Below, in pieces: positions 1 to 64,000 of a stretch of DNA of 64,000 nucleotides. The DNA lies in assembly GCA_964637115.1 (NCBI GenBank), contig CAZWVL010000003.1, positions 77,758-141,757 on the forward strand, read 5' to 3'. This DNA is from an uncultured Methanosarcinales archaeon (GTDB lineage Archaea > Nanobdellota > Nanobdellia > Woesearchaeales > ARS49). The notes below the pieces were generated by a model. It was not told where the DNA came from. It did no database searches and saw only the letters and a program-made list of their open reading frames with translations. A program made the translations under genes and the position numbers. Positions within the stretch are counted from its first letter, which is position 1, and every line of letters begins with the position of its first letter.

Positions 1-1
1 A

Positions 2-1804
2 GTTCTTGCAGACACAGCAGATGACTTGGGAAATACCGTCGGCAACGTAGCAGATTACGAGATAATCTACGACAACACAGGACCATACCCGCCACAAGTT
101 CTTGACTTCAAGGTAATATCAGGAGAAGAAGGAGTAGAATATCGAGGCGGAGCAATCAAAGGAAGCTTTGTACAATACACAGTCAGATCAGCAGACTTCA
201 CAACAAGTTATGCAAACTTCACAGACATCGGAGGCAGCGCACAAACAGGAGCAACAACCTGCACTCCAACAACCGGCAATGCGAGTGACTGCATATTTGA
301 AAGTTTAGTGGATTTAAGCGGACCATACACATCATACTTCACGTTCGTATTTGCAGACGATGCAAACAACACTGCACGAACAAACGCAACTCTTGAGATT
401 TACGGCATTGATAATGAAACGAATGTCAAGTACTGGAAGTCACCTCCAACAGTAACGTGCAGTCCATACGTCATTGACAGATCAACAGCATCACTAATTC
501 CGCCAATAGCAACATGCAGAGTAGATTTAGAAACACCGCGCAGAGACATAACAACACTAGCAATTGCAGGGCCAACGGCGCCAGACGAATGCACTGGCGA
601 CATCGAACTTTTCTTGAATGATATTTACGTGACGAACACAGTAGAGGGCAGCACGCATCCATACGTGTTCATGAAGCTCGAACCAAGAGATTATGTGTTT
701 AATGAACTAAACATCAACTGCCCGCTGTCAGTCTACAGCAAACGCGCAGTTACTGCAGGCGGAAAAACAGTCCATTATGTCTCACCAGAACCGCAAGAAG
801 TTCCAGTAAACATGACGCTTAAGTTCCACAGCAATCCTTTGGGTGAAATAAACGCGAACATCGACGACGAAATCAGAAGCGCAATGAAAGGAGGGCTGGC
901 AAACGCGGCATGGATAAGCGACCTCCGCAAATGGCTCCACTATGGAGAATTAATCTGCCAGATAAAAGTCCTCATCACCAACATCATCAGCGCGCTGTTT
1001 ATGGTAAGCATAGTGCTTGGCATAACAGCAGTTGCGGTGAGAGCAACAGGTGTAGGAGCTGGCGCAGCAGAAGTGCCTGCTCAGGCAGCAAAAGCAACTT
1101 GCACCGCAGAAGAAGGAGGCTCGGAAAGCTACAAGATAAGCTTAGGATTCCTTGATTCAATCTGCTCAGTAATCAACTGCGCAGCAGTAAGCGGCAAAGG
1201 TTCAGGCATAGAAGCATACGCAGGAGGAGGAGTGCCCTGGTGCTCAAATATGCGGGCATACTTGCAAAACCTTGACCCAACAGGCCAAGGAGCACTCGAC
1301 CTTGATGTCAAGAACTCACTCGTACTAAGCATAATATGTTTATGCCTGCCAGGCATTATTTACAACTTAGACAAGCTCAGACAAATACAATGCTTTAAGG
1401 CAGTCTGTTTGCACGATGACGTCAAATTATCCGGCTATCCTGCAAGCTTCTGCGATGAAATGTACGGCTACATGATGTGCGCGTTTGTCATTGGAGAACT
1501 ATTCTCCCTATTCCCATTCATAGCATTCTTCGACAAGATAATGAACATGGTATTAGACCTAATAACAAACCCAGTTGCACTATTCCTCACAGGACTCGGC
1601 TGGGTGTGCACACAAACCTGCTATACAATCGGCACGCAACCAGTATTATACACCGGTTGTGCGATATTGAAAACAGTATCGACAGTAGCAGAAGCAGTAG
1701 CAGCGTGGAAAACATACCAGAAAAACAAAGATTCATTCGGCACAGTAGGAAACAACTACTGCGATAGAATGGAAGAACTGGAAGACGAGATGGGGGAAGG
1801 ATGA
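2..1804 (+). CDS. Large Cys-rich surface/membrane protein, 5'-truncated by the window edge (smaller relative of the 2410-aa ORF)
   Basis: The frame is open from nt 2 to the edge, and the listed start at 26 is a TTG inside that open frame. It has an IIYDNTGP junction motif like the VDNSPP/YDTGPP motifs of the giant ORF. The C-terminal ~200 aa has 4-5 hydrophobic segments and a CLCLP...C-x8-C module. The TGA overlaps the next ATG (ATGA 1801-1804). Confidence 0.75.
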   Translation, partial: VLADTADDLGNTVGNVADYEIIYDNTGPYPPQVLDFKVISGEEGVEYRGGAIKGSFVQYTVRSADFTTSYANFTDIGGSAQTGATTCTPTTGNASDCIFESLVDLSGPYTSYFTFVFADDANNTARTNATLEIYGIDNETNVKYWKSPPTVTCSPYVIDRSTASLIPPIATCRVDLETPRRDITTLAIAGPTAPDECTGDIELFLNDIYVTNTVEGSTHPYVFMKLEPRDYVFNELNINCPLSVYSKRAVTAGGKTVHYVSPEPQEVPVNMTLKFHSNPLGEINANIDDEIRSAMKGGLANAAWISDLRKWLHYGELICQIKVLITNIISALFMVSIVLGITAVAVRATGVGAGAAEVPAQAAKATCTAEEGGSESYKISLGFLDSICSVINCAAVSGKGSGIEAYAGGGVPWCSNMRAYLQNLDPTGQGALDLDVKNSLVLSIICLCLPGIIYNLDKLRQIQCFKAVCLHDDVKLSGYPASFCDEMYGYMMCAFVIGELFSLFPFIAFFDKIMNMVLDLITNPVALFLTGLGWVCTQTCYTIGTQPVLYTGCAILKTVSTVAEAVAAWKTYQKNKDSFGTVGNNYCDRMEELEDEMGEG

Positions 1805-3549
1805 GAAAAATCCTCATTATTATTCTGATTGTACTCCTGGTTGGGTCGGTGATAGTTGAAGCTCAACAAACGTCATCCTCTGGAATTACTGTCACCCGTC
1901 GCGTGGAACCAGGCACACAGCCAGCAGCTGCTGCAAAACCAGGTGTAAAACCACCTACGCAGTACAATTACGTTGCTGAGAGGGACATTTCAAAAGATGA
2001 ACCAGTTGTTGTAACAACAGGCGGCATTAGATACTACGAGTACAAATTTGATACAGATATACGTAAAGGAGATACAATCGCATCACCAGATGCATTAGAC
2101 ACCAAAGTTCTGCAACAAATTCCTCCAGAAGTAAAAAAAGAAACTGACAAAAACCGAGAATATACGTATACTTCTGAAACCAACACCTTCGTTTGGTCAA
2201 AAGATAAACCAAAAGACGAATATATTATTGAAACAAAGACCGACCTCAAAGTAAGCGACGACGGCGAAAGCACAACCAGAGAAACCACACAATCAGTGTA
2301 TGATAAAACACCTGAAAAAGAAAAGGGCGAATACGTTGAAGGATCAAAGCGCACAGAAATTAAAGAAACAAAAACAGCGTCAAAAACAGATCCAAAAACA
2401 GGAAAAACAACCGAACGACAAGTGATTGCCAACGAAGGCAGAAGACTCTATGACAAGCAGGGCAATGAAATCGGAATCCTCTGGACCGGCTATTCAGCAT
2501 CCGAAAAAAACCCATTGGTGAGCGAGAAAACTTCACTTACCTTTGTGGGTAAGGATGGTCATACATACTATTATGCTACCCGAGACCCGGACGGCAATCA
2601 AGTCATTATGGTAAATGAGCTGGATAAGATGAAAGAAGCCGGGTTTACAGACGAACAAATAAATCAAGCTAGAGTTGATATCGTCGCGTCAGGCGTCATT
2701 GGATTCTTGGATTCTCTAAAAGTGCTCACCTGGCAGCAAAGCCTCGGCAGATTCATGAGGGCATACTACGAATTTGCAGGATTAAGACAATTATCATCAT
2801 TATTATGGCCAAGTTATGATGCGGAAGTGCAGGCAAGAAAAGCAGAAATCCAGCAAAAATTCTGCATTACAGCAGGCATAACAAACTGCGCAATCTCAAA
2901 AATATGCGGCACAATATATCCAATCGGTGCAGACAACGTCCTTGCAGGCAGAGGGCCAGGAGGCAAATTTGTATCCAGCGCCTCACTCAACGCAGAGCGC
3001 TCAATCCCAATAGAAGTAGAAGGAATGACAAGACAACAAATGATAGACTTGTTCGGCAATGCAACAGTCATCAAAGGAGTGCTTGTAAACCTCACAGACC
3101 CGGCATTTGATCCAAGAGTACTTGGCAGGATGAAACTCAGGCTCTACCACGTGCAGTATAGCGTAACAAACAATGCAGAAGATGAAAAGGAACTCAAGTA
3201 CAACCTGCACTTCAGAAGAGTTGGAGAACAATTGAACTCAAGCTATGGAAAACCAGTCTACCAGTCGCGCTGGTGGACAGACAACGCGCCAACATTATCC
3301 TATCTTGCAACCGCACGCGACCACATTTACAAGTTCAGCGCAACAGAATATGATAATGTATGCCTGGAGTTTGACCCAAAACTGCCGTCAGGACACGCAG
3401 CATTCTCAGACATGGTCGATGAATTATGCGTGCCATTCATAGAATACGCAGGCGGGCCAACAGAAATAACGCCAGGCGCACAAGCAGCAGCAGGAACACA
3501 GCCTGCCCCAGGAGCACCTGTTTCAAGCGTGCCAGGAGCAGCGGTATGA
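1801..3549 (+). CDS. Secreted protein of unknown function (582 aa)
   Basis: Sec-type signal MRKILIIILIVLLVGSVIVEA/QQ. The first half is K/E/T-rich and probably disordered, the C-terminal half contains Cys, and the tail is A/P/G-rich. There are ATGA overlaps with both neighbours. Confidence 0.8.
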   Translation: MRKILIIILIVLLVGSVIVEAQQTSSSGITVTRRVEPGTQPAAAAKPGVKPPTQYNYVAERDISKDEPVVVTTGGIRYYEYKFDTDIRKGDTIASPDALDTKVLQQIPPEVKKETDKNREYTYTSETNTFVWSKDKPKDEYIIETKTDLKVSDDGESTTRETTQSVYDKTPEKEKGEYVEGSKRTEIKETKTASKTDPKTGKTTERQVIANEGRRLYDKQGNEIGILWTGYSASEKNPLVSEKTSLTFVGKDGHTYYYATRDPDGNQVIMVNELDKMKEAGFTDEQINQARVDIVASGVIGFLDSLKVLTWQQSLGRFMRAYYEFAGLRQLSSLLWPSYDAEVQARKAEIQQKFCITAGITNCAISKICGTIYPIGADNVLAGRGPGGKFVSSASLNAERSIPIEVEGMTRQQMIDLFGNATVIKGVLVNLTDPAFDPRVLGRMKLRLYHVQYSVTNNAEDEKELKYNLHFRRVGEQLNSSYGKPVYQSRWWTDNAPTLSYLATARDHIYKFSATEYDNVCLEFDPKLPSGHAAFSDMVDELCVPFIEYAGGPTEITPGAQAAAGTQPAPGAPVSSVPGAAV

Positions 3550-4427
3550 AAATTGGAACGCCAAGAATTATTGGAATTTTATTGATAATAATAGCAGCGC
3601 TTGTTTACTTCACCGGACTAAAAGGGTGGTTTGGATTGGGAATAGCAGGACTCATTTTGCTGATAGCTTCATTAAATTACACGCAAAAAATGCTAGACCA
3701 GTTGATAGAAGCAGTCTCAGAATGGAAAACACTGTTTATCACAGCACTCTACGACGCAATCTGCTGGCTATTGATATTCGGCAGCGTATACTTCTTCCAA
3801 TGGAGACTACAGGTAAAATCAGCAATAGCACAGGCAGGCACGGTACTCACCAGAGAAGCAATGGCGAGTCCACAGTTAACTGCTCAAAACGCAACCCAAC
3901 TCCAAGGATTCTTCTTTTTCATCCTCACAAGCGCAATCATACTATTGGTTTTCAGTTTCCTGGCATATTCGATCTCACGCGGATTCATCTGGACAACAAT
4001 CGCCAAACAAAAAGCGGATAAAAAATTCTTCACCAGATGGCTTGGACTGAATGCAATCTGGTGGATAATCTGGACTCCAATATTCCTCATAATCATATTC
4101 GCCCTTAAAGGAAGCCCATTGACAAAAGGAGCAATCCTGTTCATAATGATGATAGCAGCATACTTCACACCGCTAGTACAAGTTTTGTTCCTGCGGACGA
4201 GAAAAATAGGTTACAGTCTCGCAAACGGACTAGGGTGGGGATTATCAAAACTGCATCTGCTTATAGTGCCTTATACGTACGCGTTTGTCATATACATAAT
4301 AATTTACCAATTGTTCAGATTATTTCAAAACACTACAGCAATGCGGCCAGTATCAATGCTGTTTGTCGTGCTATTCATCGCGTGGCTGAGAATATACCTC
4401 TATCACATTATCAAACAATTCAAGTAA
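3546..4427 (+). CDS. Polytopic membrane protein (about 293 aa), apparent paralog of 13684..14493
   Basis: The ATG at 3546 overlaps the upstream TGA (3547-3549), and the track start at 3426 lies inside the upstream gene. It has at least 7 hydrophobic helices. An N-terminal TM pair, a soluble helical stretch and then a TM bundle give the same layout as the ORF at 13684. Confidence 0.75.
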   Translation: MKIGTPRIIGILLIIIAALVYFTGLKGWFGLGIAGLILLIASLNYTQKMLDQLIEAVSEWKTLFITALYDAICWLLIFGSVYFFQWRLQVKSAIAQAGTVLTREAMASPQLTAQNATQLQGFFFFILTSAIILLVFSFLAYSISRGFIWTTIAKQKADKKFFTRWLGLNAIWWIIWTPIFLIIIFALKGSPLTKGAILFIMMIAAYFTPLVQVLFLRTRKIGYSLANGLGWGLSKLHLLIVPYTYAFVIYIIIYQLFRLFQNTTAMRPVSMLFVVLFIAWLRIYLYHIIKQFK

Positions 4428-4428
4428 A

Positions 4429-6462
4429 ATGAACAAAAAAAAGGGGCAGATAACAATTTTCATAATCATCGGAATAATTCTATTACTCAGCATAGGAGTA
4501 GGCCTATATTTCTACCAAAAAAGAGTTACTGCACCGATCAGAAGCATAGTTGCCGTTCCCGAAGATGTCCAGCAAATCTACGATTATGTCGCAACCTGCA
4601 CAAGCCAAATAGCAAAAGATGGACTGATATTACAGGGAACGCAAGGCGGCTACATCGACGTTCCACCAATAATTCAAAAAAATCCAAACGCATTCATCGC
4701 AGCAGACCCTGCAGGTATAGCAAAAACACCATTATGGTACTATGAAGGCGAAGACAGAACACCAACATTAGAATTCCAACAACGAGAACTCGCAGTATAC
4801 GTGAAACAAAATTTACCGGCCTGCGTTGGAAACTTTATGTCATTCAAAGACCGCTTTGAAATAATTCCAAAAAGCGATATAATTCCGGTAATCACGTACA
4901 CGGAAGAAGAAGTAATTGTAGAAATAAAATGGCAGCTCGATATCAGAGTGCAAGGCAGGCCAACACAGCTGGACGCATTTGTAGTCAGCTTCCCTCTCAA
5001 ATACAAAGCAATGTACGAATTAGCCAAGCAAACAATGGAAACAGAAAACAAAGAAGGATGGTTTGAAAATCTGACAATAGACCTAATGACTGCAAATTCC
5101 AAAATACCATTCTCGGGAATGGAACTAAGCTGCGGAACAAAAACCTGGCATATACAAGAAGTGAAAAAACAAGTACAAAGAATGCTGTACTACAACCTGC
5201 CCCTTATCAGGGTAGCAAACACAAATTATCCTCCGCCACTCGCCTCACTCAGGACATATGCTAATCTTAAATCACAGGCAGCAGACATAAGAGCAGACCT
5301 TGAAAAAGACAAAGAGCCAAACTGGCCTGAAAACCCTCCGGCAGACGTGTATGAAATGAACAGAATGATGTTTGACGCAGGAGCCAAAAAAACAGACTTG
5401 AAAACGGCGTTTACGTACCTGTCAAACTGGCCGTTATTCATTAACGCGCAGCCAAACAGCGGGGGAGTGTTAAGCACGGCAAACATGAAAGGACCGCGCA
5501 AATACCTAAGATTCCTCTGCATCAACCAATGGCACTTCACATACGACCTGATTTATCCAGTCAAAATGCAGATAAAAGATGATAATGCGTTCAACGGCGA
5601 AGGATTCGTGTTCCAAATGGGATTCCCAGTCATAATAGAAGACAATGAAGAAAGCAGAGTATTCTTCGGCATCAGAAGATTTGTAATCCCTGATGTAGGC
5701 ACGGAATTCTGCACAAACTACGGCACGCAATCAATAGAAGTCAGAGCAAAAGGATTTGTCGAAGGAGGAATAGTAGCAGAAGAACTGGATGACGCAAACA
5801 TAACATACACTTGCCTGAATAAAGAATGCCTGCTCGGCAAAACATACAGTGATGGCTCGGGAATAATCAGGCTAAACTCATACCTCCCAGAAGGATGCGC
5901 AAATCCTCTGCTGACTGCGCAGAAAGAAGGATACCTGCCGGCCAAAAAGTACGTGGACAAAGACTATGTGGAACTAATGATGACAAAGCTCAAACGAATG
6001 CCATACAAAATAGAAGTGCATCCATACGACTCAATCAACAAGCGCTCGATGGCAGACGTGTACTCAAAACTTCCAAAAACAATGCACGCAACAGTTACAA
6101 TCAGTTTGCGCAACCAATCATTTGACCAATACAAAAGCTATCCGGCAAATGGTACGCAATTCCAAGCAGAAGGAACAACAGACCTTTCAGACATAAGCGA
6201 AGTAACAAAAGATGAAGTAGACTTTGTCTACGACGACGCACAATATGACATCGACATACTATTGTTCAAAGGAAACACAGTGGTGGGAGGATACCACAGA
6301 GAGAATATCACAATCTCCTACGAAGATGTTGCGTCAGCAAGCGCTGTAACGTTCAAAGTCTTCGAATGGAGACCACTGCCAGAAGGCGAAAAACAGGCAC
6401 AAATGTTCCTGTACTTGTATGAAACAAAACACGAGGATTTAGGACCAAGCTTCCATGGATAA
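4429..6462 (+). CDS. Large exported protein with class III (prepilin-like) signal peptide
   Basis: The N-terminus MNKKKG/QITIFIIIGIILLLSIGVGLYF has basic residues, Gly at -1, Gln at +1 and then a hydrophobic helix. The remaining ~640 aa are hydrophilic with scattered Cys. It starts 1 nt after the upstream stop. Confidence 0.8.
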   Translation: MNKKKGQITIFIIIGIILLLSIGVGLYFYQKRVTAPIRSIVAVPEDVQQIYDYVATCTSQIAKDGLILQGTQGGYIDVPPIIQKNPNAFIAADPAGIAKTPLWYYEGEDRTPTLEFQQRELAVYVKQNLPACVGNFMSFKDRFEIIPKSDIIPVITYTEEEVIVEIKWQLDIRVQGRPTQLDAFVVSFPLKYKAMYELAKQTMETENKEGWFENLTIDLMTANSKIPFSGMELSCGTKTWHIQEVKKQVQRMLYYNLPLIRVANTNYPPPLASLRTYANLKSQAADIRADLEKDKEPNWPENPPADVYEMNRMMFDAGAKKTDLKTAFTYLSNWPLFINAQPNSGGVLSTANMKGPRKYLRFLCINQWHFTYDLIYPVKMQIKDDNAFNGEGFVFQMGFPVIIEDNEESRVFFGIRRFVIPDVGTEFCTNYGTQSIEVRAKGFVEGGIVAEELDDANITYTCLNKECLLGKTYSDGSGIIRLNSYLPEGCANPLLTAQKEGYLPAKKYVDKDYVELMMTKLKRMPYKIEVHPYDSINKRSMADVYSKLPKTMHATVTISLRNQSFDQYKSYPANGTQFQAEGTTDLSDISEVTKDEVDFVYDDAQYDIDILLFKGNTVVGGYHRENITISYEDVASASAVTFKVFEWRPLPEGEKQAQMFLYLYETKHEDLGPSFHG

Positions 6463-9400
6463 GAACACGAAAGAAGAAAAGAGGAAAGTGAATTATTTGA
6501 CGCGCTCTTTGAGTGAATTTTTCTCCCCCACACTTTGTAAGGGGGAGAAAAATTCACCCCATCATAGAACTCTTGCGCGGCGGCAGCTTGGGTCAGTGGC
6601 ATTATTCATGGCATTCCTCATCATCATGCTTCCAATAGTTGATGCTCAAGCAATTGGCGACCAGCCAACAGCACAGGGAGAAGAAACAACAGTCAAACCA
6701 CTGTTTGTAAACGCAACCATTCCACGATATCCGCGCACAATGAAGATAGACATTGCAGGAATTACAAAACCAGGAGCAACTATTACGATCAATATCAACG
6801 GCGCTGATGTCAAAAAAGACATCATTGATGATGGAACATTTTTGTTCAAGCAAGTCCAACTGCAGGCAAGCAACGCAATAATCATTACAGCAGAACTCGG
6901 CGGCGAAACAGCAACACAAACATACCAAGCAGACGTTGACAATTCTCCGCCGCTCATCAATATCACGACAACACCCGTAGTAACGGCAGCAAGCTCAACA
7001 GTCAAGGTCAAGGTTTCAGAACCAGTCAATCTGACAGTGCAGGCAGGAAATCAAACAAATAAATCATACTCGCTCCAGGCAGGAAGCAACGACGTTAAAA
7101 TAGAACTGCAGCCAGGCGAAAACATGGTCGGCTTTACGGCAGTTGATAGAGCCGGATTTAAATCATTCATTGAAGAAAGAATCGTTTACGACACAGGACC
7201 GCCAAGATTTGAAAAAACAAACCTGAACCAATTGTCTCCGACATACAGGCAAGAAGTGGAAGTCAAGGGCAAACTATCAGAACCCGGCAGCGTAACAGCA
7301 TTTGTCAACGGCAAACCACAAAAAACAGAAGCAACAGCTTCGGATGGAAGTTTCTCGATAAAAGTAAAACTTGAAAGATCGCTTTCGGTAACTGCAGGCT
7401 CACAATCAGCTTCAGGAGTCACGGGAGGAGCAGTATCAATAGAACAAGGCATCCAATGGAAAAGCAAACTAAGGCTCGAGGCAATCGACGCAGCAGGACT
7501 AAAAGCAACAACGGAAGAAGTTGAGATAGCATATTCCATCTGCGGAAGCGGCACGTGGATAGACGTCCAATTAACAGACCCAATGCCGGACATACTCAAT
7601 CCAAGACTGATAATTGAAGGCATACAGCAAGTCGGCATAGGCTTCAACTACACATACAGAGGCGGCGCAAAAGCAGAAATCGATGCAAGAAGCATCAGAA
7701 TAAGAACATTAATGCTTTCTCCAGAAGTCAGGAAAGAATTTGACAACAATCTGGTGATGGTACGGGCTCCAAACGTAAGAGCTCAGCGCGCAACCAAGCC
7801 TAGCGGAGTAGGCTACATACAAGTAAACTTCAATCCTTTAGAAGACCCGTGGAGCCTGCCTGAAAAAGACGGTAAAAAAGAAGAAGCGCCTGCAAACGCA
7901 ACAATGTTCGATCGTGAACAAAGAATCTCCCAACACAGAGAAGGAGACTGCATCACGCCCGGCTTTGGCTGCATGAAACTATTCCTTGAACTTGAAATTC
8001 CATTCACAGAAACAACCAGGAAAATGGCCTACGACCCGATTGTGCGCGGCACACTTGAAAAAGATGTCGTGGAGCCATTAACACAAAGAACGTGCATAGA
8101 TGTCAACATTGCGATAGACAAAAGAGTTCCTCCGGATGTATTGCCATCAGGACTTTTGCGAGCATCCAGCGAATTCCTCGGGGCAGTCATACAAGGCATA
8201 GACAAAGTATTAATGCCAATCCAGACAATCGGAAAGTACTTGTTTTACACGTGTGTAGCTGGACAATTCCTGTCACTAGTTCCAATCGTTCTCGAAAAAT
8301 ACAACTGCGAGTTCAGAAAAGTAGCGGACGTTTTAGCAGGAGGAGAAGGCGCATTTGACCCCAATGTAGCAGCAATCAACGCCTGCGACGCAGAATATGG
8401 TGCAGGTTCAGACGCAGCAGACAACTGCAACACCTGCCATAAATGGAAAGACTACCGCAAAAAATTTGTCAGAACATACAGACAAATCTGCGACAGAGTA
8501 ATGTGCCCGGCAGCACCATCACTGCAGTATTATCTCAAAACCAGAGGCAGAGAATCACCAACAGAAGTCAAAGCAGAAAATGCAAAAGCTGATCCCGTGA
8601 TTGCCCAATACGCCCAAGGCGGCAAACTCTTTGCCGGCAGCGACTGCGCAGCATGGGTTGACGTGAACAAGCGCAAAGAAGAAAGAGGCACGAAGAAACC
8701 AGTACTTGCTCCACGATTATTCTTCACCACTGATGAAATTCAAAAAATCTATGATAACTGGCTCAAACATCAGTCAAACACTGCAGGAGAAACAGAAACA
8801 GGCGGCGTAAACTGCGCAGGACTGCACCCTGCAACACCAGAATGCTGCGGATATGAGTATATGCAGGAATGGAGTTCAGCGTGCGGAACAAGCGCACTCG
8901 GGCAAAGCCTGGATACTTTTGACGAAATAAAAGAAAGCACCTGCCTCGCAGCACAACGATCAGGCAAGAACGAAATAGGAGGATTAGAAGGAGAATCAAT
9001 ACAGTGCAACAAACTGTTGAATGCAGCCAGCGGATTCTGCGAGAAAAACGGAATGCCGCCTTTGACGCCAATTAGAGTAACGACAATTGATGCGAGAAAA
9101 GCAGAGTCATTAGAACTGCAAAAATACGCAGAAAGCAACGACCTCTACATCATCGTGCAGGATAAAGGCGCGGCGAGCTCCATTTTAGGCGTAGTACCAA
9201 CAGGCCAGTCACAAGGATACTCAATCAAGCTGGGCTTAATAATAAAAACATTGGAGTTCCAAAAAAGCGACAAGCCGGAAATAATTGCAACAAGCGAACG
9301 CTCCAAGCTCACAGAAAAACTTGACGTGATAGAATATCCGGAGTATACAGCATTCCAAACATCATTCTTCAGCCAGGAACAGATAGACGTTTACAGAGAA

Positions 9401-12400
9401 AAAGCAGCAATTCCACCAGATTTCAAAAAAACACTCTGTGATGCAGCAGGCAAAAAATTCGGTCAGTGCAACATTGATGAAAAGTACATTTACGCCCAAG
9501 TAATTCAGGCCATTGGAAGCCCAGACAAAGACTACATCATCAAGCCAAACGAAGGGCTGATAAACTCAGTCAGATGCCTTTGCATCCCAACAATTGTTGG
9601 ATACCTCAAATTATGGAGAGGAATAATGGGAGCAGTAAAAAGCTGCATTGACACCATACTCCTGACTGGCGACGGAGAGAATGGAATGTGCCAGGCACTC
9701 GTCAGCAGATACGTCTGCGATTTATTGTATGACGCGCTTGCCTGCTTCACGCAAAAATTCGGCACAGGACAAGGAAGAGTAGAAAAAGAAGGCGGCGGAG
9801 ACATAATGGGGGCGTTAGTTTCTGCAGGAAGCGAAATGCAAAGAGAAGTGCAAGGCAGATATGGAGAAACAGGGCTTTACAAAGCAGTATTTGTCGACAG
9901 AAAATTAGTACACTCAATCTGCATGTGGGCGTTCACAGGAACGTGGAACTTCGACTTGGGAGCAATATTTGACCAAGCAATAGACGAAATCCCGATCAGC
10001 AGCCAGGCATTGCTAACACCGTGCAACAGAAGATTCGTAAGCTTCAACCCAACAACAAGACCAGGAGGACTGGTAACGTGGGTGTATCACTTCGGGTCAT
10101 TCTTCGCAGCAGGAGCAGACGCAGAAATAGAATTGCACCTTGTCTGCAGCGATGATTTCACGTGCAAAGAATCAGACGGCTTTGAAAACGGCAAGTGCGA
10201 CTGCCAAGGCAAAGGAAAAAGAGATATTGTTATCAGGCCGGAAAACCTTCCAACAAGAGCAAAGAAAAACCAAATCCTGAGCGAAGAAATATTCTTCACG
10301 ATGCAAGCAGGCAGCGGAGAGAGCAATGTTCGATATGACAAAGCATACCTCCTCTACAGGTGGAAAGAAGCAAACAAACAGATGAAAGAAGACAAGACAG
10401 AACCCTGCTCAATTGGATTAACAGGCGGCGGTGGAAGCATGCCTGCATTCTGCAGATGGGATCCGTTCACAGTAAGCTTCAGGTGCCAGTTTGGCGAAGC
10501 GGCAGGAGGAATACGCTTCAAATCAGGAAAACCAGACTACAAACATCCGACAGTAAAAGGCGGAGTTTTCGCACTTGACGAAAGCGTTAGTGTAGAACTG
10601 CAGATGCAGCAAGACTATCCAGGCGGAGAAAAGTACAACAAATACTTGCAGTACACCATACTAGGCCCAGGCAACAAAGAACTTGCCACTAACAAAGACA
10701 GAGGACTAATATTATTACAGACAAATGGCGATTACAATAAGCGATTATCAGCAGACGGCACGCCACCAGTGCCAATAGAAATAAAACGAGAATGGTTCAC
10801 AACAGTAGAAGCAGGAAAAACCTTTTCGGCCAGACAATGGGCAAAATCACCACAAAATCCAACAGGCACAGCAGCAGACAACAAAGTAATTGAAGATGTG
10901 CAATTGGTAGGACTTGTAGGAGCAGTAGCAGCACAAAAGCAGTTCGTGCTTGAGCTAACAAGACAAGGCGACAAAATAAATTATGCAGTCTACACAGCTG
11001 GCACGAACGACAAGCCAGGAGTGGGGGAAAAGGGCGGATTCTACGTTGCAACACCAGCACTCTGCACAGGCACAATTTCTGGAACGAAAATTACGTGCAC
11101 ACCATCAATAGCTCCAAGACCAGGGCAACCACCACAGCCGCAAGACACTCTAACAATAACACTCAAAGCAGATCCTCTTTACCCAACAGTAGACGAACTA
11201 ATCCAGCTGCACATAAACATGAACATTCCAAGAACATTAGCAGCTGACCCGTGCAAAGGAGACGTAAACAACAGGTATCAACAATCATTCAAAATGATGC
11301 TGATGGCATACGATGCAGATAATTATGGATCACCATCAGAACAAGTAGCAGTAGACCCGTATACAGGAGCGGAAGCGGTGTTTGAAATTCCATTTTATGC
11401 CATGTGCGCAACGGCAGATGAATTAAAGCCGCTGGAAGGAATACTTGGGCCAGCAGAAATATTGGCAGGACTGAGCAAGGACATAAACGCGTGGTTAGCA
11501 CCAGAAAAAGATTACAAGACCAAACTCGAAGGATTTGTCTCGCAACCACTCAAGATAGAACAAACTACGAGTGTGCAAAATCAACTCGACCAGATAATCT
11601 TTGGCGAAACGGCAAATTCAGTTGTACTCGAGAAATACAAAACCAATCTGAAGAATATAACAGGAATGGATGCAGTAAAAGCAGCAGTTGAAGAATTATA
11701 CAATATTATCAGACCTCCATTCCACGCTGAACTCGATTTGCGCAATGTTGTCGGCTTGTCAATTGATGCCAAAAATGTTATCACAAACGAGCTTAAAGGC
11801 ACGCCAAACGTGACAAAAATACAGGATGCGCTCAGACCAATCATACCAGAACTTCAGAAAGCACTCGAAGCAAAACAGAAATTACTAACTTTGCTGCCAG
11901 CAGCTGCAGGCGAAAAAGGAGCCTGCCCAAGCGGAAAACAAGTTCCAGAAAAAACAGGAGAATATTATCTCTGTGCAACATCCTTGCCATCAGACAAATG
12001 GGTTGAAGTAACGGACAGGCAATGCTACGCAGTTGAAAAACAAACATGCTACAAATTGTCGGCTTCAAACCTCTGTTACGACAAAAACACGAATGGAGAC
12101 ACGTTCCACTGCGACACAGAATGCAAAGGAAACTCAGAAACATCAAGTGAGCAACGCATTTGTCCGAAGAAAGAAGAGCCAACGTGTTGTGTAGTCAAGT
12201 CAACAATTGCGCAAAAACTCCTGCAACTGAAAAACCAAATCGGCCAGCAGCAAGGCGATGATGAAAGCTTCAGGTCAAGCATTACCACAACAAGGACAAA
12301 TGAAGAATTAATTACATATCTGGTTGGAACAGGCGATATAAATGTCCCAACACTGATATCAGAGCTGAAAGCATATGCGTCTTTGAAAAATCTTGAAAGA

Positions 12401-13687
12401 GAAGGGCTCTCAAGTGTTGTTGGGTCATCAGGCCTGACACCCACTGATGAAGTCAGACGTTTCATTGGCATGGATGAAGATTATGCCTGGAAAACAACAT
12501 TTATGGTATTTGGAATACCTTTTGAACTTCACGCTTTGTCGGTATCGGTTGAAAACTTGAATAAAATGAAAGACGACCTAGTGGCAATGGCACAAGCGCC
12601 GCCAACAGCGCCAAACGGACCATCTCCTGAAAACATAAAAGCAGCCATTGCCCGCATTTCATTGGAAGTTGGCGTTATTAAGGCAACGCGCGCACTTGCC
12701 ATCAATTCGCTTGACAAAGACCTAGGCATCATACCAAAGACTACAGAAGAAGTTGTAAAAGAAACTGCTGGTGCAGCGCCGGCAGCAGCGTCAGTTGCAG
12801 CCCCGCCAAAACTTCCGCTCAGCATCAACGGCAAAACAGACCTTGCAATTATTACAAAAGGAACAGATATTCAAGTCAAAATAATACTTCCAAAAAACGT
12901 ACAAGCCTTTGAGTACATTGAATTATTCGCATACAAAAGCAATGTTCACATTGCCACCTGGGACCTCAGAAACAACTACAATCCAAGCACGGGTGAGGCA
13001 ACATATATGTTAGGCCCAGACCAGTACGCCAATTTTGTAATAGGCGAAACATACGAATTTGACATGGCGTATAATCCGCCGCACACAATTGGAAACAAAG
13101 TACAAGTGAGAATAATTGTTCCGCCATGCGGAGACGGAAAAATAGACCAAGGAGAAGTATGCGACAGAAAGAGCGATGGAACAGTAATAGCAAGCAATGA
13201 AATGGTTTACAATCCAACCACATTTACTGCATACTGGCAGATTTATGCACCATCGATGGGACCATTCGGAGCGACTGAATATAGAGTATTGTTCAGCAAA
13301 AACATGCAGACGTTCTGTAATGATATCATTGGAGAAGATTGTGATGACAAGGTGGAATACTCTGCAGAAAAAGGATGGTGTTCAGGAGACTGCAAGAAAT
13401 TCATGCCAAGAGTTGGGTGCGTAGATGATGACACAATCGGCGACAGCGGAAGAGCAGCATATCTCACGCCAGAATTCTATTACGAAGGCACGGAAAAAAA
13501 GATGAACAACGTATGGTGGTATCTCTTCAGCGATCCAAACGCGGGAAGAAATGGATGCTATCCAACCACTGAAGAGGCAGGATTGCCTCCATACAACGAT
13601 AAATGGACAGAAGCACCAGTTCCAATAGACTATCCGCAATTTATGACCAAGCCCGCTCCTTTCCAACCTCCAACGGCACAACCATGA
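6455..13687 (+). CDS. Giant Cys-rich surface protein (2410 aa)
   Basis: Uninterrupted 7.2-kb ORF. The signal-like h-region is VALFMAFLIIMLPIVDAQA. N-terminal modules are separated by VDNSPP / YDTGPP junctions, consistent with an Ig-like array. There are many Cys clusters, including CLCIP...C-x8-C, and a CGDGKIDQGEVCD repeat near the C-terminus. The exact start is uncertain: the ATG at 6455 overlaps the upstream stop, but the hairpin lies before the signal peptide. Confidence 0.85.
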   Translation: MDKNTKEEKRKVNYLTRSLSEFFSPTLCKGEKNSPHHRTLARRQLGSVALFMAFLIIMLPIVDAQAIGDQPTAQGEETTVKPLFVNATIPRYPRTMKIDIAGITKPGATITININGADVKKDIIDDGTFLFKQVQLQASNAIIITAELGGETATQTYQADVDNSPPLINITTTPVVTAASSTVKVKVSEPVNLTVQAGNQTNKSYSLQAGSNDVKIELQPGENMVGFTAVDRAGFKSFIEERIVYDTGPPRFEKTNLNQLSPTYRQEVEVKGKLSEPGSVTAFVNGKPQKTEATASDGSFSIKVKLERSLSVTAGSQSASGVTGGAVSIEQGIQWKSKLRLEAIDAAGLKATTEEVEIAYSICGSGTWIDVQLTDPMPDILNPRLIIEGIQQVGIGFNYTYRGGAKAEIDARSIRIRTLMLSPEVRKEFDNNLVMVRAPNVRAQRATKPSGVGYIQVNFNPLEDPWSLPEKDGKKEEAPANATMFDREQRISQHREGDCITPGFGCMKLFLELEIPFTETTRKMAYDPIVRGTLEKDVVEPLTQRTCIDVNIAIDKRVPPDVLPSGLLRASSEFLGAVIQGIDKVLMPIQTIGKYLFYTCVAGQFLSLVPIVLEKYNCEFRKVADVLAGGEGAFDPNVAAINACDAEYGAGSDAADNCNTCHKWKDYRKKFVRTYRQICDRVMCPAAPSLQYYLKTRGRESPTEVKAENAKADPVIAQYAQGGKLFAGSDCAAWVDVNKRKEERGTKKPVLAPRLFFTTDEIQKIYDNWLKHQSNTAGETETGGVNCAGLHPATPECCGYEYMQEWSSACGTSALGQSLDTFDEIKESTCLAAQRSGKNEIGGLEGESIQCNKLLNAASGFCEKNGMPPLTPIRVTTIDARKAESLELQKYAESNDLYIIVQDKGAASSILGVVPTGQSQGYSIKLGLIIKTLEFQKSDKPEIIATSERSKLTEKLDVIEYPEYTAFQTSFFSQEQIDVYREKAAIPPDFKKTLCDAAGKKFGQCNIDEKYIYAQVIQAIGSPDKDYIIKPNEGLINSVRCLCIPTIVGYLKLWRGIMGAVKSCIDTILLTGDGENGMCQALVSRYVCDLLYDALACFTQKFGTGQGRVEKEGGGDIMGALVSAGSEMQREVQGRYGETGLYKAVFVDRKLVHSICMWAFTGTWNFDLGAIFDQAIDEIPISSQALLTPCNRRFVSFNPTTRPGGLVTWVYHFGSFFAAGADAEIELHLVCSDDFTCKESDGFENGKCDCQGKGKRDIVIRPENLPTRAKKNQILSEEIFFTMQAGSGESNVRYDKAYLLYRWKEANKQMKEDKTEPCSIGLTGGGGSMPAFCRWDPFTVSFRCQFGEAAGGIRFKSGKPDYKHPTVKGGVFALDESVSVELQMQQDYPGGEKYNKYLQYTILGPGNKELATNKDRGLILLQTNGDYNKRLSADGTPPVPIEIKREWFTTVEAGKTFSARQWAKSPQNPTGTAADNKVIEDVQLVGLVGAVAAQKQFVLELTRQGDKINYAVYTAGTNDKPGVGEKGGFYVATPALCTGTISGTKITCTPSIAPRPGQPPQPQDTLTITLKADPLYPTVDELIQLHINMNIPRTLAADPCKGDVNNRYQQSFKMMLMAYDADNYGSPSEQVAVDPYTGAEAVFEIPFYAMCATADELKPLEGILGPAEILAGLSKDINAWLAPEKDYKTKLEGFVSQPLKIEQTTSVQNQLDQIIFGETANSVVLEKYKTNLKNITGMDAVKAAVEELYNIIRPPFHAELDLRNVVGLSIDAKNVITNELKGTPNVTKIQDALRPIIPELQKALEAKQKLLTLLPAAAGEKGACPSGKQVPEKTGEYYLCATSLPSDKWVEVTDRQCYAVEKQTCYKLSASNLCYDKNTNGDTFHCDTECKGNSETSSEQRICPKKEEPTCCVVKSTIAQKLLQLKNQIGQQQGDDESFRSSITTTRTNEELITYLVGTGDINVPTLISELKAYASLKNLEREGLSSVVGSSGLTPTDEVRRFIGMDEDYAWKTTFMVFGIPFELHALSVSVENLNKMKDDLVAMAQAPPTAPNGPSPENIKAAIARISLEVGVIKATRALAINSLDKDLGIIPKTTEEVVKETAGAAPAAASVAAPPKLPLSINGKTDLAIITKGTDIQVKIILPKNVQAFEYIELFAYKSNVHIATWDLRNNYNPSTGEATYMLGPDQYANFVIGETYEFDMAYNPPHTIGNKVQVRIIVPPCGDGKIDQGEVCDRKSDGTVIASNEMVYNPTTFTAYWQIYAPSMGPFGATEYRVLFSKNMQTFCNDIIGEDCDDKVEYSAEKGWCSGDCKKFMPRVGCVDDDTIGDSGRAAYLTPEFYYEGTEKKMNNVWWYLFSDPNAGRNGCYPTTEEAGLPPYNDKWTEAPVPIDYPQFMTKPAPFQPPTAQP
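6513..6557. repeat. Perfect 17-bp inverted repeat (hairpin) at the junction of the 677-aa and 2410-aa ORFs
   Basis: GTGAATTTTTCTCCCCC (6513-6529), an 11-nt loop, then GGGGGAGAAAAATTCAC (6541-6557), an exact reverse complement. Confidence 0.9.
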
Positions 13688-14493
13688 CCCTAATTACAAC
13701 CCTCCCCCTCGCCTGGAAGGCATTCACTGAAAACAAGAAGTATTTGATATGGATAATCCTAATAGAATTCGTATTCCTCTTTGTTCTAACTCAAATACAT
13801 TTGATGTACTTCGTGCCAAGCGCAGAAGCAGCAGCAAGAGCAGGAGAAATAATGACGCAAGAAGTACAGAAATTGCCGGAAACAGAAATTTATCAGCTTG
13901 AAACACTGCTTGTGAAAAATGAAGGCTTTATGACAGCATACAACGAGTTGCTTGCCTATATGGGCTTTTTCATAATAAGCCTGTTTATTGCATTTGTTGT
14001 TTTCAGAACTCCATTATGGTATATCTCGCACAAAAGCATACTGAAGAAAATGCCCTGGAAACCAGTGCTGATAAAGTTTCCATTGCTTTCACTGTTCTGG
14101 TTTGTAGTGCTGGTAATAGCTTTTTCACTTTACAGCATTGGCACAGGCAGCACAACAACAGTACTGCCAATTTTCAGCCCGTTCTGGGTGACGATACTAA
14201 TGTACATAGTATTTCTGGCTATCTTTTACTTCTCCCAAATCAGTTTTGCTCTCATCCCGTCACAACAAACCTTTAAGAATACGTTCATCTATGGCACTAG
14301 ACATGCAAAAACAATCATTCCAGCATTCCTCGTCAACGCAATCATTACTTTCATTGTCTGCTCATTGCCATTCAACTGGATTACAACAAAACCACTCATC
14401 TCGCTCGCAATCATACTCATCATCACAATTCCAGCACTTGCATTTGCAAGACTGCACATCATAGTAGCAACATGGCAAAAACCGCAATCATAA
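13684..14493 (+). CDS. Polytopic membrane protein (about 269 aa), apparent paralog of 3546..4427
   Basis: The ATG at 13684 overlaps the giant ORF's TGA (ATGA 13684-13687), and the track start at 13603 is inside the upstream gene. It has 6-7 hydrophobic helices with a soluble helical insert after the first TM. Confidence 0.75.
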   Translation: MTLITTLPLAWKAFTENKKYLIWIILIEFVFLFVLTQIHLMYFVPSAEAAARAGEIMTQEVQKLPETEIYQLETLLVKNEGFMTAYNELLAYMGFFIISLFIAFVVFRTPLWYISHKSILKKMPWKPVLIKFPLLSLFWFVVLVIAFSLYSIGTGSTTTVLPIFSPFWVTILMYIVFLAIFYFSQISFALIPSQQTFKNTFIYGTRHAKTIIPAFLVNAIITFIVCSLPFNWITTKPLISLAIILIITIPALAFARLHIIVATWQKPQS

Positions 14494-15071
14494 CAATATT
14501 GCTGATATTCGTAGTAGTTCTGTTAGTTTACATAGCAGTCAGACAGCCAGCAGTTGTAACAACGCCCGCACAGCCAACGCCAATACAGCAGCTAACGCCA
14601 AGGGCGCCAGCAATAGAAGTCGGCGTGCCAACGCAAAAAGCGCCCGTGACAAAACAACCGGCAGCAGGAATTGAAATAGAAAAAGTCATACCGCAAGAAG
14701 TAAACTTCTGGATAAATGACATAAGAGCGCCAGAAACAACCACGTATGCAGAAGGATTAAACTTCATACCAATCAAGCAAAGCGACATCAAAACATTTGC
14801 AGGAAGCTTTGGACCATACTTTGAAGACCCGACTCCGCATATGAAAGTAGTCCTTTGCGCAGAATATTACAAAGTCGCTGCAGCACCAGCCTGCGAAGTC
14901 GTGCAATTAGTATTCCAAGACAAGTATGCAACGTTCGCACGCGGATACCAATTTGACGAGTACATAGGCGGAATGGCAGCAAAAGACTACGTTGCCTATT
15001 ACACAATTTACGCCGGAGAAGCTCCAGTTGGATACAGCAACAAAGCGGTCATTAGAACAGTAAGAGATTAA
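14472..15071 (+). CDS. N-terminally anchored exported protein (199 aa)
   Basis: TM anchor MAKTAIITILLIFVVVLLVYIAV, a P/T/Q-rich linker, then a ~130-aa globular domain. It overlaps the upstream gene by 22 nt and is the last gene before a T-rich terminator. Confidence 0.75.
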   Translation: MAKTAIITILLIFVVVLLVYIAVRQPAVVTTPAQPTPIQQLTPRAPAIEVGVPTQKAPVTKQPAAGIEIEKVIPQEVNFWINDIRAPETTTYAEGLNFIPIKQSDIKTFAGSFGPYFEDPTPHMKVVLCAEYYKVAAAPACEVVQLVFQDKYATFARGYQFDEYIGGMAAKDYVAYYTIYAGEAPVGYSNKAVIRTVRD

Positions 15072-15078
15072 ATTCCGA

Positions 15079-15095
15079 TTTTTTCCATCTTTTTT
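15079..15095 (+). terminator. T-rich archaeal-type terminator of the 15-kb operon
   Basis: Two T6 runs (15079-15084 and 15090-15095) lie directly after the stop at 15069-15071. This is the first such signal after seven coupled genes. Confidence 0.55.
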
Positions 15096-15227
15096 GAAAT
15101 TCTTCCAACTCTCATCGTAAACTTTCCAACATTTTCGTCGATGAATCCATTAAGGAGTTCTGTTTGTTACTTTTTGGCCTGCGCGCCTGCACCGGTGCTC
15201 GCTCAGCAGACGTGCAGGCCGCTCACA

Positions 15228-15380
15228 ATGAAATGGGAAGTAACAATCGCTGAATTTGAAGATGCAGAAGGAAAGAAATACAAAGTGACACGGCGAATGC
15301 CGGAATTATTTGTTGCTGAAACAAAGATCTTTACTTCAAAAGAAGCAGCAAAAAAGCAATTTGAGGAATGGCTACGCTAA
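15228..15380 (+). CDS. Small hypothetical protein (50 aa)
   Basis: MKWEVTIAEFEDAEGKKYKVTRRMPELFVAETKIFTSKEAAKKQFEEWLR. The longer track ORF from 15141 runs through a GC-rich hairpin and looks like an artefactual extension. Confidence 0.4.
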   Translation: MKWEVTIAEFEDAEGKKYKVTRRMPELFVAETKIFTSKEAAKKQFEEWLR

Positions 15381-15677
15381 TTCGGCTTCTTTTTTCTTCA
15401 ACAATTCAACCAGCTCCGGCTGCTTGTAAAAGAACGTGTCGGGGACATTTATAGAGATAATTCTCTTCTTCAATATAAATTCAGGAAACCGTTTGGCAAG
15501 TTCTGTCCGCTGTTCTTCTTCCATTACCACAATTTCATCAGCCCATGATATTTCTTCAGCAGACACAGGCTTTTCGCAGTACAATCCAGCAGACTTAGTC
15601 TCAAATTTACTTCTGAAAACTTCGGCAGCAGTAGGGCTCCTGTGCCTGTTTTGATTACAGATAAACAAGACTTTCAT
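15372..15677 (-). CDS. Short low-molecular-weight phosphatase-like protein (CX5R(S/T) P-loop)
   Basis: The N-terminal MKVLFICNQNRHRSP matches the C-x5-R-S signature of LMW-PTP/ArsC-type phosphatases. At 101 aa it is shorter than classical LMW-PTPs. Confidence 0.6.
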   Translation of the reverse strand: MKVLFICNQNRHRSPTAAEVFRSKFETKSAGLYCEKPVSAEEISWADEIVVMEEEQRTELAKRFPEFILKKRIISINVPDTFFYKQPELVELLKKKEAELA

Positions 15678-15729
15678 GCATTAGCTTATATTCCAAACCT
15701 TTAAAAAGCTTCCTCGAGAAAACACGCTT

Positions 15730-16701
15730 ATGAACCTCCAAGGACTAGGCAAAGTAGATGACTATCAGAAATTGCTCGACATAGCTTTCAAGAACGGAGT
15801 AGCAAGCGCTTCAGAATCCAGAGCGCAGACAACTAGTCCAAATAAGATGGTTAGAAGCAGGCGCATCGAAATAGCGCGCATAGAATCTGTTGGCAAGTCT
15901 CTTATCAACAGCCTTGACTTTATAGGCAGATGCTTTCCTTCATTAGACCAATTAGCACCCTTTTATCAAGAACTAGTCAAGTGCACTCTTGATTACGGAA
16001 TGCTCAAACAGAGTTTGGGAGCACTTGCATGGGCAAAAAAACAGATAACGGGATTATTGCACAAGTACACAAAAGAAATTTCACAAGCAAGAATACTCGG
16101 ACAGTTCAACAAACTGCGCATTGCATTCTCAGGAAGAACATGCTCAGTCATGAAACAGATAAAAGACAATCTTGAGTATCTTGAATATTGCAGAAAAACA
16201 ATGAAAGGATATCCTTCACTCAAGACGAAAGTAAATACCATAGTCATTGCAGGCTCGCCAAACGTCGGCAAGAGCACCCTTCTTGCAGCATTAACTGGAA
16301 GCAAGCCAAAAACAGCGAGCTATCCGTTCACAACACTAAAACTCAATCTGGGCTATGACTCAGAAGAGAATCAGTACATCGACACTCCAGGACTTCTTGA
16401 CAGGCCGTTTGAAAAAAGAAATCCAATAGAGCGGCAAGCAATACTTGCACTCAGGCACGTTGCAACAGTCATTGTATTCGTTGTAGACCCAACAGAAACC
16501 TGCGGCTATCCATTAACAGAACAGCAGAATTTACTTGACGATATCAAAAAATTATTCGACAAGCCAATAATTCTTGTAGCAAACAAAGCAGACACGGGTG
16601 CGAAGTACAAGAACGCCATAGAAGTCAGCGCCAAAGAAGGAACTGGCCTTGACAAATTAAAAAAAGAAATTACTTCCTTGCTTTCTCGCCAAACCAAATA
16701 A
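15730..16701 (+). CDS. Nog1-type (archaeal) GTP-binding protein
   Basis: G1 GSPNVGKST, G3 DTPGLLD and G4 NKAD. A helical N-terminal region of ~170 aa precedes the G domain, as in NOG1/archaeal homologs. Confidence 0.8.
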   Translation: MNLQGLGKVDDYQKLLDIAFKNGVASASESRAQTTSPNKMVRSRRIEIARIESVGKSLINSLDFIGRCFPSLDQLAPFYQELVKCTLDYGMLKQSLGALAWAKKQITGLLHKYTKEISQARILGQFNKLRIAFSGRTCSVMKQIKDNLEYLEYCRKTMKGYPSLKTKVNTIVIAGSPNVGKSTLLAALTGSKPKTASYPFTTLKLNLGYDSEENQYIDTPGLLDRPFEKRNPIERQAILALRHVATVIVFVVDPTETCGYPLTEQQNLLDDIKKLFDKPIILVANKADTGAKYKNAIEVSAKEGTGLDKLKKEITSLLSRQTK

Positions 16702-17134
16702 GCGCGACGCCCAAAATAATGTAGATGCCTGCAATCAGCCATGCCTTAGGAACATAAGAATCAATATATTTCTGCAATAATGGCGTGATTTTTCCAAACA
16801 TACTCAAAAATTCTCCCATACGACGTGGACCTGCAAATGAAACGATAACTGCCAACAGGCCAGGAATTAAAGTGAATAAGCCAAGCACGCGCAACGCAAT
16901 TTTCTTTGTTTTGGAGAAATAAAACACAAGCGCAAAACCCAAAATAATTGAGCCAAGCGCAATTCCAAACGCATACCGTGCGTCAACCAATTGATTTGGT
17001 GTTAAGGCCAATGGCAGCAACGGAATCAGTGCAGTAAGTCCGAAAAAATAGAACAGGCGCGCAATAATGCTGATGACTTGCAAGACAACCAGCTCTTTCA
17101 CCCGCTTTTCTAACTTCATACTATTCTTGCGCAA
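16670..17134 (-). CDS. Membrane protein (4 TM), unknown function
   Basis: 154 aa with four hydrophobic helices. Its 3' end overlaps the convergent GTPase gene by 32 nt. Confidence 0.55.
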   Translation of the reverse strand: MRKNSMKLEKRVKELVVLQVISIIARLFYFFGLTALIPLLPLALTPNQLVDARYAFGIALGSIILGFALVFYFSKTKKIALRVLGLFTLIPGLLAVIVSFAGPRRMGEFLSMFGKITPLLQKYIDSYVPKAWLIAGIYIILGVALIWFGEKARK

Positions 17135-17178
17135 CTAAAAGTATAAAAAGATATCTCTGCGCGAATCATATCAGTAAA

Positions 17179-17472
17179 TTATGCGGTTCTAGCGTAAGGC
17201 AAGGAAAGTTCCAAGGCCGATTCCAACAATTCAGGTTTAGGAGGCAGGTTATTTATCAGGCGCGTGAAGTAAGCACAAACATTATTCCGCGCAACATCAA
17301 AACGGTCAGCAGTCATGTCCAAACTGCTTCTTACGGGGCCCAGCTCAGAACGATATTTAGAATGTACGACGTTGAATTGCCTATTCACTCCAGAATAGCC
17401 CTGCAGGTCATTAGTTCGTGCGCACCTCACCAAGCGCACTACCAGCTCGTACAGCTGGGATTCCTGCACCAT
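17179..17472 (-). CDS. Hypothetical protein (97 aa)
   Basis: ORF only, with no recognisable motif. Confidence 0.4.
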   Translation of the reverse strand: MVQESQLYELVVRLVRCARTNDLQGYSGVNRQFNVVHSKYRSELGPVRSSLDMTADRFDVARNNVCAYFTRLINNLPPKPELLESALELSLPYARTA

Positions 17473-17504
17473 AACGAAAATACATGTCTTTCTAGAATAA
17501 AAAG

Positions 17505-19814
17505 CTATTGCTCCCTATGAATGAAATTCAGCAATGTAATCACCAAAATGCCCATTGCAGCAACCAAGAAAAGCGCAATCTGGACGCCTTTTGAAGCAGC
17601 AACGTCCTGTGGTTCATCAGTCACTGCCCAGCCAACGCGGGGGAAATCAATGTTAGGCATATCAGGTATAGTGCACGCACCATTATTGCAGCCAACTGGG
17701 CATTGGTATGGTTCAACAATACTGGGCACGCCGTTGTTGCAGAAAAGCTCAAGAATATAACAATTTGTTGGCTGGCATGAGGTGACATTTTGATAAGCTC
17801 CTTCTGCTATAATTGCGCAAGTATCAGCCATATTAACATCTGATCCATTAACGTTTGCCGCAATGATTCCTTTCGCAAAGTAATTATTCCCGTTATCAGA
17901 ATCGGTACATACAGGTGCAGCAATCGTGCAACCTGCAGGGCTACGGGATACAATCAATTCTCCGGGCGTTGTACAAGAATAGGTTACGCAACAACCGCCC
18001 TGGCAGCTCGAGCATGACTGCATCTGGCCGGTGCTATTGACAAAACTAGTACAGTTAGTGGTCGGGTTTGTACTGCATCCAGAAGTTCCGGGAACAACCA
18101 TTGCATTAATTGAAGGCCCAAGCATAAAGCTGGCACAAGCGCCATTAGAGCATTGTGCGTTTGAAGGACAGCTCGTCCAGTTACTACCCACGCTACCGCC
18201 GAAAGCCTGTTTATCACCACAGTAGCATTCTAACAACTGGTTAGTGCCATTGGAAGCCTCAAATTCCTGCGAAGTTGAGCACCTATCAGAACAAACTATG
18301 CCTCCGCCCGTGGCATTTCCCTTTTCAGTAATATTCCACCCGCCATCGGAGTCGGAACACGAAACATTTGTAATGTTAGTGATGTTGGTCAAATTAGTAA
18401 TGTTAGTAAGATTAATGGAAATGCTAGTTGTGATGTTCAAGCAATTACAACTCACGCAAACTAATCCAGCGGCGCAGATAGGAGTACCTGGATCGCCGCA
18501 CTGCTCACCAATGTCTGCCCGGCCGTTTCCACATTCTGCCTGAATAAACGGAGCAACAATACACTTGCACTTATCATCACACGCACCGGTGTTAGTAATT
18601 TGCCCAGCCGCGTTCCTGACAAAACACGCAGTTGAAATCAACTGGCCAGTCACAGGGTCACGAATTCCAGGAGGCTCACAATCCTCAATAACGCCTGCAG
18701 CATTCGGCTTCTGAATTAATTTATCCCCGCAAGTGCCAGCGTTTGCTGGCCCTTTAATGCCGCACATGCAATCAGGCTTGCAAACACCAGGGCAAGCAGC
18801 ATCATTGTTTTTATCACACTGCTCGCCAGCGTCAAGCGCCCCATTACCACACTGCACCACAGGAGCAGGAACAAGCAACTTCAACTTATTCAGCAAATCA
18901 CAATCAGACTGATACTTAATGCCATAAACACCGATCTTTGCATCATCAACAGTGCTGGCATATGTTGTGACTGTTAGCCAGTTTGCGCCGGAAAGCCAGA
19001 AAAACATCACCCTTCCAGATACAGTTTCGAGGAAACCACATACATTTCCGCGTTTTGTCCACTTTTGCTCAAAAACTGCAATACTAGTTTCTTTTAGAAG
19101 ATTCTTCTTGAAATTCTCGACATTTTTAGTTTGCAATACAGACACGTCAGTTTTCACGCCATTCAAATGCTCATAGAATGCCGTATATAATGTTCCGCCA
19201 GCATCGCCCGCTGTTTCAGTCTTTGATGACGACTTATATCTGTTATTCTCAATATCTTTCTCAATCAAAATGTCAGAATACTGGGCGCCAGACATTTCAA
19301 ACGCGCCCAATTGCCACTTTTTATTGTTGCAATCCCAAATCTTAAAACCATTATCGTCACGCTTTTCAGTATCGATACACCAGTAGATGACTATATAATT
19401 AGGCCCTGGCAAGAAACGATCAGTAGAGATAGGGACAATGAAAGTTGCTTTGTCCTCTGCCCAAGTTTTCACAATCTTGCCGCTCTGCGAAGTGTCAGCA
19501 AACACTTTCTCCCAAAACTTATACTTTTTGTTAAACGCATATGAAATGGCGTGCACGTAAAACTTTGTCTTGACTGAAGCGGGCTTTTCAACAACAACCT
19601 TAACTTTGTCGCCGGCCTTCACCAAAGTCGGATCAATGTCAGTGTACTTTATTTCACCTGCCCACTTCGGCAAAGCACCAGGAGAAATTGGTACGCCCCC
19701 ATACGCCTTTCCAGCAGCAGATTCTTCGCCAGGCGGCGGAGGATTAGGAGGAAATTCGTCTGCACACGCAACTAGCAAAAAAAGAACAATAACAAAAGGA
19801 ATCAAACTTTTCAT
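17505..19814 (-). CDS. Lipobox-containing Cys-rich surface protein with C-terminal TM anchor (769 aa)
   Basis: Signal plus lipobox FLLVAC followed by PPNPPPPG. Cys repeats CGNGALDAGEQCD and CGNGRADIGEQCG resemble the Myxococcus-type Cys-rich repeat / DUF4215 pattern. There is an array of six consecutive NxT/S sequons (NLTNITNLTNITNITNVS). The C-terminal TM is IALFLVAAMGILVITLL. Confidence 0.8.
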   Translation of the reverse strand: MKSLIPFVIVLFLLVACADEFPPNPPPPGEESAAGKAYGGVPISPGALPKWAGEIKYTDIDPTLVKAGDKVKVVVEKPASVKTKFYVHAISYAFNKKYKFWEKVFADTSQSGKIVKTWAEDKATFIVPISTDRFLPGPNYIVIYWCIDTEKRDDNGFKIWDCNNKKWQLGAFEMSGAQYSDILIEKDIENNRYKSSSKTETAGDAGGTLYTAFYEHLNGVKTDVSVLQTKNVENFKKNLLKETSIAVFEQKWTKRGNVCGFLETVSGRVMFFWLSGANWLTVTTYASTVDDAKIGVYGIKYQSDCDLLNKLKLLVPAPVVQCGNGALDAGEQCDKNNDAACPGVCKPDCMCGIKGPANAGTCGDKLIQKPNAAGVIEDCEPPGIRDPVTGQLISTACFVRNAAGQITNTGACDDKCKCIVAPFIQAECGNGRADIGEQCGDPGTPICAAGLVCVSCNCLNITTSISINLTNITNLTNITNITNVSCSDSDGGWNITEKGNATGGGIVCSDRCSTSQEFEASNGTNQLLECYCGDKQAFGGSVGSNWTSCPSNAQCSNGACASFMLGPSINAMVVPGTSGCSTNPTTNCTSFVNSTGQMQSCSSCQGGCCVTYSCTTPGELIVSRSPAGCTIAAPVCTDSDNGNNYFAKGIIAANVNGSDVNMADTCAIIAEGAYQNVTSCQPTNCYILELFCNNGVPSIVEPYQCPVGCNNGACTIPDMPNIDFPRVGWAVTDEPQDVAASKGVQIALFLVAAMGILVITLLNFIHREQ

Positions 19815-20707
19815 GGCTTTTTCAAATCTGACGGGTATTTCTTCAAGTAAGCGCCGATTATTTCAGCGTTAGCGGCTTCTTTCTCAAATGTTTCCACATA
19901 AACAATTTCCTTGCCACTGGACCAAACTGCAATCCTGTGGTCCTCCTCAGAGAGGAAGAGCGCCAAGTTATGACCGGCATGCGTCTTCCAGCCATTAACG
20001 ATAATATCTTTGAACATGGTAGCAAGAGTCTTGTCCAATTCCTGACGGTTGTTGAAGTCAAAGATATGCACCAAAACAACAACACCGGTTTTCGGTTCAC
20101 GGTACTTGGCATCGTATCTAATAACATTAATGTCTGCAAAATTATCCTTCTCAGCAGTTGTTGACATCACCTTAAATGGACCAACAGTCATATTAAGCAC
20201 GAACTGCTCAACGTTTGCCAGCTCTGGAATCTTGCCAGTCGCCTTGCCCTTGACTGTAAACTTAACAAGCATCCACTTCTTGCCGTTGCACTCCCACTTG
20301 CCGGCAGCTTTCGAACAGGCATAAACAACAAAGTAGTTTTCGCCCTCAACAAACTTGGAAGCATCAACCGTCACGCTTCCAATGGCCTGGCCTTTCAACC
20401 ACTGCTCAGCTGCTTCGCCCTGCAGGGAAAACTTCTCCCAAGTTCTCGTAACTGAGTTAAAGACATAGCCGTTAGAATAAACGTAGTCAAAGTTTGAAAC
20501 AGAAACAACAACACCATCACCAAAATACGCTTCAGAAGGCGTAATAGCAACATTTTTTGCCTCAGCAGCCCAGGATGGCATTCCTGCAGCCATGCCTGCT
20601 ATCGCTTTTCCAATTTCTCCGCCCGGAGGAGGAGGGTTGGGAGGCAGCTCATCCTTGCACGCTACAAGTAAGAATAGTAACAATACTGCAAGTGCAACAC
20701 GTTTCAT
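19811..20707 (-). CDS. Lipobox protein, paralog of the N-terminal domain of 17505..19814 (298 aa)
   Basis: The signal FLLVAC followed by ELPPNPPPPGGE is nearly identical to its neighbour. Shared motifs are NY(F/I)V(V/I)Y.C...KW.CN.KKW. ATGA overlap (19811-19814) with the downstream gene. Confidence 0.8.
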   Translation of the reverse strand: MKRVALAVLLLFLLVACKDELPPNPPPPGGEIGKAIAGMAAGMPSWAAEAKNVAITPSEAYFGDGVVVSVSNFDYVYSNGYVFNSVTRTWEKFSLQGEAAEQWLKGQAIGSVTVDASKFVEGENYFVVYACSKAAGKWECNGKKWMLVKFTVKGKATGKIPELANVEQFVLNMTVGPFKVMSTTAEKDNFADINVIRYDAKYREPKTGVVVLVHIFDFNNRQELDKTLATMFKDIIVNGWKTHAGHNLALFLSEEDHRIAVWSSGKEIVYVETFEKEAANAEIIGAYLKKYPSDLKKP

Positions 20708-20756
20708 AGTCTACCTCTTTTTGCTTGAAAACTAATTTGTATCTTTATAAATGTTA

Positions 20757-21455
20757 TTACTTAGGTATTTCTTTGATGCGTTCATCAATGAACTTCTCGT
20801 TCCAGCCATTGGCAAGCAAGTGCATTCTCAATGTTTCCTGCTTGTATCCGGCATTCGTGTAATTCATCAAATACTGCCTGACTAGTTTCTTATCTTCCAC
20901 TTCTTCTTTCTTCTTATGAGCGATACTTGCAGTAATCATGCCTGCAATAATGATGAGAGCCAGTACGGATAACGTGACGCTCAGGATTGCATTCTTCTTT
21001 TGAGAACCCTGCAAGTTTGTGATAGCATCAAAGAAAGGAGCCTCAAAAGAAGGCCTTTGCTTCAAGTTTTCAATATCGACCGTGGCAGCAGTCATCTGAC
21101 TCTGCACGGCGTCAAGCCGTGAAGACATATCAGAAGCAATTTTCAACTGCGCTTCAGCAGTTGCTAATCTCTGCTCCCAAGCAGGCAGCAAGTTCAACTT
21201 CTGCTCGATGGAATCCAATCTGGCAAGAAGAGCCTGCATGTCCTCAGATTTTGGAGCTGGTTTGGGCGGCGTAACAATTGCTGGTGGAGAAACATTAACT
21301 GCTGGCAGAACCTGGTCTGATTCCATTCCTGGAGGCGCAGGAGGCTCTGGAAGATCCAACGGCTGGAAACCCGTTAACGAATTATGTCCATTAGAAGCAG
21401 CCAAAAACAATGTCAGCGCTGCTATGATTAGTATTGCTGCCACACTCTTTTTCAT
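20757..21455 (-). CDS. Bitopic membrane protein with coiled-coil ectodomain (232 aa)
   Basis: N-terminal signal, a P-rich linker, a heptad-like helical region, an internal TM (LSVTLSVLALIIIAGMITASIA) and a basic cytoplasmic tail. Confidence 0.65.
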   Translation of the reverse strand: MKKSVAAILIIAALTLFLAASNGHNSLTGFQPLDLPEPPAPPGMESDQVLPAVNVSPPAIVTPPKPAPKSEDMQALLARLDSIEQKLNLLPAWEQRLATAEAQLKIASDMSSRLDAVQSQMTAATVDIENLKQRPSFEAPFFDAITNLQGSQKKNAILSVTLSVLALIIIAGMITASIAHKKKEEVEDKKLVRQYLMNYTNAGYKQETLRMHLLANGWNEKFIDERIKEIPK

Positions 21456-21513
21456 ATATGCGTTCTAGTGATAATTACTATTTAAAGGTTTATGGTACGG
21501 CTTAACGCAATAT

Positions 21514-21523
21514 TTTTAAATAG
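21514..21523 (+). promoter_or_regulatory. TATA-like box of TPTS paralog A
   Basis: TTTTTAAATA lies ~80 nt upstream of the GTG start. The same core is found upstream of paralogs B and C. Confidence 0.5.
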
Positions 21524-21598
21524 GAGGGCTATTGTTAAATATCAAAAGTGGGTTGATATGGTATAGGTCTGTGTAGCAGTTAGCCAGAGAGTAACACA

Positions 21599-23125
21599 GT
21601 GGAAAAAGAGAGGTTTGTGGGAATAGTTGCTATCGTATTTACTTTGTTAGTTCTTAGTGTCACGATTGTTTCAGCACAGCCAGCAAGCCCATTAGAAGGA
21701 GGAATTGTGCACAGGTTTTTTAATTGGATTTTAAATTTCTTTTCCTCGTCAGCCAGCATTACTGGCGCGCAAGTGAGCGAACCACTTGAAAGTCCGCCAG
21801 TGTTTGGATTAATGCAAACACCAACGCCGACTTCGACTCCGACTTCTACTCCGACAAGTACTCCGACGTCTACTCCGACATCCACTCCTACTTCAACGCC
21901 AACGTCTACGCCGACTTCAACTCCTACGAGTACTCCGACGTCAACGCCTACTTCTACGCCTACGAGTACTCCGACGTCAACACCAACCTCTACACCAACG
22001 TCAACCCCGACAAGTACTCCGACGTCTACTCCAACTTCGACTCCGACTTCTACTCCAACATCTACTCCTACTTCAACGCCGACCAGCACTCCAACTTCAA
22101 CGCCGACTTCAACCCCGACAAGCACGCCGACTTCTACTCCTACATCAACTCCTACAAGCACTCCGACTTCAACTCCAACGTCAACGCCAACAAGTACTCC
22201 GACTTCTACACCAACGTCAACTCCAACAAGCACTCCGACGTCCACTCCAACATCGACTCCGACTTCTACTCCTACTTCAACGCCTACACGTACTCCAACT
22301 TCGACTCCAACGAGTACGCCAACGTCAACACCAACATCTACTCCAACTTCGACTCCGACTTCAACTCCTACAAGTACTCCGACGTCTACACCAACTTCAA
22401 CACCAACGTCAACTCCAACTTCCACTCCCACTTCAACGCCTACACGTACGCCAACGTCAACTCCTACTTCAACTCCGACAAGTACTCCGACATCTACGCC
22501 GACTTCTACTCCGACCGCAACGCCAACGTCTGTTGCGCCTCCTCCGCCTCCGCCACCACCTCCTCCGCCTCCTCCGCCTCCTCCTGTATCACAAAGCAGA
22601 CCTACAGGCAATACAAATTCAGCTTCGCCTAATCAGGGATGCTGTTGCACCGGAATTTGCAGTGCCAATTGCAATGGATGCGGTACTTGTGGCGCCTTGG
22701 GTCCTCTGTCCTCTTCCAATCCATGTCCAGGGCAAACACTAAATACCCAATTTAAGACATGCTGCGGAAAATCATCACTAGCTCCAACTCCACCTCAAAA
22801 AACACTGGCACCAACGCCTCAGCCGACGTCAATGTCAACCTCATCTGGCCCTGATGAAGCCAAGGGCGAGGAAATTGCGGATGCGGGTTGGGGAGCAGTG
22901 AATGTAGCGCCTCCTCCATTGCCCGAGACACAAAATCTGGGAGAAGTGGTGGGCGAACAGGGTCCAATGGGGGCTTTCGCAGGAAAAACAAACACTAGAG
23001 GCGCCTTAATTGCGGGCATCACGATAATACTCGGTCTTGTGGCAGTAATCTGGGTGCTCGTATACAGGCACAAGCCTCCAAAAAACATCATGTCGTTTAA
23101 GTTCAAATTCTCAAAGAAACGGTAA
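21599..23125 (+). CDS. Mucin-like (TPTS)n stalk surface protein, paralog A (508 aa)
   Basis: GTG start. Signal peptide ...LSVTIVSA/QPA, a conserved ~45-aa tip (FFNWILNFF...ITGAQV...PPVFGLMQT), ~238 aa of TPTS repeats, P16, a Cys-rich segment, a conserved GAFAGKTNTRGALIAG motif, a TM and a basic tail. Confidence 0.85.
   Translation: MEKERFVGIVAIVFTLLVLSVTIVSAQPASPLEGGIVHRFFNWILNFFSSSASITGAQVSEPLESPPVFGLMQTPTPTSTPTSTPTSTPTSTPTSTPTSTPTSTPTSTPTSTPTSTPTSTPTSTPTSTPTSTPTSTPTSTPTSTPTSTPTSTPTSTPTSTPTSTPTSTPTSTPTSTPTSTPTSTPTSTPTSTPTSTPTSTPTSTPTSTPTSTPTSTPTSTPTSTPTSTPTRTPTSTPTSTPTSTPTSTPTSTPTSTPTSTPTSTPTSTPTSTPTSTPTSTPTRTPTSTPTSTPTSTPTSTPTSTPTATPTSVAPPPPPPPPPPPPPPPPVSQSRPTGNTNSASPNQGCCCTGICSANCNGCGTCGALGPLSSSNPCPGQTLNTQFKTCCGKSSLAPTPPQKTLAPTPQPTSMSTSSGPDEAKGEEIADAGWGAVNVAPPPLPETQNLGEVVGEQGPMGAFAGKTNTRGALIAGITIILGLVAVIWVLVYRHKPPKNIMSFKFKFSKKR
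21818..22531 (+). repeat. 12-bp period coding tandem repeat (Thr-Pro-Thr-Ser)n
   Basis: ACN CCN ACN (TCN/AGY) units with heavily varied third positions. A run of 16 Pro codons follows at 22538-22585. Confidence 0.95.
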
Positions 23126-23205
23126 AATAGTCGCAAATACCTTATTGTTTATGAATTAATTTAATATTTGAAATCAATTTTGAAATCTTGTTAATGTTTT
23201 AAAAA

Positions 23206-23223
23206 CATAACGTTTTTAAATAC
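23206..23223 (+). promoter_or_regulatory. Conserved BRE/TATA-like element of paralog B
   Basis: CATAACGTTTTTAAATAC. The first 15 nt, CATAACGTTTTTAAA, recur exactly upstream of paralog C (25679-25693). Confidence 0.55.
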
Positions 23224-23302
23224 TATGTTCTATTCGTTCTATATCAAAAATTGGTTGATGAGTTCAAGGGTTGCGTATAACAATTAGTTAGTGAGAGTTA
23301 CA

Positions 23303-25666
23303 GTGGAAAAAGAGAGGTTTGTGGGCATAATTGCGATATTATTTACTTTATTAGTTCTAAGTGTTAATATTGTTTCAGCACAACCTGCCAGCCCATTGGA
23401 AGGAGGACTCGTGCACAAGCTTTTTGCGTGGGTTGCAGACTTTTTCGTATCATCGTCCAGCATAACCGGCGCGCAAGTGATCGAACCGCCATTTGAGAGT
23501 CCACCTGTGTTTGGATTAATGCAAACACCAACCCCAACTTCAACACCAACTTCTACACCGACGTCAACGCCAACGTCAACTCCTACAAGTACGCCAACGT
23601 CAACTCCAACATCGACTCCTACAAGTACTCCGACGTCTACTCCTACTTCAACGCCAACCAGCACTCCAACGTCTACACCAACTTCTACTCCGACAAGTAC
23701 GCCTACGTCAACGCCTACTTCAACTCCAACCTCAACTCCGACACCAACTTCAACTCCTACTTCAACGCCGACTTCTACACCGACATCAACACCAACCTCT
23801 ACTCCGACTCCAACTCCTACTTCAACGCCGACTTCTACACCGACATCTACGCCAACAAGTACACCGACTTCAACTCCGACAAGTACGCCGACAAGTACAC
23901 CAACGTCTACTCCAACTTCAACGCCAACCAGCACTCCAACTCCTACCTCAACACCGACATCAACTCCGACACCAACTTCTACTCCAACCAGTACTCCGAC
24001 GTCTACTCCTACTTCAACGCCAACCAGCACTCCAACGTCTACACCAACTTCTACTCCGACATCAACTTCAACTCCTACAAGCACGCCAACGTCAACTCCA
24101 ACATCAACTCCTACTTCAACGCCAACGTCTACACCGACCAGTACTCCGACTTCTACACCAACTTCAACTCCGACAAGTACGCCGACTTCGACTCCTACTT
24201 CAACTCCGACTCCAACAAGCACGCCAACTTCTACACCGACATCAACACCAACCTCTACTCCGACAAGTACGCCGACATCTACGCCAACAAGCACTCCAAC
24301 GTCTACACCAACGTCAACTCCGACACCGACTTCAACTCCAACCTCAACACCGACTTCAACGCCAACGTCAACTCCAACAAGTACGCCTACTTCAACTCCG
24401 ACATCTACGCCAACGAGTACTCCGACTTCGACTCCTACTTCAACTCCTACGAGTACTCCAACTTCAACGCCAACCTCTACTCCAACTTCGACACCAACGT
24501 CAACTCCTACAAGCACTCCAACATCAACACCAACAAGCACACCAACGTCTACTCCAACTTCAACTCCGACTAGTACTCCAACTCCTACCTCAACGCCAAC
24601 TTCAACGCCTACTTCAACCCCAACAAGTACACCAACTTCGACGCCTACAAGTACTCCGACTTCGACTCCAACTTCAACGCCAACAAGCACTCCAACGAGT
24701 ACACCGACTTCAACTCCAACTTCTACGCCGACTTCTACTCCAACCCGTACACCAACTTCGACTCCGACATCAACACCAACCTCTACTCCGACGAGCACTC
24801 CAACCAGTACTCCTACGTCAACACCAACTTCAACTCCAACTAGAACACCAACGTCAACACCTACTTCGACTCCGACTTCAACGCCAACAAGTACGCCAAC
24901 TTCTACACCAACATCAACCCCAACCAGCACTCCAACTCCTATTACGCCAACATTACCCCCGGGAGTTGGCAGTACATCTACAGGTAGTGGAAGCAGCCCA
25001 TACACTACTTCTAACCCAATCTATTGTAATTGTGTGATCGCAGGCTCGGACCCCAAAAAACCAAAGTATTCTCCCTCGGGATGTATCCTACCTCCCAGTA
25101 TGCGCGGCAACACTCCATTATGTTCAGCGACGATCGGTTCAGAAGCAGCATTAGTCACGGGAGGAATAGACAAAACCAAGGCATGTATGAAGATGTGCGC
25201 TGTGGATGGTGGGACTGTATGTCAGTGTGAAATTCAGTGCATTTATGGATCTGAAACTTACATTAAAGACTGTGAGAGAGATGGCGGTGATCCTTGTGAT
25301 TGCATTAGAATGTATACAAGCAGCGGTCTTCAAGATGCAGCTCCAAGTTCTGAGACTATAGAAGAGGAGACTGTGCAGGAAGAGCCTGTGCAGGAGGAGA
25401 CTGACACTTCAAATGATGACAATGGCGATATTGCTCCTTCAAGTGTTACTATCCAGACGGCTATGAATCGGGAATCTTATTGGACTAAATCAGGCCTTGG
25501 AAAAGCAGCAGGTGCGTTCACGCAAAGAACAAACGTCAGAGGAGCGTTAATAGCAGGTGTAGCATTATTATTGGGACTTGTGGCAATAATCTGGGCGCTC
25601 CTGTACAGAAACAAGGTTAATAGAAGTTCTAAGCCGGCAAAACTTAATCGTGCCAAGAAACGATAA
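23303..25666 (+). CDS. Mucin-like (TPTS)n stalk surface protein, paralog B (about 787 aa)
   Basis: The GTG GAA AAA GAG AGG TTT GTG start context is identical to paralog A, and the track start at 23291 is 4 codons upstream. The architecture is the same, with ~475 aa of TPTS repeats, a different Cys-rich segment, an acidic stretch, and a conserved GAFTQRTNVRGALIAG motif plus TM. Confidence 0.85.
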   Translation: MEKERFVGIIAILFTLLVLSVNIVSAQPASPLEGGLVHKLFAWVADFFVSSSSITGAQVIEPPFESPPVFGLMQTPTPTSTPTSTPTSTPTSTPTSTPTSTPTSTPTSTPTSTPTSTPTSTPTSTPTSTPTSTPTSTPTSTPTSTPTPTSTPTSTPTSTPTSTPTSTPTPTPTSTPTSTPTSTPTSTPTSTPTSTPTSTPTSTPTSTPTSTPTPTSTPTSTPTPTSTPTSTPTSTPTSTPTSTPTSTPTSTPTSTSTPTSTPTSTPTSTPTSTPTSTPTSTPTSTPTSTPTSTPTSTPTSTPTPTSTPTSTPTSTPTSTPTSTPTSTPTSTPTSTPTSTPTPTSTPTSTPTSTPTSTPTSTPTSTPTSTPTSTPTSTPTSTPTSTPTSTPTSTPTSTPTSTPTSTPTSTPTSTPTSTPTSTPTSTPTPTSTPTSTPTSTPTSTPTSTPTSTPTSTPTSTPTSTPTSTPTSTPTSTPTSTPTRTPTSTPTSTPTSTPTSTPTSTPTSTPTSTPTRTPTSTPTSTPTSTPTSTPTSTPTSTPTSTPTPITPTLPPGVGSTSTGSGSSPYTTSNPIYCNCVIAGSDPKKPKYSPSGCILPPSMRGNTPLCSATIGSEAALVTGGIDKTKACMKMCAVDGGTVCQCEIQCIYGSETYIKDCERDGGDPCDCIRMYTSSGLQDAAPSSETIEEETVQEEPVQEETDTSNDDNGDIAPSSVTIQTAMNRESYWTKSGLGKAAGAFTQRTNVRGALIAGVALLLGLVAIIWALLYRNKVNRSSKPAKLNRAKKR
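23525..24952 (+). repeat. 12-bp period coding tandem repeat (Thr-Pro-Thr-Ser)n, with occasional TPTP units
   Basis: The same ACN CCN ACN TCN/AGY unit for about 1.4 kb. Confidence 0.95.
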
Positions 25667-25678
25667 AACCGTGACTAT

Positions 25679-25695
25679 CATAACGTTTTTAAAAT
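25679..25695 (+). promoter_or_regulatory. Conserved BRE/TATA-like element of paralog C
   Basis: CATAACGTTTTTAAAAT lies ~30 nt upstream of the GTG at 25723, which implies a near-leaderless transcript. Confidence 0.55.
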
Positions 25696-25722
25696 CCTGC
25701 CTATTCGTATGCTGAGAGAGAA

Positions 25723-26934
25723 GTGGAAAAAGAGAAGAGTGTAGGGATTGTTGCAATCGTGTTCACTTTGTTAGTTCTTAGTGTTACGGTTGTTTCAGCT
25801 GCGCAGTCAGCAACTTCAGAAAAAGGATTTTTCTCCAAATTTGTTGATTGGATAAAGAGCTTCTTCACTTCATCAGGCGTAACTGGCGCACAAGTGAGCA
25901 TTCCACAAACAAGTCCTCCAACATTTGGACTGATGCAGACAGAAACGCCTACCGAAACTCCTACGTCTACGCCAACAGAAACTCCAACTGAGACTCCTAC
26001 TTCTACTGTAACACCTACCGAAACTCCTACTTCTACCGCTACACCTACAGAAACTCCAACTTCAACTCCTACTTCGACACCAACTGCCATTCCAACAGGC
26101 ATTCCAACCTCAACGCCAACGCCGACAGGTACGCCAACTATGACTTGTGGACGATGCGAAACCCTAGTATGCCCGACACCCACGCCGACACCGACAGAGC
26201 AGGTGCCAGATAGCGTGATTCAACAGGTTCCACCACCTGCATGCACGTGCGTGCCAATTCCAGGCTGTAGCCAAGTTTCTGGCGGAACCAATCCAATGCA
26301 AGCTCCTTTTTGCAGAAAAGGTTCGGAATATGATTTAATTGAATTTTTGAAAAGAAATCCAGGTCCGGTTCGCTATAGCAGCAATGAAAAATGGCATTAC
26401 ATTGACAACGAAGGTACCAAAAGAGAATTAAAAAGAGAGGGAATCCTAACGGTTGGCCCATTGTGTTGCGCAGATTGCTGTAGCGCGTTCTGCAGTGAAA
26501 TAGATCCAAGATTCCTTTGCCTTGCACCTGTAATTTATGATGAGAAAAATAATCCGGTAATGCTCCAAGCTCCACACATTTGCAGGCACGCAGTGATTCC
26601 ATTGGATGCGGAAAAGTGCAAAGATGTAGGAGGGCTGGCTTGCCTTAGAGGTTTGCCAGTTGTTGGTAAGGAGCCATCAACGGGGAAAGAGAGGAGATCT
26701 AAAACGGACGAGTCTGCCCAGCAGATAACTTCAAAACGGTCTAAGCAAAGCCCTGCTGCTGAAAATCAAATGCCAATCAGTGCGCCAGGCGTCGGGACAA
26801 GCACGGGTGCATTTGCAGGAAACGCGAACTCCAGAGGTGCATTGATAGCAGGCAATGTACTATTGCTTATACTTGTGGCAATTATCTGGGTGCTCGTGTA
26901 TAGGAGAATGCCTCCAAAAAGTTCTGACATTTGA
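25723..26934 (+). CDS. Mucin-like stalk surface protein, diverged paralog C (403 aa)
   Basis: GTG start. It has a conserved signal, a tip (FFSKFVDWIKSFF...VTGAQV...PPTFGLMQT), a short TETPTS-type repeat, a large Cys-rich domain, and GAFAGNANSRGALIAG plus a TM. Confidence 0.85.
   Translation: MEKEKSVGIVAIVFTLLVLSVTVVSAAQSATSEKGFFSKFVDWIKSFFTSSGVTGAQVSIPQTSPPTFGLMQTETPTETPTSTPTETPTETPTSTVTPTETPTSTATPTETPTSTPTSTPTAIPTGIPTSTPTPTGTPTMTCGRCETLVCPTPTPTPTEQVPDSVIQQVPPPACTCVPIPGCSQVSGGTNPMQAPFCRKGSEYDLIEFLKRNPGPVRYSSNEKWHYIDNEGTKRELKREGILTVGPLCCADCCSAFCSEIDPRFLCLAPVIYDEKNNPVMLQAPHICRHAVIPLDAEKCKDVGGLACLRGLPVVGKEPSTGKERRSKTDESAQQITSKRSKQSPAAENQMPISAPGVGTSTGAFAGNANSRGALIAGNVLLLILVAIIWVLVYRRMPPKSSDI
25939..26139 (+). 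repeat. Degenerate T/E/P/S coding repeat
   Basis: TETPTETPTSTPTETP... units, a shorter and more diverged version of the arrays in paralogs A and B. Confidence 0.85.
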
Positions 26935-27022
26935 AAAACTATGACTTTTTTGTCACAAAGGGTTAAATCTTAAGGAAACATAGAGTTCTATATTGTGACA
27001 ACAATGTCACGGAGACATCACT

Positions 27023-27232
27023 ATGGCAAACGAAGAACAAATAGGTTTTCACAAAGGAGCACTGACAACCCTTGCCAAAGAACGGCAGGAAATGGTTAGA
27101 ATCCTACAGATAGTAGAACAACTAATGCAAGCACACATAAAAGCACTCAAAGACATGGGTGTAGACTTGGAAGCAGAAGCGGCAAAAACAGAGAAAAAAC
27201 CGCTTGAAGAAAAGCTCAAGAGAGGAGTATAA
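27023..27232 (+). CDS. Small helical protein (69 aa), first gene of a three-gene unit
   Basis: Predicted all-helical, K/E-rich C-terminus. Its stop TAA shares 1 nt with the next ATG (27232). Confidence 0.5.
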   Translation: MANEEQIGFHKGALTTLAKERQEMVRILQIVEQLMQAHIKALKDMGVDLEAEAAKTEKKPLEEKLKRGV

Positions 27233-27945
27233 TGTACGGAATGGGTGGGTACGGCGGAAGTTCCGGATATGGAAGCTCTGGCTACTCACAAACATCAGGA
27301 TACAGCAGTGCAGCAGGATATTCTTCATCTAACAGTTATGCGGGCAGTTCTGCAGGACCAGGAAACTATCAAGCATCAGAACAAGCACAAATGTCCCACA
27401 CAGAAGACTTCCTGGCAGAAAACAGACCGTGGACACCAATAATATCAAACTTAGGCGAAGTCAAGGAAATCGTTGAACAAACCTTTGAAAAAATGACTGG
27501 CCAGGAATTTCCGCAAGACAGCATCAAAATAATAATTTGTGATGAAAAGCAATTCAAAGAATTAAGCCCCAACACAAGTCCAGGAGTAGTCGGATTCAGC
27601 TTCAACAAATACGGAAAAGGAATATCAGAAATATACATTAAACAAGACCATCTTGACTCAGTATTGCTAACAATCGGACACGAACTAGGCCACGTACTCG
27701 GACCAACACTACCAAACGGACAAGATGAAGAAGCAAAAGCACATGCATTTTCATTAGCTTGGATTGAAACAATACGCGATAATAATATTGGCGGATTGCA
27801 GCCAAACATTGCGCCAAACCCGGCACACAATGGCCTGCACGACGTCGCATTTGATTTTGTAAAGTACTTAATGAACACCGGCTCGAGTTCATTTGATATT
27901 TTTAAAACACTCGCACATGGACTAACAAGCATAGTAGCAACATGA
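27232..27945 (+). CDS. HExxH (putative zinc metalloprotease-like) protein with N-terminal G/S/Y low-complexity domain
   Basis: The first ~50 aa are almost only G/S/Y/A/Q and include 8 Tyr, 4 of them in (G/S)Y(G/S) triplets. The C-terminal domain has the HELGHV motif with a downstream acidic/His region. Confidence 0.65.
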   Translation: MYGMGGYGGSSGYGSSGYSQTSGYSSAAGYSSSNSYAGSSAGPGNYQASEQAQMSHTEDFLAENRPWTPIISNLGEVKEIVEQTFEKMTGQEFPQDSIKIIICDEKQFKELSPNTSPGVVGFSFNKYGKGISEIYIKQDHLDSVLLTIGHELGHVLGPTLPNGQDEEAKAHAFSLAWIETIRDNNIGGLQPNIAPNPAHNGLHDVAFDFVKYLMNTGSSSFDIFKTLAHGLTSIVAT

Positions 27946-27955
27946 GGTACTAACA

Positions 27956-29878
27956 ATGGCAAAGAAAAAGGAAACAAAGACAGAGACAAAAGAAGCAAAG
28001 TACGAAAAACCAGCCGAAGCTCAAAAAGAATCAAAGTATGAAAAGAAAGAAGAAGCAAAAACAGAGCCAGAACTTCCATCTAACTTGCCGCCAGAAGTTG
28101 TAGAAAAACTCAAGGTCATAAAAGAAAAAATCACGACATTCCAGAAAAGAATAGTAGAGAAGTTTGACAAATACATCGTGGGTGTGGCTTTATTACCCCC
28201 GCCAAGGCCGCCGGCACCAAATCTTCCGCCAGAAATTTTTGCTGAAGAACAAAAACGTTATGAGGAAGAAAAAGACAAGTACGCCACATTAGTTCTTATT
28301 GATGATACGGAGCCAACAAAGATGACCAAAGGAGAGCTCAGAGACAAGCTCTCAGCCATCATGGACGCAACATCAAAAGAAATAGATCCAAACATCTATC
28401 CGCAGACATTACTTTTATCTGAACTATGGCAGAACTGCTATGATGGAAAGTACGACTTATTGCAATTAATCGGCATGAGCGCGCCAATATACGATACTGG
28501 AATGCTCGGCGCCATAAGAATAGCAGAACTTCATAAAACAATGGTTCTCAAGAAATTCGAGAAATACATTGTAGCATATGTCATGGCAGGCTCATTAGTC
28601 CAAGGCAGAGCAACCAAAGACTCAGACATCGACGTTTTCCTTGTCATAGACGACACTGACGTCAAAAAAATGACGAGAGCAGAACTCAGAGACAAGCTCC
28701 GCGCAATAATCATTGGCATGGGAGCAGAAGCAGGAGAAATAACTGGAATACGAAACAAGATAAACATCCAGATTTACATCCTGACAGACTTCTGGGACAG
28801 CATCAGAGAAAGTAATCCGGTCATATTTACCTTCCTGCGAGATGGAGTGCCCTTCTACGACAGAGGAATCTTCATGCCGTGGAAACAACTCCTGAAAATG
28901 GGCAAGATCAAGCCATCAGCAGAAGCAATAGACATCTTCATGAGCTCAGGAGAACAAACACTTGACAGAGTAAAGTTCAAACTGCGAGACATTGGCACGG
29001 AAGATTTCTTCTGGGGAATCCACACGCCAACACAAGCAGCGCTCATGTTATATGGAATTCCGCCACCAGCACCAAAAGAAACATGCGGAGTACTAAGAGA
29101 AGTCTTTGTCAAAAAAGAAGGACTCCTTGAAGAAGAATACGTGAAAATACTCGAAAACGTCATTCAAGTACGCAAGGACATCGAGCACGGAATCAGGAAA
29201 GACATTACTGGCAAGGAAATCGACAAACTCTTGGAAGACTCAGAAAAGTACACGAAAAGATTGAAGAGACTCTTTACCCAGATTGAGAAATTAAAAGAAG
29301 AAGAGAGCATGATAAACACGTACGACACGATGCAAACCATACTGCGCGACGTGCTTAAAATGGAAAAAATAGAAACTGCGGCAGAAGGAGAACTTGCACA
29401 CGTCTTTGAAGAAAAGATGATATCAACAGGAAAAATACCGGCAAAATTCTTAAGAAATTTGCACGCGCTCATCAAGGCAAAAGCAGACTACGATGCAGGA
29501 AAACTAAGCAAGTCAGAAGTTGATAAAGTGCAGAAAGACAGCAGCGAGCTAATCCGCTTCCTCATTGATTACATGCACCGCAAGAAAGCTCACGAGCTCG
29601 AACGCGCAAAAGTAAGAGTCAAGCACGGCCAGAAATACGGCGAAATAACAATCTTAGGCAATACTGCGTTTATAGTGCGAGACATGGACAGTCCGGACAG
29701 GATAATGGAAAAAGCACCTGTCAATTCAGATGGAAGCCTCGGAAACACAGGACCGTGCACGCCAGAAGAATTCGAACAGGCATTAGCCAAATTGGTTCCA
29801 GTAAGAATAACACTCAAAGAACCACTGTTCGAGAGCTTAAAACGCTTTTTTGGCAAGGACTACGAAGTACTTGTTTGA
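27956..29878 (+). CDS. Nucleotidyltransferase (pol-beta/MNT-type) - HEPN fusion protein (640 aa)
   Basis: NTase signature GSLVQGRATKDSDIDVFLVIDD. A preceding degenerate copy (LVLIDDTEPTKMTKGELRDKLSAI versus VFLVIDDTDVKKMTRAELRDKLRAI) is present. The downstream helical domain carries RKDIEHG, which fits the HEPN R-x4-H motif. The N-terminus is K/E-rich. Confidence 0.7.
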   Translation: MAKKKETKTETKEAKYEKPAEAQKESKYEKKEEAKTEPELPSNLPPEVVEKLKVIKEKITTFQKRIVEKFDKYIVGVALLPPPRPPAPNLPPEIFAEEQKRYEEEKDKYATLVLIDDTEPTKMTKGELRDKLSAIMDATSKEIDPNIYPQTLLLSELWQNCYDGKYDLLQLIGMSAPIYDTGMLGAIRIAELHKTMVLKKFEKYIVAYVMAGSLVQGRATKDSDIDVFLVIDDTDVKKMTRAELRDKLRAIIIGMGAEAGEITGIRNKINIQIYILTDFWDSIRESNPVIFTFLRDGVPFYDRGIFMPWKQLLKMGKIKPSAEAIDIFMSSGEQTLDRVKFKLRDIGTEDFFWGIHTPTQAALMLYGIPPPAPKETCGVLREVFVKKEGLLEEEYVKILENVIQVRKDIEHGIRKDITGKEIDKLLEDSEKYTKRLKRLFTQIEKLKEEESMINTYDTMQTILRDVLKMEKIETAAEGELAHVFEEKMISTGKIPAKFLRNLHALIKAKADYDAGKLSKSEVDKVQKDSSELIRFLIDYMHRKKAHELERAKVRVKHGQKYGEITILGNTAFIVRDMDSPDRIMEKAPVNSDGSLGNTGPCTPEEFEQALAKLVPVRITLKEPLFESLKRFFGKDYEVLV

Positions 29879-29920
29879 TTTCCAATAATCTTATAAAAGC
29901 ACTAGTTACAACGCTGTTCT

Positions 29921-30595
29921 ATGGAGTCAGAAAAGGAATTTAAAGATGAACTTAAGGCAACACTGCCTTTATACAAGATAGCCGGAGGAATTATTCTGTT
30001 TCTCCTAATATTAGGCATCATTGTTGCACTTGTAACTGAAAAAAAAGCACCGGCACCGCAGCCGATAGCTGCCAAAATAACACCTCCGCCAGTGCAAGAA
30101 AATATTACAGTTAATCTTACAGATACAAATCTCACAATAATGCCTGTAACAAATGTTACTAATGCGACCATAAATGTAGCACAGAATCTTACTAATGTAA
30201 CATCTGATATGCCAAATTTAACTGTAACGCCGCCGCCAGCAGTGTACAATTACACGTGGGAAGCCATCACTATTACCTTCCCCAATACGCTCAAACGCAT
30301 AACGCACACAGTTACAACGCACCACTATATTGACATTAAAGAGGCAGATGGAACACCGGTTACTAACGGAGAGCAATTTGCCTTGTTAATCAATTTCAAG
30401 GACAATTTTGGACGCAATACGGAACTCAAGCCATCCTTTGAAAACAGCAAATGGCTCATCTCAACACTAATTCCCAATCCGGGCAATTACACACTCATTG
30501 TTACGCTAAAGTGCGCGGAAAAGAAAGGACACTGCCAGCGCCTCTATGATGAAACGGGCAGCACGGCGAAATCATTCGATTTTGAAGTTATTTGA
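29921..30595 (+). CDS. N-anchored exported protein with dense N-glycosylation sequons (224 aa)
   Basis: TM GGIILFLLILGIIVALV, then 8 NxT/S sequons within ~45 aa (NIT, NLT, NLT, NVT, NAT, NLT, NVT, NLT). Confidence 0.65.
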   Translation: MESEKEFKDELKATLPLYKIAGGIILFLLILGIIVALVTEKKAPAPQPIAAKITPPPVQENITVNLTDTNLTIMPVTNVTNATINVAQNLTNVTSDMPNLTVTPPPAVYNYTWEAITITFPNTLKRITHTVTTHHYIDIKEADGTPVTNGEQFALLINFKDNFGRNTELKPSFENSKWLISTLIPNPGNYTLIVTLKCAEKKGHCQRLYDETGSTAKSFDFEVI

Positions 30596-30622
30596 TTCAC
30601 CCCTTCTTCGTTGTCCATAACG

Positions 30623-30665
30623 TCAAGAACTGCCAATATTTATTGTGAATTGTGGCAGTTCTTGA
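30623..30665. repeat. Perfect 13-bp inverted repeat (hairpin), intergenic
   Basis: TCAAGAACTGCCA (30623-30635), a 17-nt AT-rich loop, then TGGCAGTTCTTGA (30653-30665). It lies between the stop at 30595 and the CBS gene start at 30753. Confidence 0.85.
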
Positions 30666-30752
30666 GCGTGCTCGGAAATATATGCATGTATTACTCACGT
30701 GTGGTTATATATTTCCGACACGTTAATAAAGAAAGAGCGCCTTAAAACTACT

Positions 30753-31205
30753 ATGTACAGGGTAAGCACGGGGTACACAGTTGCGGATGCAATGACGCAA
30801 GAGCCGGTTACGATTTCACCAAACAAAACACTGCGTGAAGCGTCAAAAATAATGGCAAAAGAACACGTTGGCTCGCTGCTTGTAAAAGAAGAAGATAAAA
30901 TAATCGGTATTCTGACAGAACAAGACATTGTGCGCAAAGGAGTGGCAGGATCAGGAAACACTGCACTCAAAAAAGTCAAGGAAGTAATGGAGACAAACCT
31001 TACTACAACAACACCGGATGAAGACATATTTGAAGCACTGCGCATAATGAGAGACTACAACATCAGACACTTGCCCGTAATACACCAAGGAAATTTTGTT
31101 GGTTTGGTAACGTTAAAAGACATTCTAAAAATAGAGCCGGACCTGTACGAGATAATGGTTGAAAGGATAGAATTGAGAGAAGCGGAGCGAAAGCCAGTTA
31201 AATAA
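30753..31205 (+). CDS. CBS-domain pair protein
   Basis: Two CBS-like units (VADAMTQEPVTISPN...GILTEQDIV and VMETNLTTTTPD...GLVTLKDIL). The ATG at 30753 is preferred over the track start at 30699. Confidence 0.8.
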   Translation: MYRVSTGYTVADAMTQEPVTISPNKTLREASKIMAKEHVGSLLVKEEDKIIGILTEQDIVRKGVAGSGNTALKKVKEVMETNLTTTTPDEDIFEALRIMRDYNIRHLPVIHQGNFVGLVTLKDILKIEPDLYEIMVERIELREAERKPVK

Positions 31206-31226
31206 GCCCTTTTCTTTTTATCGTCT

Positions 31227-32156
31227 ATGGAATTCCCAAAACTAAACGGCAAAGCAGTACTCTCGCCAATGTCCGGGGTGACGGACGTTGCATTCAGAGC
31301 GCTCGCCAAAAAATACGGCGCGGCCATAACTTACACGGAATTTGTAAGCAGCACTTCTCTAGTGCGCGGAAACAAAGTAGCCTGGAGAATGGTTGAGACA
31401 GATTCTATCGAACAGCCCGTGGCCGTGCAATTATTCGGCCACAGCGAAGAAGATATAGTCAAGGCAGCACAAGAATTGCAAGACAAATTCGACGTGATAG
31501 ATGTAAACTGCGGATGCCCGGCTTGGAAAGTCATCAAAACAGGAGCAGGCAGCGAAATGTTGAAACAACCTGAAAAAATTGCAAGCTTTATCAGAAAACT
31601 TGTGAAAGCCGTGAAAAAGCCAGTTACGGTCAAGATAAGAATTGGCATTGATGATAAAACTATCAATGCAGTAGAAGTTGCGAAATTAGTCGAAGAAGCA
31701 GGAGCAGCAGCCATTGCAATACACGGCAGGACGCAGCAGCAAGGCTACACTGGAAGCGCAAACTGGGATATAATAAAACAAGTCAAGCAAGCCGTAAAAA
31801 TTCCAGTAATCGGAAATGGAGACGTCTTTACGCCCGAGCAATTCAAACAAAGATTTGAGGAAAGCGGAGTGGATGCCATCATGATAGCGCGCGGCGCAAT
31901 AGGCAATCCGTATATCTTCAAGCAAATTGACGATTACATGAAGACTGGAAAGTATGAAAAAGCCAATTCGATAGCATTATTCTTTGAATATCTTGAGCTG
32001 GCCAGAAAGCACAATATACAATTTAACGAAATCAAAGGCCACGCCATACAGTTCACCAAAGGAATTGTCGGCGGCAGCGATTTAAGGCAAAAACTTGCAC
32101 AATGCCAGACAATAGAACAGATAGAAAATGTGCTTAAGCCGAAGCTGACAATCTAA
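31227..32156 (+). CDS. tRNA-dihydrouridine synthase (Dus family)
   Basis: LSPMSGVTD..., DVNCGCPAWKV (catalytic Cys region), IHGRT and GNGD motifs typical of Dus FMN TIM barrels. Confidence 0.85.
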   Translation: MEFPKLNGKAVLSPMSGVTDVAFRALAKKYGAAITYTEFVSSTSLVRGNKVAWRMVETDSIEQPVAVQLFGHSEEDIVKAAQELQDKFDVIDVNCGCPAWKVIKTGAGSEMLKQPEKIASFIRKLVKAVKKPVTVKIRIGIDDKTINAVEVAKLVEEAGAAAIAIHGRTQQQGYTGSANWDIIKQVKQAVKIPVIGNGDVFTPEQFKQRFEESGVDAIMIARGAIGNPYIFKQIDDYMKTGKYEKANSIALFFEYLELARKHNIQFNEIKGHAIQFTKGIVGGSDLRQKLAQCQTIEQIENVLKPKLTI

Positions 32157-32200
32157 AAATATAGAATTCTTTATATTGCCTTCATTTTTACACTAATACG

Positions 32201-32656
32201 ATGAAAATCAGAAAAGCGACACTCAAGGACTTTGAAAAGCTCAAGAAAATACGAGCAGAATTCTTTTTACTTGAAGCTTCTACCGATGAAAGACTTAACC
32301 GTGGATTTGTCAAGCGCGGACTTCCGATTTCCCTCGGCAAAAGCCTCAGATGCAAAGACGAAATACATTTCGTTGCTGAAGAGAAAGGCGAATTCATCGG
32401 CTATTCAGCAGTGGAGATTACAAACAATAATGGTTGGGTGCGATACAAAAAGCAAGGGCATCTATACAATTTGTATGTTTTGCCTAAATATCAAGGAAAG
32501 AGAATTGGTACGCTTCTATTAAAAAAGTCATTAGAATGGTTCAAGGAAAAAAACATTAAAGACTTGAAAATATTGGCTTATACTTGGAACACGAGAGCAC
32601 AAAAACTGTACAGAAAGCATGGATACACAGACTACATGCTGATGATGAAAAAATAA
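32201..32656 (+). CDS. GNAT family N-acetyltransferase
   Basis: The Q/RxxGxG/A-like motif YQGKRIGTLLL lies within a 151-aa GNAT-sized protein. Confidence 0.75.
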   Translation: MKIRKATLKDFEKLKKIRAEFFLLEASTDERLNRGFVKRGLPISLGKSLRCKDEIHFVAEEKGEFIGYSAVEITNNNGWVRYKKQGHLYNLYVLPKYQGKRIGTLLLKKSLEWFKEKNIKDLKILAYTWNTRAQKLYRKHGYTDYMLMMKK

Positions 32657-32717
32657 CTTTTTTGGCATATTTAACCTTTACGAAAGCCATTTTAATAATG
32701 ATTTATTTTCAGCTGCA

Positions 32718-33521
32718 ATGGACGTTAAAATAATACCGCTTGAACTGACTGCTGAAGACACTTTCTTTGACATCATTATGAAAGGCGCGCATATTTTTTC
32801 CAAAGGAAAAATGGACCAAGTTAAGCACGTCAGCATTGATTCAACAATTGCATTTCGTCCTGAAGATCCGCAGAGGATTGACTTGTATGCATCTTTCTCC
32901 CGCAAAACGCCAAAATATATCAGCGTGACTCTTGAATATGACAAACAGCACAATATCGCGGACAGTGCGCTACATGACGTGTTAGTGAATATTCCATCCA
33001 GAAGATACAAAATGACTGCTAGGCAGAACTTAAACGTGTCTATAGAGGAAAGACTGACAAGAGAACCAGCACGCGTCAGAATAGATGCGCCATTTGAATG
33101 GGGTATTGCGGATGTTTCCCTGCCAAAAGAAGCAAACTGGATTGATACAGGCGTGCTAACAGGCATACTTGATAATCTTGGTCTGAGATATAGACAAGAT
33201 GATCATCTGAAAGTAAAAGCTTTGAAATTCCGCTGGACACCATTGAACAACTTGATTTCCGCCTATGAGTTTTTTGTAAAGAATAATTTCGAAACTGAAT
33301 TAGTTCTTGAACTGGGGCCAATAACTGCAATTCTCAAAAATGAAAACGAAAAGCAAACCCTGAAATATTCTCTTTATTCATTTTTCGGGGTCGGGAAAAA
33401 TTTTTCAGACGGATTTCAGAAAATGTTTGAAAGACATCTCTCATTCACAGGCAGCGGCAGACCTTTTATGCTCAAAGAGCAATTCTCAGAACTCAAGAGC
33501 GAAGGAGTGGATTACAAATAA
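32718..33521 (+). CDS. Hypothetical protein (267 aa)
   Basis: ORF only. It is soluble, with no motif I can name. Confidence 0.5.
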   Translation: MDVKIIPLELTAEDTFFDIIMKGAHIFSKGKMDQVKHVSIDSTIAFRPEDPQRIDLYASFSRKTPKYISVTLEYDKQHNIADSALHDVLVNIPSRRYKMTARQNLNVSIEERLTREPARVRIDAPFEWGIADVSLPKEANWIDTGVLTGILDNLGLRYRQDDHLKVKALKFRWTPLNNLISAYEFFVKNNFETELVLELGPITAILKNENEKQTLKYSLYSFFGVGKNFSDGFQKMFERHLSFTGSGRPFMLKEQFSELKSEGVDYK

Positions 33522-33532
33522 AAAAAATAAAA

Positions 33533-33967
33533 TTAGGCCCAAACGGCCAAAATCCAGGTCATCACAATAAGCGAGACCAGATAGTGCAATGAGTTAATCA
33601 CAAACAGTTTGATAGGCTTTCCTTCCCAAAGATAAGAGCCTAGCTGCATCGGTGCAACAAGACCAAGCCAGAGCCAGAACGCCAATTGGGCTGACGTGGC
33701 AAACGTGGTTGCTGCCAGATAATCAACAAAGTGCGACAACACATATGCTGTAACTAACGTTGCGATAAAACCCAAGGTCATAGCACGGGAAGGACTTACT
33801 TTCATCTTCTTGACAGACTTTGGAGTGAAGCCCATTATTTTCATCCATTGCTTTCCAAACAAGGGGCCATACCAAATCATGCCGATTGCCATACTTGCAA
33901 TCGATGCCACTAGAACTGCCAGATAATTTATCATAACTTCTGCCATAATATTCACCTCATATGGCAT
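33533..33967 (-). CDS. DUF1761-like membrane protein
   Basis: The N-terminus INYLAVLVASIASMAIGMIWYGPLFGKQW plus 4 TM helices matches my recollection of the DUF1761 pattern. Confidence 0.6.
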   Translation of the reverse strand: MPYEVNIMAEVMINYLAVLVASIASMAIGMIWYGPLFGKQWMKIMGFTPKSVKKMKVSPSRAMTLGFIATLVTAYVLSHFVDYLAATTFATSAQLAFWLWLGLVAPMQLGSYLWEGKPIKLFVINSLHYLVSLIVMTWILAVWA

Positions 33968-33989
33968 AAACGAAGGAGGATTTAAAAAG

Positions 33990-34622
33990 CTATTTGCGGA
34001 TTACAATATCCTTCTGGTCAAATCGCACCTTTAAATTCTGCGCTGCTTTGTCATCAGCTGCACGGTATCCTATGGTGCACAGCACTGTCGAAGCTAGATT
34101 ATGCTTCTTCAGCTCGAGCACTTCGTCAAACTTGGCAGGGTCGAAGCCCTCCATAGGGCACGCGTCAATGCGTTTCTGAGCGGCAGTAAACAGTAAAAAG
34201 CCAAGCGCGATATACGATTGATGCTTGCTCCACTCAAGAATTGCATCCTTTGAACGGCTCTTCACATCACCAGTCATCATGTCCTGGTAGCCCTTCAATG
34301 CCTCAACGGTTGTCTTGCGCTGCTTTGCAATCTCATCAACATAATGCTGAACGTAATTCTCATCGACATCAGTTCTCGTGGCAAGCACAATCAGATGTGA
34401 GGCGTCTGTTATTTGAGGCTGATTCCATGCATGCTCGCGAAGCTTTTTGCGAAGCACAGGATCTGTTACGACTACAAACTTCCACGGCTGCAAGCCATAC
34501 GAAGAGGGTGCCAAACGACCGGCTTCAAGTATTTCGTTCAAGTCTTCTTCTGACACTTTCTTTTCCGTGTCAAACTTCTTTGTGGCGTACCGCCAGTTTA
34601 GTGCTCTTATGATGTCTGTCAT
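33990..34622 (-). CDS. Nitroreductase-family NAD(P)H:FMN oxidoreductase
   Basis: LNWRYATKKFD, APSSYGLQPWKF and the ~210-aa length are typical of NfsB-like nitroreductases. Confidence 0.8.
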   Translation of the reverse strand: MTDIIRALNWRYATKKFDTEKKVSEEDLNEILEAGRLAPSSYGLQPWKFVVVTDPVLRKKLREHAWNQPQITDASHLIVLATRTDVDENYVQHYVDEIAKQRKTTVEALKGYQDMMTGDVKSRSKDAILEWSKHQSYIALGFLLFTAAQKRIDACPMEGFDPAKFDEVLELKKHNLASTVLCTIGYRAADDKAAQNLKVRFDQKDIVIRK

Positions 34623-34671
34623 ACCATGATGGCTGCAACATTTAAATATAAACTTAACGAATCATACGTCC

Positions 34672-35046
34672 ATGCACGTAGAAGGCATAAAACGAATGGT
34701 GGACCGGCAATTAGAGCACGGCAAGAAAGAGGAAGAATTGAAGAAAAAAGAGATTGACTCTTTGTTCAAGGAACGATCGCGTGTTCATGTAATTGTCAGA
34801 GGCAGAGTGCACGGCGTATTCTATCGGGACTATGTAAAAAAAGAAGCAGACAAAATGGGCATAACCGGATGGGTCAGAAATATTGATGATGGTGGAGTTG
34901 AGATTGTCGCAGAAGGAGACAAAACCTGTTTGCGGCAGTTTATTGTTCTCTGCGAAAAAGGAAGTCCTCTTGCAACTGTAACGAAACTCGATTACGAATG
35001 GGAAGAATATTCAGGAAAGTTTAATGATTTTTATATCAAGTATTAA
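34672..35046 (+). CDS. acyP: Acylphosphatase
   Basis: VIVRGRVHGVFYRDYVKKEADKMGITGWVRNIDDGGVEIVAEG matches the acylphosphatase signatures (V.G.VQGV.FR ; G.V.N). It has a ~35-aa N-terminal extension. Confidence 0.85.
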   Translation: MHVEGIKRMVDRQLEHGKKEEELKKKEIDSLFKERSRVHVIVRGRVHGVFYRDYVKKEADKMGITGWVRNIDDGGVEIVAEGDKTCLRQFIVLCEKGSPLATVTKLDYEWEEYSGKFNDFYIKY

Positions 35047-35049
35047 TCA

Positions 35050-35196
35050 TCACTTTTCAAAAGAACCGAAATGTTTCCCATCTGTGCATTCACACACTTC
35101 CAGCGGCTGGTTATGCTTCAGGCACGTCATAGCCTGGCATGCGCCGGCTTTTTGCGAGACACCCTTACAACCGCCTGTGCAAATAAAGTGTTTCAT
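35050..35196 (-). CDS. Small Cys-rich protein (48 aa), not in the ORF track
   Basis: MKHFICTGGCKGVSQKAGACQAMTCLKHNQPLEVCECTDGKHFGSFEK has 7 Cys. The ATG lies 2 nt after the E2 stop codon on the same strand. Confidence 0.5.
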   Translation of the reverse strand: MKHFICTGGCKGVSQKAGACQAMTCLKHNQPLEVCECTDGKHFGSFEK

Positions 35197-35198
35197 GG

Positions 35199-36461
35199 CT
35201 AATATCCCATCAACAGTGCATCCGGGTCTTCCAAATGGCGCTTGATTTCATTCACGAACTTTGCAGCAAGTGCGCCGTCAATTATCCTGTGGTCAAAAGA
35301 CAAGGACATCGGAAGCATTTTTCTTATTTCTATCTTGCCATCAACAACAACCGGCTTCTCGGATATCCTGCCCAAAGCAAGAATAGCGCACTCTGGATAA
35401 TTGATGACTGGAGTAGCAAATTCGCCTCCAAGACTGCCGATGTTAGTAATGGTAAAAGTGCCACCCTGCAAGTCCTTCAACTGGATTTCCCTTGTTCTGG
35501 CAAGCTCTGCCATGCGCCAAATATCACGGGCGATTTCGAGAATGGTTTTCTCGTTCGCATTATGGATAACCGGCACCATCAAGCCAGCCTGCGTATCAAC
35601 AGCAATGCCAATATGATAAAATTGCTTGATAACAATCTCCTGCTTTTCATCGTCCAAACTTGAGTTCACATATGGGAATTCTTTAAGAGCAAGCGTGCAC
35701 GCTTTGACTATAAACGGCATGAATGTCAGGTGGACGCCTTTCTTTTCAGCTTCTTCCTTTTCCTTCTCCCTGTAAGCTGCAAGCTTGGTAACGTCAGCGT
35801 AGTCCATATGAGTAACGTGTGCGGCCTTGCTCAGACTTTCACGCATATTCTCTGCAATTGTTCGGCGAATGCCTTTTAATGGAATGCGCAGGACTCTTCC
35901 GAATTTTTCAAACGTAACTGTAGGGCCAGGAGCGGCTTTAACTGCCTGGCCTGCACCTCGCCTAATATCATCCTCGGTAATTCTTCCGCCAGGGCCAGTT
36001 CCTTGCACTTTTGAAATATCAACGTTCATTTCCTGAGCAAGCTTTCTGATAGCTGGCAGGACTGCAACAGAAGGTTCAGCAGCTTTCTTCGGCGTAATTG
36101 GAGTAACTTTTTTCTCTTCCTCTTCAGGCGCTTCTTCCAATTGACCGATAACTGTCGTAGAGACTTTTTTTGCAGGCGCAACAGGTTTTGCAGGTGCTGC
36201 TGCAACTTTTGCTATTTTCTCCCCTACTTCTCCAATCGTGCAAAGCACATCTCCAACATGAATCTTCTCTCCTGGACTGCCATTTATTTTTAGAATCGTT
36301 CCAGTTTTTGGACTCGGTACTTGAACAACGGCCTTGTCAGTCTCCAATTCAACAATCGGCTGATGCTCCTCAACTTTATCGCCTTCCTTAACAAGCCATT
36401 TGATTAATTCTCCCTCAGCAATACCCTCTCCCAAGTCCGGCAGCCTGAAATCGTATGCCAC
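35199..36461 (-). CDS. 2-oxoacid dehydrogenase E2 (dihydrolipoamide acyltransferase)
   Basis: Lipoyl domain with ETDKAVV, an A/P-rich linker, a subunit-binding domain, and a catalytic domain with SFDHRIIDGA. Confidence 0.9.
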   Translation of the reverse strand: MAYDFRLPDLGEGIAEGELIKWLVKEGDKVEEHQPIVELETDKAVVQVPSPKTGTILKINGSPGEKIHVGDVLCTIGEVGEKIAKVAAAPAKPVAPAKKVSTTVIGQLEEAPEEEEKKVTPITPKKAAEPSVAVLPAIRKLAQEMNVDISKVQGTGPGGRITEDDIRRGAGQAVKAAPGPTVTFEKFGRVLRIPLKGIRRTIAENMRESLSKAAHVTHMDYADVTKLAAYREKEKEEAEKKGVHLTFMPFIVKACTLALKEFPYVNSSLDDEKQEIVIKQFYHIGIAVDTQAGLMVPVIHNANEKTILEIARDIWRMAELARTREIQLKDLQGGTFTITNIGSLGGEFATPVINYPECAILALGRISEKPVVVDGKIEIRKMLPMSLSFDHRIIDGALAAKFVNEIKRHLEDPDALLMGY

Positions 36462-37438
36462 TAGAACTTCATCACCTTTTCAATAGCTTTTCCAATCTTT
36501 TCAGGATTAGGCAAGTAGGCGTCTTCCAACTTAAAGTATGGGAATGGAGTATCGTAGCCCGTTACTCTTAAGACTGGGGCTTTCAAAAATAATAACAATT
36601 TTTCCTGAATTCTGGCAGCAATCTCTGCGCCGAAACCAAGAGTGTGCGGAGCTTCGTGCACGACAATAGCTCTTCCAGTCTTTTGCACGCTTGCAAGAAT
36701 TGTGTCCCAATCACAAGGATTCAAAGTTCTAACGTCAATCACTTCTGCACGAATGCCATTAGCAGCAGAAGCATCAGCAGCTTTAGTTGTTTCTCTAACC
36801 ATAGCGCCCCAGCTGATAAGTGTTAAGTCTGCGCCCTCTCGTAGAATGTTTGCCTTGCCAATTTCAACAGTGTACGCTCCCTCAGGCACTTCATCCCTGA
36901 TAGCACGGTAAATTCTCTTTGGCTCCATAAAAATAACAGGGTCTGGATCGCGAATAGCTGCAATAAGCAAACCTTTTGTGTCATACGGATTGCTGGGAAT
37001 CACAACTTTCAAGCCAGGAGTGTGAACAAAATAACTCTCAGGACTCTCATTATGGTGCTCCAATGCGCGAATTCCGCCACCATAAGGGAAACGCAGCACA
37101 AGAGGACAAGTTATTTTTCCTCTTGTCCTATTTCTTATCCTTGCAGCATGCGAGAACAACTGGTCGTATGCAGGATAAGTAAAACCGTCAAACTGAATCT
37201 CGCACACAGGCTTCAAACCCATCACTGCCATACCAATGCTTGTTCCAACAATGCCGGATTCCGCTAAAGGAGTATCGATAACACGATGGTTGCCATACTT
37301 CTTGTACAAACCATCAGTTGCGCGGAAAACACCGCCGTCAACACCAACATCCTCTCCTAGAACAATGACTTTTTCATCTCGGCCCATCTCAACGTCCAAA
37401 GCATCCCGCACAGCTTCAACGATAGTTAATTTTGCCAT
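36461..37438 (-). CDS. 2-oxoacid dehydrogenase E1 beta subunit
   Basis: The N-terminus LTIVEAVRDALDVEMGRDEKVIVLGEDVG..GGVFRAT and the 325-aa length are typical of E1 beta. Confidence 0.9.
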   Translation of the reverse strand: MAKLTIVEAVRDALDVEMGRDEKVIVLGEDVGVDGGVFRATDGLYKKYGNHRVIDTPLAESGIVGTSIGMAVMGLKPVCEIQFDGFTYPAYDQLFSHAARIRNRTRGKITCPLVLRFPYGGGIRALEHHNESPESYFVHTPGLKVVIPSNPYDTKGLLIAAIRDPDPVIFMEPKRIYRAIRDEVPEGAYTVEIGKANILREGADLTLISWGAMVRETTKAADASAANGIRAEVIDVRTLNPCDWDTILASVQKTGRAIVVHEAPHTLGFGAEIAARIQEKLLLFLKAPVLRVTGYDTPFPYFKLEDAYLPNPEKIGKAIEKVMKF

Positions 37439-38505
37439 TCATCCCTCTGCTCTTTAAGATTTGGCGTCAATTTGGAATAAACGGAATCAAACATGTCTGT
37501 AGGAATGGGCTTGTGTTTCTCAGCTTCAACAACGCCTTGATCAACGATCCTCTTGCATTCTGCCTGTACTGCTGCCTCAAATTTTTCGTCCCACAATTTC
37601 TTCTTTTTCAAGTAAATTTGGAAGCGTTTCAGTGGTTCTTTTTCCAACCACGCCTTCAGCACTTTTGGATCCTGATATCTTGTAGGATCATCTGCAGTCG
37701 TATGAGGAGTAATACGATATGAAACACACTCTATAAGAGTCGGCCCTTTGTCAGCACGCGCCTTGTCCATTGCCTGCTTTACAACAGAATAGACTGCGAG
37801 AATGTCATTGCCGTCAACCTGAATTCCATCAAAACCGTAACCGATTGCTTTTTGTGCCAAAGTCTCAGCCCTTGTCTGGCAGCCGCCCCAAGTTTTATCA
37901 TAACAAGTGCGAGGCACGCTGATAGCCCAGTGATTATTTCTTATAACGATAACAGAAGGTGTAACGAAAGCGCCGGCAAAATTCAAACCTTCATTAAAAT
38001 CGCCAGTGCTTGTGGAAGCATCGCCAACAAAAGTCAATGTTGCAGATTTCTGCTTCTTAATTTTCATTCCAAGAGCAGCACCAACACCGTGCAAAGTCTG
38101 CGTGCCAACAGGAATGCAGACAGGCATAATATTCGATTTTTCGGGCAAGGCCATCCCATCCTCAGAGCCTCCCCAGTGCATAAGAAGATTTTTGACAGGA
38201 ACTCCTCTCATCAAAAATGCTATATGCTCCCTGTAATCAGGAAAAATCCAGTCCTCGCCCTTGCAGGCGAAAACAGAGCCAACATGAACAGCCTCTTCAC
38301 CCAGACTCTGAGCATAAGTGCCAATCCTGCCTTCTCTCTGCAAAGCCAAGGCAGTGTTGTCAAATGTTCTTTCAAGAACCAACCACTTGTACAAATCCCT
38401 CAATTCCTGCGGAGAAAGCTTTGGCTCCAACTTCTTGTCAACATTACCCTTTTCGTCAACAATCTGGACGTACTTGACCGTAAACTTGCCTACAATCTTC
38501 TGCAT
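37426..38505 (-). CDS. 2-oxoacid dehydrogenase E1 alpha subunit (TPP-binding)
   Basis: TPP motif GDASTSTGDFNEGLNFAG. It overlaps the E1 beta start by 13 nt. Confidence 0.9.
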   Translation of the reverse strand: MQKIVGKFTVKYVQIVDEKGNVDKKLEPKLSPQELRDLYKWLVLERTFDNTALALQREGRIGTYAQSLGEEAVHVGSVFACKGEDWIFPDYREHIAFLMRGVPVKNLLMHWGGSEDGMALPEKSNIMPVCIPVGTQTLHGVGAALGMKIKKQKSATLTFVGDASTSTGDFNEGLNFAGAFVTPSVIVIRNNHWAISVPRTCYDKTWGGCQTRAETLAQKAIGYGFDGIQVDGNDILAVYSVVKQAMDKARADKGPTLIECVSYRITPHTTADDPTRYQDPKVLKAWLEKEPLKRFQIYLKKKKLWDEKFEAAVQAECKRIVDQGVVEAEKHKPIPTDMFDSVYSKLTPNLKEQRDEWQN

Positions 38506-38544
38506 ACAACCTCTTTTTAACAGACAAAATAGAAATTACTGCGT

Positions 38545-39420
38545 TTATAAGGCTTTCGTTGAAGAGAAATCGTAAATGGTCCTTCCTTTAAGGCTATCAG
38601 GAGCGTGCTTTAATCGGTCAGGATATTTGCCCCAGGTAAATGCGCACAGTTCGCCTTTCCGTTCTTTGCCTGTGCCTTTCAGGTGCTCTGCATTCCTGTA
38701 GTTTTCAGCCATTTCCTTGATTTTAACCCACTCTTGCTCTGTAAACGGCTTCTCGTAATAAGCACACTTGTCCATAAATGATTGCTTTACTGCATCACAA
38801 ACATCTTTGGGCGATTTGTCTGTTAATTTACGCAAGAATGTGAAATGCTTTTGCAGCTCTTTCTTTGGCAGGCCATAAATATTCTTCAAAATCTTAAAAT
38901 TAGGATCGTAGAAAATACTTCCGTGAATGAGGTATGGTGTTCCAGGTTTGGCCTGCGCCTGCACCGCAGTGCCTGCAATCTTGCGGTACTGCCCTCCTCT
39001 GCTCGGCACAAATATTGAAGTGCCCAGATTGGAAAGTGTTTTAATTCCAAGAGAATCTATGCCATCCATAACCCAGCTCTTTGCCAACAGAGTTGCACGC
39101 ATGATATCAATTTTTGAATCTTCGTCAATGCACGAGAATGCAAACGTTACATCTTGCTGATCGTGCGGTAAAATCTCGCCGCCTGTTGGACGGCGAAAAA
39201 CTGGCGTTCCATTCCTGCAGGAATCCGGAAGAGTCGCATAATTAATGCCTTTTCCTATTGTTACAGTAAAAGGTTCAAAATGAGAAAGCATCAAAGTTGG
39301 GTCACGAAGTGTTGTAAGAAACTCGTGTGCAGCCATAGTGGTAGCGCCGTCTAATCTGAGAACTTCAGGAATTACCCGAATGTACAACTGGTTTGCCATC
39401 ATTTCCAGGGTGCTTACCAT
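38545..39420 (-). CDS. Lipoate-protein ligase / octanoyltransferase family protein (LplA/LipB/LipM-like)
   Basis: RRPTGGEILPHD (compare RRxSGGGAVxHD) and YRKIAGTAVQ (catalytic Lys motif KIxGxA). It lies between lipA and E1 alpha. Confidence 0.65.
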   Translation of the reverse strand: MVSTLEMMANQLYIRVIPEVLRLDGATTMAAHEFLTTLRDPTLMLSHFEPFTVTIGKGINYATLPDSCRNGTPVFRRPTGGEILPHDQQDVTFAFSCIDEDSKIDIMRATLLAKSWVMDGIDSLGIKTLSNLGTSIFVPSRGGQYRKIAGTAVQAQAKPGTPYLIHGSIFYDPNFKILKNIYGLPKKELQKHFTFLRKLTDKSPKDVCDAVKQSFMDKCAYYEKPFTEQEWVKIKEMAENYRNAEHLKGTGKERKGELCAFTWGKYPDRLKHAPDSLKGRTIYDFSSTKAL

Positions 39421-40318
39421 GCAATGCGTGTTTTATGAACAACTCTCCTGCGCGATAGGAACTTCGTACAAAAGGTCCTGCCGCAACAAAGAGGAACCCC
39501 TTGCTCTCTGCAATACCCTTTAGCCTATTAAATTTATCGGGGTGAACGTATTCTGCAACAGTCAGATGCCAGGAGCTGGGTCGCAAATATTGCCCCATTG
39601 TCAGAATCTGAACACCGGCAGAGCGCAACTCGTCCATTGCGGAAATAACCTGCTCTTCCGTCTCTCCAATGCCAAGCATGATTGAAGACTTTGTGATAAT
39701 ATTTGGATTGAGTTCTTTTACGTGCTTTAAAACGAATAAACTCTGGTCCATATTCGCCCGCGGGTCTCGAACTTTTCTCTGCAAATCTCTGACAGTCTCT
39801 ATATTGTGAGCATAAACATCAGGACCGGCCTCTACAACAGTCTTAATTGCGTCTTTGTTGCCTTTGAAGTCAGGTGTGAGTACTTCAACCAGTGCATTTG
39901 GGTGACGCTTCTTAATTTCTTTGATGCACAAAGCAAAATGTGCAGCACCACCGTCAGGTAAATCATCTCTCGTGACAGATGTAAGCACTGTATAATCAAG
40001 CCCCATTTCTGCAATCGCTTCTGCAAGTTTAACCGGCTCTTTAGCATCCAATGGCTTGGCAGGATACGCAGTCTTAATATGACAGAACTTGCACGCCCTT
40101 GTGCAGACATCGCCCATTAATAAAAAAGTGGCCGTGCCTTCATTTGCCCAGCACTCAGGAATGTTTGGACAATGGCTTTCTTCGCAGACGGTATAAAGGT
40201 TTCTTTTTCTTAAGGCATTCTTGATTTTGTCAAACTTTTCACCAGAATATAATTTGATTTTCAGCCATTCGGGCTTTCGTTCAAGAAAATACACTCTCGT
40301 AGCTTCCGGATGTCTCAT
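39365..40318 (-). CDS. lipA: Lipoyl synthase
   Basis: The auxiliary cluster motif CEESHCPNIPEC (Cx4Cx5C) and the radical SAM motif CTRACKFC (Cx3Cx2C). Confidence 0.92.
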   Translation of the reverse strand: MRHPEATRVYFLERKPEWLKIKLYSGEKFDKIKNALRKRNLYTVCEESHCPNIPECWANEGTATFLLMGDVCTRACKFCHIKTAYPAKPLDAKEPVKLAEAIAEMGLDYTVLTSVTRDDLPDGGAAHFALCIKEIKKRHPNALVEVLTPDFKGNKDAIKTVVEAGPDVYAHNIETVRDLQRKVRDPRANMDQSLFVLKHVKELNPNIITKSSIMLGIGETEEQVISAMDELRSAGVQILTMGQYLRPSSWHLTVAEYVHPDKFNRLKGIAESKGFLFVAAGPFVRSSYRAGELFIKHALHGKHPGNDGKPVVHSGNS

Positions 40319-40851
40319 GCTATTGGCAGTGCTCCCAACGCCGCGCCTATAAGGTATCCAGCGATTGCGGCAGCCATTCCGACAACAGCCATTTCAATCG
40401 CAGACTTGAACGGATTAGTGCCGGTATATTTTGCTTTTATCGCTCCGCTGGCGAACAAAACCAATGTTGAGAATCCCAAAGCAGTCCAAAATGCCTGCTG
40501 GACTGGAATGAATATAAAAGGAATCAAAGGAATTAATGAGCCAACAATTGCAGCAATTCCGACAACAAAAGCATCCCTGATTGGATGAGCAAATTCTTCA
40601 GAAATATGATTTCTTCTCTTACGATAATATTCCTTTCCAGCTTTCCCGCTGGTGTATGCAACAGCTGCCATTGAAATCGACTCTGCAAAAGTTGCTGCCA
40701 AGCCGGAAATGAGAATGATGTATTTGCTCTGTGTCGCAGTTGCAATGGCAAGAACAATGCCCAAGACATTAACTAACCCATCCTGGCCGCCCAGAATCAA
40801 ATCACGAATAATGGCAGAGCCTGAACTATGATTCACCGCTTTTTTTGGCAT
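40315..40851 (-). CDS. VIT1/CCC1-family (DUF125) Fe/Mn transporter membrane domain
   Basis: IRDLILGGQDGLVNVLGIVLAIA plus 5 TM helices. There is a 4-nt overlap with the lipA start. Confidence 0.65.
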   Translation of the reverse strand: MPKKAVNHSSGSAIIRDLILGGQDGLVNVLGIVLAIATATQSKYIILISGLAATFAESISMAAVAYTSGKAGKEYYRKRRNHISEEFAHPIRDAFVVGIAAIVGSLIPLIPFIFIPVQQAFWTALGFSTLVLFASGAIKAKYTGTNPFKSAIEMAVVGMAAAIAGYLIGAALGALPIA

Positions 40852-40930
40852 GATTTATGCTATAGGGGTTTGTTTAAAAACATTATATTGTAATTGTGCA
40901 GTAGTAAATTTAGAAAAGCTTAAATAAGAA

Positions 40931-41509
40931 ATGCATGTAGATTGCAATATGAGTGAAGACTTTGCAGCGATACCAACACTAATGAGGCCGCCCTCAGTTG
41001 AACAGGTTTTGGAACTTGATTCAATTGTTAATCCTGAAACAGGAAAACCATGGCTAACAAAATCAGGAGCTGAACTTAAAGTTCTAGCAGCACTGCCTTA
41101 CTTGTGGATGCAGAGATTTACAACTTATGATCCTAATGAACTCAGATCAATGCCGGAAAAATTTGATATAAGAGGCTTCCGTGTGTATGAAGTCGACAGG
41201 ATTCCAAAAGGAAAGATTGGAGGAACAGAATTCCACAGAATAAGGCAAGAAATCATCTTTTGCACAGAAGGAACAGTAGACTGGGAATGCGAAGACATCT
41301 ACGGAAAAACAAGAACTTTTAGACTCGGCAAAGACAAGAGTATCTACATGCCACCATTCATCAAGCATAGTTATCGAACACCAGAAGATGGGCCGGAGAG
41401 TTCAGGACTTAGCATCATCTGCAATACGCTCTTCGATCCAAAAGACAAACGCACGCACGACTCATTTTCACAAGAAGTATTCGAAGAATTGCAGAAGTAT
41501 TTCAGGTGA
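40931..41509 (+). CDS. Cupin-fold protein, WxcM/FdtA-like
   Basis: GTEFHRIRQEIIFCTEGTVDWE...LGKDKSIYMPPFIKHSY...SIICNTLFDPKD follows the WxcM-like beta-barrel pattern. The start is uncertain (40931 or 40949). Confidence 0.45.
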   Translation: MHVDCNMSEDFAAIPTLMRPPSVEQVLELDSIVNPETGKPWLTKSGAELKVLAALPYLWMQRFTTYDPNELRSMPEKFDIRGFRVYEVDRIPKGKIGGTEFHRIRQEIIFCTEGTVDWECEDIYGKTRTFRLGKDKSIYMPPFIKHSYRTPEDGPESSGLSIICNTLFDPKDKRTHDSFSQEVFEELQKYFR

Positions 41510-41533
41510 GAGTTGGTTTAAAAAGATTTAGGC

Positions 41534-42013
41534 TTAGTTTTTATGCAAAGTGTGAATTCCTTTCGGACCGTTGCCTTTAATGATGACATATTTGGGCGGC
41601 CATGCTGGTTCCAAAAGAATGCGAATCCAGGTTGGCGTGAATCTGAAGAATTTAATTTGAGAATCAGTATAGTATCCAGAACCTTCTCCGTGCTTTGCTA
41701 TAAGGCGTTTTTTTGCTGCCTCGGCTTCTACGCCTGACAGTTCTGCCACTGTTCCGTCCATTTGAATGGTATGGGGATCCTGCGTAATCACAATACTCGC
41801 CTGCGGATTTGACTTCAAATTTGCATACTTTCTGTAAGTGGGAAATGTTTCAAAATATAGATTGCTTTCAGCATCTGATACATATTCAATGGTTGCCGCT
41901 TCCGGCTTTCCAGTTAAAGATGCTGTTGCAAGTACGCAGAGATTGTTCTCAGCAAGCAATTTTTTGAATACTTCTTCAGCTTTTGTGCCCATACTTCCTC
42001 CCCATATCTGCAA
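41534..42013 (-). CDS. Pyridoxamine 5'-phosphate oxidase-family (FMN-binding split barrel) protein
   Basis: LCVLATASLTGKPEAATIEYVSDAESNLYFETF is typical of PNPOx-like proteins. The start is probably the inner Met (41992). Confidence 0.6.
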   Translation of the reverse strand: MQIWGGSMGTKAEEVFKKLLAENNLCVLATASLTGKPEAATIEYVSDAESNLYFETFPTYRKYANLKSNPQASIVITQDPHTIQMDGTVAELSGVEAEAAKKRLIAKHGEGSGYYTDSQIKFFRFTPTWIRILLEPAWPPKYVIIKGNGPKGIHTLHKN

Positions 42014-42929
42014 TTTCCATCATCATTCTGCTCCTCATTTCAGGTTCGCCAGCTGCATGACCTGATAAAACGAAGAACAATTTTGATTTTGGCAATGCTT
42101 TGTGCAGGATATAAGCGCTCTCAGGCGGACAGCAAAAATCATATCTGCCGTGAACAATCGAAAGAGGAATATTTTTTATCTTATGCACATTTTTGAGAAT
42201 ATAGTTTTTTGGCAAAAAGCAATCGTTCATAAAGTATTCCGCCTCGAGCTTTGAGATTGCAATAACCCATTTGCCGCGCATATCCCTGTGAACCAGCCTA
42301 GGATCATAGTCAAGTTTTACAATACTGCTCTCAAGCAACGCCCATTCATAGCAATATTTATGCATAGTCTTCGAATTTTTAGAATTCATCATCTTCCAAT
42401 AATACCTGCCCGGCTTTTTCCTGTATTTCTTTGGTACAAAACTGATAAAGCGCTCCCAAACTTCAGGAAAATGAGAACGAATACCTCCAGTAACCATATA
42501 TTCGTTGTCAATGTTTGAACCAAGATAAATTCCTCTCAGCACCATGCCGAGCACAGACTGCGGGTATTTTATGGAATAGCATAAAGACAAGCAACTGCCC
42601 CAGCTTCCTCCAAACAGAAATGTTTTCTTGATTTTCAAAAATCTCAAGAGTTTGCGAAAATCCTGCACCAATTTCTGTGTTGTGTTAGCGCGCAAGCCAG
42701 CAAAAGGCCGGCTTTTTCCAGCGCCACGCTGGTCAACAGTAATGATATTAAATTTTCTTGAATCAAAATACCTGTGCGAATTCACACTGCAGCCACCACC
42801 AGGACCTCCGTGGACAAACAAAACAGGAATGCCATTTGGATTGCCATATAACGCGTAGAATAATTCGTGGCCGTCGCCAACAGGAAGGTAACCTTTCTTG
42901 TACGGTTTTCTAGCAGGATACAATTTCAT
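41976..42929 (-). CDS. pip: Proline iminopeptidase (alpha/beta hydrolase)
   Basis: MKLYPARKPYKKGYLPVGDGHELFYALYGNPNGIPVLFVHGGPGGG and the nucleophile elbow GGSWGS. The start is set at Met77 of the 393-aa track ORF. Confidence 0.85.
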   Translation of the reverse strand: MKLYPARKPYKKGYLPVGDGHELFYALYGNPNGIPVLFVHGGPGGGCSVNSHRYFDSRKFNIITVDQRGAGKSRPFAGLRANTTQKLVQDFRKLLRFLKIKKTFLFGGSWGSCLSLCYSIKYPQSVLGMVLRGIYLGSNIDNEYMVTGGIRSHFPEVWERFISFVPKKYRKKPGRYYWKMMNSKNSKTMHKYCYEWALLESSIVKLDYDPRLVHRDMRGKWVIAISKLEAEYFMNDCFLPKNYILKNVHKIKNIPLSIVHGRYDFCCPPESAYILHKALPKSKLFFVLSGHAAGEPEMRSRMMMEIADMGRKYGHKS

Positions 42930-43014
42930 GACTGGAATGTGATAGCTTACCCTTATTAATATTATGTCATAACCCTTATAAATCGTATAATCAGAATGGT
43001 TGGGAGTGAGTGAC

Positions 43015-43797
43015 ATGGGCAAAGAACAGGGTTGTGAAAATCCGGATGGTGAAGATCTGGAGATAAGCAGGACGATTCCAGTTATTCCTGAAGACTTCTG
43101 CGACATTGTGCACGGCGACAATCCTGCTGACAGCGGAGTATCTCTTCCTTCGCGCACGATTGAAGAAAAGGCAGATCAGGTATGGCCGCCTGTTGTCTAT
43201 GCTCCATTAGGAGATCCGGCATTCTGGCTTGAATTCCACATTGGACATGTTGCTTATGCGCTTCGTCAGGCTGAAAAAATACAGGCAGACGCCCTACTTG
43301 CAGAAGCGCGCAATGAAATTCTCGAAGCAAGCGTTGAACGTGAATGGTGGGAAAAAGTCAGGCTTGGCAACCAGTTAGAAAAACAAGAAGACGCCCATAA
43401 AGAAGAAATGAGAAAAGAACTCAGCAATCGCGCCAATGTTATTGCAAAATATATTCATCTTATTTATTTACGTCATCTTATGGCAGACCGGTATGAGACA
43501 AAGATAGAAGAAAAAGAAACACTTATTAGAATGTACGAAGAAAGATTTGGTTCAGTGGAAGAACTGCTAAAACTTTCGCAGGCAGAAGAAAACAGCAAAC
43601 TTGCCGGACCGCTTGGGCCAAGAAAATACGTTAACATTTCAACATTAATCAAACAGCACGAAACAGGAAGAAAACCTCTGATGCATCGCGTGTCTGATGT
43701 TCTTGAAAAAATGCTAAGTCCAACAACATATGGAAATATTGCAAGCGCAGTTTATGCTGCATTTAGAGGCAAGGAGCCTGATAACAGCTGCGGTTGA
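43015..43797 (+). CDS. Hypothetical coiled-coil protein
   Basis: ORF only. The ATG at 43015 is preferred over the TTG at 43000. Confidence 0.45.
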   Translation: MGKEQGCENPDGEDLEISRTIPVIPEDFCDIVHGDNPADSGVSLPSRTIEEKADQVWPPVVYAPLGDPAFWLEFHIGHVAYALRQAEKIQADALLAEARNEILEASVEREWWEKVRLGNQLEKQEDAHKEEMRKELSNRANVIAKYIHLIYLRHLMADRYETKIEEKETLIRMYEERFGSVEELLKLSQAEENSKLAGPLGPRKYVNISTLIKQHETGRKPLMHRVSDVLEKMLSPTTYGNIASAVYAAFRGKEPDNSCG

Positions 43798-43824
43798 AAA
43801 ATAATTCTAAAAAATAAAAATAAT

Positions 43825-45864
43825 TCAAATAAACAGCGGTGCCAAGACTAAAGTCAGAGTACCGAGAAGTTTTATCAGCACGTGCAGAGAGGGCCCTGCG
43901 GTGTCCTTCATTGGATCACCCACTGTATCACCAGTCACAGCCGCTTGGTGAGCGGGTGTACCTTTCAAACCGCTTATTTCCAAGTGCTTCTTTGCATTAT
44001 CCCACGCGCCGCCACCAGTGTTCAACACGAGCGCCATCAAAATACCCGCAATCGTGCCTACCATAAGGAAGCCGGCTGTTGCTTCTGCCTTCAAGATAAG
44101 GCCAACTGCAACGGTAACGGCAACAACCAACAGTGCTGGAAGAATCATTTCTTTCAAAGCCGCCTTGGTGCAAATGTCAATACACTTAGCATAATCCGGC
44201 TTTGCCTTTCCTTGCATCAAGCCCTTAATGCTCCTGAACTGCCTTCTGACTTCAAAGACAACTTCGTGCGCAGTATCACCAACTGCCTTGATGGCCATGC
44301 TGCTGAACAAGAAGATGAGCATTGCACCAATCATGGCGCCGACAAAGACTTCAACCTTGGCGAGGTTTACAATTCTGCCAGCTTCGCCAACATACTTGAC
44401 CACTTCGTCCTGATAAGCGCTGAACAACAAGAATGCAGCCAAAGCAGCTGAGCCAATTGCATAACCTTTGGTTAATGCCTTGGTAGTATTGCCAGCCGCA
44501 TCAAGCCTGTCAGTTCTCGCACGCACATTCTTTGGAGCGCCAGAGAACTGTGCAATGCCGCCCGCGTTGTCAGTAATTGGACCAAACGTGTCCATGGCTA
44601 ATACATATGCAGCAGTTGCCAGCATACCCATAGTTGCAATAGCAGTGCCGTAAATGCCGCCGTGGTCAACACCAGTCCACGTGCCGAACATGTAGCTCAG
44701 CATCAACGCAGCACCCAATACAACAACCGGAGCTGCAGTGCATTCTAATGCAACGGCAAATCCACGAATAATATTTGTTGCGTGGCCTGTCTCACATGCC
44801 TTTGCAATTGCCTTGACCGGCCTGTATTGTGATTCAGTGTAATACATTGTAATGATCACAATCAAAATGCTCGTGACAATGCCCACCAATCCCGCATAAA
44901 AGAAATTGATGTTGCCAAGCATTCTCATCGTGACAAAATAAAATGCAATCGTTGCAAGCACGGAAGTTACTATGTAACCTTTGGTTAAAGCCCACATAGG
45001 ATTATCTCTTTCCTTTGTCTTAACTGACATAACTCCCACAATTGAAGCCAGTAAACCAAAGCTTCTGACAATTAATGGGAACAAGATGCCGTTAACGCCG
45101 TACACTGGCCATAAAGCAACTCCGATAATCATTGCACCAATGTTCTCTGCAGCGGTTGATTCAAACAAGTCAGCACCACGGCCAGCACAATCTCCAACGT
45201 TGTCTCCAACAAGGTCTGCGATAACAGCCGGGTTTCTAGGATCGTCCTCTGGAATGTTCTTCTCAACCTTGCCAACAAGGTCTGCACCAACATCAGCTGC
45301 CTTAGTGTAAATTCCGCCGCCTAACTGGGCGAACAATGCGACAAATGAAGCGCCAAAACCATAACCGACAATCATGAATGGAATCTCCTTGACATCCATC
45401 CAAATGCCTAGAATGCTATACAGTGCCGCAATTCCAATCAAGCTCAATGCGACAATGAAAATGCCGCTCACAGCTCCGCCACGCAAAGCTGGAATCAAGG
45501 CATCATTCATACTCTTCTGAGCGCCTGCAGCAGAACGCACGTTTGCGCGAACTGCAATCCACATGCCCAGAAAGCCTGCAATTGCTGAACAGGCCGCGCC
45601 AAACAAGAATGATATGGATGTAATCAAGCCAAACTGCGCCTGACCCAAGTATCTATAGACAACATAGATGACAATCGCCGTAACAATGCTGATAATAGCA
45701 ATAGTCCAATACTGGCGCTTCATAAACGCATTCGCGCCGACACGAATAAGATCAGAAATCTCCATCATCTTCGGCGTACCAGTAGGACGCCTCAAGACAT
45801 CTTTTATCAGCCATATTGCAAAGCCGAGCGACAACAAACTTACAATCCAAACAATCCACATCAT
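43825..45864 (-). CDS. hppA: Membrane-bound proton/sodium-translocating pyrophosphatase
   Basis: GGGIYTKAADVGADLVGKVE, DNVGDNVGDCAGRGADLFES and GDTVGDPMKDTAGPSLHVLIK are signature motifs. Confidence 0.95.
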   Translation of the reverse strand: MMWIVWIVSLLSLGFAIWLIKDVLRRPTGTPKMMEISDLIRVGANAFMKRQYWTIAIISIVTAIVIYVVYRYLGQAQFGLITSISFLFGAACSAIAGFLGMWIAVRANVRSAAGAQKSMNDALIPALRGGAVSGIFIVALSLIGIAALYSILGIWMDVKEIPFMIVGYGFGASFVALFAQLGGGIYTKAADVGADLVGKVEKNIPEDDPRNPAVIADLVGDNVGDCAGRGADLFESTAAENIGAMIIGVALWPVYGVNGILFPLIVRSFGLLASIVGVMSVKTKERDNPMWALTKGYIVTSVLATIAFYFVTMRMLGNINFFYAGLVGIVTSILIVIITMYYTESQYRPVKAIAKACETGHATNIIRGFAVALECTAAPVVVLGAALMLSYMFGTWTGVDHGGIYGTAIATMGMLATAAYVLAMDTFGPITDNAGGIAQFSGAPKNVRARTDRLDAAGNTTKALTKGYAIGSAALAAFLLFSAYQDEVVKYVGEAGRIVNLAKVEVFVGAMIGAMLIFLFSSMAIKAVGDTAHEVVFEVRRQFRSIKGLMQGKAKPDYAKCIDICTKAALKEMILPALLVVAVTVAVGLILKAEATAGFLMVGTIAGILMALVLNTGGGAWDNAKKHLEISGLKGTPAHQAAVTGDTVGDPMKDTAGPSLHVLIKLLGTLTLVLAPLFI

Positions 45865-45967
45865 AGTCTACACCCCATTAATAGTATAATATATCGAGGG
45901 AGAAAGGAGGGCTTTAAAAAGATATCGCAACGGCATTCTTAAATAGTATTGTTATTGTGATGCGGCT

Positions 45968-46912
45968 ATGGAAATCATTACTGGAATATTAATCGTTGTT
46001 GGGCTCATCTTATTCGAAGTAATAAGCAGCGTTGATAATGCGGTAATCAATGCTGAAGTTCTCGGCACAATGTCAAAAAAAGCCAGAAAATGGTTTTTGT
46101 TCTGGGGCATATTGTTTGCGGTATTCCTGATAAGAGGACTTCTTCCTTGGCTCATAATCTGGGCAACAGTGCCACAACTGGGCTTCAAAGGGTCATTGCT
46201 TGCAACATTCAGTTCAGACCCGATGGTAATAGGTGCCATTGACAAATCAGCGCCTGTATTGCTGGCAGGCGGCGGCATATTCCTGGTATTCCTGTTCTTC
46301 CACTGGCTGTTTTTAGAGCCAAAGAATTATGGTTTGCACACGGAAAAATTCTTTGCGCGCCAAGGAGTCTGGTTTTACGCGGTTGTTTCTATATTATTGA
46401 CAGCTTTTGTCTGGTTCTCACTAAAAATAAACCAGTACATGGCATTCGGAGCAGTACTCGGCTCAACTGCATTCTTCATCACACACGGATTCAAACAAAA
46501 CGCAGAAAAAATGGAACACGAAATGCTACACAAAGGAAACATAACTGACTGGGCAAAAATAATGTACTTAGAAGTCATTGACGCAACATTTTCCATTGAT
46601 GGCGTCTTAGGAGCGTTTGCTTTTACCTTGTCAGTACCGCTAATCTTGCTTGGAAACGGAATCGGCGCAATTGTTGTAAGGCAGATGACTGTTGGCAACA
46701 TAGAGAATGTCAAGAAATACAGATATCTGAAAAATGGAGCGATGTATTCGGTATTCGCACTTGGCATAATTATGCTTGTGGACAGCTTCGGCATACACAT
46801 TCCAAGCTGGGTGAGCCCTGTTGTAACAATCGGCGTTCTCGCTTACTTCTTCATTAAATCAAAAAGAGAACTTGGACTGCCAGAGCATCAGGCGAAAGGG
46901 CATACGCACTGA
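45968..46912 (+). CDS. DUF475/TerC-like integral membrane protein
   Basis: FEVISSVDNAVINAEVL near the N-terminus, with multiple TM helices. Confidence 0.55.
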   Translation: MEIITGILIVVGLILFEVISSVDNAVINAEVLGTMSKKARKWFLFWGILFAVFLIRGLLPWLIIWATVPQLGFKGSLLATFSSDPMVIGAIDKSAPVLLAGGGIFLVFLFFHWLFLEPKNYGLHTEKFFARQGVWFYAVVSILLTAFVWFSLKINQYMAFGAVLGSTAFFITHGFKQNAEKMEHEMLHKGNITDWAKIMYLEVIDATFSIDGVLGAFAFTLSVPLILLGNGIGAIVVRQMTVGNIENVKKYRYLKNGAMYSVFALGIIMLVDSFGIHIPSWVSPVVTIGVLAYFFIKSKRELGLPEHQAKGHTH

Positions 46913-46949
46913 ATCATAACGAAAACCCCTGCAAAAGGTAGGGGAATCA

Positions 46950-47711
46950 CTAAGGTTTAGCGGTTTCCCACAATACTTCAAAATACGCTAAGAAACTTTC
47001 CATAAGCTTCTTGCCAGTTATACTGATGTAGAAAATCCGGTCGCCATAAAAGACAAAGGTCACTTCATTTCTTGCAGGAACGATGCTAATTGACGCCGGA
47101 ACAATCATTTTTTCAGGTAAAAACCTCACCTCAGTAAGCGGCATTTTCATTCTTTTCTCTGCAAGTCCTTTTGCAGGGATTGAATACAGGATTTTTGTGC
47201 GAATGCCTTTTTTGATTCGGCGAGCATGATATCCCTCAAAAAAAGGCAGAAACTCCTGCGCTTCTTTTGGAACCCCGAGTATGTACTGTGTGTCGCCCTT
47301 CTTCATTTCCTCCAAACCCTGGTTCATTCCTGATTTTAATGCAGGAGCGCCTTCAGCGATGCTCACTTCCGGCAACGGCCCAGCAGAAACTCTCATTTGA
47401 GCAAACGCCGGCAACAATTGAGAGACTGCATGCATCGCGGCATGTCTTTCCTCGTCTTGCAACTCAAGAAAATGCTTCAAAGACGAAGTATCGGTCGTGC
47501 TGAACACATTCCGGTTGTTCTTTAAATAATGGGTAACCAGCCCCTTTTTCTCAAGCCTATCAAGAATTGCATAGATTTTGGAGCTCGATATATGCGAATG
47601 TTCTACAATCGGGCCAGTCGTCACTTCTCCCAACTGAAGCAACGCAACGTACACACGCGCTTCACCATCGGTAAGCCCTGCCGCCCTGAGCTTGGGAACA
47701 ATGTCGTTCAT
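46950..47711 (-). CDS. TrmB-family transcriptional regulator
   Basis: The N-terminal wHTH is LTDGEARVYVALLQLGEVTTGPIVEHSHISSSKIYAILDRLEKKGLV. A C-terminal effector-like domain follows. Confidence 0.8.
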   Translation of the reverse strand: MNDIVPKLRAAGLTDGEARVYVALLQLGEVTTGPIVEHSHISSSKIYAILDRLEKKGLVTHYLKNNRNVFSTTDTSSLKHFLELQDEERHAAMHAVSQLLPAFAQMRVSAGPLPEVSIAEGAPALKSGMNQGLEEMKKGDTQYILGVPKEAQEFLPFFEGYHARRIKKGIRTKILYSIPAKGLAEKRMKMPLTEVRFLPEKMIVPASISIVPARNEVTFVFYGDRIFYISITGKKLMESFLAYFEVLWETAKP

Positions 47712-47783
47712 TACTCCTCCCCTGTGAGGAGATAATATTTAAATGTTTCGAGTTTACCATGTAATGGTAACAACATTCAGGTT

Positions 47784-49103
47784 ATGACGATGACTGAAGA
47801 AAACATTCCGGCAAATGAATTACTGAATAAACATCGGGGTGAATACTCAAATACTCCTCATATGGACAAACTCATCATTCCTGCTGGCGAAAAAGAACAG
47901 CTTGACGTGTACTCGCACGTTGGTCCTTTTGATGAAGGCGTTTCAGCCTTGAAGAAAGAAGGTTTTAGTCTGATTACTGCTCGTGAGCTTGCTGAGGCAC
48001 GGCTTTTGGGCGGTGTGAAAATCCCGGTCAGCAGGGAATGGACGTGGGTTGCTGAAAACTTCAACTACCTGCCGACTGGAGAAATTCTCATCGCTTCCCG
48101 CGATTACAATCCTCTTCTGAAGAATGCTGAGGAGGCTACTGCATGCAACCGTGCTGGTAAGAAATTTTATCTTAACCAAAAGCTTGCGAAGGAATTGCGT
48201 GAGCGTGCAGAAGCTGATCCTGAAAAAGCCATGAAGAGCGGTGTTTTGCTTCTACCACAAAAAGCCGTCAAGAGCGAGATTCTGAGTTCTGCGCTCAAGG
48301 ATGAGCCTTTGACGTATTTCCTCTTCCGCGATACTGCAAAGCTTTATGGACAATTCCTCAAGGAAAACGACATTAACAGTGTTCCCGTGTATCATGCTAA
48401 GAAACAGAGGAGTGTATTTGGTCTGGCCTTGTGGGTCAACAACCTCAGTGGTAGGTCTGGCCTCAGCGGCCACGGCAGTTACCTTCGCTACAGCGACGGC
48501 CGGGTTCGTGGGGTACGTCGGTCGCCCGCGGAGCGGGCCGCGCCCGAACTTCCACATGTCGGAAAACCACAGGTTTCTGAGCATGCTCAACAATCTGCGG
48601 ATTGCCAACAGGAAGCCAAGGTTGAAGGTCTCGAAAAAATCCCGGAACACAATCAAGCAGTCCATGATTTGAAAGCAATGAAAGAAAAAAGAATTCAGCA
48701 GAACCGCCAGCATGGCGTATTCCTGACGCATGGGGAAGTGGACATTGTTATGAAAGAATTAGCTGATCGCAGAATAAGTGTTCGCTCACTGGCATTAAAC
48801 CATCTTAATACATACGTGGGCCTTATTGAGAGGTGCTTCCACGGTGTCGCAGCATTGAGCCCTGAATATTCTGTGCGCTTGTATGACTTGCTTGGGAAAA
48901 GCCCAGCCGTCGAATTTCTCAAAGATCGCGCACTGCATCCGCTTAACAAAAAGGAAGTGAGGTATACGGATCCTTGGCACGATCTTTATGATAGTTATAC
49001 AAATAAATTAAGAACAATTTACCTGGAAAAACAACATATTGAACAAAAAACAGCAATATTGCAAGCCTTGGAAAAACTCATCAACGACCATATTCAAAAA
49101 TAA
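47784..49103 (+). CDS. Hypothetical protein (439 aa) with an internal GC-rich R/G/S patch
   Basis: ORF only. Nt ~48440-48560 are visibly GC-rich relative to the flanks. Confidence 0.5.
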   Translation: MTMTEENIPANELLNKHRGEYSNTPHMDKLIIPAGEKEQLDVYSHVGPFDEGVSALKKEGFSLITARELAEARLLGGVKIPVSREWTWVAENFNYLPTGEILIASRDYNPLLKNAEEATACNRAGKKFYLNQKLAKELRERAEADPEKAMKSGVLLLPQKAVKSEILSSALKDEPLTYFLFRDTAKLYGQFLKENDINSVPVYHAKKQRSVFGLALWVNNLSGRSGLSGHGSYLRYSDGRVRGVRRSPAERAAPELPHVGKPQVSEHAQQSADCQQEAKVEGLEKIPEHNQAVHDLKAMKEKRIQQNRQHGVFLTHGEVDIVMKELADRRISVRSLALNHLNTYVGLIERCFHGVAALSPEYSVRLYDLLGKSPAVEFLKDRALHPLNKKEVRYTDPWHDLYDSYTNKLRTIYLEKQHIEQKTAILQALEKLINDHIQK

Positions 49104-49163
49104 CTTCACCTTTTCTAACGGTTCAAAAGAACTGCGATTTAACTATGGCAATAAAGCATAATT

Positions 49164-51740
49164 CTAAGGCATCGGCAATTGGTTAGCCAATTTCGGCTTG
49201 TAAAATCTCATCAACAGACTGTTTGAAACTACTGAAACACTGCTGAACGCCATTGCAATGCCTGCCAACACTGGATTAAGAAGCCAGCCAGTAACTGGAT
49301 ACAATACACCTGCGGCAACAGGAATCAAAATAATATTGTAAGCAAACGCCCAGAACAAATTCTGCCTGATTTTGAACATTGCGTACTTGCTCAAAGCCAT
49401 CGCAGTAACAACGTCTCTCACGTCGCTCTTAATGAGAACAACATTTCCGGATTCAATCGCAATATCAGTTCCAGAACCAATCGCAATTCCAACATCAGCT
49501 TGTGTTAAAGCAGGAGCATCATTAATACCGTCGCCAACCATCGCTACTTTCAAACCCTTTGCCTGCAATTCCTTAATCTTTTCAGCCTTCTGGGCAGGCA
49601 AAACACCTGCCATGACGTCATCAATGCCTGCCTGCGCTGCAATTGCACGGCCAGTACGCTCATTATCGCCAGTAATCAGCATGACTTTCTTTCCTAAACT
49701 GTGCAATTCTTCAACGGCCTCTTTTGCAAAAGGCTTCAACTGGTCAGCAACAGCGACAAGACCAATAACCTGCTTTGCACTTGCCAAGAAAACAACAGTC
49801 TTGCCCTGCTCTTCCAATGTTGCAACTTTGCTTTCAAATTCTTTAGTGCTGATTTTCCTGTCTTCCATCAATGCGCGGTTGCCCAAAAACACAACTTTTC
49901 CTTTTACTTTAGCAGCAACACCCTTTCCAGTAATTGATTGGAATGCAGTCGGCTCTGGAACAGCAAGATTTTTTGATTTCGCAGCATTCACAATCGCTTC
50001 TGCCAAAGGATGCTCGCTTCTTCTTTCAAGAATGGCTGCCAATTGCAAAACACCTTCAGCTTTAGCCTTGCCAATTGGAACAACATCAGTAACTTCAGGC
50101 TTTCCTCTTGTTAACGTGCCAGTCTTGTCAAACACAACAACATCAATTTCCCTGGTCTTTTGCAAAGCTTCCGCGTTTTTGAAAAGAATGCCGTATTCAG
50201 CAGCCTTTCCAGTGCCAACCATAATTGCAGTAGGAGTTGCAAGACCCAAAGCGCACGGGCAAGCTATGATTAATACTGCAATGAACGTCGTAAAACCAAA
50301 CGCGGCACTGCCGGCAAAATACCAGCTTGCAAAACTTACAATTGCAATAAGAATAACAACCGGAACAAAATAGAAAGAGATCTTGTCAGCAAGCTCCTGA
50401 ATAGGCGCTTTGGAGCCCTGCGCTTCTTCAACCATTCTGATAATCTGTGCAAGAACAGTATCCCTGCCAACCTTTGTTGCCTTGAGAGTGAAGGAGCCAG
50501 TTTTGTTCACAGTGCCGGCAATAACCCTGCTGTTGACAGTTTTTTCAACAGGAATACTCTCACCAGTAACTGCGCTCTCATCAACACTCGAAAAACCGTC
50601 TTTAACGTAACCATCAACAGGAATCTTAGCACCAGGCTTAATCACAACAATATCGCCAACAACAACTTCTTCAATTGGAATATCAACCTGCTCCTTGCCG
50701 CGCATGACAATGGCAGTCCTTGGCTGCAAGCCAAGCAATTTTTTGATAGCCTCTGAAGTTTTCCCTTTGGCGATAGCTTCCAGCATTTTGCCTAGAATAA
50801 TGAACGCGACAATTAAGCCAGCAATCTCAAAATAAAGCATTTCTGTCGTGTAGCCAGCCTTGTTCGAGAAGATCATAACTGCCACAAACAAACTATAGAT
50901 GTAAGCGGCACCCGTGCCAACAGCAACCAAGCTGTCCATATTCGGCATCCTATTGATGAACAATGCCCTGAAGCCCCTTGTGTAAAACTCAAAACCAGCA
51001 AGCACTATAATAGTGGAAAGCGCAAGCTGAATAACAGCATTAACCATTGAACTCATCATAGGTAATGGAAGACCAACCATGTGGCCCATAGCAAGATATA
51101 GCAATGGAATGCCCGCAATGCCAGCAATCCACATTCTTCTTGCCCAATGCCGAACTTCCTTTTCTCTCGCTTCCTTCTCAACATCAAGACGTGAAGCACC
51201 ATAGCCTGCATTTTTTACGGCAGAAATCAACGCATCAATGCTTGCTTTTGATGAATCGTACTCGACTTCTGCCTTTTCAGTCGCAAGATTAACCTTGACA
51301 TTAGAAACACCAGAAACATTCTGTAAAGTCCTTTCAACAATGCCTGCACAATGCTGGCTTTCCATGCCGGAAATTGCGAGAACCGTTTTGCCGTCTTCCG
51401 GTGCTTCGTGCTGCTCTGACTTGTAACCAGTCTTGTCAATAGCCTCTTTCAACATTTTTTCTGATGTCAAGTTAGGATCATAATCAACGTACGCCCTTGA
51501 ACTGGCAAAGTTAACAACTGCATTTGCAACACCAGGAACTTTTTTCAATGCAGTTTCAATTGTTCTGACACAGCTGGCGCAATGCATTCCGGAAATAGGA
51601 ATAATTGACTTTGTTGTTTTGTGTTCAAACTGTTCTTTACACTCCTTGCTACAGAAGTAAAAAGTTTCACCACTCTTTTTCACCGAAAACTTCGCAGTTA
51701 TCGGATTAACATCCATCCCGCAGGACGGGTCTTTAACCAT
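49164..51740 (-). CDS. copA: Copper-translocating P1B-type ATPase
   Basis: N-terminal TRASH/YHS-like Cys motif (CGMDV...FCSKEC), two HMA domains (GMHCASCV and [11 protein letters not shown]), CPC (ACPCALG), DKTGTLT and GDGINDAP. Confidence 0.95.
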
Positions 51741-51786
51741 AATTTACAGCAATTGTAACGGTATTTATAAAATTTGTGAAAGGGCA

Positions 51787-52743
51787 ATGTTTAAAAATGC
51801 GCAGTTATCACATTCTGTCATGTTAAAAGAGGTTGTCATATTCATCATAGGCTGTTTTTTGCTTGTCAAAAGCGCAGAATATGCAGTAAAGTCAGTCACG
51901 CATCTTGCAAGATACCTAAGATTAACGGAGTTCGTCACAAGCTTCATTCTCGTTGCGTTTGTTTCCTCGTTGCCAGAAGGATTCATCAGCGTCATTGCCG
52001 CACTTGGAGGAGATCCAAGCATTGGAGTAGGCACGCTGCTTGGAGGCAACATAGCAGATTTGACTTTGATTTTGGGGCTTGTAGCACTTGCAGGACATCC
52101 AGTAAGAATTCACAGTTCAATCATCAAGAAAGACTTATACTTTGCCGTGCTAATGCTGCTCCCCATAATTCTTGGTCTTAATGGAATTATTTCACGCGCT
52201 GATGGAGCAATTCTTCTCGCAGCAGGAATAATCTTCATAATAGTTCTTCTCAGAGAAAGAGAATACTTCCACAAACCATTTGAGATGAAAGACCACTGGC
52301 TCAAACATCTTGCCGTTTTTATTGTAAGCCTTGCAGTTATGCTGGTCAGTGCGCATTTCATTGTAGGAAGCACACATTCACTTGCAATAGGACTCGGTAT
52401 TCCTTCGCTTCTTATCGCTCTGGTTCTTGTCGCGCTAGGAACAACTCTGCCGGAATTCACGTTCTCGCTTCAAAGCGTGCGAAATGGGCACGCAGATTTA
52501 GCAATCGGTGATTTACTTGGAACAGTTGTTGTGGATGCCACCATAATTATGGGCATAATGGCACTCATTTCGCCAATTGCAATCAACGTATTCGTGCTTT
52601 CCATAATTGGAGTCTTCACATTATTTGCAGTAGCGTTCTCCCTGTTATTCATGCGCTCTGACGGCATCCTTACAAAGAACGAAGCAATGGCGCTAGTACT
52701 GTTTTACGTCGCTTTTGTTGTTGTGCAGATATTACTGCGGTAA
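51787..52743 (+). CDS. Ca2+/cation antiporter (CaCA/YrbG family)
   Basis: Two alpha-repeat motifs, SSLPE...GNIADLTLILG and GTTLPE...GDLLGTVVVDATII. About 10 TM helices. Confidence 0.8.
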   Translation: MFKNAQLSHSVMLKEVVIFIIGCFLLVKSAEYAVKSVTHLARYLRLTEFVTSFILVAFVSSLPEGFISVIAALGGDPSIGVGTLLGGNIADLTLILGLVALAGHPVRIHSSIIKKDLYFAVLMLLPIILGLNGIISRADGAILLAAGIIFIIVLLREREYFHKPFEMKDHWLKHLAVFIVSLAVMLVSAHFIVGSTHSLAIGLGIPSLLIALVLVALGTTLPEFTFSLQSVRNGHADLAIGDLLGTVVVDATIIMGIMALISPIAINVFVLSIIGVFTLFAVAFSLLFMRSDGILTKNEAMALVLFYVAFVVVQILLR

Positions 52744-52914
52744 TAAATGGCGCCGGCAGTCAATGAAGTATTTGTTCAATGTCTATTCATTCCTTTTTGA
52801 AGTACCGGGCGATAGCGGTTACTATTAATCCTAGTATCACCACTCCGACGCCTGCTATAATTAATGAACCCATAGAAGAATTGGCAATTTTTATTGCTTA
52901 TAATATTTGTTGTT

Positions 52915-53424
52915 TTAGCGTATTCCAAGTTTTTTCGCAAGTTGTTCTTGTCGTTTTTGAATTTTTGCGTATTCAGCGTTAGGGTCGTAAAACTGAGCTT
53001 TTTTCTTGATAGACTTTGCTTTCTTTTTAGCTCTCTTGACTTTTTTATAACCTTTTTTGTGCTTGATTGTTTTGTAACCTATTGTTTGTCCCATTAAACC
53101 TTTAATCTTCCTTTTGCCGATTTTAGTGTCTCGGCTGTGGCAGGTCGCGCAAACTAGATGACAGTTTTTCTGACTGTTATTTTCAGATTTGTTATCCCAG
53201 TGGTCAAATTGGTATCCGCCTTTCTTCCAGACGAATCTTGCTCCGCATTTAGAATAATGTCTGCATTTTGATGTTGTTTTGAAGTCATCATCAGCTCTGC
53301 CCGCAGCTTGATTCCATTCTATTTTCTGTGTTGAAAGTTTGAAGTTTTTTCTTTTAACAGTCTTCTTTATAATTCCAGTATTAAGGTTAAACTCATATTT
53401 TGGTTTTGGTAAGCCGAATCTCAT
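52915..53424 (-). CDS. HNH endonuclease-domain protein with Lys-rich tail
   Basis: CRHYSKC...FDHWDNKSENNSQKNCHLVCATCH (Cys pairs flanking DH...N...N...H). The C-terminal stretch is K-rich. Confidence 0.65.
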   Translation of the reverse strand: MRFGLPKPKYEFNLNTGIIKKTVKRKNFKLSTQKIEWNQAAGRADDDFKTTSKCRHYSKCGARFVWKKGGYQFDHWDNKSENNSQKNCHLVCATCHSRDTKIGKRKIKGLMGQTIGYKTIKHKKGYKKVKRAKKKAKSIKKKAQFYDPNAEYAKIQKRQEQLAKKLGIR

Positions 53425-53689
53425 GTTTTCTCTTAATCCTCTTTTTTACACCATAATCATATTATGCGTGGTTAAAAAGGTTTGCACACGACCTGCCCAT
53501 ACCAAGCTGGTGATTAGGCGGAGCTCCGCTCTGAATTTAAATGTATATTTGTTTGTTCGTCCCGTATTCTGCTGTTGCAGTTTGGGCAGAATAGTCTTTG
53601 CTTCACTCATTGGAGGTTTAATTCTTGGCAACAAATTGCAAATCTTTTAATACTGATTTCTCTCAATATATTGCAGGAGTATACTCAAA

Positions 53690-53887
53690 ATGGAAACCAG
53701 ATTAATAATGTCTATAATACTTTTATTTTTCGGATTTTTATATCTCTTCTTTGTAATACGCAATAGCATGAAACCGAGACAGTTTGATACGCCTGAAGAA
53801 GAAAGAGCATATCGTGAGGAAAGAGCAAGACAATTAGCTATAAGAGACCATGGACCTCGTGAACCTCCTAAACCGAGAATGCTCTAA
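53690..53887 (+). CDS. Mini membrane protein (65 aa)
   Basis: Single TM IMSIILLFFGFLYLFFVI followed by a charged R/E tail. Confidence 0.4.
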   Translation: METRLIMSIILLFFGFLYLFFVIRNSMKPRQFDTPEEERAYREERARQLAIRDHGPREPPKPRML

Positions 53888-53961
53888 GAATAAATTCTTG
53901 CAAGAAAGCCGATTGAGGAGTATGGAAATTCTTATATATCGGAAAAACCGTGTTTTTGTTT

Positions 53962-54069
53962 ATGGCGGGGTTCATAATGCCGATGGGAGTGACTGACTTT
54001 TGGTTAATAGTGGGAGCATTAGTCGTCATTGCTGTGGTGTATAATTGGATGCAGTCTAAGAAACAATAA
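53962..54069 (+). CDS. Mini membrane peptide (35 aa), not in the ORF track
   Basis: MAGFIMPMGVTDFWLIVGALVVIAVVYNWMQSKKQ, a single TM helix with a basic end. Confidence 0.3.
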   Translation: MAGFIMPMGVTDFWLIVGALVVIAVVYNWMQSKKQ

Positions 54070-54080
54070 AATTTTTGTCA

Positions 54081-54233
54081 ATGATTAATTCTACAATGCC
54101 TTTAGACGGGCCAGAGTTTGTAAGCTGGTTAGCTGGAAATTTCTTGTTAATCGTGGTCGTAGTAGCCGCTTTCGTGGCTTTAATCTGCATTCTGATATTG
54201 GTTGTAATTCATTGGGAAGAATTTTTCCCTTAG
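54081..54233 (+). CDS. Mini membrane peptide (50 aa), not in the ORF track
   Basis: MINSTMPLDGPEFVSWLAGNFLLIVVVVAAFVALICILILVVIHWEEFFP, with one long TM. Confidence 0.3.
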   Translation: MINSTMPLDGPEFVSWLAGNFLLIVVVVAAFVALICILILVVIHWEEFFP

Positions 54234-54290
54234 GGTTTTAAGGGTCTGTTGCCTTATTTAATGGTTCTGGGAAGTGAACTTTTTGTTTAC

Positions 54291-54374
54291 TGGCGCCGGC
54301 AGGATTTGAACCTGCGAACCCACTAAGGGAGCGGATCTTAAGTCCGCCGCATTTGACCACTTTGCTACGGCGCC
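54291..54374 (-). tRNA. tRNA-Leu (anticodon UAA)
   Basis: The reverse complement folds as acceptor GGCGCCG/CGGCGCC, a D arm with GG, an anticodon arm GCGGA-CTTAAGA-TCCGC, a long variable arm, a T arm GCAGG-TTCAAAT-CCTGC and discriminator A. CCA is not encoded. A TATA-like TTTTATATA lies ~25-35 nt upstream on the minus strand (54399-54409). Confidence 0.9.
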
Positions 54375-54416
54375 GTGCATTAAAAGAGCAAGAATACGGT
54401 ATATAAAAGTTAGCAA

Positions 54417-54427
54417 AAATTTAAAAA
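54417..54427 (+). promoter_or_regulatory. TATA-like box for the + strand tRNA-like/tRNA-Thr unit
   Basis: AAATTTAAAAA is centred ~31 nt upstream of 54453. No comparable AT box lies in the 30 nt before the tRNA-Thr 5' end (54569). Confidence 0.5.
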
Positions 54428-54452
54428 CAAACACAGGCGCCGATGTTCTAAC

Positions 54453-54568
54453 GCTTCCGTAGCTTAAGTAGCTAACCTTTGCGAAAGGTTAGGATCCAAA
54501 GCATTCAAGTGCCATCTACGATGGCACGACATGCGGCAGATGCTTCGCATTTGTCGTTTCACATTCAC
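54453..54568 (+). other. tRNA-like 5' half (copy of tRNA-Thr acceptor + D arm) followed by three stem-loops: structured leader, pseudo-tRNA or alternative exon
   Basis: GCTTCCGTAGCTTAAGTAGCTA versus the tRNA-Thr GCCTCCGTAGCTT-AGTAGCTA. Hairpins lie at 54472-54492 (9 bp, GCG loop), 54509-54527 (8 bp, TAC loop) and 54526-54557 (ACGAC/GTCGT plus ATGCG/CGCAT). It reuses the CGACA...TGTCG anticodon-stem sequence. There is no T arm and no 3' acceptor strand of its own. Confidence 0.6.
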
Positions 54569-54653
54569 GCCTCCGTAGCTTAGTAGCTATAGCGCGACAT
54601 TGGTAACGATGCCAAAGATGTCGAGGTCGCGGGTGCAACTCCCGTCGGAGGCT
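54569..54653 (+). tRNA. tRNA-Thr (anticodon GGU) with a 12-nt intron at 37/38 and non-canonical D/T loops
   Basis: Acceptor GCCTCCG/CGGAGGC and anticodon stem CGACA/TGTCG with loop TTGGTA[ACGATGCCAAAG]A. Intron CCAA pairs with TTGG (32-35), leaving an AGA 3' bulge, which is a relaxed BHL motif. T arm GCGGG-TGCAACT-CCCGT, and D loop AGTAGCTA lacks GG. Confidence 0.75.
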
Positions 54654-54730
54654 TAAGCAATAGTATTGTGAGCCCTCGGTTTTGGGCCCGAACTGGGTCT
54701 AAATTTCTCCTATGCGTTTGTGAATTAAAA

Positions 54731-55696
54731 TTAATCAGGAATATATTTCAAAACGTGGATGGTGGTATATCCGAGCCATTCGGCATCGTTTACCACGTCC
54801 TTGAACTTCATCCTGATCTCGTCAATGACTTGAAGAAGATGTGGTAGGTCTTTCACGACAACTTCTATTTCAAAATCCGCCCCTCCGATGCTCTTATTCA
54901 TCTGATAAATATTCCGGTGCATGCTGCAGAATTCCAATAATTCCTTGTTGCGTCGGGTCGAAGTGAGCTGCAAGTCCACGCGATACCCTGCAAGGCCGAG
55001 CTTTTTGAGTTCGAAATCCACACGATAGCCGACAATCACCTTGTTCTGTTCGAGATTTTTAATGCGGGCGCGCACGAGTTCGGGGTTGATGCCCAATTTC
55101 CTTCCGATTTCTGACGCGCTCTGCCGCACATTTACGGCATAAGCTTCGATGATATTCTTATCCAGCTGGTCGATGGGTTCTGCAGTGCCAGCCCCATACA
55201 CGCGAATGATTCCCTGCTCAGTAGTCGGAAGGAGGAATTTTCTGTTGAAATTGAAGATGGGCGCGTATACAGCCACATTATAGCTCTTGATGCGCTGCTT
55301 GTACTGTGCCAACAGTCCGTCCCAAACCATGTGGAATTCGGTGATTGTTTTCACACCAATGAATAGAGCAATATCCCATTTTCCGTGCATCGAGACTACT
55401 GTCCATATTTGTTTGAAATGTTTTCTTGCGTATTCTGCAAGCGCATCTCGATCCTGGAGGGTCATTTGTTGGAGTTTGAGATACACACGGAAAGTGAAAA
55501 AGCCCAATTTCGACATGTCCACAATCGCGTAATACCCATTGATGATACCGGCTTGCTCGAGCTTCTCCATCCGATACGAGACGAACTGCTTGGAGCGCTT
55601 CAGCACGCGGCCGAGGTCCGCAAGCGACTGCGCCGCGTTCTTGTCGAGCTCGGACAGCAACTTTCGGTCATACAGATCTAGCTTGTAATCGTCCAT
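54731..55696 (-). CDS. Tandem-duplicated Lrp/AsnC-family transcriptional regulator
   Basis: Two HTH_AsnC-like units (LDLYDRKLLSELDKNAAQSLADLGRVLKRSKQFVSYRMEKLEQAGII and LDKNIIEAYAVNVRQSASEIGRKLGINPELVRARIKNLEQNKVI). Each is followed by a RAM-like domain. Confidence 0.75.
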   Translation of the reverse strand: MDDYKLDLYDRKLLSELDKNAAQSLADLGRVLKRSKQFVSYRMEKLEQAGIINGYYAIVDMSKLGFFTFRVYLKLQQMTLQDRDALAEYARKHFKQIWTVVSMHGKWDIALFIGVKTITEFHMVWDGLLAQYKQRIKSYNVAVYAPIFNFNRKFLLPTTEQGIIRVYGAGTAEPIDQLDKNIIEAYAVNVRQSASEIGRKLGINPELVRARIKNLEQNKVIVGYRVDFELKKLGLAGYRVDLQLTSTRRNKELLEFCSMHRNIYQMNKSIGGADFEIEVVVKDLPHLLQVIDEIRMKFKDVVNDAEWLGYTTIHVLKYIPD

Positions 55697-55808
55697 TTTA
55701 CTAACAAAACAGGTTTTAATATTTAAATATGCCTATTTTCGTCAAAAAATAAAGCAATAATATTTTATATATTAACTTCACATTTACCACCTATAAGTGA
55801 GAAATATA

Positions 55809-57227
55809 ATGAAAAAAGCACTGTTGATCCAACCAGCGTATCCCTACGGCAAGCCCCAGACCTGGCTGCCGACGAGTTTGCACAAGGTAGCCGCAGGCTT
55901 TGAGGCTGGAGGCACTCAAACCGATGTTGTTGATTTGAATCTTGAGCCATTCCCTTCGCTGCAGAATTACGACAATGTTGGAATCGGCGTTATCGGAATG
56001 CCCTACATCCCAGAAACCCGGCGCATTGCGAAAAGAGTATTTGAAGAAACCGGAAAGACGCCACTTATCGGGGGGCCGATTATAGAATTCTTCACGCCCG
56101 ATGAATTCCAGGAAATATACCCCAATTCCGCCCAGGTTCGGGGAGAGATCGTGCACAAAAATTCCAAGCTCGGTCGCACAATAAAAAAGACAGATCCGGT
56201 GCTGCAATTCAAGGGCATCGAGGCCGTTCCGGTGTATGAGGTAAGCATTGCGCAGCGCATAAAGCAGATGCCTGACGATTCGCTCAAGAAGTATCTGGAA
56301 AACGAGTTTGACTTTTTTGTTTCACAAGGCTGCAAATACGGTTGTCATTTCTGTGCCGCGGCGAAAAACCGCCGCGAAGAGTTTAGTGAACACCACGTTA
56401 TGCAAAGCGACCTGGAGGCAATCTGCGAGGCAGCCGGGCGCCTGCAGGTTCCCAAACTGAACATGTACCTCAGCTCGCTTGACCTTTTCCAGAATCCCGA
56501 ACAATTCAAAGAGGTCCTTGGACTCTTTGCCCATATGAGGAAGAAATACCGCCCAATCGACATTGAAGTACGCGGATTAAGCCGGTGCGATTCATTTCTC
56601 ACGGCCATTGAGCAGTTCTCTGAATTCTACACGCTCATTCCCGAATCAGGCTTGCGCACGATTGGTTTTGGCGTTGACGGCGTCGAACAAGCGACTTGGA
56701 ACGAACAAAATAAGCGGAACAAGAGCCTTTCTGATTTTGAGAGAACGTTTACGATTTGCAGAGAACTTGGCGTTACGCCGGAATCGCTGATGGTGACTGG
56801 ATTCCATAATCCGCATACGTATGAGGGCAGCCTTATAGAATTGAAAAGGACTGTGGAGTATGCCATCAAATGGGCGGATAAGTACGGAGCAGTTTGCCGT
56901 CCGCATGTTGCGAAAGACTTTTCTCCTGGAAATACAGGCTGGGAAAACCCAAAATGGGCAGAACAACGCGCACGCCTGGTCAGGAACCCTGACCGGTTCA
57001 TGTGCCTGGATTACCTCATGCCCGCAACAGAATTAAGCCACCCTGATCCTGGATTCCGCGGTCATGTTAACGATGCGTTTTGGAAAATAATTAATGAACT
57101 GACTCCGCGCGGCTTGTGCGCAACTGTCCCGCTGCTGCCGTGTCATGCCGAAGGTGCATATGCGGCTGAACTGATTGCCGCTGCTCTTGCGTATCACCTG
57201 TCACCGAGAATACGTGGGGACAGGTGA
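55809..57227 (+). CDS. Radical SAM protein with N-terminal B12-binding-like domain
   Basis: Cx3Cx2C motif in VSQGCKYGCHFCAA. The N-terminal ~140 aa has a Rossmann-like layout (ALLIQPAYP...VGIGVIGM). The ATG at 55809 is preferred over the GTG at 55797. Confidence 0.7.
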   Translation: MKKALLIQPAYPYGKPQTWLPTSLHKVAAGFEAGGTQTDVVDLNLEPFPSLQNYDNVGIGVIGMPYIPETRRIAKRVFEETGKTPLIGGPIIEFFTPDEFQEIYPNSAQVRGEIVHKNSKLGRTIKKTDPVLQFKGIEAVPVYEVSIAQRIKQMPDDSLKKYLENEFDFFVSQGCKYGCHFCAAAKNRREEFSEHHVMQSDLEAICEAAGRLQVPKLNMYLSSLDLFQNPEQFKEVLGLFAHMRKKYRPIDIEVRGLSRCDSFLTAIEQFSEFYTLIPESGLRTIGFGVDGVEQATWNEQNKRNKSLSDFERTFTICRELGVTPESLMVTGFHNPHTYEGSLIELKRTVEYAIKWADKYGAVCRPHVAKDFSPGNTGWENPKWAEQRARLVRNPDRFMCLDYLMPATELSHPDPGFRGHVNDAFWKIINELTPRGLCATVPLLPCHAEGAYAAELIAAALAYHLSPRIRGDR

Positions 57228-57232
57228 TAAAA

Positions 57233-57724
57233 ATGCCCGAACTCAGTCCAAACGCGCAAAAGGTCCAAGAATTCCTGGACAAGCAAGGATTCTCGTATCA
57301 GGTTGTGGAATTTCAACAGAAGACGCGCAGTGCTGCAGAAGCAGCACAAGCCATCGGATGCACACTGGAACAAATCGCCAAATCAATCGTCTTTCAAGGA
57401 AGCTACACGCAGAAGCCAATTCTCGTGATTGCGAGTGGCGTGAACAGGGTTGACGAAAGCAAGTTGATTTCGCTTGTCTCTGAGCCTGTTCAAAAAGCAA
57501 ATCCGGAATTCGTGCGGCAACACACGGGCTTTTCTATCGGCGGTGTTCCGCCTATTCATTATATCAATAAAATCGAAACGTTTATTGATGAGGATTTGTT
57601 GCGCTATGCCGAGATTTGGGCAGCTGCAGGCACGCCTTATGCGGTTTTTAAGTTGGCGCCAGGTGATCTATTACAAATGACTTACGGAAGAGTCGTTTCG
57701 ATTAAATCAATATCAAAACAATAA
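57233..57724 (+). CDS. ybaK: YbaK/EbsC-type aminoacyl-tRNA deacylase domain protein
   Basis: QKVQEFLDKQGFSYQVVEF...TRSAAEAAQAIGCTLEQIAKSIVF...GGVPP is typical of the YbaK/ProX family. It starts 6 nt after the radical SAM stop. Confidence 0.75.
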   Translation: MPELSPNAQKVQEFLDKQGFSYQVVEFQQKTRSAAEAAQAIGCTLEQIAKSIVFQGSYTQKPILVIASGVNRVDESKLISLVSEPVQKANPEFVRQHTGFSIGGVPPIHYINKIETFIDEDLLRYAEIWAAAGTPYAVFKLAPGDLLQMTYGRVVSIKSISKQ

Positions 57725-57841
57725 TAACTTCGTTAATTTCTCAATTAATAAGATTCGGGAATCGCAGAGGGATCCCACTTTTGCTTCTGTAGCCCATTGT
57801 AGGCTTTCGCCCCCGTTCGTAAGCCCACACTTGAGAAAAGC

Positions 57842-58729
57842 TTATTGATTCGGTTTCGCGCGTTTCAATTCTTCTAACGCTTTTTTCTGATAGTCTATGA
57901 TTTTCGATAGGTCGAAGTTTTTAATTTCGAGCGGGTTCTTAAGAAGATAGACGAGGCCATCTTTTTTGTGTTTGTCAAGTATTGGCTTGACGACTTCGTA
58001 TCCGCCTTCATAAATGATGAATCTGTCTCCCCAATGACATTTGATATCTTCAAGTTCGTATTTTTTGCTCCAGAATTTTATGAAATCTTCTTCAGAACGC
58101 ACTTTAATCGCTTTGTCTCCTTTGAGGATTTCTCCGAAATACGTTCCAATGCCCTCGCGGATAATGAGAATGCCGAGATGCTCGCGAACATTTAGCCGTG
58201 GCAAATCAGGATTGAGATGATCAACACCGCCAATTTCTGACTGCAATTCAAATGCGTAATGATGGCCGAGCTCGTGTGCAAGAAGTTCTTTGATGAAGTT
58301 CAAGTCGTATTCTCTTTCATGCCGTCCGTCATCGATGATTTTGAAGTCGTTACGCAGTGGATCCGTGATTATAGGAGCGACGTTACAGCGCTCATAAGAG
58401 GGATGCACGAACATTGTTTTCGTTTCTTTGTAGTACTGCCCTTCAAAACCGTGGAGTCGCACCCAGTCGATGTTTGGCGGAAGTTCCAGTTCTATTTTTG
58501 GCGTTTCCTTATAAGTGATGCCAAGAATTTTTTCCTGAGCGCGCATAATGCTGCACATGGCTTCGGTGAATATTGAATGAGGATTTGTCTGTCTAGTGAG
58601 TTTTTCTTCGATTTTTGGCGCAGCGTAAGAAGAATCTTGGAGTAGTATTTCTGCCGGAGGCGCGCAAGAAATTATCGCTTCAAGTGAACATATTCCAGCC
58701 CCGATTAAAAACCGCCTTATCGATCCCAT
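57842..58729 (-). CDS. HExxH protein (putative metallopeptidase), possibly lipoprotein
   Basis: HELGHH motif (LLAHELGHHYAFE). The N-terminal hydrophobic segment ends in ...IISCAPP. Confidence 0.5.
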   Translation of the reverse strand: MGSIRRFLIGAGICSLEAIISCAPPAEILLQDSSYAAPKIEEKLTRQTNPHSIFTEAMCSIMRAQEKILGITYKETPKIELELPPNIDWVRLHGFEGQYYKETKTMFVHPSYERCNVAPIITDPLRNDFKIIDDGRHEREYDLNFIKELLAHELGHHYAFELQSEIGGVDHLNPDLPRLNVREHLGILIIREGIGTYFGEILKGDKAIKVRSEEDFIKFWSKKYELEDIKCHWGDRFIIYEGGYEVVKPILDKHKKDGLVYLLKNPLEIKNFDLSKIIDYQKKALEELKRAKPNQ

Positions 58730-58839
58730 ATTTGTTTCACGTAATAGGTTTTATTTAAGAATTGCGGGCGTACGGGAAAGATGCGCTTACGAAGAGGGCG
58801 CTGCTTCCCGCGTGAGGCTCTAAAATTATCGTCATATTT

Positions 58840-59400
58840 TTAATTCGGGGCTGTAAAAGTAAATTCTAGCGTACCTGAGTAGTCTCCTGTTTCTGGGTCA
58901 TAACTTCCAGAACAGCGAACAGCGATAGGTTTTTTCTTGGGTTTGAAAATTCCATCCAGGATCCTTTTTGCGCGGTTGCAGAAATTATTTGTCTGTAAGG
59001 TGTAATCTGGAGTAGGTGTAGATTCTTCTGATGGAGATGGGCTTGGATATTGTGTAGGTGATTCTGAAGGAGATGGGCTTGGATATGGTGTTTCATCCCA
59101 TGGAATTCGGGGTTCTTCCGATGGACTTGGAGACTGTGTAGGTTCTTCCGATGGAGGTGGTGTGCGTTCCCATGGAACTACTGGTTCATCATACAGAGAT
59201 GGGCTTGGAGACGGTTCTTCTGAAGGAGATGGTGTACTTTCCCATGGAACTACTGGTTCATCCCACAGAGATGGAGGGTATTTTTTTGGAGGAGGCATTC
59301 CTGCTTTTCCAACCGGCTCATTAATAATTATCCAGAAAGCAATTATTGCAGCAATTAAAACGGCTCCTAAAATTAAGCCTTCAAATACTCTTTTTTGCAT
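58840..59400 (-). CDS. N-anchored exported protein with P/S/E-rich internal repeats
   Basis: TM LILGAVLIAAIIAFWIII. The repeat (L)xDEPVVPWExTPxPSEEP occurs twice, with a third degenerate copy (EEPRIPWDETP). Confidence 0.6.
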   Translation of the reverse strand: MQKRVFEGLILGAVLIAAIIAFWIIINEPVGKAGMPPPKKYPPSLWDEPVVPWESTPSPSEEPSPSPSLYDEPVVPWERTPPPSEEPTQSPSPSEEPRIPWDETPYPSPSPSESPTQYPSPSPSEESTPTPDYTLQTNNFCNRAKRILDGIFKPKKKPIAVRCSGSYDPETGDYSGTLEFTFTAPN

Positions 59401-59531
59401 ACTAAATCAAGAGAGATTCTATTTAAAAACCTTATTGTTAACTGAAAAGTATGAAATTACAGCCGTACAATACGCACGGAACACTAATATTCTAAACTAG
59501 CCTCTTAACAATAAAATCGGAGGTCGATAAA

Positions 59532-59702
59532 ATGGCAGACTTACAAAAATGGGCGCCGTGGCTGCTTTTGATAGGCGGTCTAGTTCATTTGGTGCCAAAA
59601 CTTTATTCGTGGCTAACAACTTTAACAGGAGGAACTCCTTGGATACAAATTATCGTAGGAGCGCTTTCGGTTATTGTGGCATTGCTCAGCTTTAAGAAAT
59701 AA
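59532..59702 (+). CDS. Mini membrane protein (56 aa), not in the ORF track
   Basis: MADLQKWAPWLLLIGGLVHLVPKLYSWLTTLTGGTPWIQIIVGALSVIVALLSFKK, with two hydrophobic helices. Confidence 0.35.
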   Translation: MADLQKWAPWLLLIGGLVHLVPKLYSWLTTLTGGTPWIQIIVGALSVIVALLSFKK

Positions 59703-59760
59703 TTTTTTTTCTTTTTTAAGCGTAATATTTATAAGGCCGTGTAGGGCGTCCTAAATATAG

Positions 59761-59833
59761 GAGCCCGTGGTCTAGCGGTTATGACGGCTCGTTGACGTCG
59801 AGCAAGTCCCCAGTTCGAACCTGGGCGGGCTCA
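59761..59833 (+). tRNA. tRNA-Val (anticodon GAC)
   Basis: Acceptor GAGCCCG/CGGGCTC, D loop with GG, anticodon arm GCTCG-TTGACGT-CGAGC, T arm CCCAG-TTCGAAC-CTGGG and discriminator A. Confidence 0.9.
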
Positions 59834-59895
59834 TACTTAATGTCTACAAGACGCGTCGCTTCCCGCACAGATCAGCCAAACCGCAGTTTGGGTCT

Positions 59896-59911
59896 ACCTG
59901 GGCGGGCTCAT
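59896..59911 (+). repeat. Direct repeat of the tRNA-Val 3' end (att-like scar)
   Basis: ACCTGGGCGGGCTCAT at 59896-59911 is identical to 59819-59834. The upstream flank CAGTTTGGGTCT is a degenerate copy of the T arm. Confidence 0.85.
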
Positions 59912-59955
59912 TTCTATCATAACGTTTATAAATACAAGAACGAACAGTAATAACC

Positions 59956-61080
59956 ATGTTAAAAGAGGGTGCACCGAGCAAATATTTCTTTCTAGGATTG
60001 ATTACATTCATAGCAATCATCAGCATAATTGTAATCTTTCCCTTTCTTACAAGCATAATAGGGGGCGCTATTCTTGCATTCCTGTTCTATCCATTCTATA
60101 AGTGGATGCAGAAAAGAATAAGGTCAAAAGGCATAGCTGCATTCATAACTGCCATCATAATAATTCTTGTCGTGACTGTTCCTGCAATACTTATTTTCAA
60201 AAACGTGACAACACAATCACACTACATGTATCTGAGGCTAAAACAGCAGGTGTTTAGCGGAGAATTCATAGAAACAAGATGCTATGAAGATACAGTTGTC
60301 TGCAAACTCGTAAATGACGTCAACAGCCTGCTCAGAGACGAATCAGTAAAGGGCTATTTACTTAATCTTTTGAATGACGTGCTAACATTTGTAACGAAAA
60401 AAGTCAGCAGCATCATTCTCTCACTGCCAAAAATCATTATTCATCTGATGGTCGCGCTGTTTACCACATATTATGCATTAAAAGACGGCGACGACCTCAT
60501 CAAACGAGCAGCGAAAGTGGCGCCCTTGAAAGTCCACCACCAAGAGCAAATCATCAAACAATTTGGAGATGTAACGTATGCGGTCATTTACGGAAGTTTT
60601 GTCGTGGCACTTGTACAAGGAACACTCGGCGCATTCGGCTTCTGGCTGTTCGGCATCCAAAGCTTTCTCTGGTGGGCAATAGTCATGACATTCTTCGCAC
60701 TCATACCCTTTGTCGGCACGTGGGTTGTCTGGATGCCAGCAAGCATATTCCTCGGTTTAACTGGCTACCTCCAGGGAGAGACCACATTAATGTGGAAAGG
60801 CATTGGTTTGTTCTTCTACGGGCTATTGATAATTTCGACGATTGATAACATTTTGAAGCCAGTAATTGTCGCAGGAAGAGCGCGCGTTCACCCGCTTTTG
60901 ATATTAATTGGAATTTTAGGAGGACTATTTGCGTTTGGACTCATAGGATTAATTCTTGGACCGCTTATCCTTGCACTCCTGCAGACGCTGTTGGAAATCT
61001 ACGAACGCGAGCGCAGACCACATGCCGGCGAACCGGAACCGGACATTCTAGGACATAAAAACCATCACAGACGACGTTAA
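59956..61080 (+). CDS. AI-2E family transporter (PerM/UPF0118)
   Basis: About 8 TM helices. YALKDGDDL and ALIPFVGTWVVWMPASIFL are typical of the family. Confidence 0.8.
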   Translation: MLKEGAPSKYFFLGLITFIAIISIIVIFPFLTSIIGGAILAFLFYPFYKWMQKRIRSKGIAAFITAIIIILVVTVPAILIFKNVTTQSHYMYLRLKQQVFSGEFIETRCYEDTVVCKLVNDVNSLLRDESVKGYLLNLLNDVLTFVTKKVSSIILSLPKIIIHLMVALFTTYYALKDGDDLIKRAAKVAPLKVHHQEQIIKQFGDVTYAVIYGSFVVALVQGTLGAFGFWLFGIQSFLWWAIVMTFFALIPFVGTWVVWMPASIFLGLTGYLQGETTLMWKGIGLFFYGLLIISTIDNILKPVIVAGRARVHPLLILIGILGGLFAFGLIGLILGPLILALLQTLLEIYERERRPHAGEPEPDILGHKNHHRRR

Positions 61081-61082
61081 AA

Positions 61083-62576
61083 ATGGAATTGAAAGTCAAA
61101 GACATGGACATTGCAACTGGAGACGTGCAAGTTGTCATTCTCAATAAAAAAGACGCGCATGAACTTGACCTGCATCACATGGACAGACTCGTGCTCAAAA
61201 AGAACAGCAGAAGAACTGTTGCCATTTTAGACATTGCAGAGAGCAAAAAAGCAGTACCGCCAGGCCACATTGGATTGTTTGAAGAAGTGCTGGATGCCTT
61301 GCACGCAAAAAACGGCGACAAAGTCAACTTGGACATTGCAGAAAAACCAGAATCAGTCACGTATATCAGAAAAAAATTAGACGGCAAAAGATTAACACCA
61401 AAAGAAATCAAAATCATTGTAGAAGACATTGTCAACAACAGACTTACCGATGTAGAATTAACCAGCTTTGTCACGGCAGGCTATACGCGCGGCATGAGCA
61501 TGAAAGAAATCGTTGCACTGACAAAAGCAATGGCTGAGACGGGAGAGACGTTAAAGTTCAACAAGTATCCAGTGGTGGATATACATTCAATCGGAGGCGT
61601 GCCAGGCAACAGAACAACAATGATAGTTGTTCCCATTCTTGTGGCTGCAGGCTGCATAGTTCCAAAGACGAGCAGCAGAGCGATAACTTCTCCGGCAGGA
61701 ACGGCAGACACCATGGAAGTATTAGCTCCAGTCAGCATGTCAATAAACAAACTTAAAAAAATCATTGATGACGTTGGAGGGTTTATCATCTGGGGCGGAG
61801 CAGTAAATTTGGCGCCGGCAGATGATAGAATAATTCACGTTGAACATCCTTTAAGCATCGATGCAGAAGGACAAATGCTTGCCTCAATAATGGCAAAAAA
61901 ATCAAGCGTCGGAGCAACACACTTGCTTATGGAAATTCCAATCGGCAGAGGAACAAAAGTGGGAACAACACGACAGGCAAAGCACCTTAGCAAACACTTT
62001 GCAGAATTGGGACACGCGTTGAGCATCAAGGTGAAGACAATCATTACGGACAGCTCAGAGCCGATCGGCAATGGAATCGGCTCTGTACTGGAAGCGCGCG
62101 ATGTTTTGTGGACTTTGAAATGTGACAAAAGAGCACCGCCCGACCTGGTGAAAAAAAGCATATGGATGGCAGGATTAATGTTGGAATTTGTCGGCAAAGC
62201 GCGGAAAGGAACAGGCTATTTGATGGCAAGCAGATTGTTAACAACAGGTGCCGCTTACGGCGCCATGACGCGCATCGTGGAAGCGCAAGGCGGCAAAATG
62301 CCAGAGCCAGAAGCTTTGAAACCTGCAGAAAGAACTTATGTTTATCGTGCAGAAAAATCAGGACGAATACGTACCATTGAAAATTCTTCAATTGCAAAAA
62401 TTGCACGAATGGCGGGCGCACCAGTTGACTCAGATGCAGGCATTTACCTGTACAAACACTGCGGAAGTCAAGTGAAAAAGGGAGAGCCAATTCTGACTAT
62501 TTACGCGCGCAGCGTGCATAAGCTTGGCTATGCGGTAAAGGCGCTGAGAAAGCTTGACGGAATAATTATAGTATAA
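61083..62576 (+). CDS. AMP phosphorylase (archaeal thymidine-phosphorylase homolog)
   Basis: About 500 aa, with the extra N-terminal domain MELKVKDMDIATGD.VVILNKKDA characteristic of archaeal AMPpase. The phosphorylase core contains SIGGVPGNRTT. Confidence 0.85.
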   Translation: MELKVKDMDIATGDVQVVILNKKDAHELDLHHMDRLVLKKNSRRTVAILDIAESKKAVPPGHIGLFEEVLDALHAKNGDKVNLDIAEKPESVTYIRKKLDGKRLTPKEIKIIVEDIVNNRLTDVELTSFVTAGYTRGMSMKEIVALTKAMAETGETLKFNKYPVVDIHSIGGVPGNRTTMIVVPILVAAGCIVPKTSSRAITSPAGTADTMEVLAPVSMSINKLKKIIDDVGGFIIWGGAVNLAPADDRIIHVEHPLSIDAEGQMLASIMAKKSSVGATHLLMEIPIGRGTKVGTTRQAKHLSKHFAELGHALSIKVKTIITDSSEPIGNGIGSVLEARDVLWTLKCDKRAPPDLVKKSIWMAGLMLEFVGKARKGTGYLMASRLLTTGAAYGAMTRIVEAQGGKMPEPEALKPAERTYVYRAEKSGRIRTIENSSIAKIARMAGAPVDSDAGIYLYKHCGSQVKKGEPILTIYARSVHKLGYAVKALRKLDGIIIV

Positions 62577-62577
62577 G

Positions 62578-63114
62578 TTATCTTTTGCGTTTCTTATGAG
62601 CAATACTTTCTGCCGTGTGCAGATGCATGCTGACCAAATACCATCTAGCGCGCAGAACTCTTAAAATACGCGCGAACACCCTGATAAATCTCCCTTCCTT
62701 GATAAGTCTCGCGCTGCGCTCAGCTTCCTGAATTATCTTTGTTTCTTTCAATAAAGCAGCCTCGTGCGCCAACTTCTGTGTTCGCTCTGTAGCGAGCACG
62801 ACTTCTGCAGTATAACTATACAAACGATACAACGTGTAGAAAGGAAAAACTGCCAGCAAGTCGATCCAATACAATTTGATGAATTTCAATGCGTCATGAA
62901 CATGATACCATTTGAATGCTAAATCGGCAATAAAAAAAGCTATGATGAAATAGTCAAGCCCAAGGACAAATCCGTGATGAGGGTCGATAAGCTCAGTGAA
63001 TTCAAGAACAATTAAAGCGCCCAGCAATACGAGCATAAAGGGAATTGAGACATCAACAAAATGCTCAACTGCAGCAAGCCAGCCAGGCAACGGCTTTCGA
63101 AACCTCTTTTTCAC
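62578..63114 (-). CDS. Voltage-sensor-domain-only membrane protein (S1-S4, no pore)
   Basis: S2 FIIAFFIADLAF, S3 WIDLLAVFPFY (classic Ion_trans S3 motif) and S4 RFIRVFARILRVLRARW. The ORF ends 20 aa after S4 and abuts the convergent AMP phosphorylase stop. Confidence 0.6.
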   Translation of the reverse strand: MKKRFRKPLPGWLAAVEHFVDVSIPFMLVLLGALIVLEFTELIDPHHGFVLGLDYFIIAFFIADLAFKWYHVHDALKFIKLYWIDLLAVFPFYTLYRLYSYTAEVVLATERTQKLAHEAALLKETKIIQEAERSARLIKEGRFIRVFARILRVLRARWYLVSMHLHTAESIAHKKRKR

Positions 63115-63187
63115 GTAATGCCTTTCGATAGCGTGTTATATAAATTTTGTCACAACATTCTTAAAGGAGCAGATTGCATCGAACTTC

Positions 63188-64000
63188 ATGGACGTTTACG
63201 AAAAATCAATAGACGCGCATAAGAAAAAAGGGAAAGTTGCAATCAAGTCAAAACTTCCTTTGAATAACAAAGATGACTTGAGCATTGCTTACACACCTGG
63301 CGTTGCAGCAGTGTGCAAGAAAATAGCAGCAGAGCCATCAGCAGTCTTTACTCACACAATCAAAGGAAACACCGTTGCAATAGTCAGCGACGGCAGCGCC
63401 ATTCTCGGCCTTGGCAACCTTGGTGCGGAAGCAGCCATTCCAGTAATGGAAGGCAAGGCAGTTTTATTCAAAAAATTCGCAAACATAGACGGATGGCCGA
63501 TATGTGTCAAGAGTCAGAAAGCAGAAGATATCATTCACACGGTCAAACAGATAGCTCCTGTGTTTGGCGCGATTAATCTTGAAGACATTGGCGCCCCAAA
63601 GTGTTTTGACATCGAGGCGGCATTGCAAGATATCGGCATTCCAGTAATGCATGACGACCAGCACGGAACTGCTGTAGTGCTGTTTGCAGGACTAATGAAT
63701 GCAGCAAAAGTGCTTGGCAAAGAAATGAAATCACTTTCTGTTGTCATTAATGGAGCAGGTGCCGCAGGAAATGCAATAGCAAAAATTCTTCACGGCAATG
63801 TCAAAGAAATCATCATGTGCGATACTTCCGGAGCAATTTATGACGGTAGAACAGAAAACATGAATTCGTACAAGCAGGAACTCGCGCGCATTACAAATTC
63901 GCGAAAAATAAAAGGCAACCTTGCAGAAGCAATCAAAGGAACAGATGTGTTTGTAGGAGTCAGCGCGGCAGGCGCGCTTACGCCAGAGATGATAAAAACG
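63188..64000 (+). CDS. NAD(P)-dependent malic enzyme, 3'-truncated by the window edge (not in the ORF track)
   Basis: My own translation from the ATG at 63188 is open to nt 64000. It contains YTPGVA, VSDGSAILGLGNLG, PVMEGKAVLFKKFA, INLEDI, HDDQHGTA and INGAGAAG. Confidence 0.9.
   Translation, partial: MDVYEKSIDAHKKKGKVAIKSKLPLNNKDDLSIAYTPGVAAVCKKIAAEPSAVFTHTIKGNTVAIVSDGSAILGLGNLGAEAAIPVMEGKAVLFKKFANIDGWPICVKSQKAEDIIHTVKQIAPVFGAINLEDIGAPKCFDIEAALQDIGIPVMHDDQHGTAVVLFAGLMNAAKVLGKEMKSLSVVINGAGAAGNAIAKILHGNVKEIIMCDTSGAIYDGRTENMNSYKQELARITNSRKIKGNLAEAIKGTDVFVGVSAAGALTPEMIKT

Follow-up and report, generated by a model that had tools for sequence, protein, structure and literature searches.

Here, we describe a tightly packed chromosomal operon of about 18.5 kb from a Woesearchaeota (DPANN) archaeon, in which comparisons of the products reveal a tandem duplication of one lineage-specific module made of a pilin-like protein, a giant exported protein and a polytopic membrane protein. 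We give about an even chance to the reading that the operon specifies a two-part surface complex of several subunits, inherited vertically and serving adhesion or host contact, in which the pilin-like subunit anchors or presents the giant. The cluster resembles no characterized protein and may be what these tiny cells use to attach to hosts or to their surroundings.

The window, i.e., the whole 64,000-nucleotide stretch of DNA that was analyzed, holds seven of the eight genes (g1 to g7), all on the + strand. ORF calls and direct reading of the sequence returned the genes, their junctions and the T-rich tract behind them exactly as the initial annotation had placed them. Its proposal that the unit continues past the left edge was borne out by an identical contig (L042), which matches the window over 4,764 bases and extends the cluster leftward by exactly one further coupled gene (g0, 718 aa, joined to g1 by an ATGA overlap) and by the 435 residues missing from the first ORF (g1). 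From g0 to g7, window and identical contig together, the operon spans 18,528 nt. The features in the window are as follows.

2..1804, + strand: g1 (P0146), giant subunit of module 1, C-terminal 600 of 1,035 aa, open at the left edge
950..1039, + strand: g1, sole family-conserved hydrophobic stretch, LICQIKVLITNIISALFMVSIVLGITAVAV (full-length residues 751-780)
1313..1411, + strand: g1, Cys-rich motif S..CLCLPGIIYNL..LRQI.CFKAVCL, common to g5
1801..3549, + strand: g2, 582 aa, predicted Sec-signal exported protein, module 1
3546..4427, + strand: g3, 293 aa, seven predicted TM segments, membrane partner of module 1
4429..6462, + strand: g4, 677 aa, pilin-like subunit of module 2, g0 paralog
4429..4515, + strand: g4, class III (prepilin-like) signal, FlaFind-type pattern, MNKKKG before and QITIFIIIGIILLLSIGVGLYFY after the predicted cleavage site
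6455..13687, + strand: g5, 2,410 aa, Cys-rich giant of module 2 (ORF call)
6752..10654, + strand: g5, conserved core, aa 100-1400
8237..8293, + strand: g5, sole conserved hydrophobic stretch, aa 595-613 (family-averaged hydropathy)
9551..9649, + strand: g5, Cys-rich motif NS.RCLCIPT..GYL..WR.I, within a predicted helical bundle
10655..13684, + strand: g5, variable, partly coiled-coil C-terminal 1,000 aa
13684..14493, + strand: g6, 269 aa, six predicted TM segments, membrane partner of module 2
14472..15071, + strand: g7, 199 aa, predicted N-terminal anchor, last gene of the unit
15079..15095, + strand: T6-N5-T6 tract (TTTTTT at 15079-15084 and 15090-15095), 3' of the g7 stop

Read directly from the sequence, the junctions comprise ATGA overlaps at 1801, 3546 and 13684, a 22-nt overlap of g6 and g7 (14472-14493) and a 1-nt gap between g3 and g4 (4428). 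An 8-nt overlap of g4 and g5 (6455-6462) is probable: relatives also begin with M[DN]KN, an ancestral start that g5 retains at 6455. A stretch of about 40 aa is inserted before the g5 signal-peptide core in the present genome, so that GTG 6596 or ATG 6608 are possible alternative starts. The tract that follows g7 is likely an archaeal oligo-T terminator; the 15 kb themselves contain T5 runs at just five places (3915, 6518, 6839, 13966 and 14121). The same genes were found on public contigs by independent gene calls, and this agreement, together with the same protein order in many genomes, makes the cluster more than a chance arrangement. A single expression unit, as had been proposed, is likely in this genome. 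It is not obligatory for the system, since in some relatives toxin-antitoxin or other small genes are inserted between members, and some genomes carry module 1 without an adjacent module 2.

The two-fold order of the genes, which the initial annotation had noticed, has a counterpart in the proteins themselves. The g0 and g4 proteins are paralogs (E=2.6e-77), the N-terminal regions of g1 and g5 match each other (E=5e-9), and g3 and g6 are probable paralogs (probability 93%, E=3.5e-7). Each module consists of a class III-signal protein of about 700 aa, an overlapping Cys-rich and presumably disulfide-rich giant with predicted Sec export (1,035 aa in g1, 2,410 aa in g5) that is translationally coupled to the preceding pilin-like gene, and a protein with six or seven TM segments; the exported g2 is an extra of module 1 and the small anchored g7 of module 2. 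The internal duplication and the tight coupling point to a defined multi-subunit assembly.

This arrangement is widespread. The same proteins occur in the same order in many Woesearchaeota/Nanoarchaeia genomes, at 25-80% identity, so that the search for conserved synteny suggested at the outset gave a positive answer. At least 14 genomes share the order g0-g1-g2-g3-g4-g5, some at no more than 25-35% identity, g7 is kept after g6 in relatives, and the most distant loci keep a minimal four-gene module; g0-g1 and g4-g5 overlap in every locus inspected. The g4 family counts 7,963 clusters at 50% identity at E<=1e-3, 5,290 at E<=1e-10 and 1,360 at E<=1e-30, and all its named members are Woesearchaeota. 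The neighbors are housekeeping genes: S6e, PTH2 and ThrRS upstream, NOG1 downstream and central metabolism further out. None of 2.9 million viral contigs carries relatives, PHROGs gave no match to the cluster proteins, and no integrase was seen among the flanking ORFs scanned or inspected. The housekeeping context and the absence from viral contigs point to vertical inheritance; the locus is part of the core genome and not a strain-specific island.

The class III signal is the sole link of the cluster to a known kind of system, the substrates of type IV filaments. The prepilin-like signal reported initially is present on g4 and conserved in both paralog families, with G-Q-(I/L)-T-x-F-I-I-x-G shared across 28 g0 and 19 g4 sequences. 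In g4, KG/QITI (the slash marks the predicted cut) matches the FlaFind-type [KR]-[GA] pattern and is followed by 18 residues with a mean KD of 2.7; internal C-terminal anchors aside, no other protein of the window has a class III pattern. The AF2 model of g4 (pLDDT 85) has an extended helix over residues 4-38 and then an alpha/beta domain, and the plan of g0/g4 after the signal is an alpha/beta domain plus beta-sandwich domains. Whole g0/g4 proteins matched no curated pilin or class III model (Pfam PF04021, PF07790, PF13400 and similar). With isolated N-termini, PF13400 (TadE/G-like, Tad) gave sub-threshold matches in five of eight sequences (E 0.03-2.2), beginning at the predicted cleavage site, and PF04021 gave none. 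At about 640 aa, the globular part greatly exceeds that of filament-forming pilins.

The machinery for such a signal could lie elsewhere in the genome. Scans of approximately 30 of the approximately 50 long window ORFs detected neither a prepilin peptidase nor a TFF ATPase nor a platform protein. A TFF ATPase or platform protein (TadC/FlaJ) was likewise absent from the cluster, from about 23 other scanned window ORFs and from the upstream region. For 35 related loci, the flanking 10 kb on either side were covered mainly by inspection, with few ORFs scanned, and again showed none of these proteins. Archaeal pilin genes are often outside T4P loci (PMC4858521), and Woesearchaeota express archaellins, hence some have class III processing machinery (PMC11606122).

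Searches of Pfam, NCBIfam, PHROGs and PDB sequences, and Foldseek searches against PDB and BFVD, gave no informative match other than Ig/FN3-like domains, and all eight protein families lie outside Pfam, NCBIfam and PDB. As the initial annotation had stated, the cluster has no recognizable ATPase; profile searches (Pfam, NCBIfam, PHROGs) also detected no other enzyme in it, proteases and glycosyltransferases included, and no domain of S-layer or archaellum proteins. The g2 protein, with a variable first 300 aa and a conserved C-terminal 280 aa, matched nothing in Pfam or PDB, and neither did the family of g3 and its six-TM relatives. In the giants, Foldseek on the g5 core retrieved Ig-like sandwiches only; no DUF2341, vWA or beta-propeller domain was found in g1 or g5 (Pfam; Foldseek on the g5 core). 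Pfam revealed no toxin domain, though the g5 C terminus is variable.

The predicted architecture of the giants comprises Ig-like N-terminal domains, a single conserved hairpin of hydrophobic helices and a helical bundle rich in Cys; g1 itself is predicted to be Sec-exported and Cys-rich, with such N-terminal domains. The C-terminal TM bundle initially ascribed to the first ORF was not supported: hydropathy averaged over the family leaves one conserved stretch per giant. In the AF2 model of g5 this stretch (aa 595-613) sits at the turn between two long helices, a hairpin-tip position that is tentative since the model is only moderate (pLDDT 70, pTM 0.48). Long helical, coiled-coil-like segments follow it, and a hydropathy scan found no hydrophobic segment at the g5 C terminus. 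The export and membrane location of all products are sequence-based predictions.

We infer signal cleavage, complex formation and, as a probable function, adhesion or host contact along the following lines. The cell's prepilin peptidase would cut the pilin-like subunit, whose hydrophobic N-terminal helix would keep it in the membrane or, alternatively, place it on a type-IV-like filament whose machinery is encoded elsewhere. The pilin-like subunit would carry the giant, and the polytopic partner (g3/g6) could be a membrane dock or an insertion aid. The structure may be built by the giant's conserved core, and the fast-evolving distal parts (in g5 the last 1,000 aa, in g2 the first 300) may contact a ligand, most likely another cell or surface. 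A core this tightly conserved, in a housekeeping neighborhood, is no less expected of a basic envelope component than of an adhesin.

Such a component would be a structural, not host-specific, scaffold, with the giants as an S-layer-like canopy anchored by the pilin-like and polytopic proteins, much as SlaB holds SlaA in Sulfolobus. We consider this scaffold reading unlikely to be right. The core-genomic, vertically inherited position near translation genes, the very conserved cores, the huge family and the predicted extracytoplasmic location of all products are consistent with it. However, Pfam and NCBIfam revealed no S-layer domain, neither they nor the hydropathy of g5 pointed to an anchor at the C terminus (TM or PGF-CTERM), g5 has 9 N-glycosylation sequons vs 13 expected and thus no enrichment, and some genomes carry module 1 but no module 2 next to it. 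A set of eight subunits, paralogous in two groups, also contrasts with the one- or two-protein archaeal S-layers (PMC5744192), and Woesearchaeota MAGs have separately annotated, highly expressed S-layer genes (PMC11606122). The isolated hydrophobic stretch of each giant, too short for an ordinary anchor, could instead indicate an ATPase-less contact machine unique to Nanoarchaeia, in which a pilin-like stalk presents the giant and its hairpin enters the partner membrane as a pore or bridge. This is rather improbable. The hairpin-tip position in the g5 model, the coiled-coil-like regions behind it, the lack of an ATPase in the cluster and the DPANN lifestyle would fit, but the model is of moderate confidence, searches of PDB and BFVD returned no structural match to pore-forming or fusion proteins, the stretch could be buried or touch the six-TM partner, and these organisms have no known host. 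If true, it would be the long-sought apparatus for DPANN-host membrane contacts or cytoplasmic bridges, with folds unrelated to known pore-formers, fusogens and secretion systems.

Sulfolobus sugar-binding proteins bear class III-like signals. As g0/g4 share such signals and g3/g6 match small permeases in size and TM count, a bindosome-type uptake complex of class III-signal binding proteins and a six-TM permease can be imagined. It is highly improbable: the cluster has no ABC ATPase in any genome examined, no permease or binding-protein domain was detected, the TM segments of g3 conserve neither charged nor polar residues, and the giants would have no role. Barely credible, finally, is that unrelated surface genes are adjacent by chance or belong to a provirus or mobile element. 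The toxin-antitoxin insertions tolerated in relatives and the wealth of other surface-protein genes in the window's left third speak for it; against it stand an order and overlaps conserved down to 22-35% identity, the paralogy of the modules, the housekeeping flanks and the zero matches in viral contigs and PHROGs. The synteny data largely refute it. Neither of the outcomes named beforehand as contrary, i.e., known S-layer or adhesin families lacking a conserved order, or independently transcribed genes fortuitously adjacent, was found.

How does the favored surface complex compare with known systems? SPEARE proteins have recognizable protease, adhesion and nuclease domains and are encoded by single genes. 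The present multi-gene module, without a detectable enzymatic domain, differs from them and shares with these Nanohaloarchaeota proteins the giant size of DPANN surface proteins proposed for host contact (PMC6642349). Another close parallel is offered by T4P modules of minor pilins and large tip adhesins, such as PilVWX-PilY1 in bacteria and, in archaea, the Epd and subsystem 4A loci, whose large proteins are DUF2341/PilY-like (PMC4858521; bioRxiv 10.64898/2026.04.22.720090). As in these, the gene of a protein with a prepilin-type signal adjoins and is coupled to that of a very large exported protein, and pilin genes can be remote from the assembly ATPase. Unlike these, g1/g5 lack DUF2341, beta-propeller and vWA domains, g0/g4 exceed pilins 5-10-fold in size and fit none of the pilin models, a partner with six or seven TM segments is added, and no ATPase or platform gene is near. 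In the T4P of Pyrobaculum/Thermoproteus subclade 4G, most components have conserved cysteines and two of the proteins are large (PMC4858521). Our cluster resembles them in general features, namely large exported proteins, many conserved cysteines, pilin-like association and extreme sequence divergence, but subclade 4G is defined by its own locus ATPase and TadC, absent here. Sulfolobus slaAB (PMC6911244) likewise combines a large outer protein with a membrane-anchored partner, co-transcribed there, in an envelope structure, but with two genes vs eight, no sequence or fold similarity, and a C-terminal TM stalk instead of the N-terminal pilin-like helix and polytopic protein proposed here. Thermococcales VARTIG modules (PMC8416519) likewise center on a large surface protein that has Ig domains and one variable end, and uncharacterized genes follow it. 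The islands that hold them are hypervariable and were acquired recently, and the genes downstream are shuffled, whereas our cluster has a fixed order, a core chromosomal context, an internal duplication and conserved downstream g6/g7.

These comparisons leave the cluster as a concrete candidate for how DPANN archaea recognize or hold on to other cells. To our knowledge, Woesearchaeota have no cultured member. The pilin-like family has more than 1,000 clusters at 50% identity, yet it is outside Pfam, NCBIfam and PDB. Nanoarchaeal type IV ATPases were noted to have "missing" pilin-like substrates (PMC4858521), which the cluster may supply. Even as a purely structural part of the envelope, it would define how the cell surface is built in a very widespread order of archaea.

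The genes at the left end of the window form a vertically inherited, internally duplicated and translationally coupled set; their products are extracytoplasmic or membrane proteins, and no enzyme or ATPase is among them. The seven ORFs in the window, g1 to g7, have exactly the coordinates proposed in the initial annotation, and the same genes were called independently on a public contig:

2 to 1804, + strand, g1, C-terminal part of the ORF, open at the left edge
1801 to 3549, + strand, g2, ORF
3546 to 4427, + strand, g3, ORF
4429 to 6462, + strand, g4, ORF
6455 to 13687, + strand, g5, ORF
13684 to 14493, + strand, g6, ORF
14472 to 15071, + strand, g7, ORF

The junctions, read off the sequence, are also as first described: ATGA at 1801, 3546 and 13684, overlaps of 8 nt at 6455 and 22 nt at 14472, and a gap of 1 nt at 4428. 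The T-rich end is present as two T6 runs (15079-15095) directly after the g7 stop codon, and the 15 kb contain only five T5 runs. Scans for sigma-70 promoters and hairpin terminators, which are not applicable to an archaeon, did no better than on shuffled sequences and were discarded. The start of g5 should be taken with caution. Its ATG at 6455 corresponds to the ancestral “M[DN]KN” start of the relatives, in which the g4/g5 overlap is ATGA. In this genome, the n-region of the signal peptide contains an insertion of about 40 codons before the hydrophobic core (6464-6586), absent in most relatives, so that GTG 6596 or ATG 6608 are possible alternative starts. This insertion, which holds a small hairpin and a T5 run (6503-6522), could be regulatory, or the true start could have moved downstream.

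The unit had been proposed to run past the left edge of the window, and it does. Contig L042 and the window share an overlap of 4,764 nt without a mismatch, and the contig carries the full-length g1 (P0146, 1,035 aa), which is overlapped upstream by another gene, g0. The latter encodes 718 aa from a GTG start preceded by a strong ribosome-binding site, GAGGGTGA, and g0-g7 total 18,528 nt. The 178-nt spacer before g0 (L042:2751-2928, window about -3634 to -3457) carries TTTATATA and a T7 run, in which a possible 23-codon upstream ORF ends; together with the ribosome-binding site, these features may represent a leader or an attenuator. Upstream of g0 lie the genes for u301 (single TM, partly Ig-like), ribosomal protein S6e and PTH2, with ThrRS farther upstream in the relatives L007 and L010. 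A TATA-like element of its own precedes u301; because this gene is retained beside g0 down to 30% identity, it may belong to the cluster as an accessory.

The suspicion of a two-fold module was well founded. BLASTP (E=8e-27) and hhalign (E=2.6e-77) both show the pilin-like proteins g0 and g4 to be paralogs. Paralogy is also probable for g3 and g6, for which 7 and 6 TM segments, respectively, are predicted (hhalign probability 93%, E=3.5e-7, 219 columns). The giants g1 and g5 have in common a signal and Ig-like N-terminal region (hhalign E=5e-9) and, more weakly, the Cys-rich motif S..CLC.P..I..L...R.I (E=3.6e-4, probability 37%). These three relationships indicate that a single module, [pilin-like]-[giant]-(exported protein)-[6-7 TM], was duplicated in tandem to give the cluster, with g7 coming after g6 in the second copy. 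We rejected the possibility that g5 arose when a g1-like part was fused to a g2-like one, as hhalign of g2 against g5 gave a probability of only 1%. The same method revealed no homology between g2 and g7 or between u301 and g7.

Every homolog belongs to a MAG of Candidatus Woesearchaeota / Nanoarchaeia; among these, MAG.4 of Lake Dziani Dzaha (PMC11606122) encodes a g1 homolog (L041). With one genome per GTDB species as the search space, a pattern-limited scan recovered 35 loci, in which g0 and g1 are adjacent in essentially all non-truncated cases. Synteny is conserved: the order g0-g1-g2-g3-g4-g5 could be labelled in 14 loci, down to 25-35% identity, and the g0/g1 and g4/g5 overlaps are kept in every inspected locus. 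The most distant loci have a minimal unit composed of g0, g1, an exported protein of 640-1,000 aa and a 6-TM protein. Two loci (L014, L021) have module 1 without an adjacent module 2, and one genome (L025) has a third module. Small genes have been inserted between members without disturbing their order (L002:7226-7902; L004:17230-18190; L014:13445-14802; L021:13649-14649 and 17282-18679); the genes inserted in relatives are toxin-antitoxin-like or other (MazE+PIN, nucleotidyltransferase plus partner, PIN-like). In a full HMMER scan, the g4 profile matched 7,963 clusters at 50% identity at E<=1e-3, a tier that may include generic helix or Ig matches, 5,290 at 1e-10 and 1,360 at 1e-30. Of the MAGs bearing the cluster, many have the title “uncultured Methanosarcinales archaeon”, and the titles of two name Binatia or Myxococcales bacteria; these are probably mislabelled bins or contaminating contigs.

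Chance adjacency of these genes, or their carriage by a provirus, is largely refuted by this synteny and by the genomic context. We found no relatives of g4 or g1 on viral contigs and no PHROG matches, and the remainder of the window is chromosomal sequence of an ordinary kind, with genes for a NOG1 GTPase, a 2-oxoacid dehydrogenase complex, lipoate synthesis genes, an H+-pyrophosphatase and a Cu-ATPase. It also encodes TrmB-family and Lrp/AsnC-type regulators, AMP phosphorylase and tRNA genes, of which the one at 54569-54653 (+) is called by Rfam and not by ARAGORN, and the tRNA-Val at 59761-59833 (+) by ARAGORN and not by Rfam at gathering score.

What could such a cluster do? Searches of Pfam, NCBIfam and PHROGs gave nothing above threshold for any product, including g0, u301 and the divergent module members of distant loci, which upholds the initial statement that the set has no recognisable enzyme or ATPase. 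Profiles of the g1, g5, g4, 6-TM and g2 families retrieved nothing informative among PDB sequences, the matches being limited to an FN3-like insert in some g5 homologs and to coiled-coil or low-complexity noise. We rejected g3 and g6 as prepilin peptidases or sortases, since neither a GxGD motif nor a conserved Asp pair, Cys or His is present in them, and Pfam gave no match. What links the cluster to known biology is solely the class III-type, i.e., prepilin-like, signal of g0 and g4. Both N-termini read M..KKGQIT(I/V)FIIIG, fit the FlaFind-type class III pattern, and are conserved across 28 g0 and 19 g4 sequences. The TadE/G-like pseudopilin family PF13400 recurs below threshold on the isolated g0/g4 N-termini, starting from the predicted cleavage site, which in g4 falls between G6 and Q7, in 5/8 sequences. 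The structural model of g4 (pLDDT 85, pTM 0.58) has an N-terminal helix (4-38), an alpha/beta domain (~45-410) and beta-sandwich domains (~430-650), for which Foldseek against the PDB returned generic Ig/FN3 matches only.

The C-terminal “TM bundle” initially assigned to g1 is not borne out by family-averaged hydropathy, which gives one conserved hydrophobic stretch per giant (g1 751-780, g5 595-613). The one in g5 is implausible as a membrane span, because it would leave 1,800 residues in the cytoplasm, including beta-sandwich domains and CGDG-type Cys repeats. The model of the g5 core (aa 340-1460; pLDDT 70, pTM 0.48) shows beta-sandwiches together with a long beta-hairpin and very long helices; it places this stretch at the turn that joins helices 565-606 and 608-627, and the CLC.P motif within a helical bundle (~1010-1180). 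Column pair identity is ~0.5-0.6 in the conserved core of g5 (aa 100-1400) and 0.15-0.3 in its last 1,000 aa, which are variable. In g2, the first 300 aa vary and the C-terminal 280 aa are conserved. A conserved core with a variable tip suggests binding of a variable ligand, from which we infer adhesion or host contact as the likeliest role.

Given the class III-type signal, we favor a multi-subunit surface complex in which the giant would be anchored or presented by the pilin-like subunit. This subunit could be a membrane-anchored stalk, or stand on a type-IV-like filament whose machinery would be encoded elsewhere. Such a reading is consistent with the frequent location of archaeal pilin genes outside type IV pilus loci and with the lack of identified cognate pilins for some nanoarchaeal type IV pilus ATPases (PMC4858521), as well as with the expression of archaellins by Woesearchaeota (PMC11606122). 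A machine inserting into a membrane for contact or bridging is attractive, given the hydrophobic stretch at the hairpin tip in the g5 model, but it finds no structural support: Foldseek of the g5 core against PDB and BFVD gave generic Ig/FN3 sandwiches only, none of them at E<=1e-3. A bindosome-like uptake system is at odds with the lack of any ATPase. The hypothesis of an S-layer-like scaffold loses weight through the make-up of the cluster, the number of sequons (their density was itself uninformative for recognising surface glycoproteins) and the S-layer genes that are annotated separately in Woesearchaeota (PMC11606122). Literature searches returned no account of the cluster. The nearest concepts are the minor-pilin/tip-adhesin modules of type IV pili, the Cys-rich Pyrobaculum 4G system, slaAB, VARTIG and SPEARE proteins, with none of which it has a detectable sequence or fold in common. 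We place it with pilin-associated surface complexes; the probability that it represents a contact apparatus of a categorically new type is modest.

Other envelope genes are found nearby. Three tandem paralogs encode mucin-like surface proteins (21599-23125, 23291-25666 and 25723-26934, + strand), each with a Sec signal, a conserved N-domain of ~60 aa, a very long (PTST)n Thr/Pro repeat and a Cys-rich domain. They end in a conserved “GAF(A/T)G..N.RGALIAG” element, a TM segment and a basic tail, a C-terminal arrangement that may be a sorting signal. The GC skew between 22 and 26 kb (-0.3 to -0.35) is due to their repeats, and the antisense (VGVEVGVD)n ORFs are shadows of them. A coupled trio of Pfam-less envelope proteins on the - strand (17505-19814, 19811-20707 and 20757-21455) stands beside the cluster in close relatives too. 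Two of the three have a lipobox-like LLVAC start followed by a PPNPPPPG linker, and the 769-aa protein, which has a TM segment at its C terminus, contains 47 Cys and 15 N-glycosylation sequons as well as CGNG..GEQCD repeats. Finally, a short, unannotated cytoplasmic motif with no Pfam match, “Y(L/I)...L..GY....I...LL..G(Y/W)....I”, occurs on single-TM proteins: at the C terminus of 20757-21455 (-) and at the N-termini of L025:6103-7356(-), L036:2523-3341(+) and L040:13207-13911(-), such proteins lying inside or beside the module in distant loci.

Follow-up and report, generated by a model that had tools for sequence, protein, structure and literature searches.

Tandem stalk-protein paralogs with a conserved aromatic helix and a portable membrane anchor: candidate tethers of a Woesearchaeota-like archaeon

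The serine-rich repeat glycoproteins GspB, Fap1 and SraP of Gram-positive bacteria combine a conserved leader, a long O-glycosylated Ser/Thr stalk, a variable binding region that lies distally and a conserved anchor; they use accessory SecA2/Y2 export, a KxYKxGKxW signal and an LPXTG/sortase anchor, and vary in length among strains. Syndecans, which are eukaryotic type I mucin-like proteins, join an extended, heavily glycosylated and poorly conserved ectodomain to a highly conserved TM helix and cytoplasmic tail, and the TcMUC-type families of Trypanosoma cruzi keep conserved ends around a hypervariable middle and form multigene arrays. A C-terminal amphipathic membrane anchor is known from E. 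coli PBP5. ALPS helices present a bulky hydrophobic or aromatic face opposite a Gly/Ser/Thr-rich polar face of low charge (PMC4569407). PGF-CTERM substrates of archaeosortase A, such as the Haloferax S-layer glycoprotein, are Sec-exported and carry a Thr-rich O-glycosylated stretch together with a portable C-terminal signature motif, a TM helix and basic residues (PMC6098224). The surface proteins of Nanobdella aerobiophila, which are proposed to interact with the host, have a signal peptide, a C-terminal TM helix, predicted glycosylation with many N-glycosylation sequons, and Ig-like, pectin-lyase-like or lectin-like folds (bioRxiv 10.1101/2023.10.27.564410). The DPANN surface proteins so far considered in the recognition and holding of partner cells are N-glycosylated and of Ig-like fold.

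Genes A, B and C are three tandem paralogs on the + strand of the window, that is, the whole 64-kb stretch of DNA analysed here, and every element of the initial annotation is present (Table 1). Its picture of common ends, unlike stalk lengths and unrelated Cys modules is confirmed by sequence, HMM and BLASTP. All three genes open with the codons GTG GAA AAA GAG; the homologous start of gene B is the conserved GTG at 23303, as against 23291 in the ORF list. Positions 21456-21598 hold promoter and intergenic DNA upstream of gene A. HMMs built here for the tip and for the C-terminus match A, B and C alone among the 766 six-frame ORFs of the window (E = 1e-30 to 1e-37; next-best ORF, E > 0.2). 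In the reading that we prefer, to which as a whole we give somewhat less than an even chance, these are independently promoted paralogs of one unannotated, Sec-exported type I membrane protein family.

Table 1. Features of the A-B-C locus and its border genes (positions in the window).
Feature	Position	Strand	Remarks
p232	20757-21455	-	left border gene of the variable slot; context marker, outside the family
TATA-like box	21515-21522	+	TTTAAATA; 84 nt 5' of gene A start
Gene A	21599-23125	+	508 aa: signal peptide, tip, 238-aa stalk, polyPro + Cys-rich module, anchor
A signal peptide	21599-21676	+	MEKERFVGIVAIVFTLLVLSVTIVSA; aa 1-26, predicted cleavage between VSA and Q
A head	21677-21820	+	predicted amphipathic helix IVHRFFNWILNFFS (~aa 35-50), Ser linker, ITGAQV (aa 54-59), SPPVFGLMQT stalk-entry motif
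A stalk	21821-22534	+	238 aa, (TPTS)n
A module	22535-22969	+	Pro16 run, CCCTGICSANCNGCGTCG-type Cys cluster (10 Cys), P/T/acidic linker
A anchor	22970-23125	+	GAFAGKTNTRGALIAG, TM helix, YRHKPPK..FKFKFSKKR tail, stop
TATA-like box	23215-23222	+	TTTAAATA; 88 nt 5' of gene B start, context as before A
Gene B	23303-25666	+	787 aa: signal peptide, tip, 475-aa stalk, Cys-rich + acidic module, anchor
B head	23381-23527	+	helix LVHKLFAWVADFF, ITGAQV, SPPVFGLMQT
B stalk	23528-24952	+	475 aa, (TPTS)n, occasional TPTP
B module	24953-25510	+	12 Cys + acidic linker
B anchor	25511-25666	+	GAFTQRTNVRGALIAG, TM helix, basic tail, stop
TATA-like box	25688-25695	+	TTTAAAAT; 35 nt 5' of gene C start
Gene C	25723-26934	+	403 aa: signal peptide, tip, short stalk, large Cys-rich module, anchor
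C head	25801-25941	+	helix GFFSKFVDWIKSFF, VTGAQV, SPPTFGLMQT
C stalk	25942-26100	+	53 aa, T(E/S)TP repeats; ~67 aa including looser TP stretch
C module	26101-26805	+	16 Cys, orphan sequence, + basic/polar linker
C anchor	26806-26934	+	GAFAGNANSRGALIAG, TM helix, YRRMPPKSSDI, stop
p69	27023-27232	+	right border gene of the variable slot; conserved, adjoins p232 in sister genomes

The window carries NOG1, AMP-phosphorylase-type and H+-PPase genes, and NOG1 is 74-81% identical to its counterparts in Woesearchaeota/Nanoarchaeia MAGs, which points to an archaeal, Woesearchaeota-related (DPANN) source, a tiny organism of symbiont type. The cluster sits between p69 and p232, the latter encoding a signal peptide, an SLTGFQ 'TG box', a coiled-coil-like region, a TM helix and a cytoplasmic domain. 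The sister Woesearchaeota genomes L005 and L010 have nothing in this slot, and L015 has a PIN/TA pair there; the A-B-C cluster is an accessory, strain-variable element.

The modules that follow the stalks are mutually unrelated, with BLASTP between them giving nothing better than E = 0.9. Among 5.8e9 proteins the C module matches only itself and its ortholog in the independent assembly L001, to which the module is ~79-88% identical and in which the C stalk is longer by 20 aa. In B, whose tip and anchor are 96% and 94% identical to those of the L001 ortholog, ~24963-25521 has been replaced in the sister strain: it shares no DNA similarity with L001 1820-2228, whereas identity across the flanks is 85-93%. 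The protein set would be diversified by duplication in tandem, by changes in stalk length and by replacement of modules as cassettes. We rejected a diversity-generating retroelement target, as the window has no second DNA copy of any module; the wholesale replacement with indels in B also contradicts it, and no reverse transcriptase was found among the scanned window ORFs. None of the three modules has a Pfam match, DUF4215 (a Myxococcus-type Cys-rich repeat) included, and the relative P0025 reaches 17 bits against that model, with the cutoff at 27. Inspection by eye shows a DUF4215-like CG[ND]G....GE.CD motif in relatives and in the neighbour ORF 17505-19814, though not in A, B and C.

Both conserved ends extend beyond this genome, into several other metagenomic lineages. 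HMMER, run exhaustively against 1.84e9 representatives, returned 12 hits, and six-frame extension of the matched fragments recovered the layout of stalk, Cys module and anchor in L004, L025, L026, L027, L028 and L029, the relatives often being arranged as tandem arrays. Tip-bearing genes occur in L003, L002/L021, L027 and L028, and in L021, L027 and L028 the tip-bearing gene immediately follows one that bears an anchor. The anchor is portable, being joined to unrelated ectodomains. A complete relative of 365 aa in L027 has anchor and stalk without the aromatic helix, so the helix is not obligatory in the family; its cleavable signal and helix are replaced by a long N-terminal hydrophobic segment without a clear AxA site. 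L021 also encodes a giant protein that exceeds 2,000 aa and contains two HINT self-cleavage domains.

The N-terminus common to A, B and C runs from the signal peptide, MEKE(R/K).VGI.AI.FTLLVLSV..VSA, through the aromatic helix and (I/V)TGAQV to SPP(V/T)FGLMQT. Distant members retain small residues at -1 and -3 of the predicted cleavage site (between VNA and Y, or ASA and H), with a variable h-region. A class III (type IV pilin/archaellin-like) signal peptide was rejected, since EKERFVG, cut before IVAIV, has V at -2 and not a charged residue; the conserved AxA-type site after the h-region further opposes it. The window ORF 4429-6462 does carry a class III-type signal, KKG followed by QITIF.

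Behind the signal peptide, the head of ~50 aa consists of an amphipathic helix, rich in Phe/Trp and with a polar face rich in Ser/Gly/Thr, followed by an invariant (I/V)TGAQV. The proposed amphipathic nature of this tip held up: the 14-mer muH of 0.43-0.65 falls within the top 0.2-1.3% of shuffles. Its polar face is rich in S/N/G/H in A, L027 and L028, and the helix bears 3-4 charges in C and L021. A near-identical peptide, E.GFFS(K/R)F..W(I/L)..(F/L)F, closes a secreted protein that has no anchor (L026 1843-2571), and another such protein (L002 1100-2374), like the first from a related cluster, ends in a related peptide, which argues for a surface-binding element more than for part of an export leader. 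Taken together, the amphipathicity and the copies elsewhere are consistent with a surface- or lipid-binding role.

The type I topology of the initial annotation, with the amphipathic aromatic helix distal to the stalk and the variable Cys module near the membrane, is likewise supported. We tentatively regard A, B and C as type I tethers, probably O-glycosylated, whose distal end exposes an aromatic helix that would bind lipid. There is no N-glycosylation sequon in the stalk or the rest of the ectodomain of A, B or C; the stalks, probably O-glycosylated and extended, would measure, from the shortest to the longest, ~15, 60-75 and 120-150 nm at full stretch and so reach beyond the S-layer. The helix at the far end would bind a hydrophobic or lipid surface, so that these proteins would tether the organism to a host, to a neighbouring cell or to some particle. 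At the other end, the C-terminal helix would hold the protein in the cell membrane permanently, and its small-residue face (G-A-x-x-A-G) may pair anchors together or with a common partner.

Stalk proteins usually place a large binding domain distally, and with ~50 aa there in A, B and C the helix could instead rest on the cell's own membrane. Both ends would then be held, with the helix in the producer's outer leaflet or on the S-layer, and the glycosylated stalks would serve as a hydrated, protease-resistant coat or spacer and not as a contact device. We consider this unlikely but credible. Both conserved parts are membrane-active elements, the long hydrophobic N-terminus of the L027 relative also suggests an N-terminus retained at the membrane, and the C-terminal helix copies on anchorless proteins would most simply tether these to the producer's own surface. 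Size-variable repeat coats are known from other microbes, as in the Vsa/Vlp proteins of Mycoplasma. However, a Pro-rich rod of 475 aa is ill suited to folding back, a simple coat needs no three stalk lengths with the same ends, and a cell's own membrane and a foreign one are indistinguishable by sequence.

Alternatively, the conserved ends could be removable signals. The helix would belong to a bipartite leader cut between TGA and Q, and the GA(F/Y) block would be a C-terminal processing site for a putative sortase-, rhomboid- or signal-peptidase-like enzyme, leaving stalk plus Cys module as the mature product, either set free or bound anew to lipid or S-layer. Several secreted proteins of these lineages, unrelated to one another, carry a 'TG box' 3-8 aa after the N-terminal hydrophobic segment; TGAQV resembles this general post-signal box, with small residues at -1/-3, so the helix might be removed. 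'TGA', a spacer of 5-10 aa and a hydrophobic or amphipathic helix are found together in three places: in the anchor (TGAF-x7-R-TM), in the tail that ends L002 1100-2374 (TGATVTNQKPSILNSFFSWLGWLP) and, in mirrored order, in the head at the N-terminus. The anchor, portable as it is, also has the motif, TM helix and basic cluster of sortase/archaeosortase substrates (PMC6098224). Against this, a good AxA site already lies behind the h-region, and in the anchor 'TGA' only G and A are invariant.

The C-terminal block itself, G458-A-F...N465.R467GALIAG followed by the TM helix, YR and a basic tail, conforms to an anchor consensus, (T)GA(F/Y)xx(K/R)TNx(R/K)GA(L/F)I(A/G)G + TM + R..PPK tail, that is common to more distant stalk proteins. 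Neither protein end is matched by Pfam or NCBIfam models, CTERM sorting-signal models included. Both outcomes named in the initial annotation as refuting it, ends confined to this one genome or a match to a described signal or family, are thus contradicted. PGF-CTERM in particular gives no NCBIfam match with full proteins at E <= 0.01 or isolated C-termini at E <= 10, and of the other signals (PEP-, PEF-, VPXXXP-, CGP-, PVV-CTERM, LPXTG and others) none reaches the NCBIfam cutoff; the only hit, PVV-CTERM in gene C, covers the TM helix and stays at 15.8 bits, below the cutoff of 27. This supports the view of the initial annotation that the block is not PGF-CTERM, and the same holds for the other described sorting signals. 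The suggestion of that annotation that the block might nevertheless act in sorting retains the motif-TM-basic layout in its favour. That idea is possible but weakened, because the cytoplasmic tails are long (9-45 aa) with conserved features of their own (PPK, F.F.F), whereas sorting signals end in short basic stretches, the motif is placed 8 residues ahead of the TM helix and does not abut it, and a Pfam and NCBIfam scan of the ORFs in the 64-kb window found no archaeosortase, exosortase or rhomboid gene. We judge removal of the conserved ends quite unlikely.

Elements of tethering and cleavage can be combined into a 'fishing-line' system, which we hold to be improbable. Its hook would be a lipid-packing-sensing helix, carried 15-150 nm from the cell on glycosylated rods of graded length, that captures or inserts into a host or prey membrane; the same helix would equip other secreted proteins, among them the L021 giant, with a portable membrane hook at the N- or C-terminus. 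The TGA boxes beside leader, C-terminal hook and TM anchor would be cleavage sites for one surface protease, releasing or handing over the tethers.

A very improbable reading makes the head an assembly module, with helices that bundle, or an ITGAQV strand that docks in a partner, giving oligomers joined at their tips, fibres or a canopy over the S-layer. Self-association is common among Phe-rich amphipathic helices, the heads and anchors of the three paralogs are almost identical, and the anchor has a GxxxG-like small-residue face whose best PDB profile match is the dimerising syndecan-2 TM, at a non-significant E = 0.036. However, the very unlike stalk lengths of A, B and C speak against a mixed bundle fixed at both ends, no heptad pattern extends past 14-17 residues, and structural support is absent, AF2 placing a helix at 33-50 of paralog C with low confidence in an unusable model (mean pLDDT 40).

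The stalks themselves bear on whether these genes are real. In A, 56 TPTS units are encoded by 37 DNA versions, and in B 110 units by 59, and these versions differ only at + frame third positions and by TCN/AGY serine switches. A protein sequence kept perfect despite scrambled codons indicates purifying selection. Because the repeat variation is synonymous in the + frame, the minus-strand 'VGVEVGV' ORFs of 343, 573 and 160 aa are shadows. That the repeat is non-coding or mis-assembled, or that the minus-strand ORFs are the real genes, has next to no probability and is refuted by this codon-position pattern and by cross-assembly conservation: although JGI and NCBI gene calls give only the minus-strand ORF or C-terminal fragments and the repeat interrupts short-read contigs, the + ORFs run unbroken from the conserved GTG and signal peptide to the anchor in three paralogs and in L001, and the identical layout is found in unrelated lineages.

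The family is small, without name or annotation, and routinely missed by gene finders. Databases hold C-terminal fragments only, since callers pick the minus-strand shadow ORF and the repeat breaks short-read contigs, so its true distribution is probably underestimated; in practice, standard gene callers and short-read assembly hide full-length stalk proteins. Should the helix bind membranes, as in the tether reading that we prefer, it would offer a concrete candidate for how an uncultured symbiont makes its first contact. The TGA and GA(F/Y) boxes, should they prove to be processing sites, would mark a new archaeal surface-sorting route.

Each of the known systems shares part of this design. 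Like serine-rich repeat glycoproteins, A, B and C have a conserved N-terminal region, a Ser/Thr repeat stalk, a variable region and a conserved anchor; we rejected membership of that group, as they are archaeal, are unrelated to it in sequence, match no model and lack KxYKxGKxW and LPXTG. The syndecan-2 TM (AVIAGGV...LVYRMRKK) resembles an A-B-C-type anchor (ALIAGIT...LVYRHKPPK), which, the match being non-significant, is analogy and not homology; syndecans and TcMUC-type proteins are eukaryotic and, unlike A, B and C, have no distal aromatic helix. The head resembles ALPS and PBP5-type helices in being short, with an aromatic face, at a protein terminus and predicted to bind membranes, whereas ALPS motifs are cytosolic and eukaryotic and the present family is archaeal, with 3-4 helix charges in some members. 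PGF-CTERM substrates are likewise archaeal and Sec-exported, with a Thr-rich stretch and a portable motif, TM helix and basic residues. In A, B and C, however, no PGF motif stands at the helix start but (T/M/A)GAF followed by 7 polar residues, the cytoplasmic tails are long and conserved, and the Thr-rich stalk is N-terminal and distal, not beside the anchor. With the surface proteins of Nanobdella aerobiophila they share the signal peptide and C-terminal TM helix, and differ in having no sequon or recognisable fold but a low-complexity stalk and a terminal helix. The locus defines a different, previously unannotated class, in which a low-complexity stalk joins a conserved aromatic helix to a membrane anchor that is likewise conserved, and portable.

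Genes A, B and C encode three paralogs built on one plan, in which a signal peptide, an N-terminal head, a Thr/Pro/Ser stalk and a Cys-rich module are followed by a C-terminal membrane anchor. The initial annotation had described common ends, stalks of unequal length and unrelated Cys-rich segments, and this description is confirmed because alignment, BLASTP and HMMs agree on it, as do the stalk and codon evidence. Protein alignment reveals a near-identical signal peptide, MEKE(R/K).VGI.AI.FTLLVLSV..VSA, and a head whose elements keep the order aromatic helix, (I/V)TGAQV, SPP(V/T)FGLMQT. The stalk spans 238 aa in A, 475 aa in B and 53–67 aa in C. The segments beyond it have no mutual similarity by BLASTP (best E = 0.9) and contain 10, 12 and 16 Cys, respectively, all even counts. 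At the common end, GAF...N.RGALIAG is followed by a hydrophobic helix of 22 residues, then by YR and a basic tail. Among the 766 six-frame ORFs of the window, A, B and C alone are matched by HMMs of head and end, and no N-x-S/T sequon occurs in any ectodomain. The layout is that of a predicted type I membrane protein.

All three genes placed in the locus at first are real, but its boundaries required revision: positions 21456-21598 are promoter DNA, and the start of B moves to the GTG homologous to those of A and C. The first codons, GTG GAA AAA GAG, are identical in the three genes, and a TATA-like box lies ahead of each (TTTAAATA at 21515 and 23215; TTTAAAAT at 25688). The 56 TPTS units of A have 37 DNA spellings and the 110 units of B have 59, with every difference at a third position of the plus frame or in a TCN/AGY serine switch. 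Because the differences are confined to synonymous positions of the plus frame, the minus-strand ORFs opposite the stalks are shadows and are ruled out as true genes.

Coordinates of genes A, B and C, their surroundings and related loci
Feature	Sequence	Positions	Strand	Remark
Gene A	window	21599-23125	+	ORF list
Gene B	window	23303-25666	+	GTG start; ORF-list start 23291
Gene C	window	25723-26934	+	ORF list
VGVEVGVDVGV... shadow ORFs	window	21580-22611, 23284-25005, 25701-26183	-	opposite stalks
Pilin-type (class III-like) N-terminus	window	4429-6462	+	MNKKKGQITIFIIIGIILLL
2410-aa Cys-rich ORF	window	6455-13687	+	59 Cys, no Pfam domain
Small MAKTAIITILLI... protein	window	14472-15071	+	kept across Woesearchaeota loci
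Two overlapping lipobox proteins	window	17505-19814, 19811-20707	-	LVAC then DE(F/L)PPNPPPPG
p232-p69 slot	window	21456-27022		holds A/B/C
p232-p69 slot	L005	18070-18398		empty
p232-p69 slot	L010	16882-17015		empty
p232-p69 slot	L015	17930-19280		PIN-like/antitoxin pair
TG-box protein	window	20757-21455	-
TG-box protein	L005	17366-18070
TG-box proteins	L015	17090-17929, 14087-14470
TG-box proteins	L025	2408-3079, 3116-3763
Protein 3' of slot	window	27232-27945	+	HELGH motif
tRNA	window	54569-54653	+	reported by Rfam, missed by ARAGORN
tRNA-Val	window	59761-59833	+	ARAGORN call, absent from Rfam list at gathering score
Family-2 glycosyltransferase	L027	178-894		just upstream of complete family member
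Complete family member	L027	933-2057		365 aa
Tip-headed giant	L021	1730-8023		>2,098 aa, open at contig end; same gene starts at L002 4541
Secreted, no TM anchor	L026	1843-2571		C-terminal end EEPGFFSRFWGWLAGLFN, tip-like aromatic peptide
Secreted, no TM anchor	L002	1100-2374		C-terminal end TTGATVTNQKPSILNSFFSWLGWLP; tip-like aromatic peptide TGATVTNQKPSILNSFFSWLGWLP

Pfam and NCBIfam return nothing above threshold for full-length A, B and C or for the isolated tip and C-terminus. The initial annotation had held that the GAF...RGALIAG block is not PGF-CTERM, and this stands: in scans of the isolated C-termini and tip at E values up to 10, neither matches a sorting-signal model, so PGF-CTERM and other known sorting signals are discarded. 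The PVV-CTERM model reaches 15.8 bits (cutoff 27), with gene C only. A class III/pilin signal is likewise discarded for A, B and C on account of the wrong -2 residue. In PDB profile searches syndecan-2 (E = 0.036) and integrin alpha-1 are the only TM look-alikes, and neither reaches significance. The Cys-rich module of gene C is an orphan, and the AF2 model of gene C from a 3-row alignment (mean pLDDT 40, pTM 0.21) is too poor for a fold search. A, B and C could be assigned to none of the known systems against which membership was assessed, and nothing resembling them is described in the literature searched. They constitute a real, previously unannotated protein family of narrow distribution.

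Tip and anchor are not limited to this genome. In a word-indexed search, a tip-plus-anchor profile recovers from 5.8e9 proteins only fragments of A/B/C and one close strain; on the contig of that strain, L001, B' and C' are syntenic. With a 12-sequence anchor profile, the output of the same search is swamped by hydrophobic words. Tip patterns find no match in the GTDB representative contigs, a set that does not include the source genome. When a tip-plus-anchor profile is run exhaustively with HMMER against 1.84 billion representatives, 12 matches result. One, P0021, is a tip fragment located at the end of a contig, and seven have the anchor alone in common: (T)GA(F/Y)xx(K/R)TNx(R/K)GA(L/F)I(A/G)G, a TM helix and R..PPK. 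Six-frame reading of the DNA around the matches shows that the database proteins are truncations: in L026, L025, L028/L029 and L004 the frame extends upstream as a stalk of (NTPT)n, (TP)n or S/P-polyPro type up to the contig edge.

In the protein of the complete L027 gene, a hydrophobic segment at the N-terminus precedes a small Cys head with SEFGPMQTEPPTPTP at its end, after which come a (TP)n stalk, a Cys-rich module and the anchor; the neighbouring glycosyltransferase may possibly be linked to stalk glycosylation. Tip genes lie directly 3' of anchor genes in L028 (GGFWSAVWHGILNFFGGSTITGAQT), L027 (DGFWSSVWGGIQSFFSGFLLTG) and L002/L021. The giant protein of L021 (JGI Ga0247727_10027740) begins with an A/B/C-type signal peptide and tip, then a small Cys head and a TP stalk, and further contains two HINT self-cleavage domains (PF07591, E = 2e-21), Cys-rich regions, Q/P-rich repeats, a multi-pass membrane region and a lamin-tail-like domain. 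Of the seven loci that a degenerate anchor DNA pattern hits in JGI metagenomes, L021 alone is real; the remaining six match by chance, out of frame, in high-GC DNA that is unrelated. Because a tip-like peptide also ends the two anchorless proteins of L026 and L002, the comparison suggests that it is a portable terminal hook.

The small number of database matches has technical causes. Gene calling at JGI and NCBI either selects the shadow ORF on the minus strand or sets the start at an internal Met, and every short-read contig with p232, the left border gene of the slot, stops about 660 nt away, within the gene A repeat. As public calls favour shadow ORFs or shorten the true genes, databases lack the N-terminal halves of the family, which has thus been systematically overlooked by annotation.

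Comparison with L001 reveals where these proteins change. Flanking DNA is 85-93% identical, and B and B' share 96% protein identity in the head and 94% in the anchor. The C module is about 80-88% identical, with a 20 aa difference in stalk length. The membrane-proximal module of B (window about 24963-25521, about 560 nt; L001 1820-2228, about 410 nt) retains only a 27-nt island of DNA similarity, and no donor was found for either version. DGR-driven variation is rejected: the window holds no template copy of the modules, and the indel-rich difference in B is therefore a replacement rather than DGR-type mutagenesis. Judged from these sequences, the ends are conserved, the middle can be exchanged and the stalk is elastic.

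The window is archaeal, with a NOG1 GTPase, an AMP-phosphorylase-type gene, an H+-PPase and a 2-oxoacid dehydrogenase operon, and its NOG1 is 74-81% identical to that of MAGs labelled Woesearchaeota or Nanoarchaeia. Upstream of A/B/C runs a series of surface-protein genes (pilin-type, Cys-rich giant, two lipobox proteins, p232). The lipobox proteins have paralogous N-terminal domains and are both kept in sister genomes; the larger contains 15 N-glycosylation sequons as well as Cys repeats of the form CGNG..GEQCD. In the sister Woesearchaeota genomes L005 and L010 the order NOG1, lipoproteins, p232, p69, p237, nucleotidyltransferase is conserved and p232 adjoins p69, the right border gene. Because the content of this gap differs between genomes, the A/B/C cluster is accessory cargo in a variable slot. 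Directly 3' of the slot, all relatives keep a protein with a Gly/Ser/Tyr-rich low-complexity N-terminus and a HELGH metalloprotease-like motif, without a Pfam match. Several unrelated secreted proteins of these lineages have a 'TG box' 3-14 residues past the N-terminal hydrophobic segment, in the versions SLTGFQ, SITGLQ, WITGAQI, SPTGAVA, TPTGAVV and EPTGNAV.

The tip had been proposed as a tethered contact or insertion peptide. Its helix is strongly amphipathic (14-mer muH 0.43-0.65), with Phe/Trp lining one face and an opposite face of mostly Ser/Gly/Asn/Thr; a bulky aromatic face opposite a Ser/Gly/Thr-type polar face is the composition of ALPS-type lipid-packing sensors (PMC4569407). The reading we favour, tentatively, is a tether with a membrane-binding hook. 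The signal peptide would be cut at an AxA-type site, as distant members retain the small -1/-3 residues despite drift of the h-region. The stalk would be extended and carry O-glycans, the TM helix, which has a G-A-x-x-A-G face, would serve as a permanent, possibly pairing anchor, and the distal helix would bind a hydrophobic or lipid surface. The terminal hook copies on anchorless proteins support this binding role, but they do not indicate whose surface is bound; the proposal of a contact peptide is plausible and has partial support.

A self-anchored loop or coat is a less probable arrangement, though one to be considered. Somewhat more doubtful is that both ends are removable, a leader and a sorting signal bounded by TGA boxes: a helix separated from TGA by a short spacer recurs in three contexts, and the TG box directly past N-terminal hydrophobic segments is lineage-wide, but the cytoplasmic tails are long and conserved, no sorting model matches, and the window ORFs scanned include no gene for an archaeosortase, exosortase or rhomboid. 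Oligomerisation of the A/B/C proteins is improbable, and an artefact can be practically dismissed.

As tethers with a hook, A, B and C would be closest in their working to bacterial serine-rich repeat adhesins and eukaryotic mucin/syndecan-type type I proteins, and their logic is common with that of PGF-CTERM glycoproteins (PMC6098224). The DPANN surface proteins known to date are N-glycosylated and have Ig-like folds (bioRxiv 10.1101/2023.10.27.564410), and in another DPANN system contact structures seen by cryo-ET are nanotubes (PMC11329633). The A/B/C family is a novel variation on the stalked type I surface-glycoprotein theme.

Follow-up and report, generated by a model that had tools for sequence, protein, structure and literature searches.

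The 116 nt (positions 54453 to 54568) that stand directly before a tRNA-Thr gene in the window, as we call the whole stretch of 64,000 nt analysed here, are best explained as an inserted repeat element that is transcribed as a passenger leader, a reading to which we give somewhat better than an even chance. The unit looks like the 5′ half of a tRNA followed by three hairpins; rather than a second tRNA exon, it is most likely a long leader that can be removed. The insert would be a copy, about 94 nt long, of a non-coding hairpin-mosaic element, of which genomes of Woesearchaeota/Nanoarchaeia have a few diverged copies each and which is apparently an undescribed repeat family. The element would have entered at the 5′ end of the tRNA-Thr gene, and the first bases of the gene would thereby be repeated on its far side.

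The gene itself (54569-54653, plus strand) is an ordinary cloverleaf (Rfam RF00005, 51.4 bits) with the anticodon GGT at 54602-54604. It has a 12-nt intron at the canonical 37/38 position (54606-54617), whose CCAA can be read as pairing with UUGG to give a standard bulge-helix-bulge (BHB) motif. Its exons are identical to the intronless tRNA-Thr(GGU) genes at two other loci, L031 and L022 (loci on other contigs are given here by number). ARAGORN misses the gene because of the intron and likewise has no match in the upstream unit. When searching with Rfam at E≤10, the only tRNAs in the region are this gene and a divergent tRNA-Leu(UAA) at 54291-54374; the 116-nt unit has no match to any family of Rfam 15 even at this threshold, and no open reading frame of at least 60 amino acids overlaps it. 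A TATA-like box (TTTAAAAA, 54420-54427, plus strand) lies at −33 to −26 relative to 54453, and no comparable box precedes 54569, which agrees with what an earlier note on this DNA had described. The identical box is found with the same spacing before +1 of tRNA-Thr in two element-free syntenic loci (L008 and L031), and it is aligned ahead of the tRNA-Thr of L022, suggesting a promoter inherited from tRNA-Thr. The earlier note had also placed both units on a single transcript; the promoter anatomy and spacing, as inherited from the ancestral gene, point in that direction, and co-transcription is probable to the extent that such features of the sequence can suggest it.

Comparison with relatives is most informative. 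Five loci (L008, L031, L022, L017 and L025) have in common with the window the upstream genes for a copper ATPase and a Na/Ca exchanger (about 75-85% protein identity) as well as the divergent tRNA-Leu, and all five have a plain intronless tRNA-Thr(GGU) exactly at the site of the window's upstream copy, meaning that the window holds an insertion. Given the same spacing of the TATA box and the spacer from tRNA-Leu (78 nt to the upstream copy in the window, 81 nt to tRNA-Thr in the relatives), the upstream copy occupies the ancestral +1. The additions in the window relative to these loci amount to about 116 nt and the 12-nt intron. Filled and empty sites are also found for the other two anticodons. 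The CGU locus, behind a gene for a 52-residue zinc-ribbon protein, is filled in L019, L020, L028, L034 and L051a and empty in L007, L011-13, L026, L032, L049 and L052, and the UGU locus is filled in L006, L009, L033 and L039a and empty in L016 and L027. Introns follow a similar distribution: 13 of the 14 tRNA-linked copies precede intron-containing genes, and introns are absent from the empty GGU loci in synteny and from most of the empty CGU loci. A module resembling the first hairpin of the element even lies within the tRNA-Thr(CGU) intron at L049, L050 and L020. The window could have arisen by a single event, in which an island with leader, intron-containing tRNA and cargo replaced the host gene, or by two independent events, and these models are inseparable because the exons are identical to those of the relatives. 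The contigs with the window's neighbouring genes all break at tRNA repeats.

The repeated part of the tRNA is readily seen. Positions 54453-54474 (GCTTCCGTAGCTTAAGTAGCTA) are tRNA positions 1-21 (GCCTCCGTAGCTTAGTAGCTA) with C3>T and one additional A, just as first described, and the repeat extends slightly further, to 54451. Direct reading and a repeat search together place the direct-repeat copy at 54451-54474 (plus strand; tRNA positions −2 to 22), with the search pairing 54451-54466 and 54567-54582 at 94% identity; the repeat begins ACGC and goes on past a 1-nt indel as GTAGCTA. The extra nucleotide, at position 15/16, is common to the upstream copies of most loci and is not in the real gene, from which it follows that re-copying of the whole repeat cannot be the sole process. 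A true target duplication would be favoured if the repeat also took in 2-3 nt before +1. There are hints of this in 5 of 13 loci, and in the window the ...TCAC tail of the element confounds it. Nearly all of the copy is missing from L006, and it is truncated in L028; at both loci the hairpins persist and still covary. Position 7 of the copy carries a mismatch mutation in L009, L028 and L033. Taken over the loci, conservation of the upstream copy exceeds what one would expect of a neutral relic.

The remainder of the unit, on the same strand, consists of hairpins and linkers. Hairpin 1 (54472-54492; 9 perfect bp, loop GCG), the first module of the element, is conserved in 13 aligned copies and is followed by an unpaired linker, GGATCCAAAGCATTCA (54493-54508), whose core GA.C.AAA is invariant or nearly so across copies. 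Next come hairpin 2 (54509-54527; 8 perfect bp, GTGC...GCAC), a variable hairpin 3 region (54528-54557) that in the window forms an 11-bp stem with 3 G-U pairs at 54533-54557, and a tail, TTCACATTCAC (54558-54568), that adjoins the tRNA +1 and is common to L020, L028 and L051a. The three stem-loops had been proposed from the letters alone, and both folding and a hairpin census substantiate them: the predicted fold of the 116-nt unit has −40.3 kcal/mol (z = −4.98 relative to dinucleotide shuffles), and the whole 64 kb has just three distinct perfect hairpins with a stem of at least 8 bp and a loop of 3-8 nt, two of them in this unit. Hairpin 2 of the window is almost identical to that of a copy away from tRNA genes (L051b). 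Between subtypes, hairpin 3 has in common only an RUGC-loop-GCAY core and the motif YCGCA, and the region is mostly deleted in L020.

Two further likenesses to the adjacent tRNA had been pointed out. The first, an echo of the tRNA-Thr anticodon stem in CGACA...TGTCG, is a feature of one element subtype that also occurs beside other anticodon stems (CGACAT is kept in L019, L028, L034 and L051b despite a different adjacent tRNA anticodon stem), and the resemblance is probably coincidental. The second, a block GATCCAAAG that echoes the 3′ end of the intron, does exist and reflects the conserved linker, since all copies of the family have the motif G(A/G)AYC(C)AAA. Hairpin 1 might also be taken for an anticodon arm with an Arg-like loop (UUGCGAA), and we rejected this as both the loop length (3-9 nt) and the loop sequence vary between copies. 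Similarly, for a C/D-box or H/ACA RNA, a K-turn or a ribozyme, no box motifs are visible, the distance from ACA to the 3′ end is variable and Rfam gives no match. The numbers of G-U and A-C mismatches (about 3 against 2) favour neither strand as the functional one.

To find related units we searched a set of genomes, one for each species, for the unusual D-arm of this tRNA-Thr. The 30 loci obtained are without exception tRNA-Thr genes, their anticodons being GGT, CGT or TGT, and almost all come from MAGs labelled Woesearchaeota, Nanoarchaeia or uncultured archaeon; in seven, a homologous unit immediately precedes the tRNA. Scanning metagenomes for the junction between 5′ copy and hairpin 1 gave 5 further true loci, and L051a was found via contigs carrying a conserved neighbouring gene. 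The tRNA-linked copies number 14 (the window, L006, L009, L015, L018, L019, L020, L028, L033, L034, L035, L039a, L044 and L051a), the units in the 13 other contigs preceding tRNA-Thr genes of all three anticodons, and all 14 agree in orientation and in their left boundary at about +1. They follow a common layout of 5′ copy, hairpin 1 (..CCTTT-loop-AAAGG..), linker, hairpin 2, a variable third hairpin region with YCGCA and an A/T-rich tail, with two extra hairpin modules in some copies (L009, L018b, L051a and L051b).

The hairpins themselves covary strongly. In an alignment of 13 sequences, 94.2% of the cells of hairpins 1 and 2 are paired and 10 of the 16 pairs have changed on both sides (4 of 9 in hairpin 1, 6 of 7 aligned pairs in hairpin 2), a level reached by none of 500 shuffles, while slid controls pair at just 34-48%. 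The covariation indicates a conserved structure and not chance palindromes, and it answers the earlier suggestion that relatives be checked for compensatory changes. A covariance model (R1) consisting of hairpin 1, linker and hairpin 2 recovers all copies of the family at 36-78 bits and finds a single copy in the 64 kb of the window. Pairwise identity among copies is 44-87%, which argues against a recent burst; that compensatory change has kept the hairpins over such divergence suggests, on comparative grounds, a constraint beyond simple selfish spread. The element belongs to no Rfam family, BLAST searches of phages and plasmids with it returned nothing, and viral contigs had 0 matches to the element or to the D-arm and T-arm of the tRNA.

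Copies away from tRNA genes are the most telling as to the origin of the apparent 5′ half. The copy L039b (9028-9115 of its contig) is flanked by a 40-nt direct repeat with 95% identity, which corresponds to the final 11 codons of a gene for a 127-residue protein on the other strand, plus its stop codon and 3 nt. L051b lies between exact 25-nt repeats of an unrelated sequence, and L018b follows a stop codon with no evident flanking repeat. L051b and the tRNA-linked L051a, which lie on one contig, are about 95% identical over 85 nt, with hairpin 2 replaced as a unit, and L039a/b and L018a/b are likewise related copies within one contig or genome. Flanking repeats at tRNA-Thr, L039b and L051b range from 17 to 40 nt. 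As the same element stands between unrelated direct repeats away from tRNA genes, the tRNA-like 5′ half can be understood as the flanking repeat of an insertion site, and a repeat of whatever sequence was interrupted would be the simplest account of it. Of the three possibilities offered by the earlier note, a decayed partial duplication thus holds for the 22-nt 5′ copy, which does directly repeat the start of the tRNA; it does not hold for the hairpins, which are a separate conserved and covarying element that is found off tRNA genes as well.

The history that we favour would begin with a transposition-like insertion producing long, variable flanking repeats. The element could then have spread among three tRNA-Thr paralogues, which share their first 26 nt, via recombination through this shared 5′ segment, and the same recombination may also homogenise the upstream copy. 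Transcription would start at the old start site, now in the upstream copy, and run through the hairpins; 5′ processing at 54568/54569 by RNase P or an equivalent would release the mature tRNA, and the splicing endonuclease would excise the 12-nt intron. Co-transcription, the processing site and the mechanisms of insertion and recombination are all steps that we infer.

Several observations sit uneasily with an inserted element. The shared extra nucleotide at 15/16 is not expected from fresh target duplications, the acceptor variants in the copies of L035 and L051a need gene conversion, re-insertion or selection, and the predicted pairing of the copy with the 3′ strand of the tRNA would be costly for a mere passenger. 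The link with intron-containing genes is left unaccounted for by the model, and the single orientation and left boundary of the tRNA-linked copies also count against it. The ends of the element, as read from the copies, have no terminal inverted repeat, and no transposase or integrase partner was identified in the contigs examined. For the odd features of the copy several explanations fit, namely recombination between repeats or paralogues, an att crossover to the left of position 15, or selection for a decoy.

Small non-autonomous repeats of comparable kind include MITEs such as SM1-4 of Sulfolobus, the Correia elements of Neisseria and REP/BIME mosaics. These are about 100-170 nt long and non-coding, with hairpin modules that are added or swapped, and they occur in few to many copies per genome, at gene ends, where they are co-transcribed with their neighbours. 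Like a MITE, the Woesearchaeota element has several related copies in one genome and target-site duplications at most of its sites. It differs in having no terminal inverted repeats that would match an autonomous element or transposase and no known cognate transposase, in its low copy number and high divergence, and in flanking repeats of 17-40 nt rather than 2-10 nt. A precedent for such flanks is seen in IS1634/IS1549, a family common in Euryarchaeota, which on insertion makes long direct repeats of variable length (8-514 bp; PMC2266710). These are elements of 1.5-2 kb with a DDE transposase and terminal repeats, unlike the one of about 94 nt described here, and they are a precedent by analogy alone.

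A second possibility raised by the earlier note, a structured leader that competes with the true 5′ half, is the alternative that survives best, and we regard it as possible though doubtful. Here the copy would be kept for its pairing with the 3′ acceptor strand, with the hairpins as a scaffold, and the alternative closed fold would delay or gate 5′ processing, splicing or 3′ maturation of tRNA-Thr. In sequence, GCUUCCG can pair with CGGAGGC through a single U-G pair, as already noted, the C3>U change in the window preserving a wobble, and positions 1-6 of the copy are complementary to the 3′ strand wherever a recognisable copy remains. Nearest-neighbour folding, which ignores tRNA tertiary structure and co-transcriptional order, predicts that the 3′ acceptor strand pairs with the upstream copy at each of the 12 loci where an upstream acceptor copy is still recognisable (P 0.84-0.99), with a fold 2-8 kcal/mol better than when the inner pairing is forced. 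The copy is favoured over the real 5′ strand because the real 5′ part, once displaced, folds on a palindrome of its own. In two lineages, the copy also varies with the gene: the upstream copy and the real acceptor of L035 share the variant GCCTCTG, opposite a 3′ strand CAGAGGC, and those of L051a share GCCCTTG, opposite CAGGGGC, so that changes are matched on all three strands at 1 position in L035 and at 3 positions in L051a. The maintenance of the hairpins by compensatory change is also in its favour. However, the same tRNA is matured without any leader in many relatives, the copy is deleted from L006 and truncated in L028 with the hairpins kept at both, its position 7 is mismatched at three loci, and the element is also found in other contexts, at sites without a tRNA. 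Gene conversion between repeats can also give concerted change. The predicted competition and the matched acceptor variants are thus what stands of the earlier proposal, and a copy that changes in concert with the acceptor stem and is predicted to out-compete the real strand keeps a role in tRNA maturation in view.

Another alternative, which we think unlikely, is that the arrangement is the footprint of site-specific integration. An element with a tyrosine integrase would have used an att core in the first 14 or so nt of tRNA-Thr, and what is left would be an integrase-less miniature (attL, an arm of about 94 nt, attR), perhaps mobilisable in trans and perhaps arriving together with the intron. 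Integrating elements are known to generate archaeal tRNA fragments, with intron gain proposed at tRNA-Thr(GGU) of Caldiarchaeum (PMC3293823), and tRNA fragments are also known from Thermococcaceae (PMC9897764). The likeness to these and to the SSV1 and pNOB8 att sites is considerable: a direct repeat of one tRNA end flanks foreign DNA with an intact gene kept at one border, presence and absence differ between close genomes, and there is an association with intron gain, in Caldiarchaeum at the same isoacceptor. Integration would also explain the constant boundary at +1, the shared extra nucleotide to the right of a crossover point and the match of positions 1-14 to the host gene, and it suits the association with introns. 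On the other hand, att-type inserts encode or derive from an integrase, whereas only about 94 nt lie between the repeats at every locus, non-coding and without a recombinase, and no full-length parent with the hairpins beside an integrase was found. A site-specific core should be the same at all sites, and yet the repeats differ between related copies in one genome (L051a and L051b, L039a and L039b), those of L039b and L051b being unrelated to the tRNA. The empty scans of viral contigs also count against it, and fragment and gene here lie, unlike those of att-type systems, within what would be a single transcription unit.

By sequence comparison the tRNA-Thr genes of this clade are nonetheless insertion hot spots, as integration would have it, and much of this is on the 3′ side. 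In L052 an island with a tyrosine integrase (PF00589) lies just downstream of tRNA-Thr(CGU), not beside the hairpins. In the window, a degenerate copy of the last 14 nt of tRNA-Thr (CCCATTGTAGGCTT), 3.1 kb from the gene, precedes the native 3′ flank (together 57793-57840, plus strand), the flank that directly follows tRNA-Thr in L031, L052 and L058. It marks a separate insertion of about 3.1 kb, and the genes between encode an Lrp-like regulator, a radical-SAM protein and a YbaK-like protein. The same displaced 3′ block is found in L044 at the far end of a different cargo, so insertions at the 3′ end in the window and in L044 are 2-3 kb long and are each marked by a displaced tRNA 3′ fragment and the native flank. 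A similar picture emerges for tRNA-Val of the window (59761-59833), which has an exact 16-nt repeat of its 3′ end after a 61-nt insert that is lacking in relatives.

A bolder idea, which we put forward as speculative and rate as quite unlikely, is that these elements are archaeal mobile RNA/DNA modules of a new kind, which survive in the discarded parts of the tRNA-Thr precursor (the 5′ leader and possibly the intron), the acceptor copy acting as an in-cis decoy that, by pairing with the 3′ acceptor strand, controls when or whether the precursor matures.

Finally, the third possibility that had been raised, an alternative 5′ exon of a split or multi-intron tRNA that a splicing endonuclease would join to the shared 3′ half as a second product, is very improbable, since there is no usable BHB motif, the tRNA covariance model is blank in the unit at E≤10 and relatives have the gene in one continuous, intronless piece. 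The upstream copy can close the acceptor stem, GCUU and AAGC could form a D-stem around hairpin 1 (in the window alone, the pairing not being conserved in other subtypes), and broad-specificity splicing endonucleases can occur in DPANN archaea (PMC3239211, PMC5829648). However, a strict hBHBh′ scan of 13 precursors, which recovered the canonical anticodon-loop intron in three (L028, L033 and L044), gave at the duplication no conserved BHB motif with a usable tRNA. Its candidates are palindrome artefacts of the odd D-arm (AGCU/AGCU), with products that have no D-loop or an oversized one, and we rejected exon use of the upstream copy. The product would moreover carry the anticodon arm of the normal tRNA and hence the same anticodon, making a second product unneeded, and the copy is lost in L006. 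Split and tri-split tRNAs, as in Nanoarchaeum equitans and Caldivirga maquilingensis, and multi-intron tRNAs do resemble the unit in having a stand-alone 5′ portion followed by structured non-tRNA sequence. They differ from it in that the window has no complementary leader and trailer, its 3′ half already has a complete 5′ half, the encoding is not conserved in the lineage (the five syntenic relatives), and the unit was inserted into a gene that had been continuous before.

The apparent half tRNA should accordingly not be scored as a split or multi-exon tRNA, and such units could mislead tRNA censuses in DPANN genomes. The family itself is possibly a new one of structured repeats, with covarying hairpins and unusually long and variable flanking repeats (17-40 nt), whose elements tolerate or exploit the removable parts of a pre-tRNA. 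That the decoy strand changes together with the acceptor stem would be of interest if this is truly the result of selection and not of gene conversion. More generally, the tRNA-Thr genes of this clade provide a natural series for how archaeal tRNA genes gain leaders, fragments and introns.

In the window, the final 14 nt of tRNA-Thr recur in degenerate form (CCCATTGTAGGCTT), followed by the flank motif TCGCCCCCGTTCGTAAGCCCACAC, at 57793-57840. In L031, L052 and L058, this motif sits directly 3' of tRNA-Thr, an arrangement which implies that 54654-57792 in the window is an insertion of ~3.1 kb on the 3' side of tRNA-Thr. The putative insertion carries a Lrp-like regulator, a radical-SAM protein and a YbaK-like protein, and in L044 the same end blocks enclose a different cargo. 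In L052, a related Woesearchaeota MAG, a tyrosine integrase (PF00589; 10619-11896) lies directly downstream of tRNA-Thr(CGU), together with ~6 kb of cargo that includes an N6/N4 DNA methylase; the far end of this island yielded no tRNA fragment.

A smaller insert is found at tRNA-Val(GAC) (window 59761-59833), a gene called by ARAGORN and missed by Rfam at the gathering threshold. Its 3' end is copied as an exact 16-nt direct repeat (59819-59834 and 59896-59911), with an insert of 61 nt between the gene and the second copy, and no insert of this kind follows tRNA-Val in the relatives L008 and L010. Downstream of tRNA-Val in L008 (about 7755-7900) there are 4-5 tandem repeats of ~36 nt, each with CTCCG...CGGAGGCT, a mini-helix similar to the tRNA-Thr acceptor stem. 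Elsewhere in the window, a lysine-rich ORF of 169 aa with an HNH-like motif (DHWDNKSENNSQKNCHLVCATCH) lies on the minus strand at 52915-53424, ~0.9 kb from tRNA-Leu.

The tRNA-Thr genes themselves are unusual. This holds for the window gene (54569-54653) and for every tRNA-Thr gene of L003-L035, L049-L054 and L057. In all three isoacceptors of this clade the D-loop is AGUAGCUA, lacking the usual GG, and the T-loop is UGCAACU in place of UUCRAAU; at the same locus L058, another Woesearchaeota contig, has the canonical AGCGGCAGA and UUCAAAU. The two loops appear to have changed jointly.

Immediately upstream of the 5' copy, the direct repeat of the start of tRNA-Thr, L019 (3537-3600) and L020 (2291-2355, minus strand) share a GC-rich structured segment of ~60 nt (CGCGGATTCATATCGAAGGGGCCTTAACGCCCGGCCCCTTCTGGAACCCCGACGCACAAT), preceded by TTTAGGCTT, a motif similar to a tRNA-Thr 3' end. 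In L014, L015 and L018, too, TTAGGCTTA stands ahead of either the tRNA or the 5' copy.

The intron of tRNA-Thr(CGU) holds a hairpin (CAAACTTTTGTAAAAAAGTTTG) near-identical to hairpin 1, the first module of the hairpin-mosaic element, in some copies of that element. Such modules are found in L049 (10198-10227), L050 (6400-6429) and the tRNA intron of L020, and their presence there suggests that tRNA introns are a further landing place for hairpin modules.
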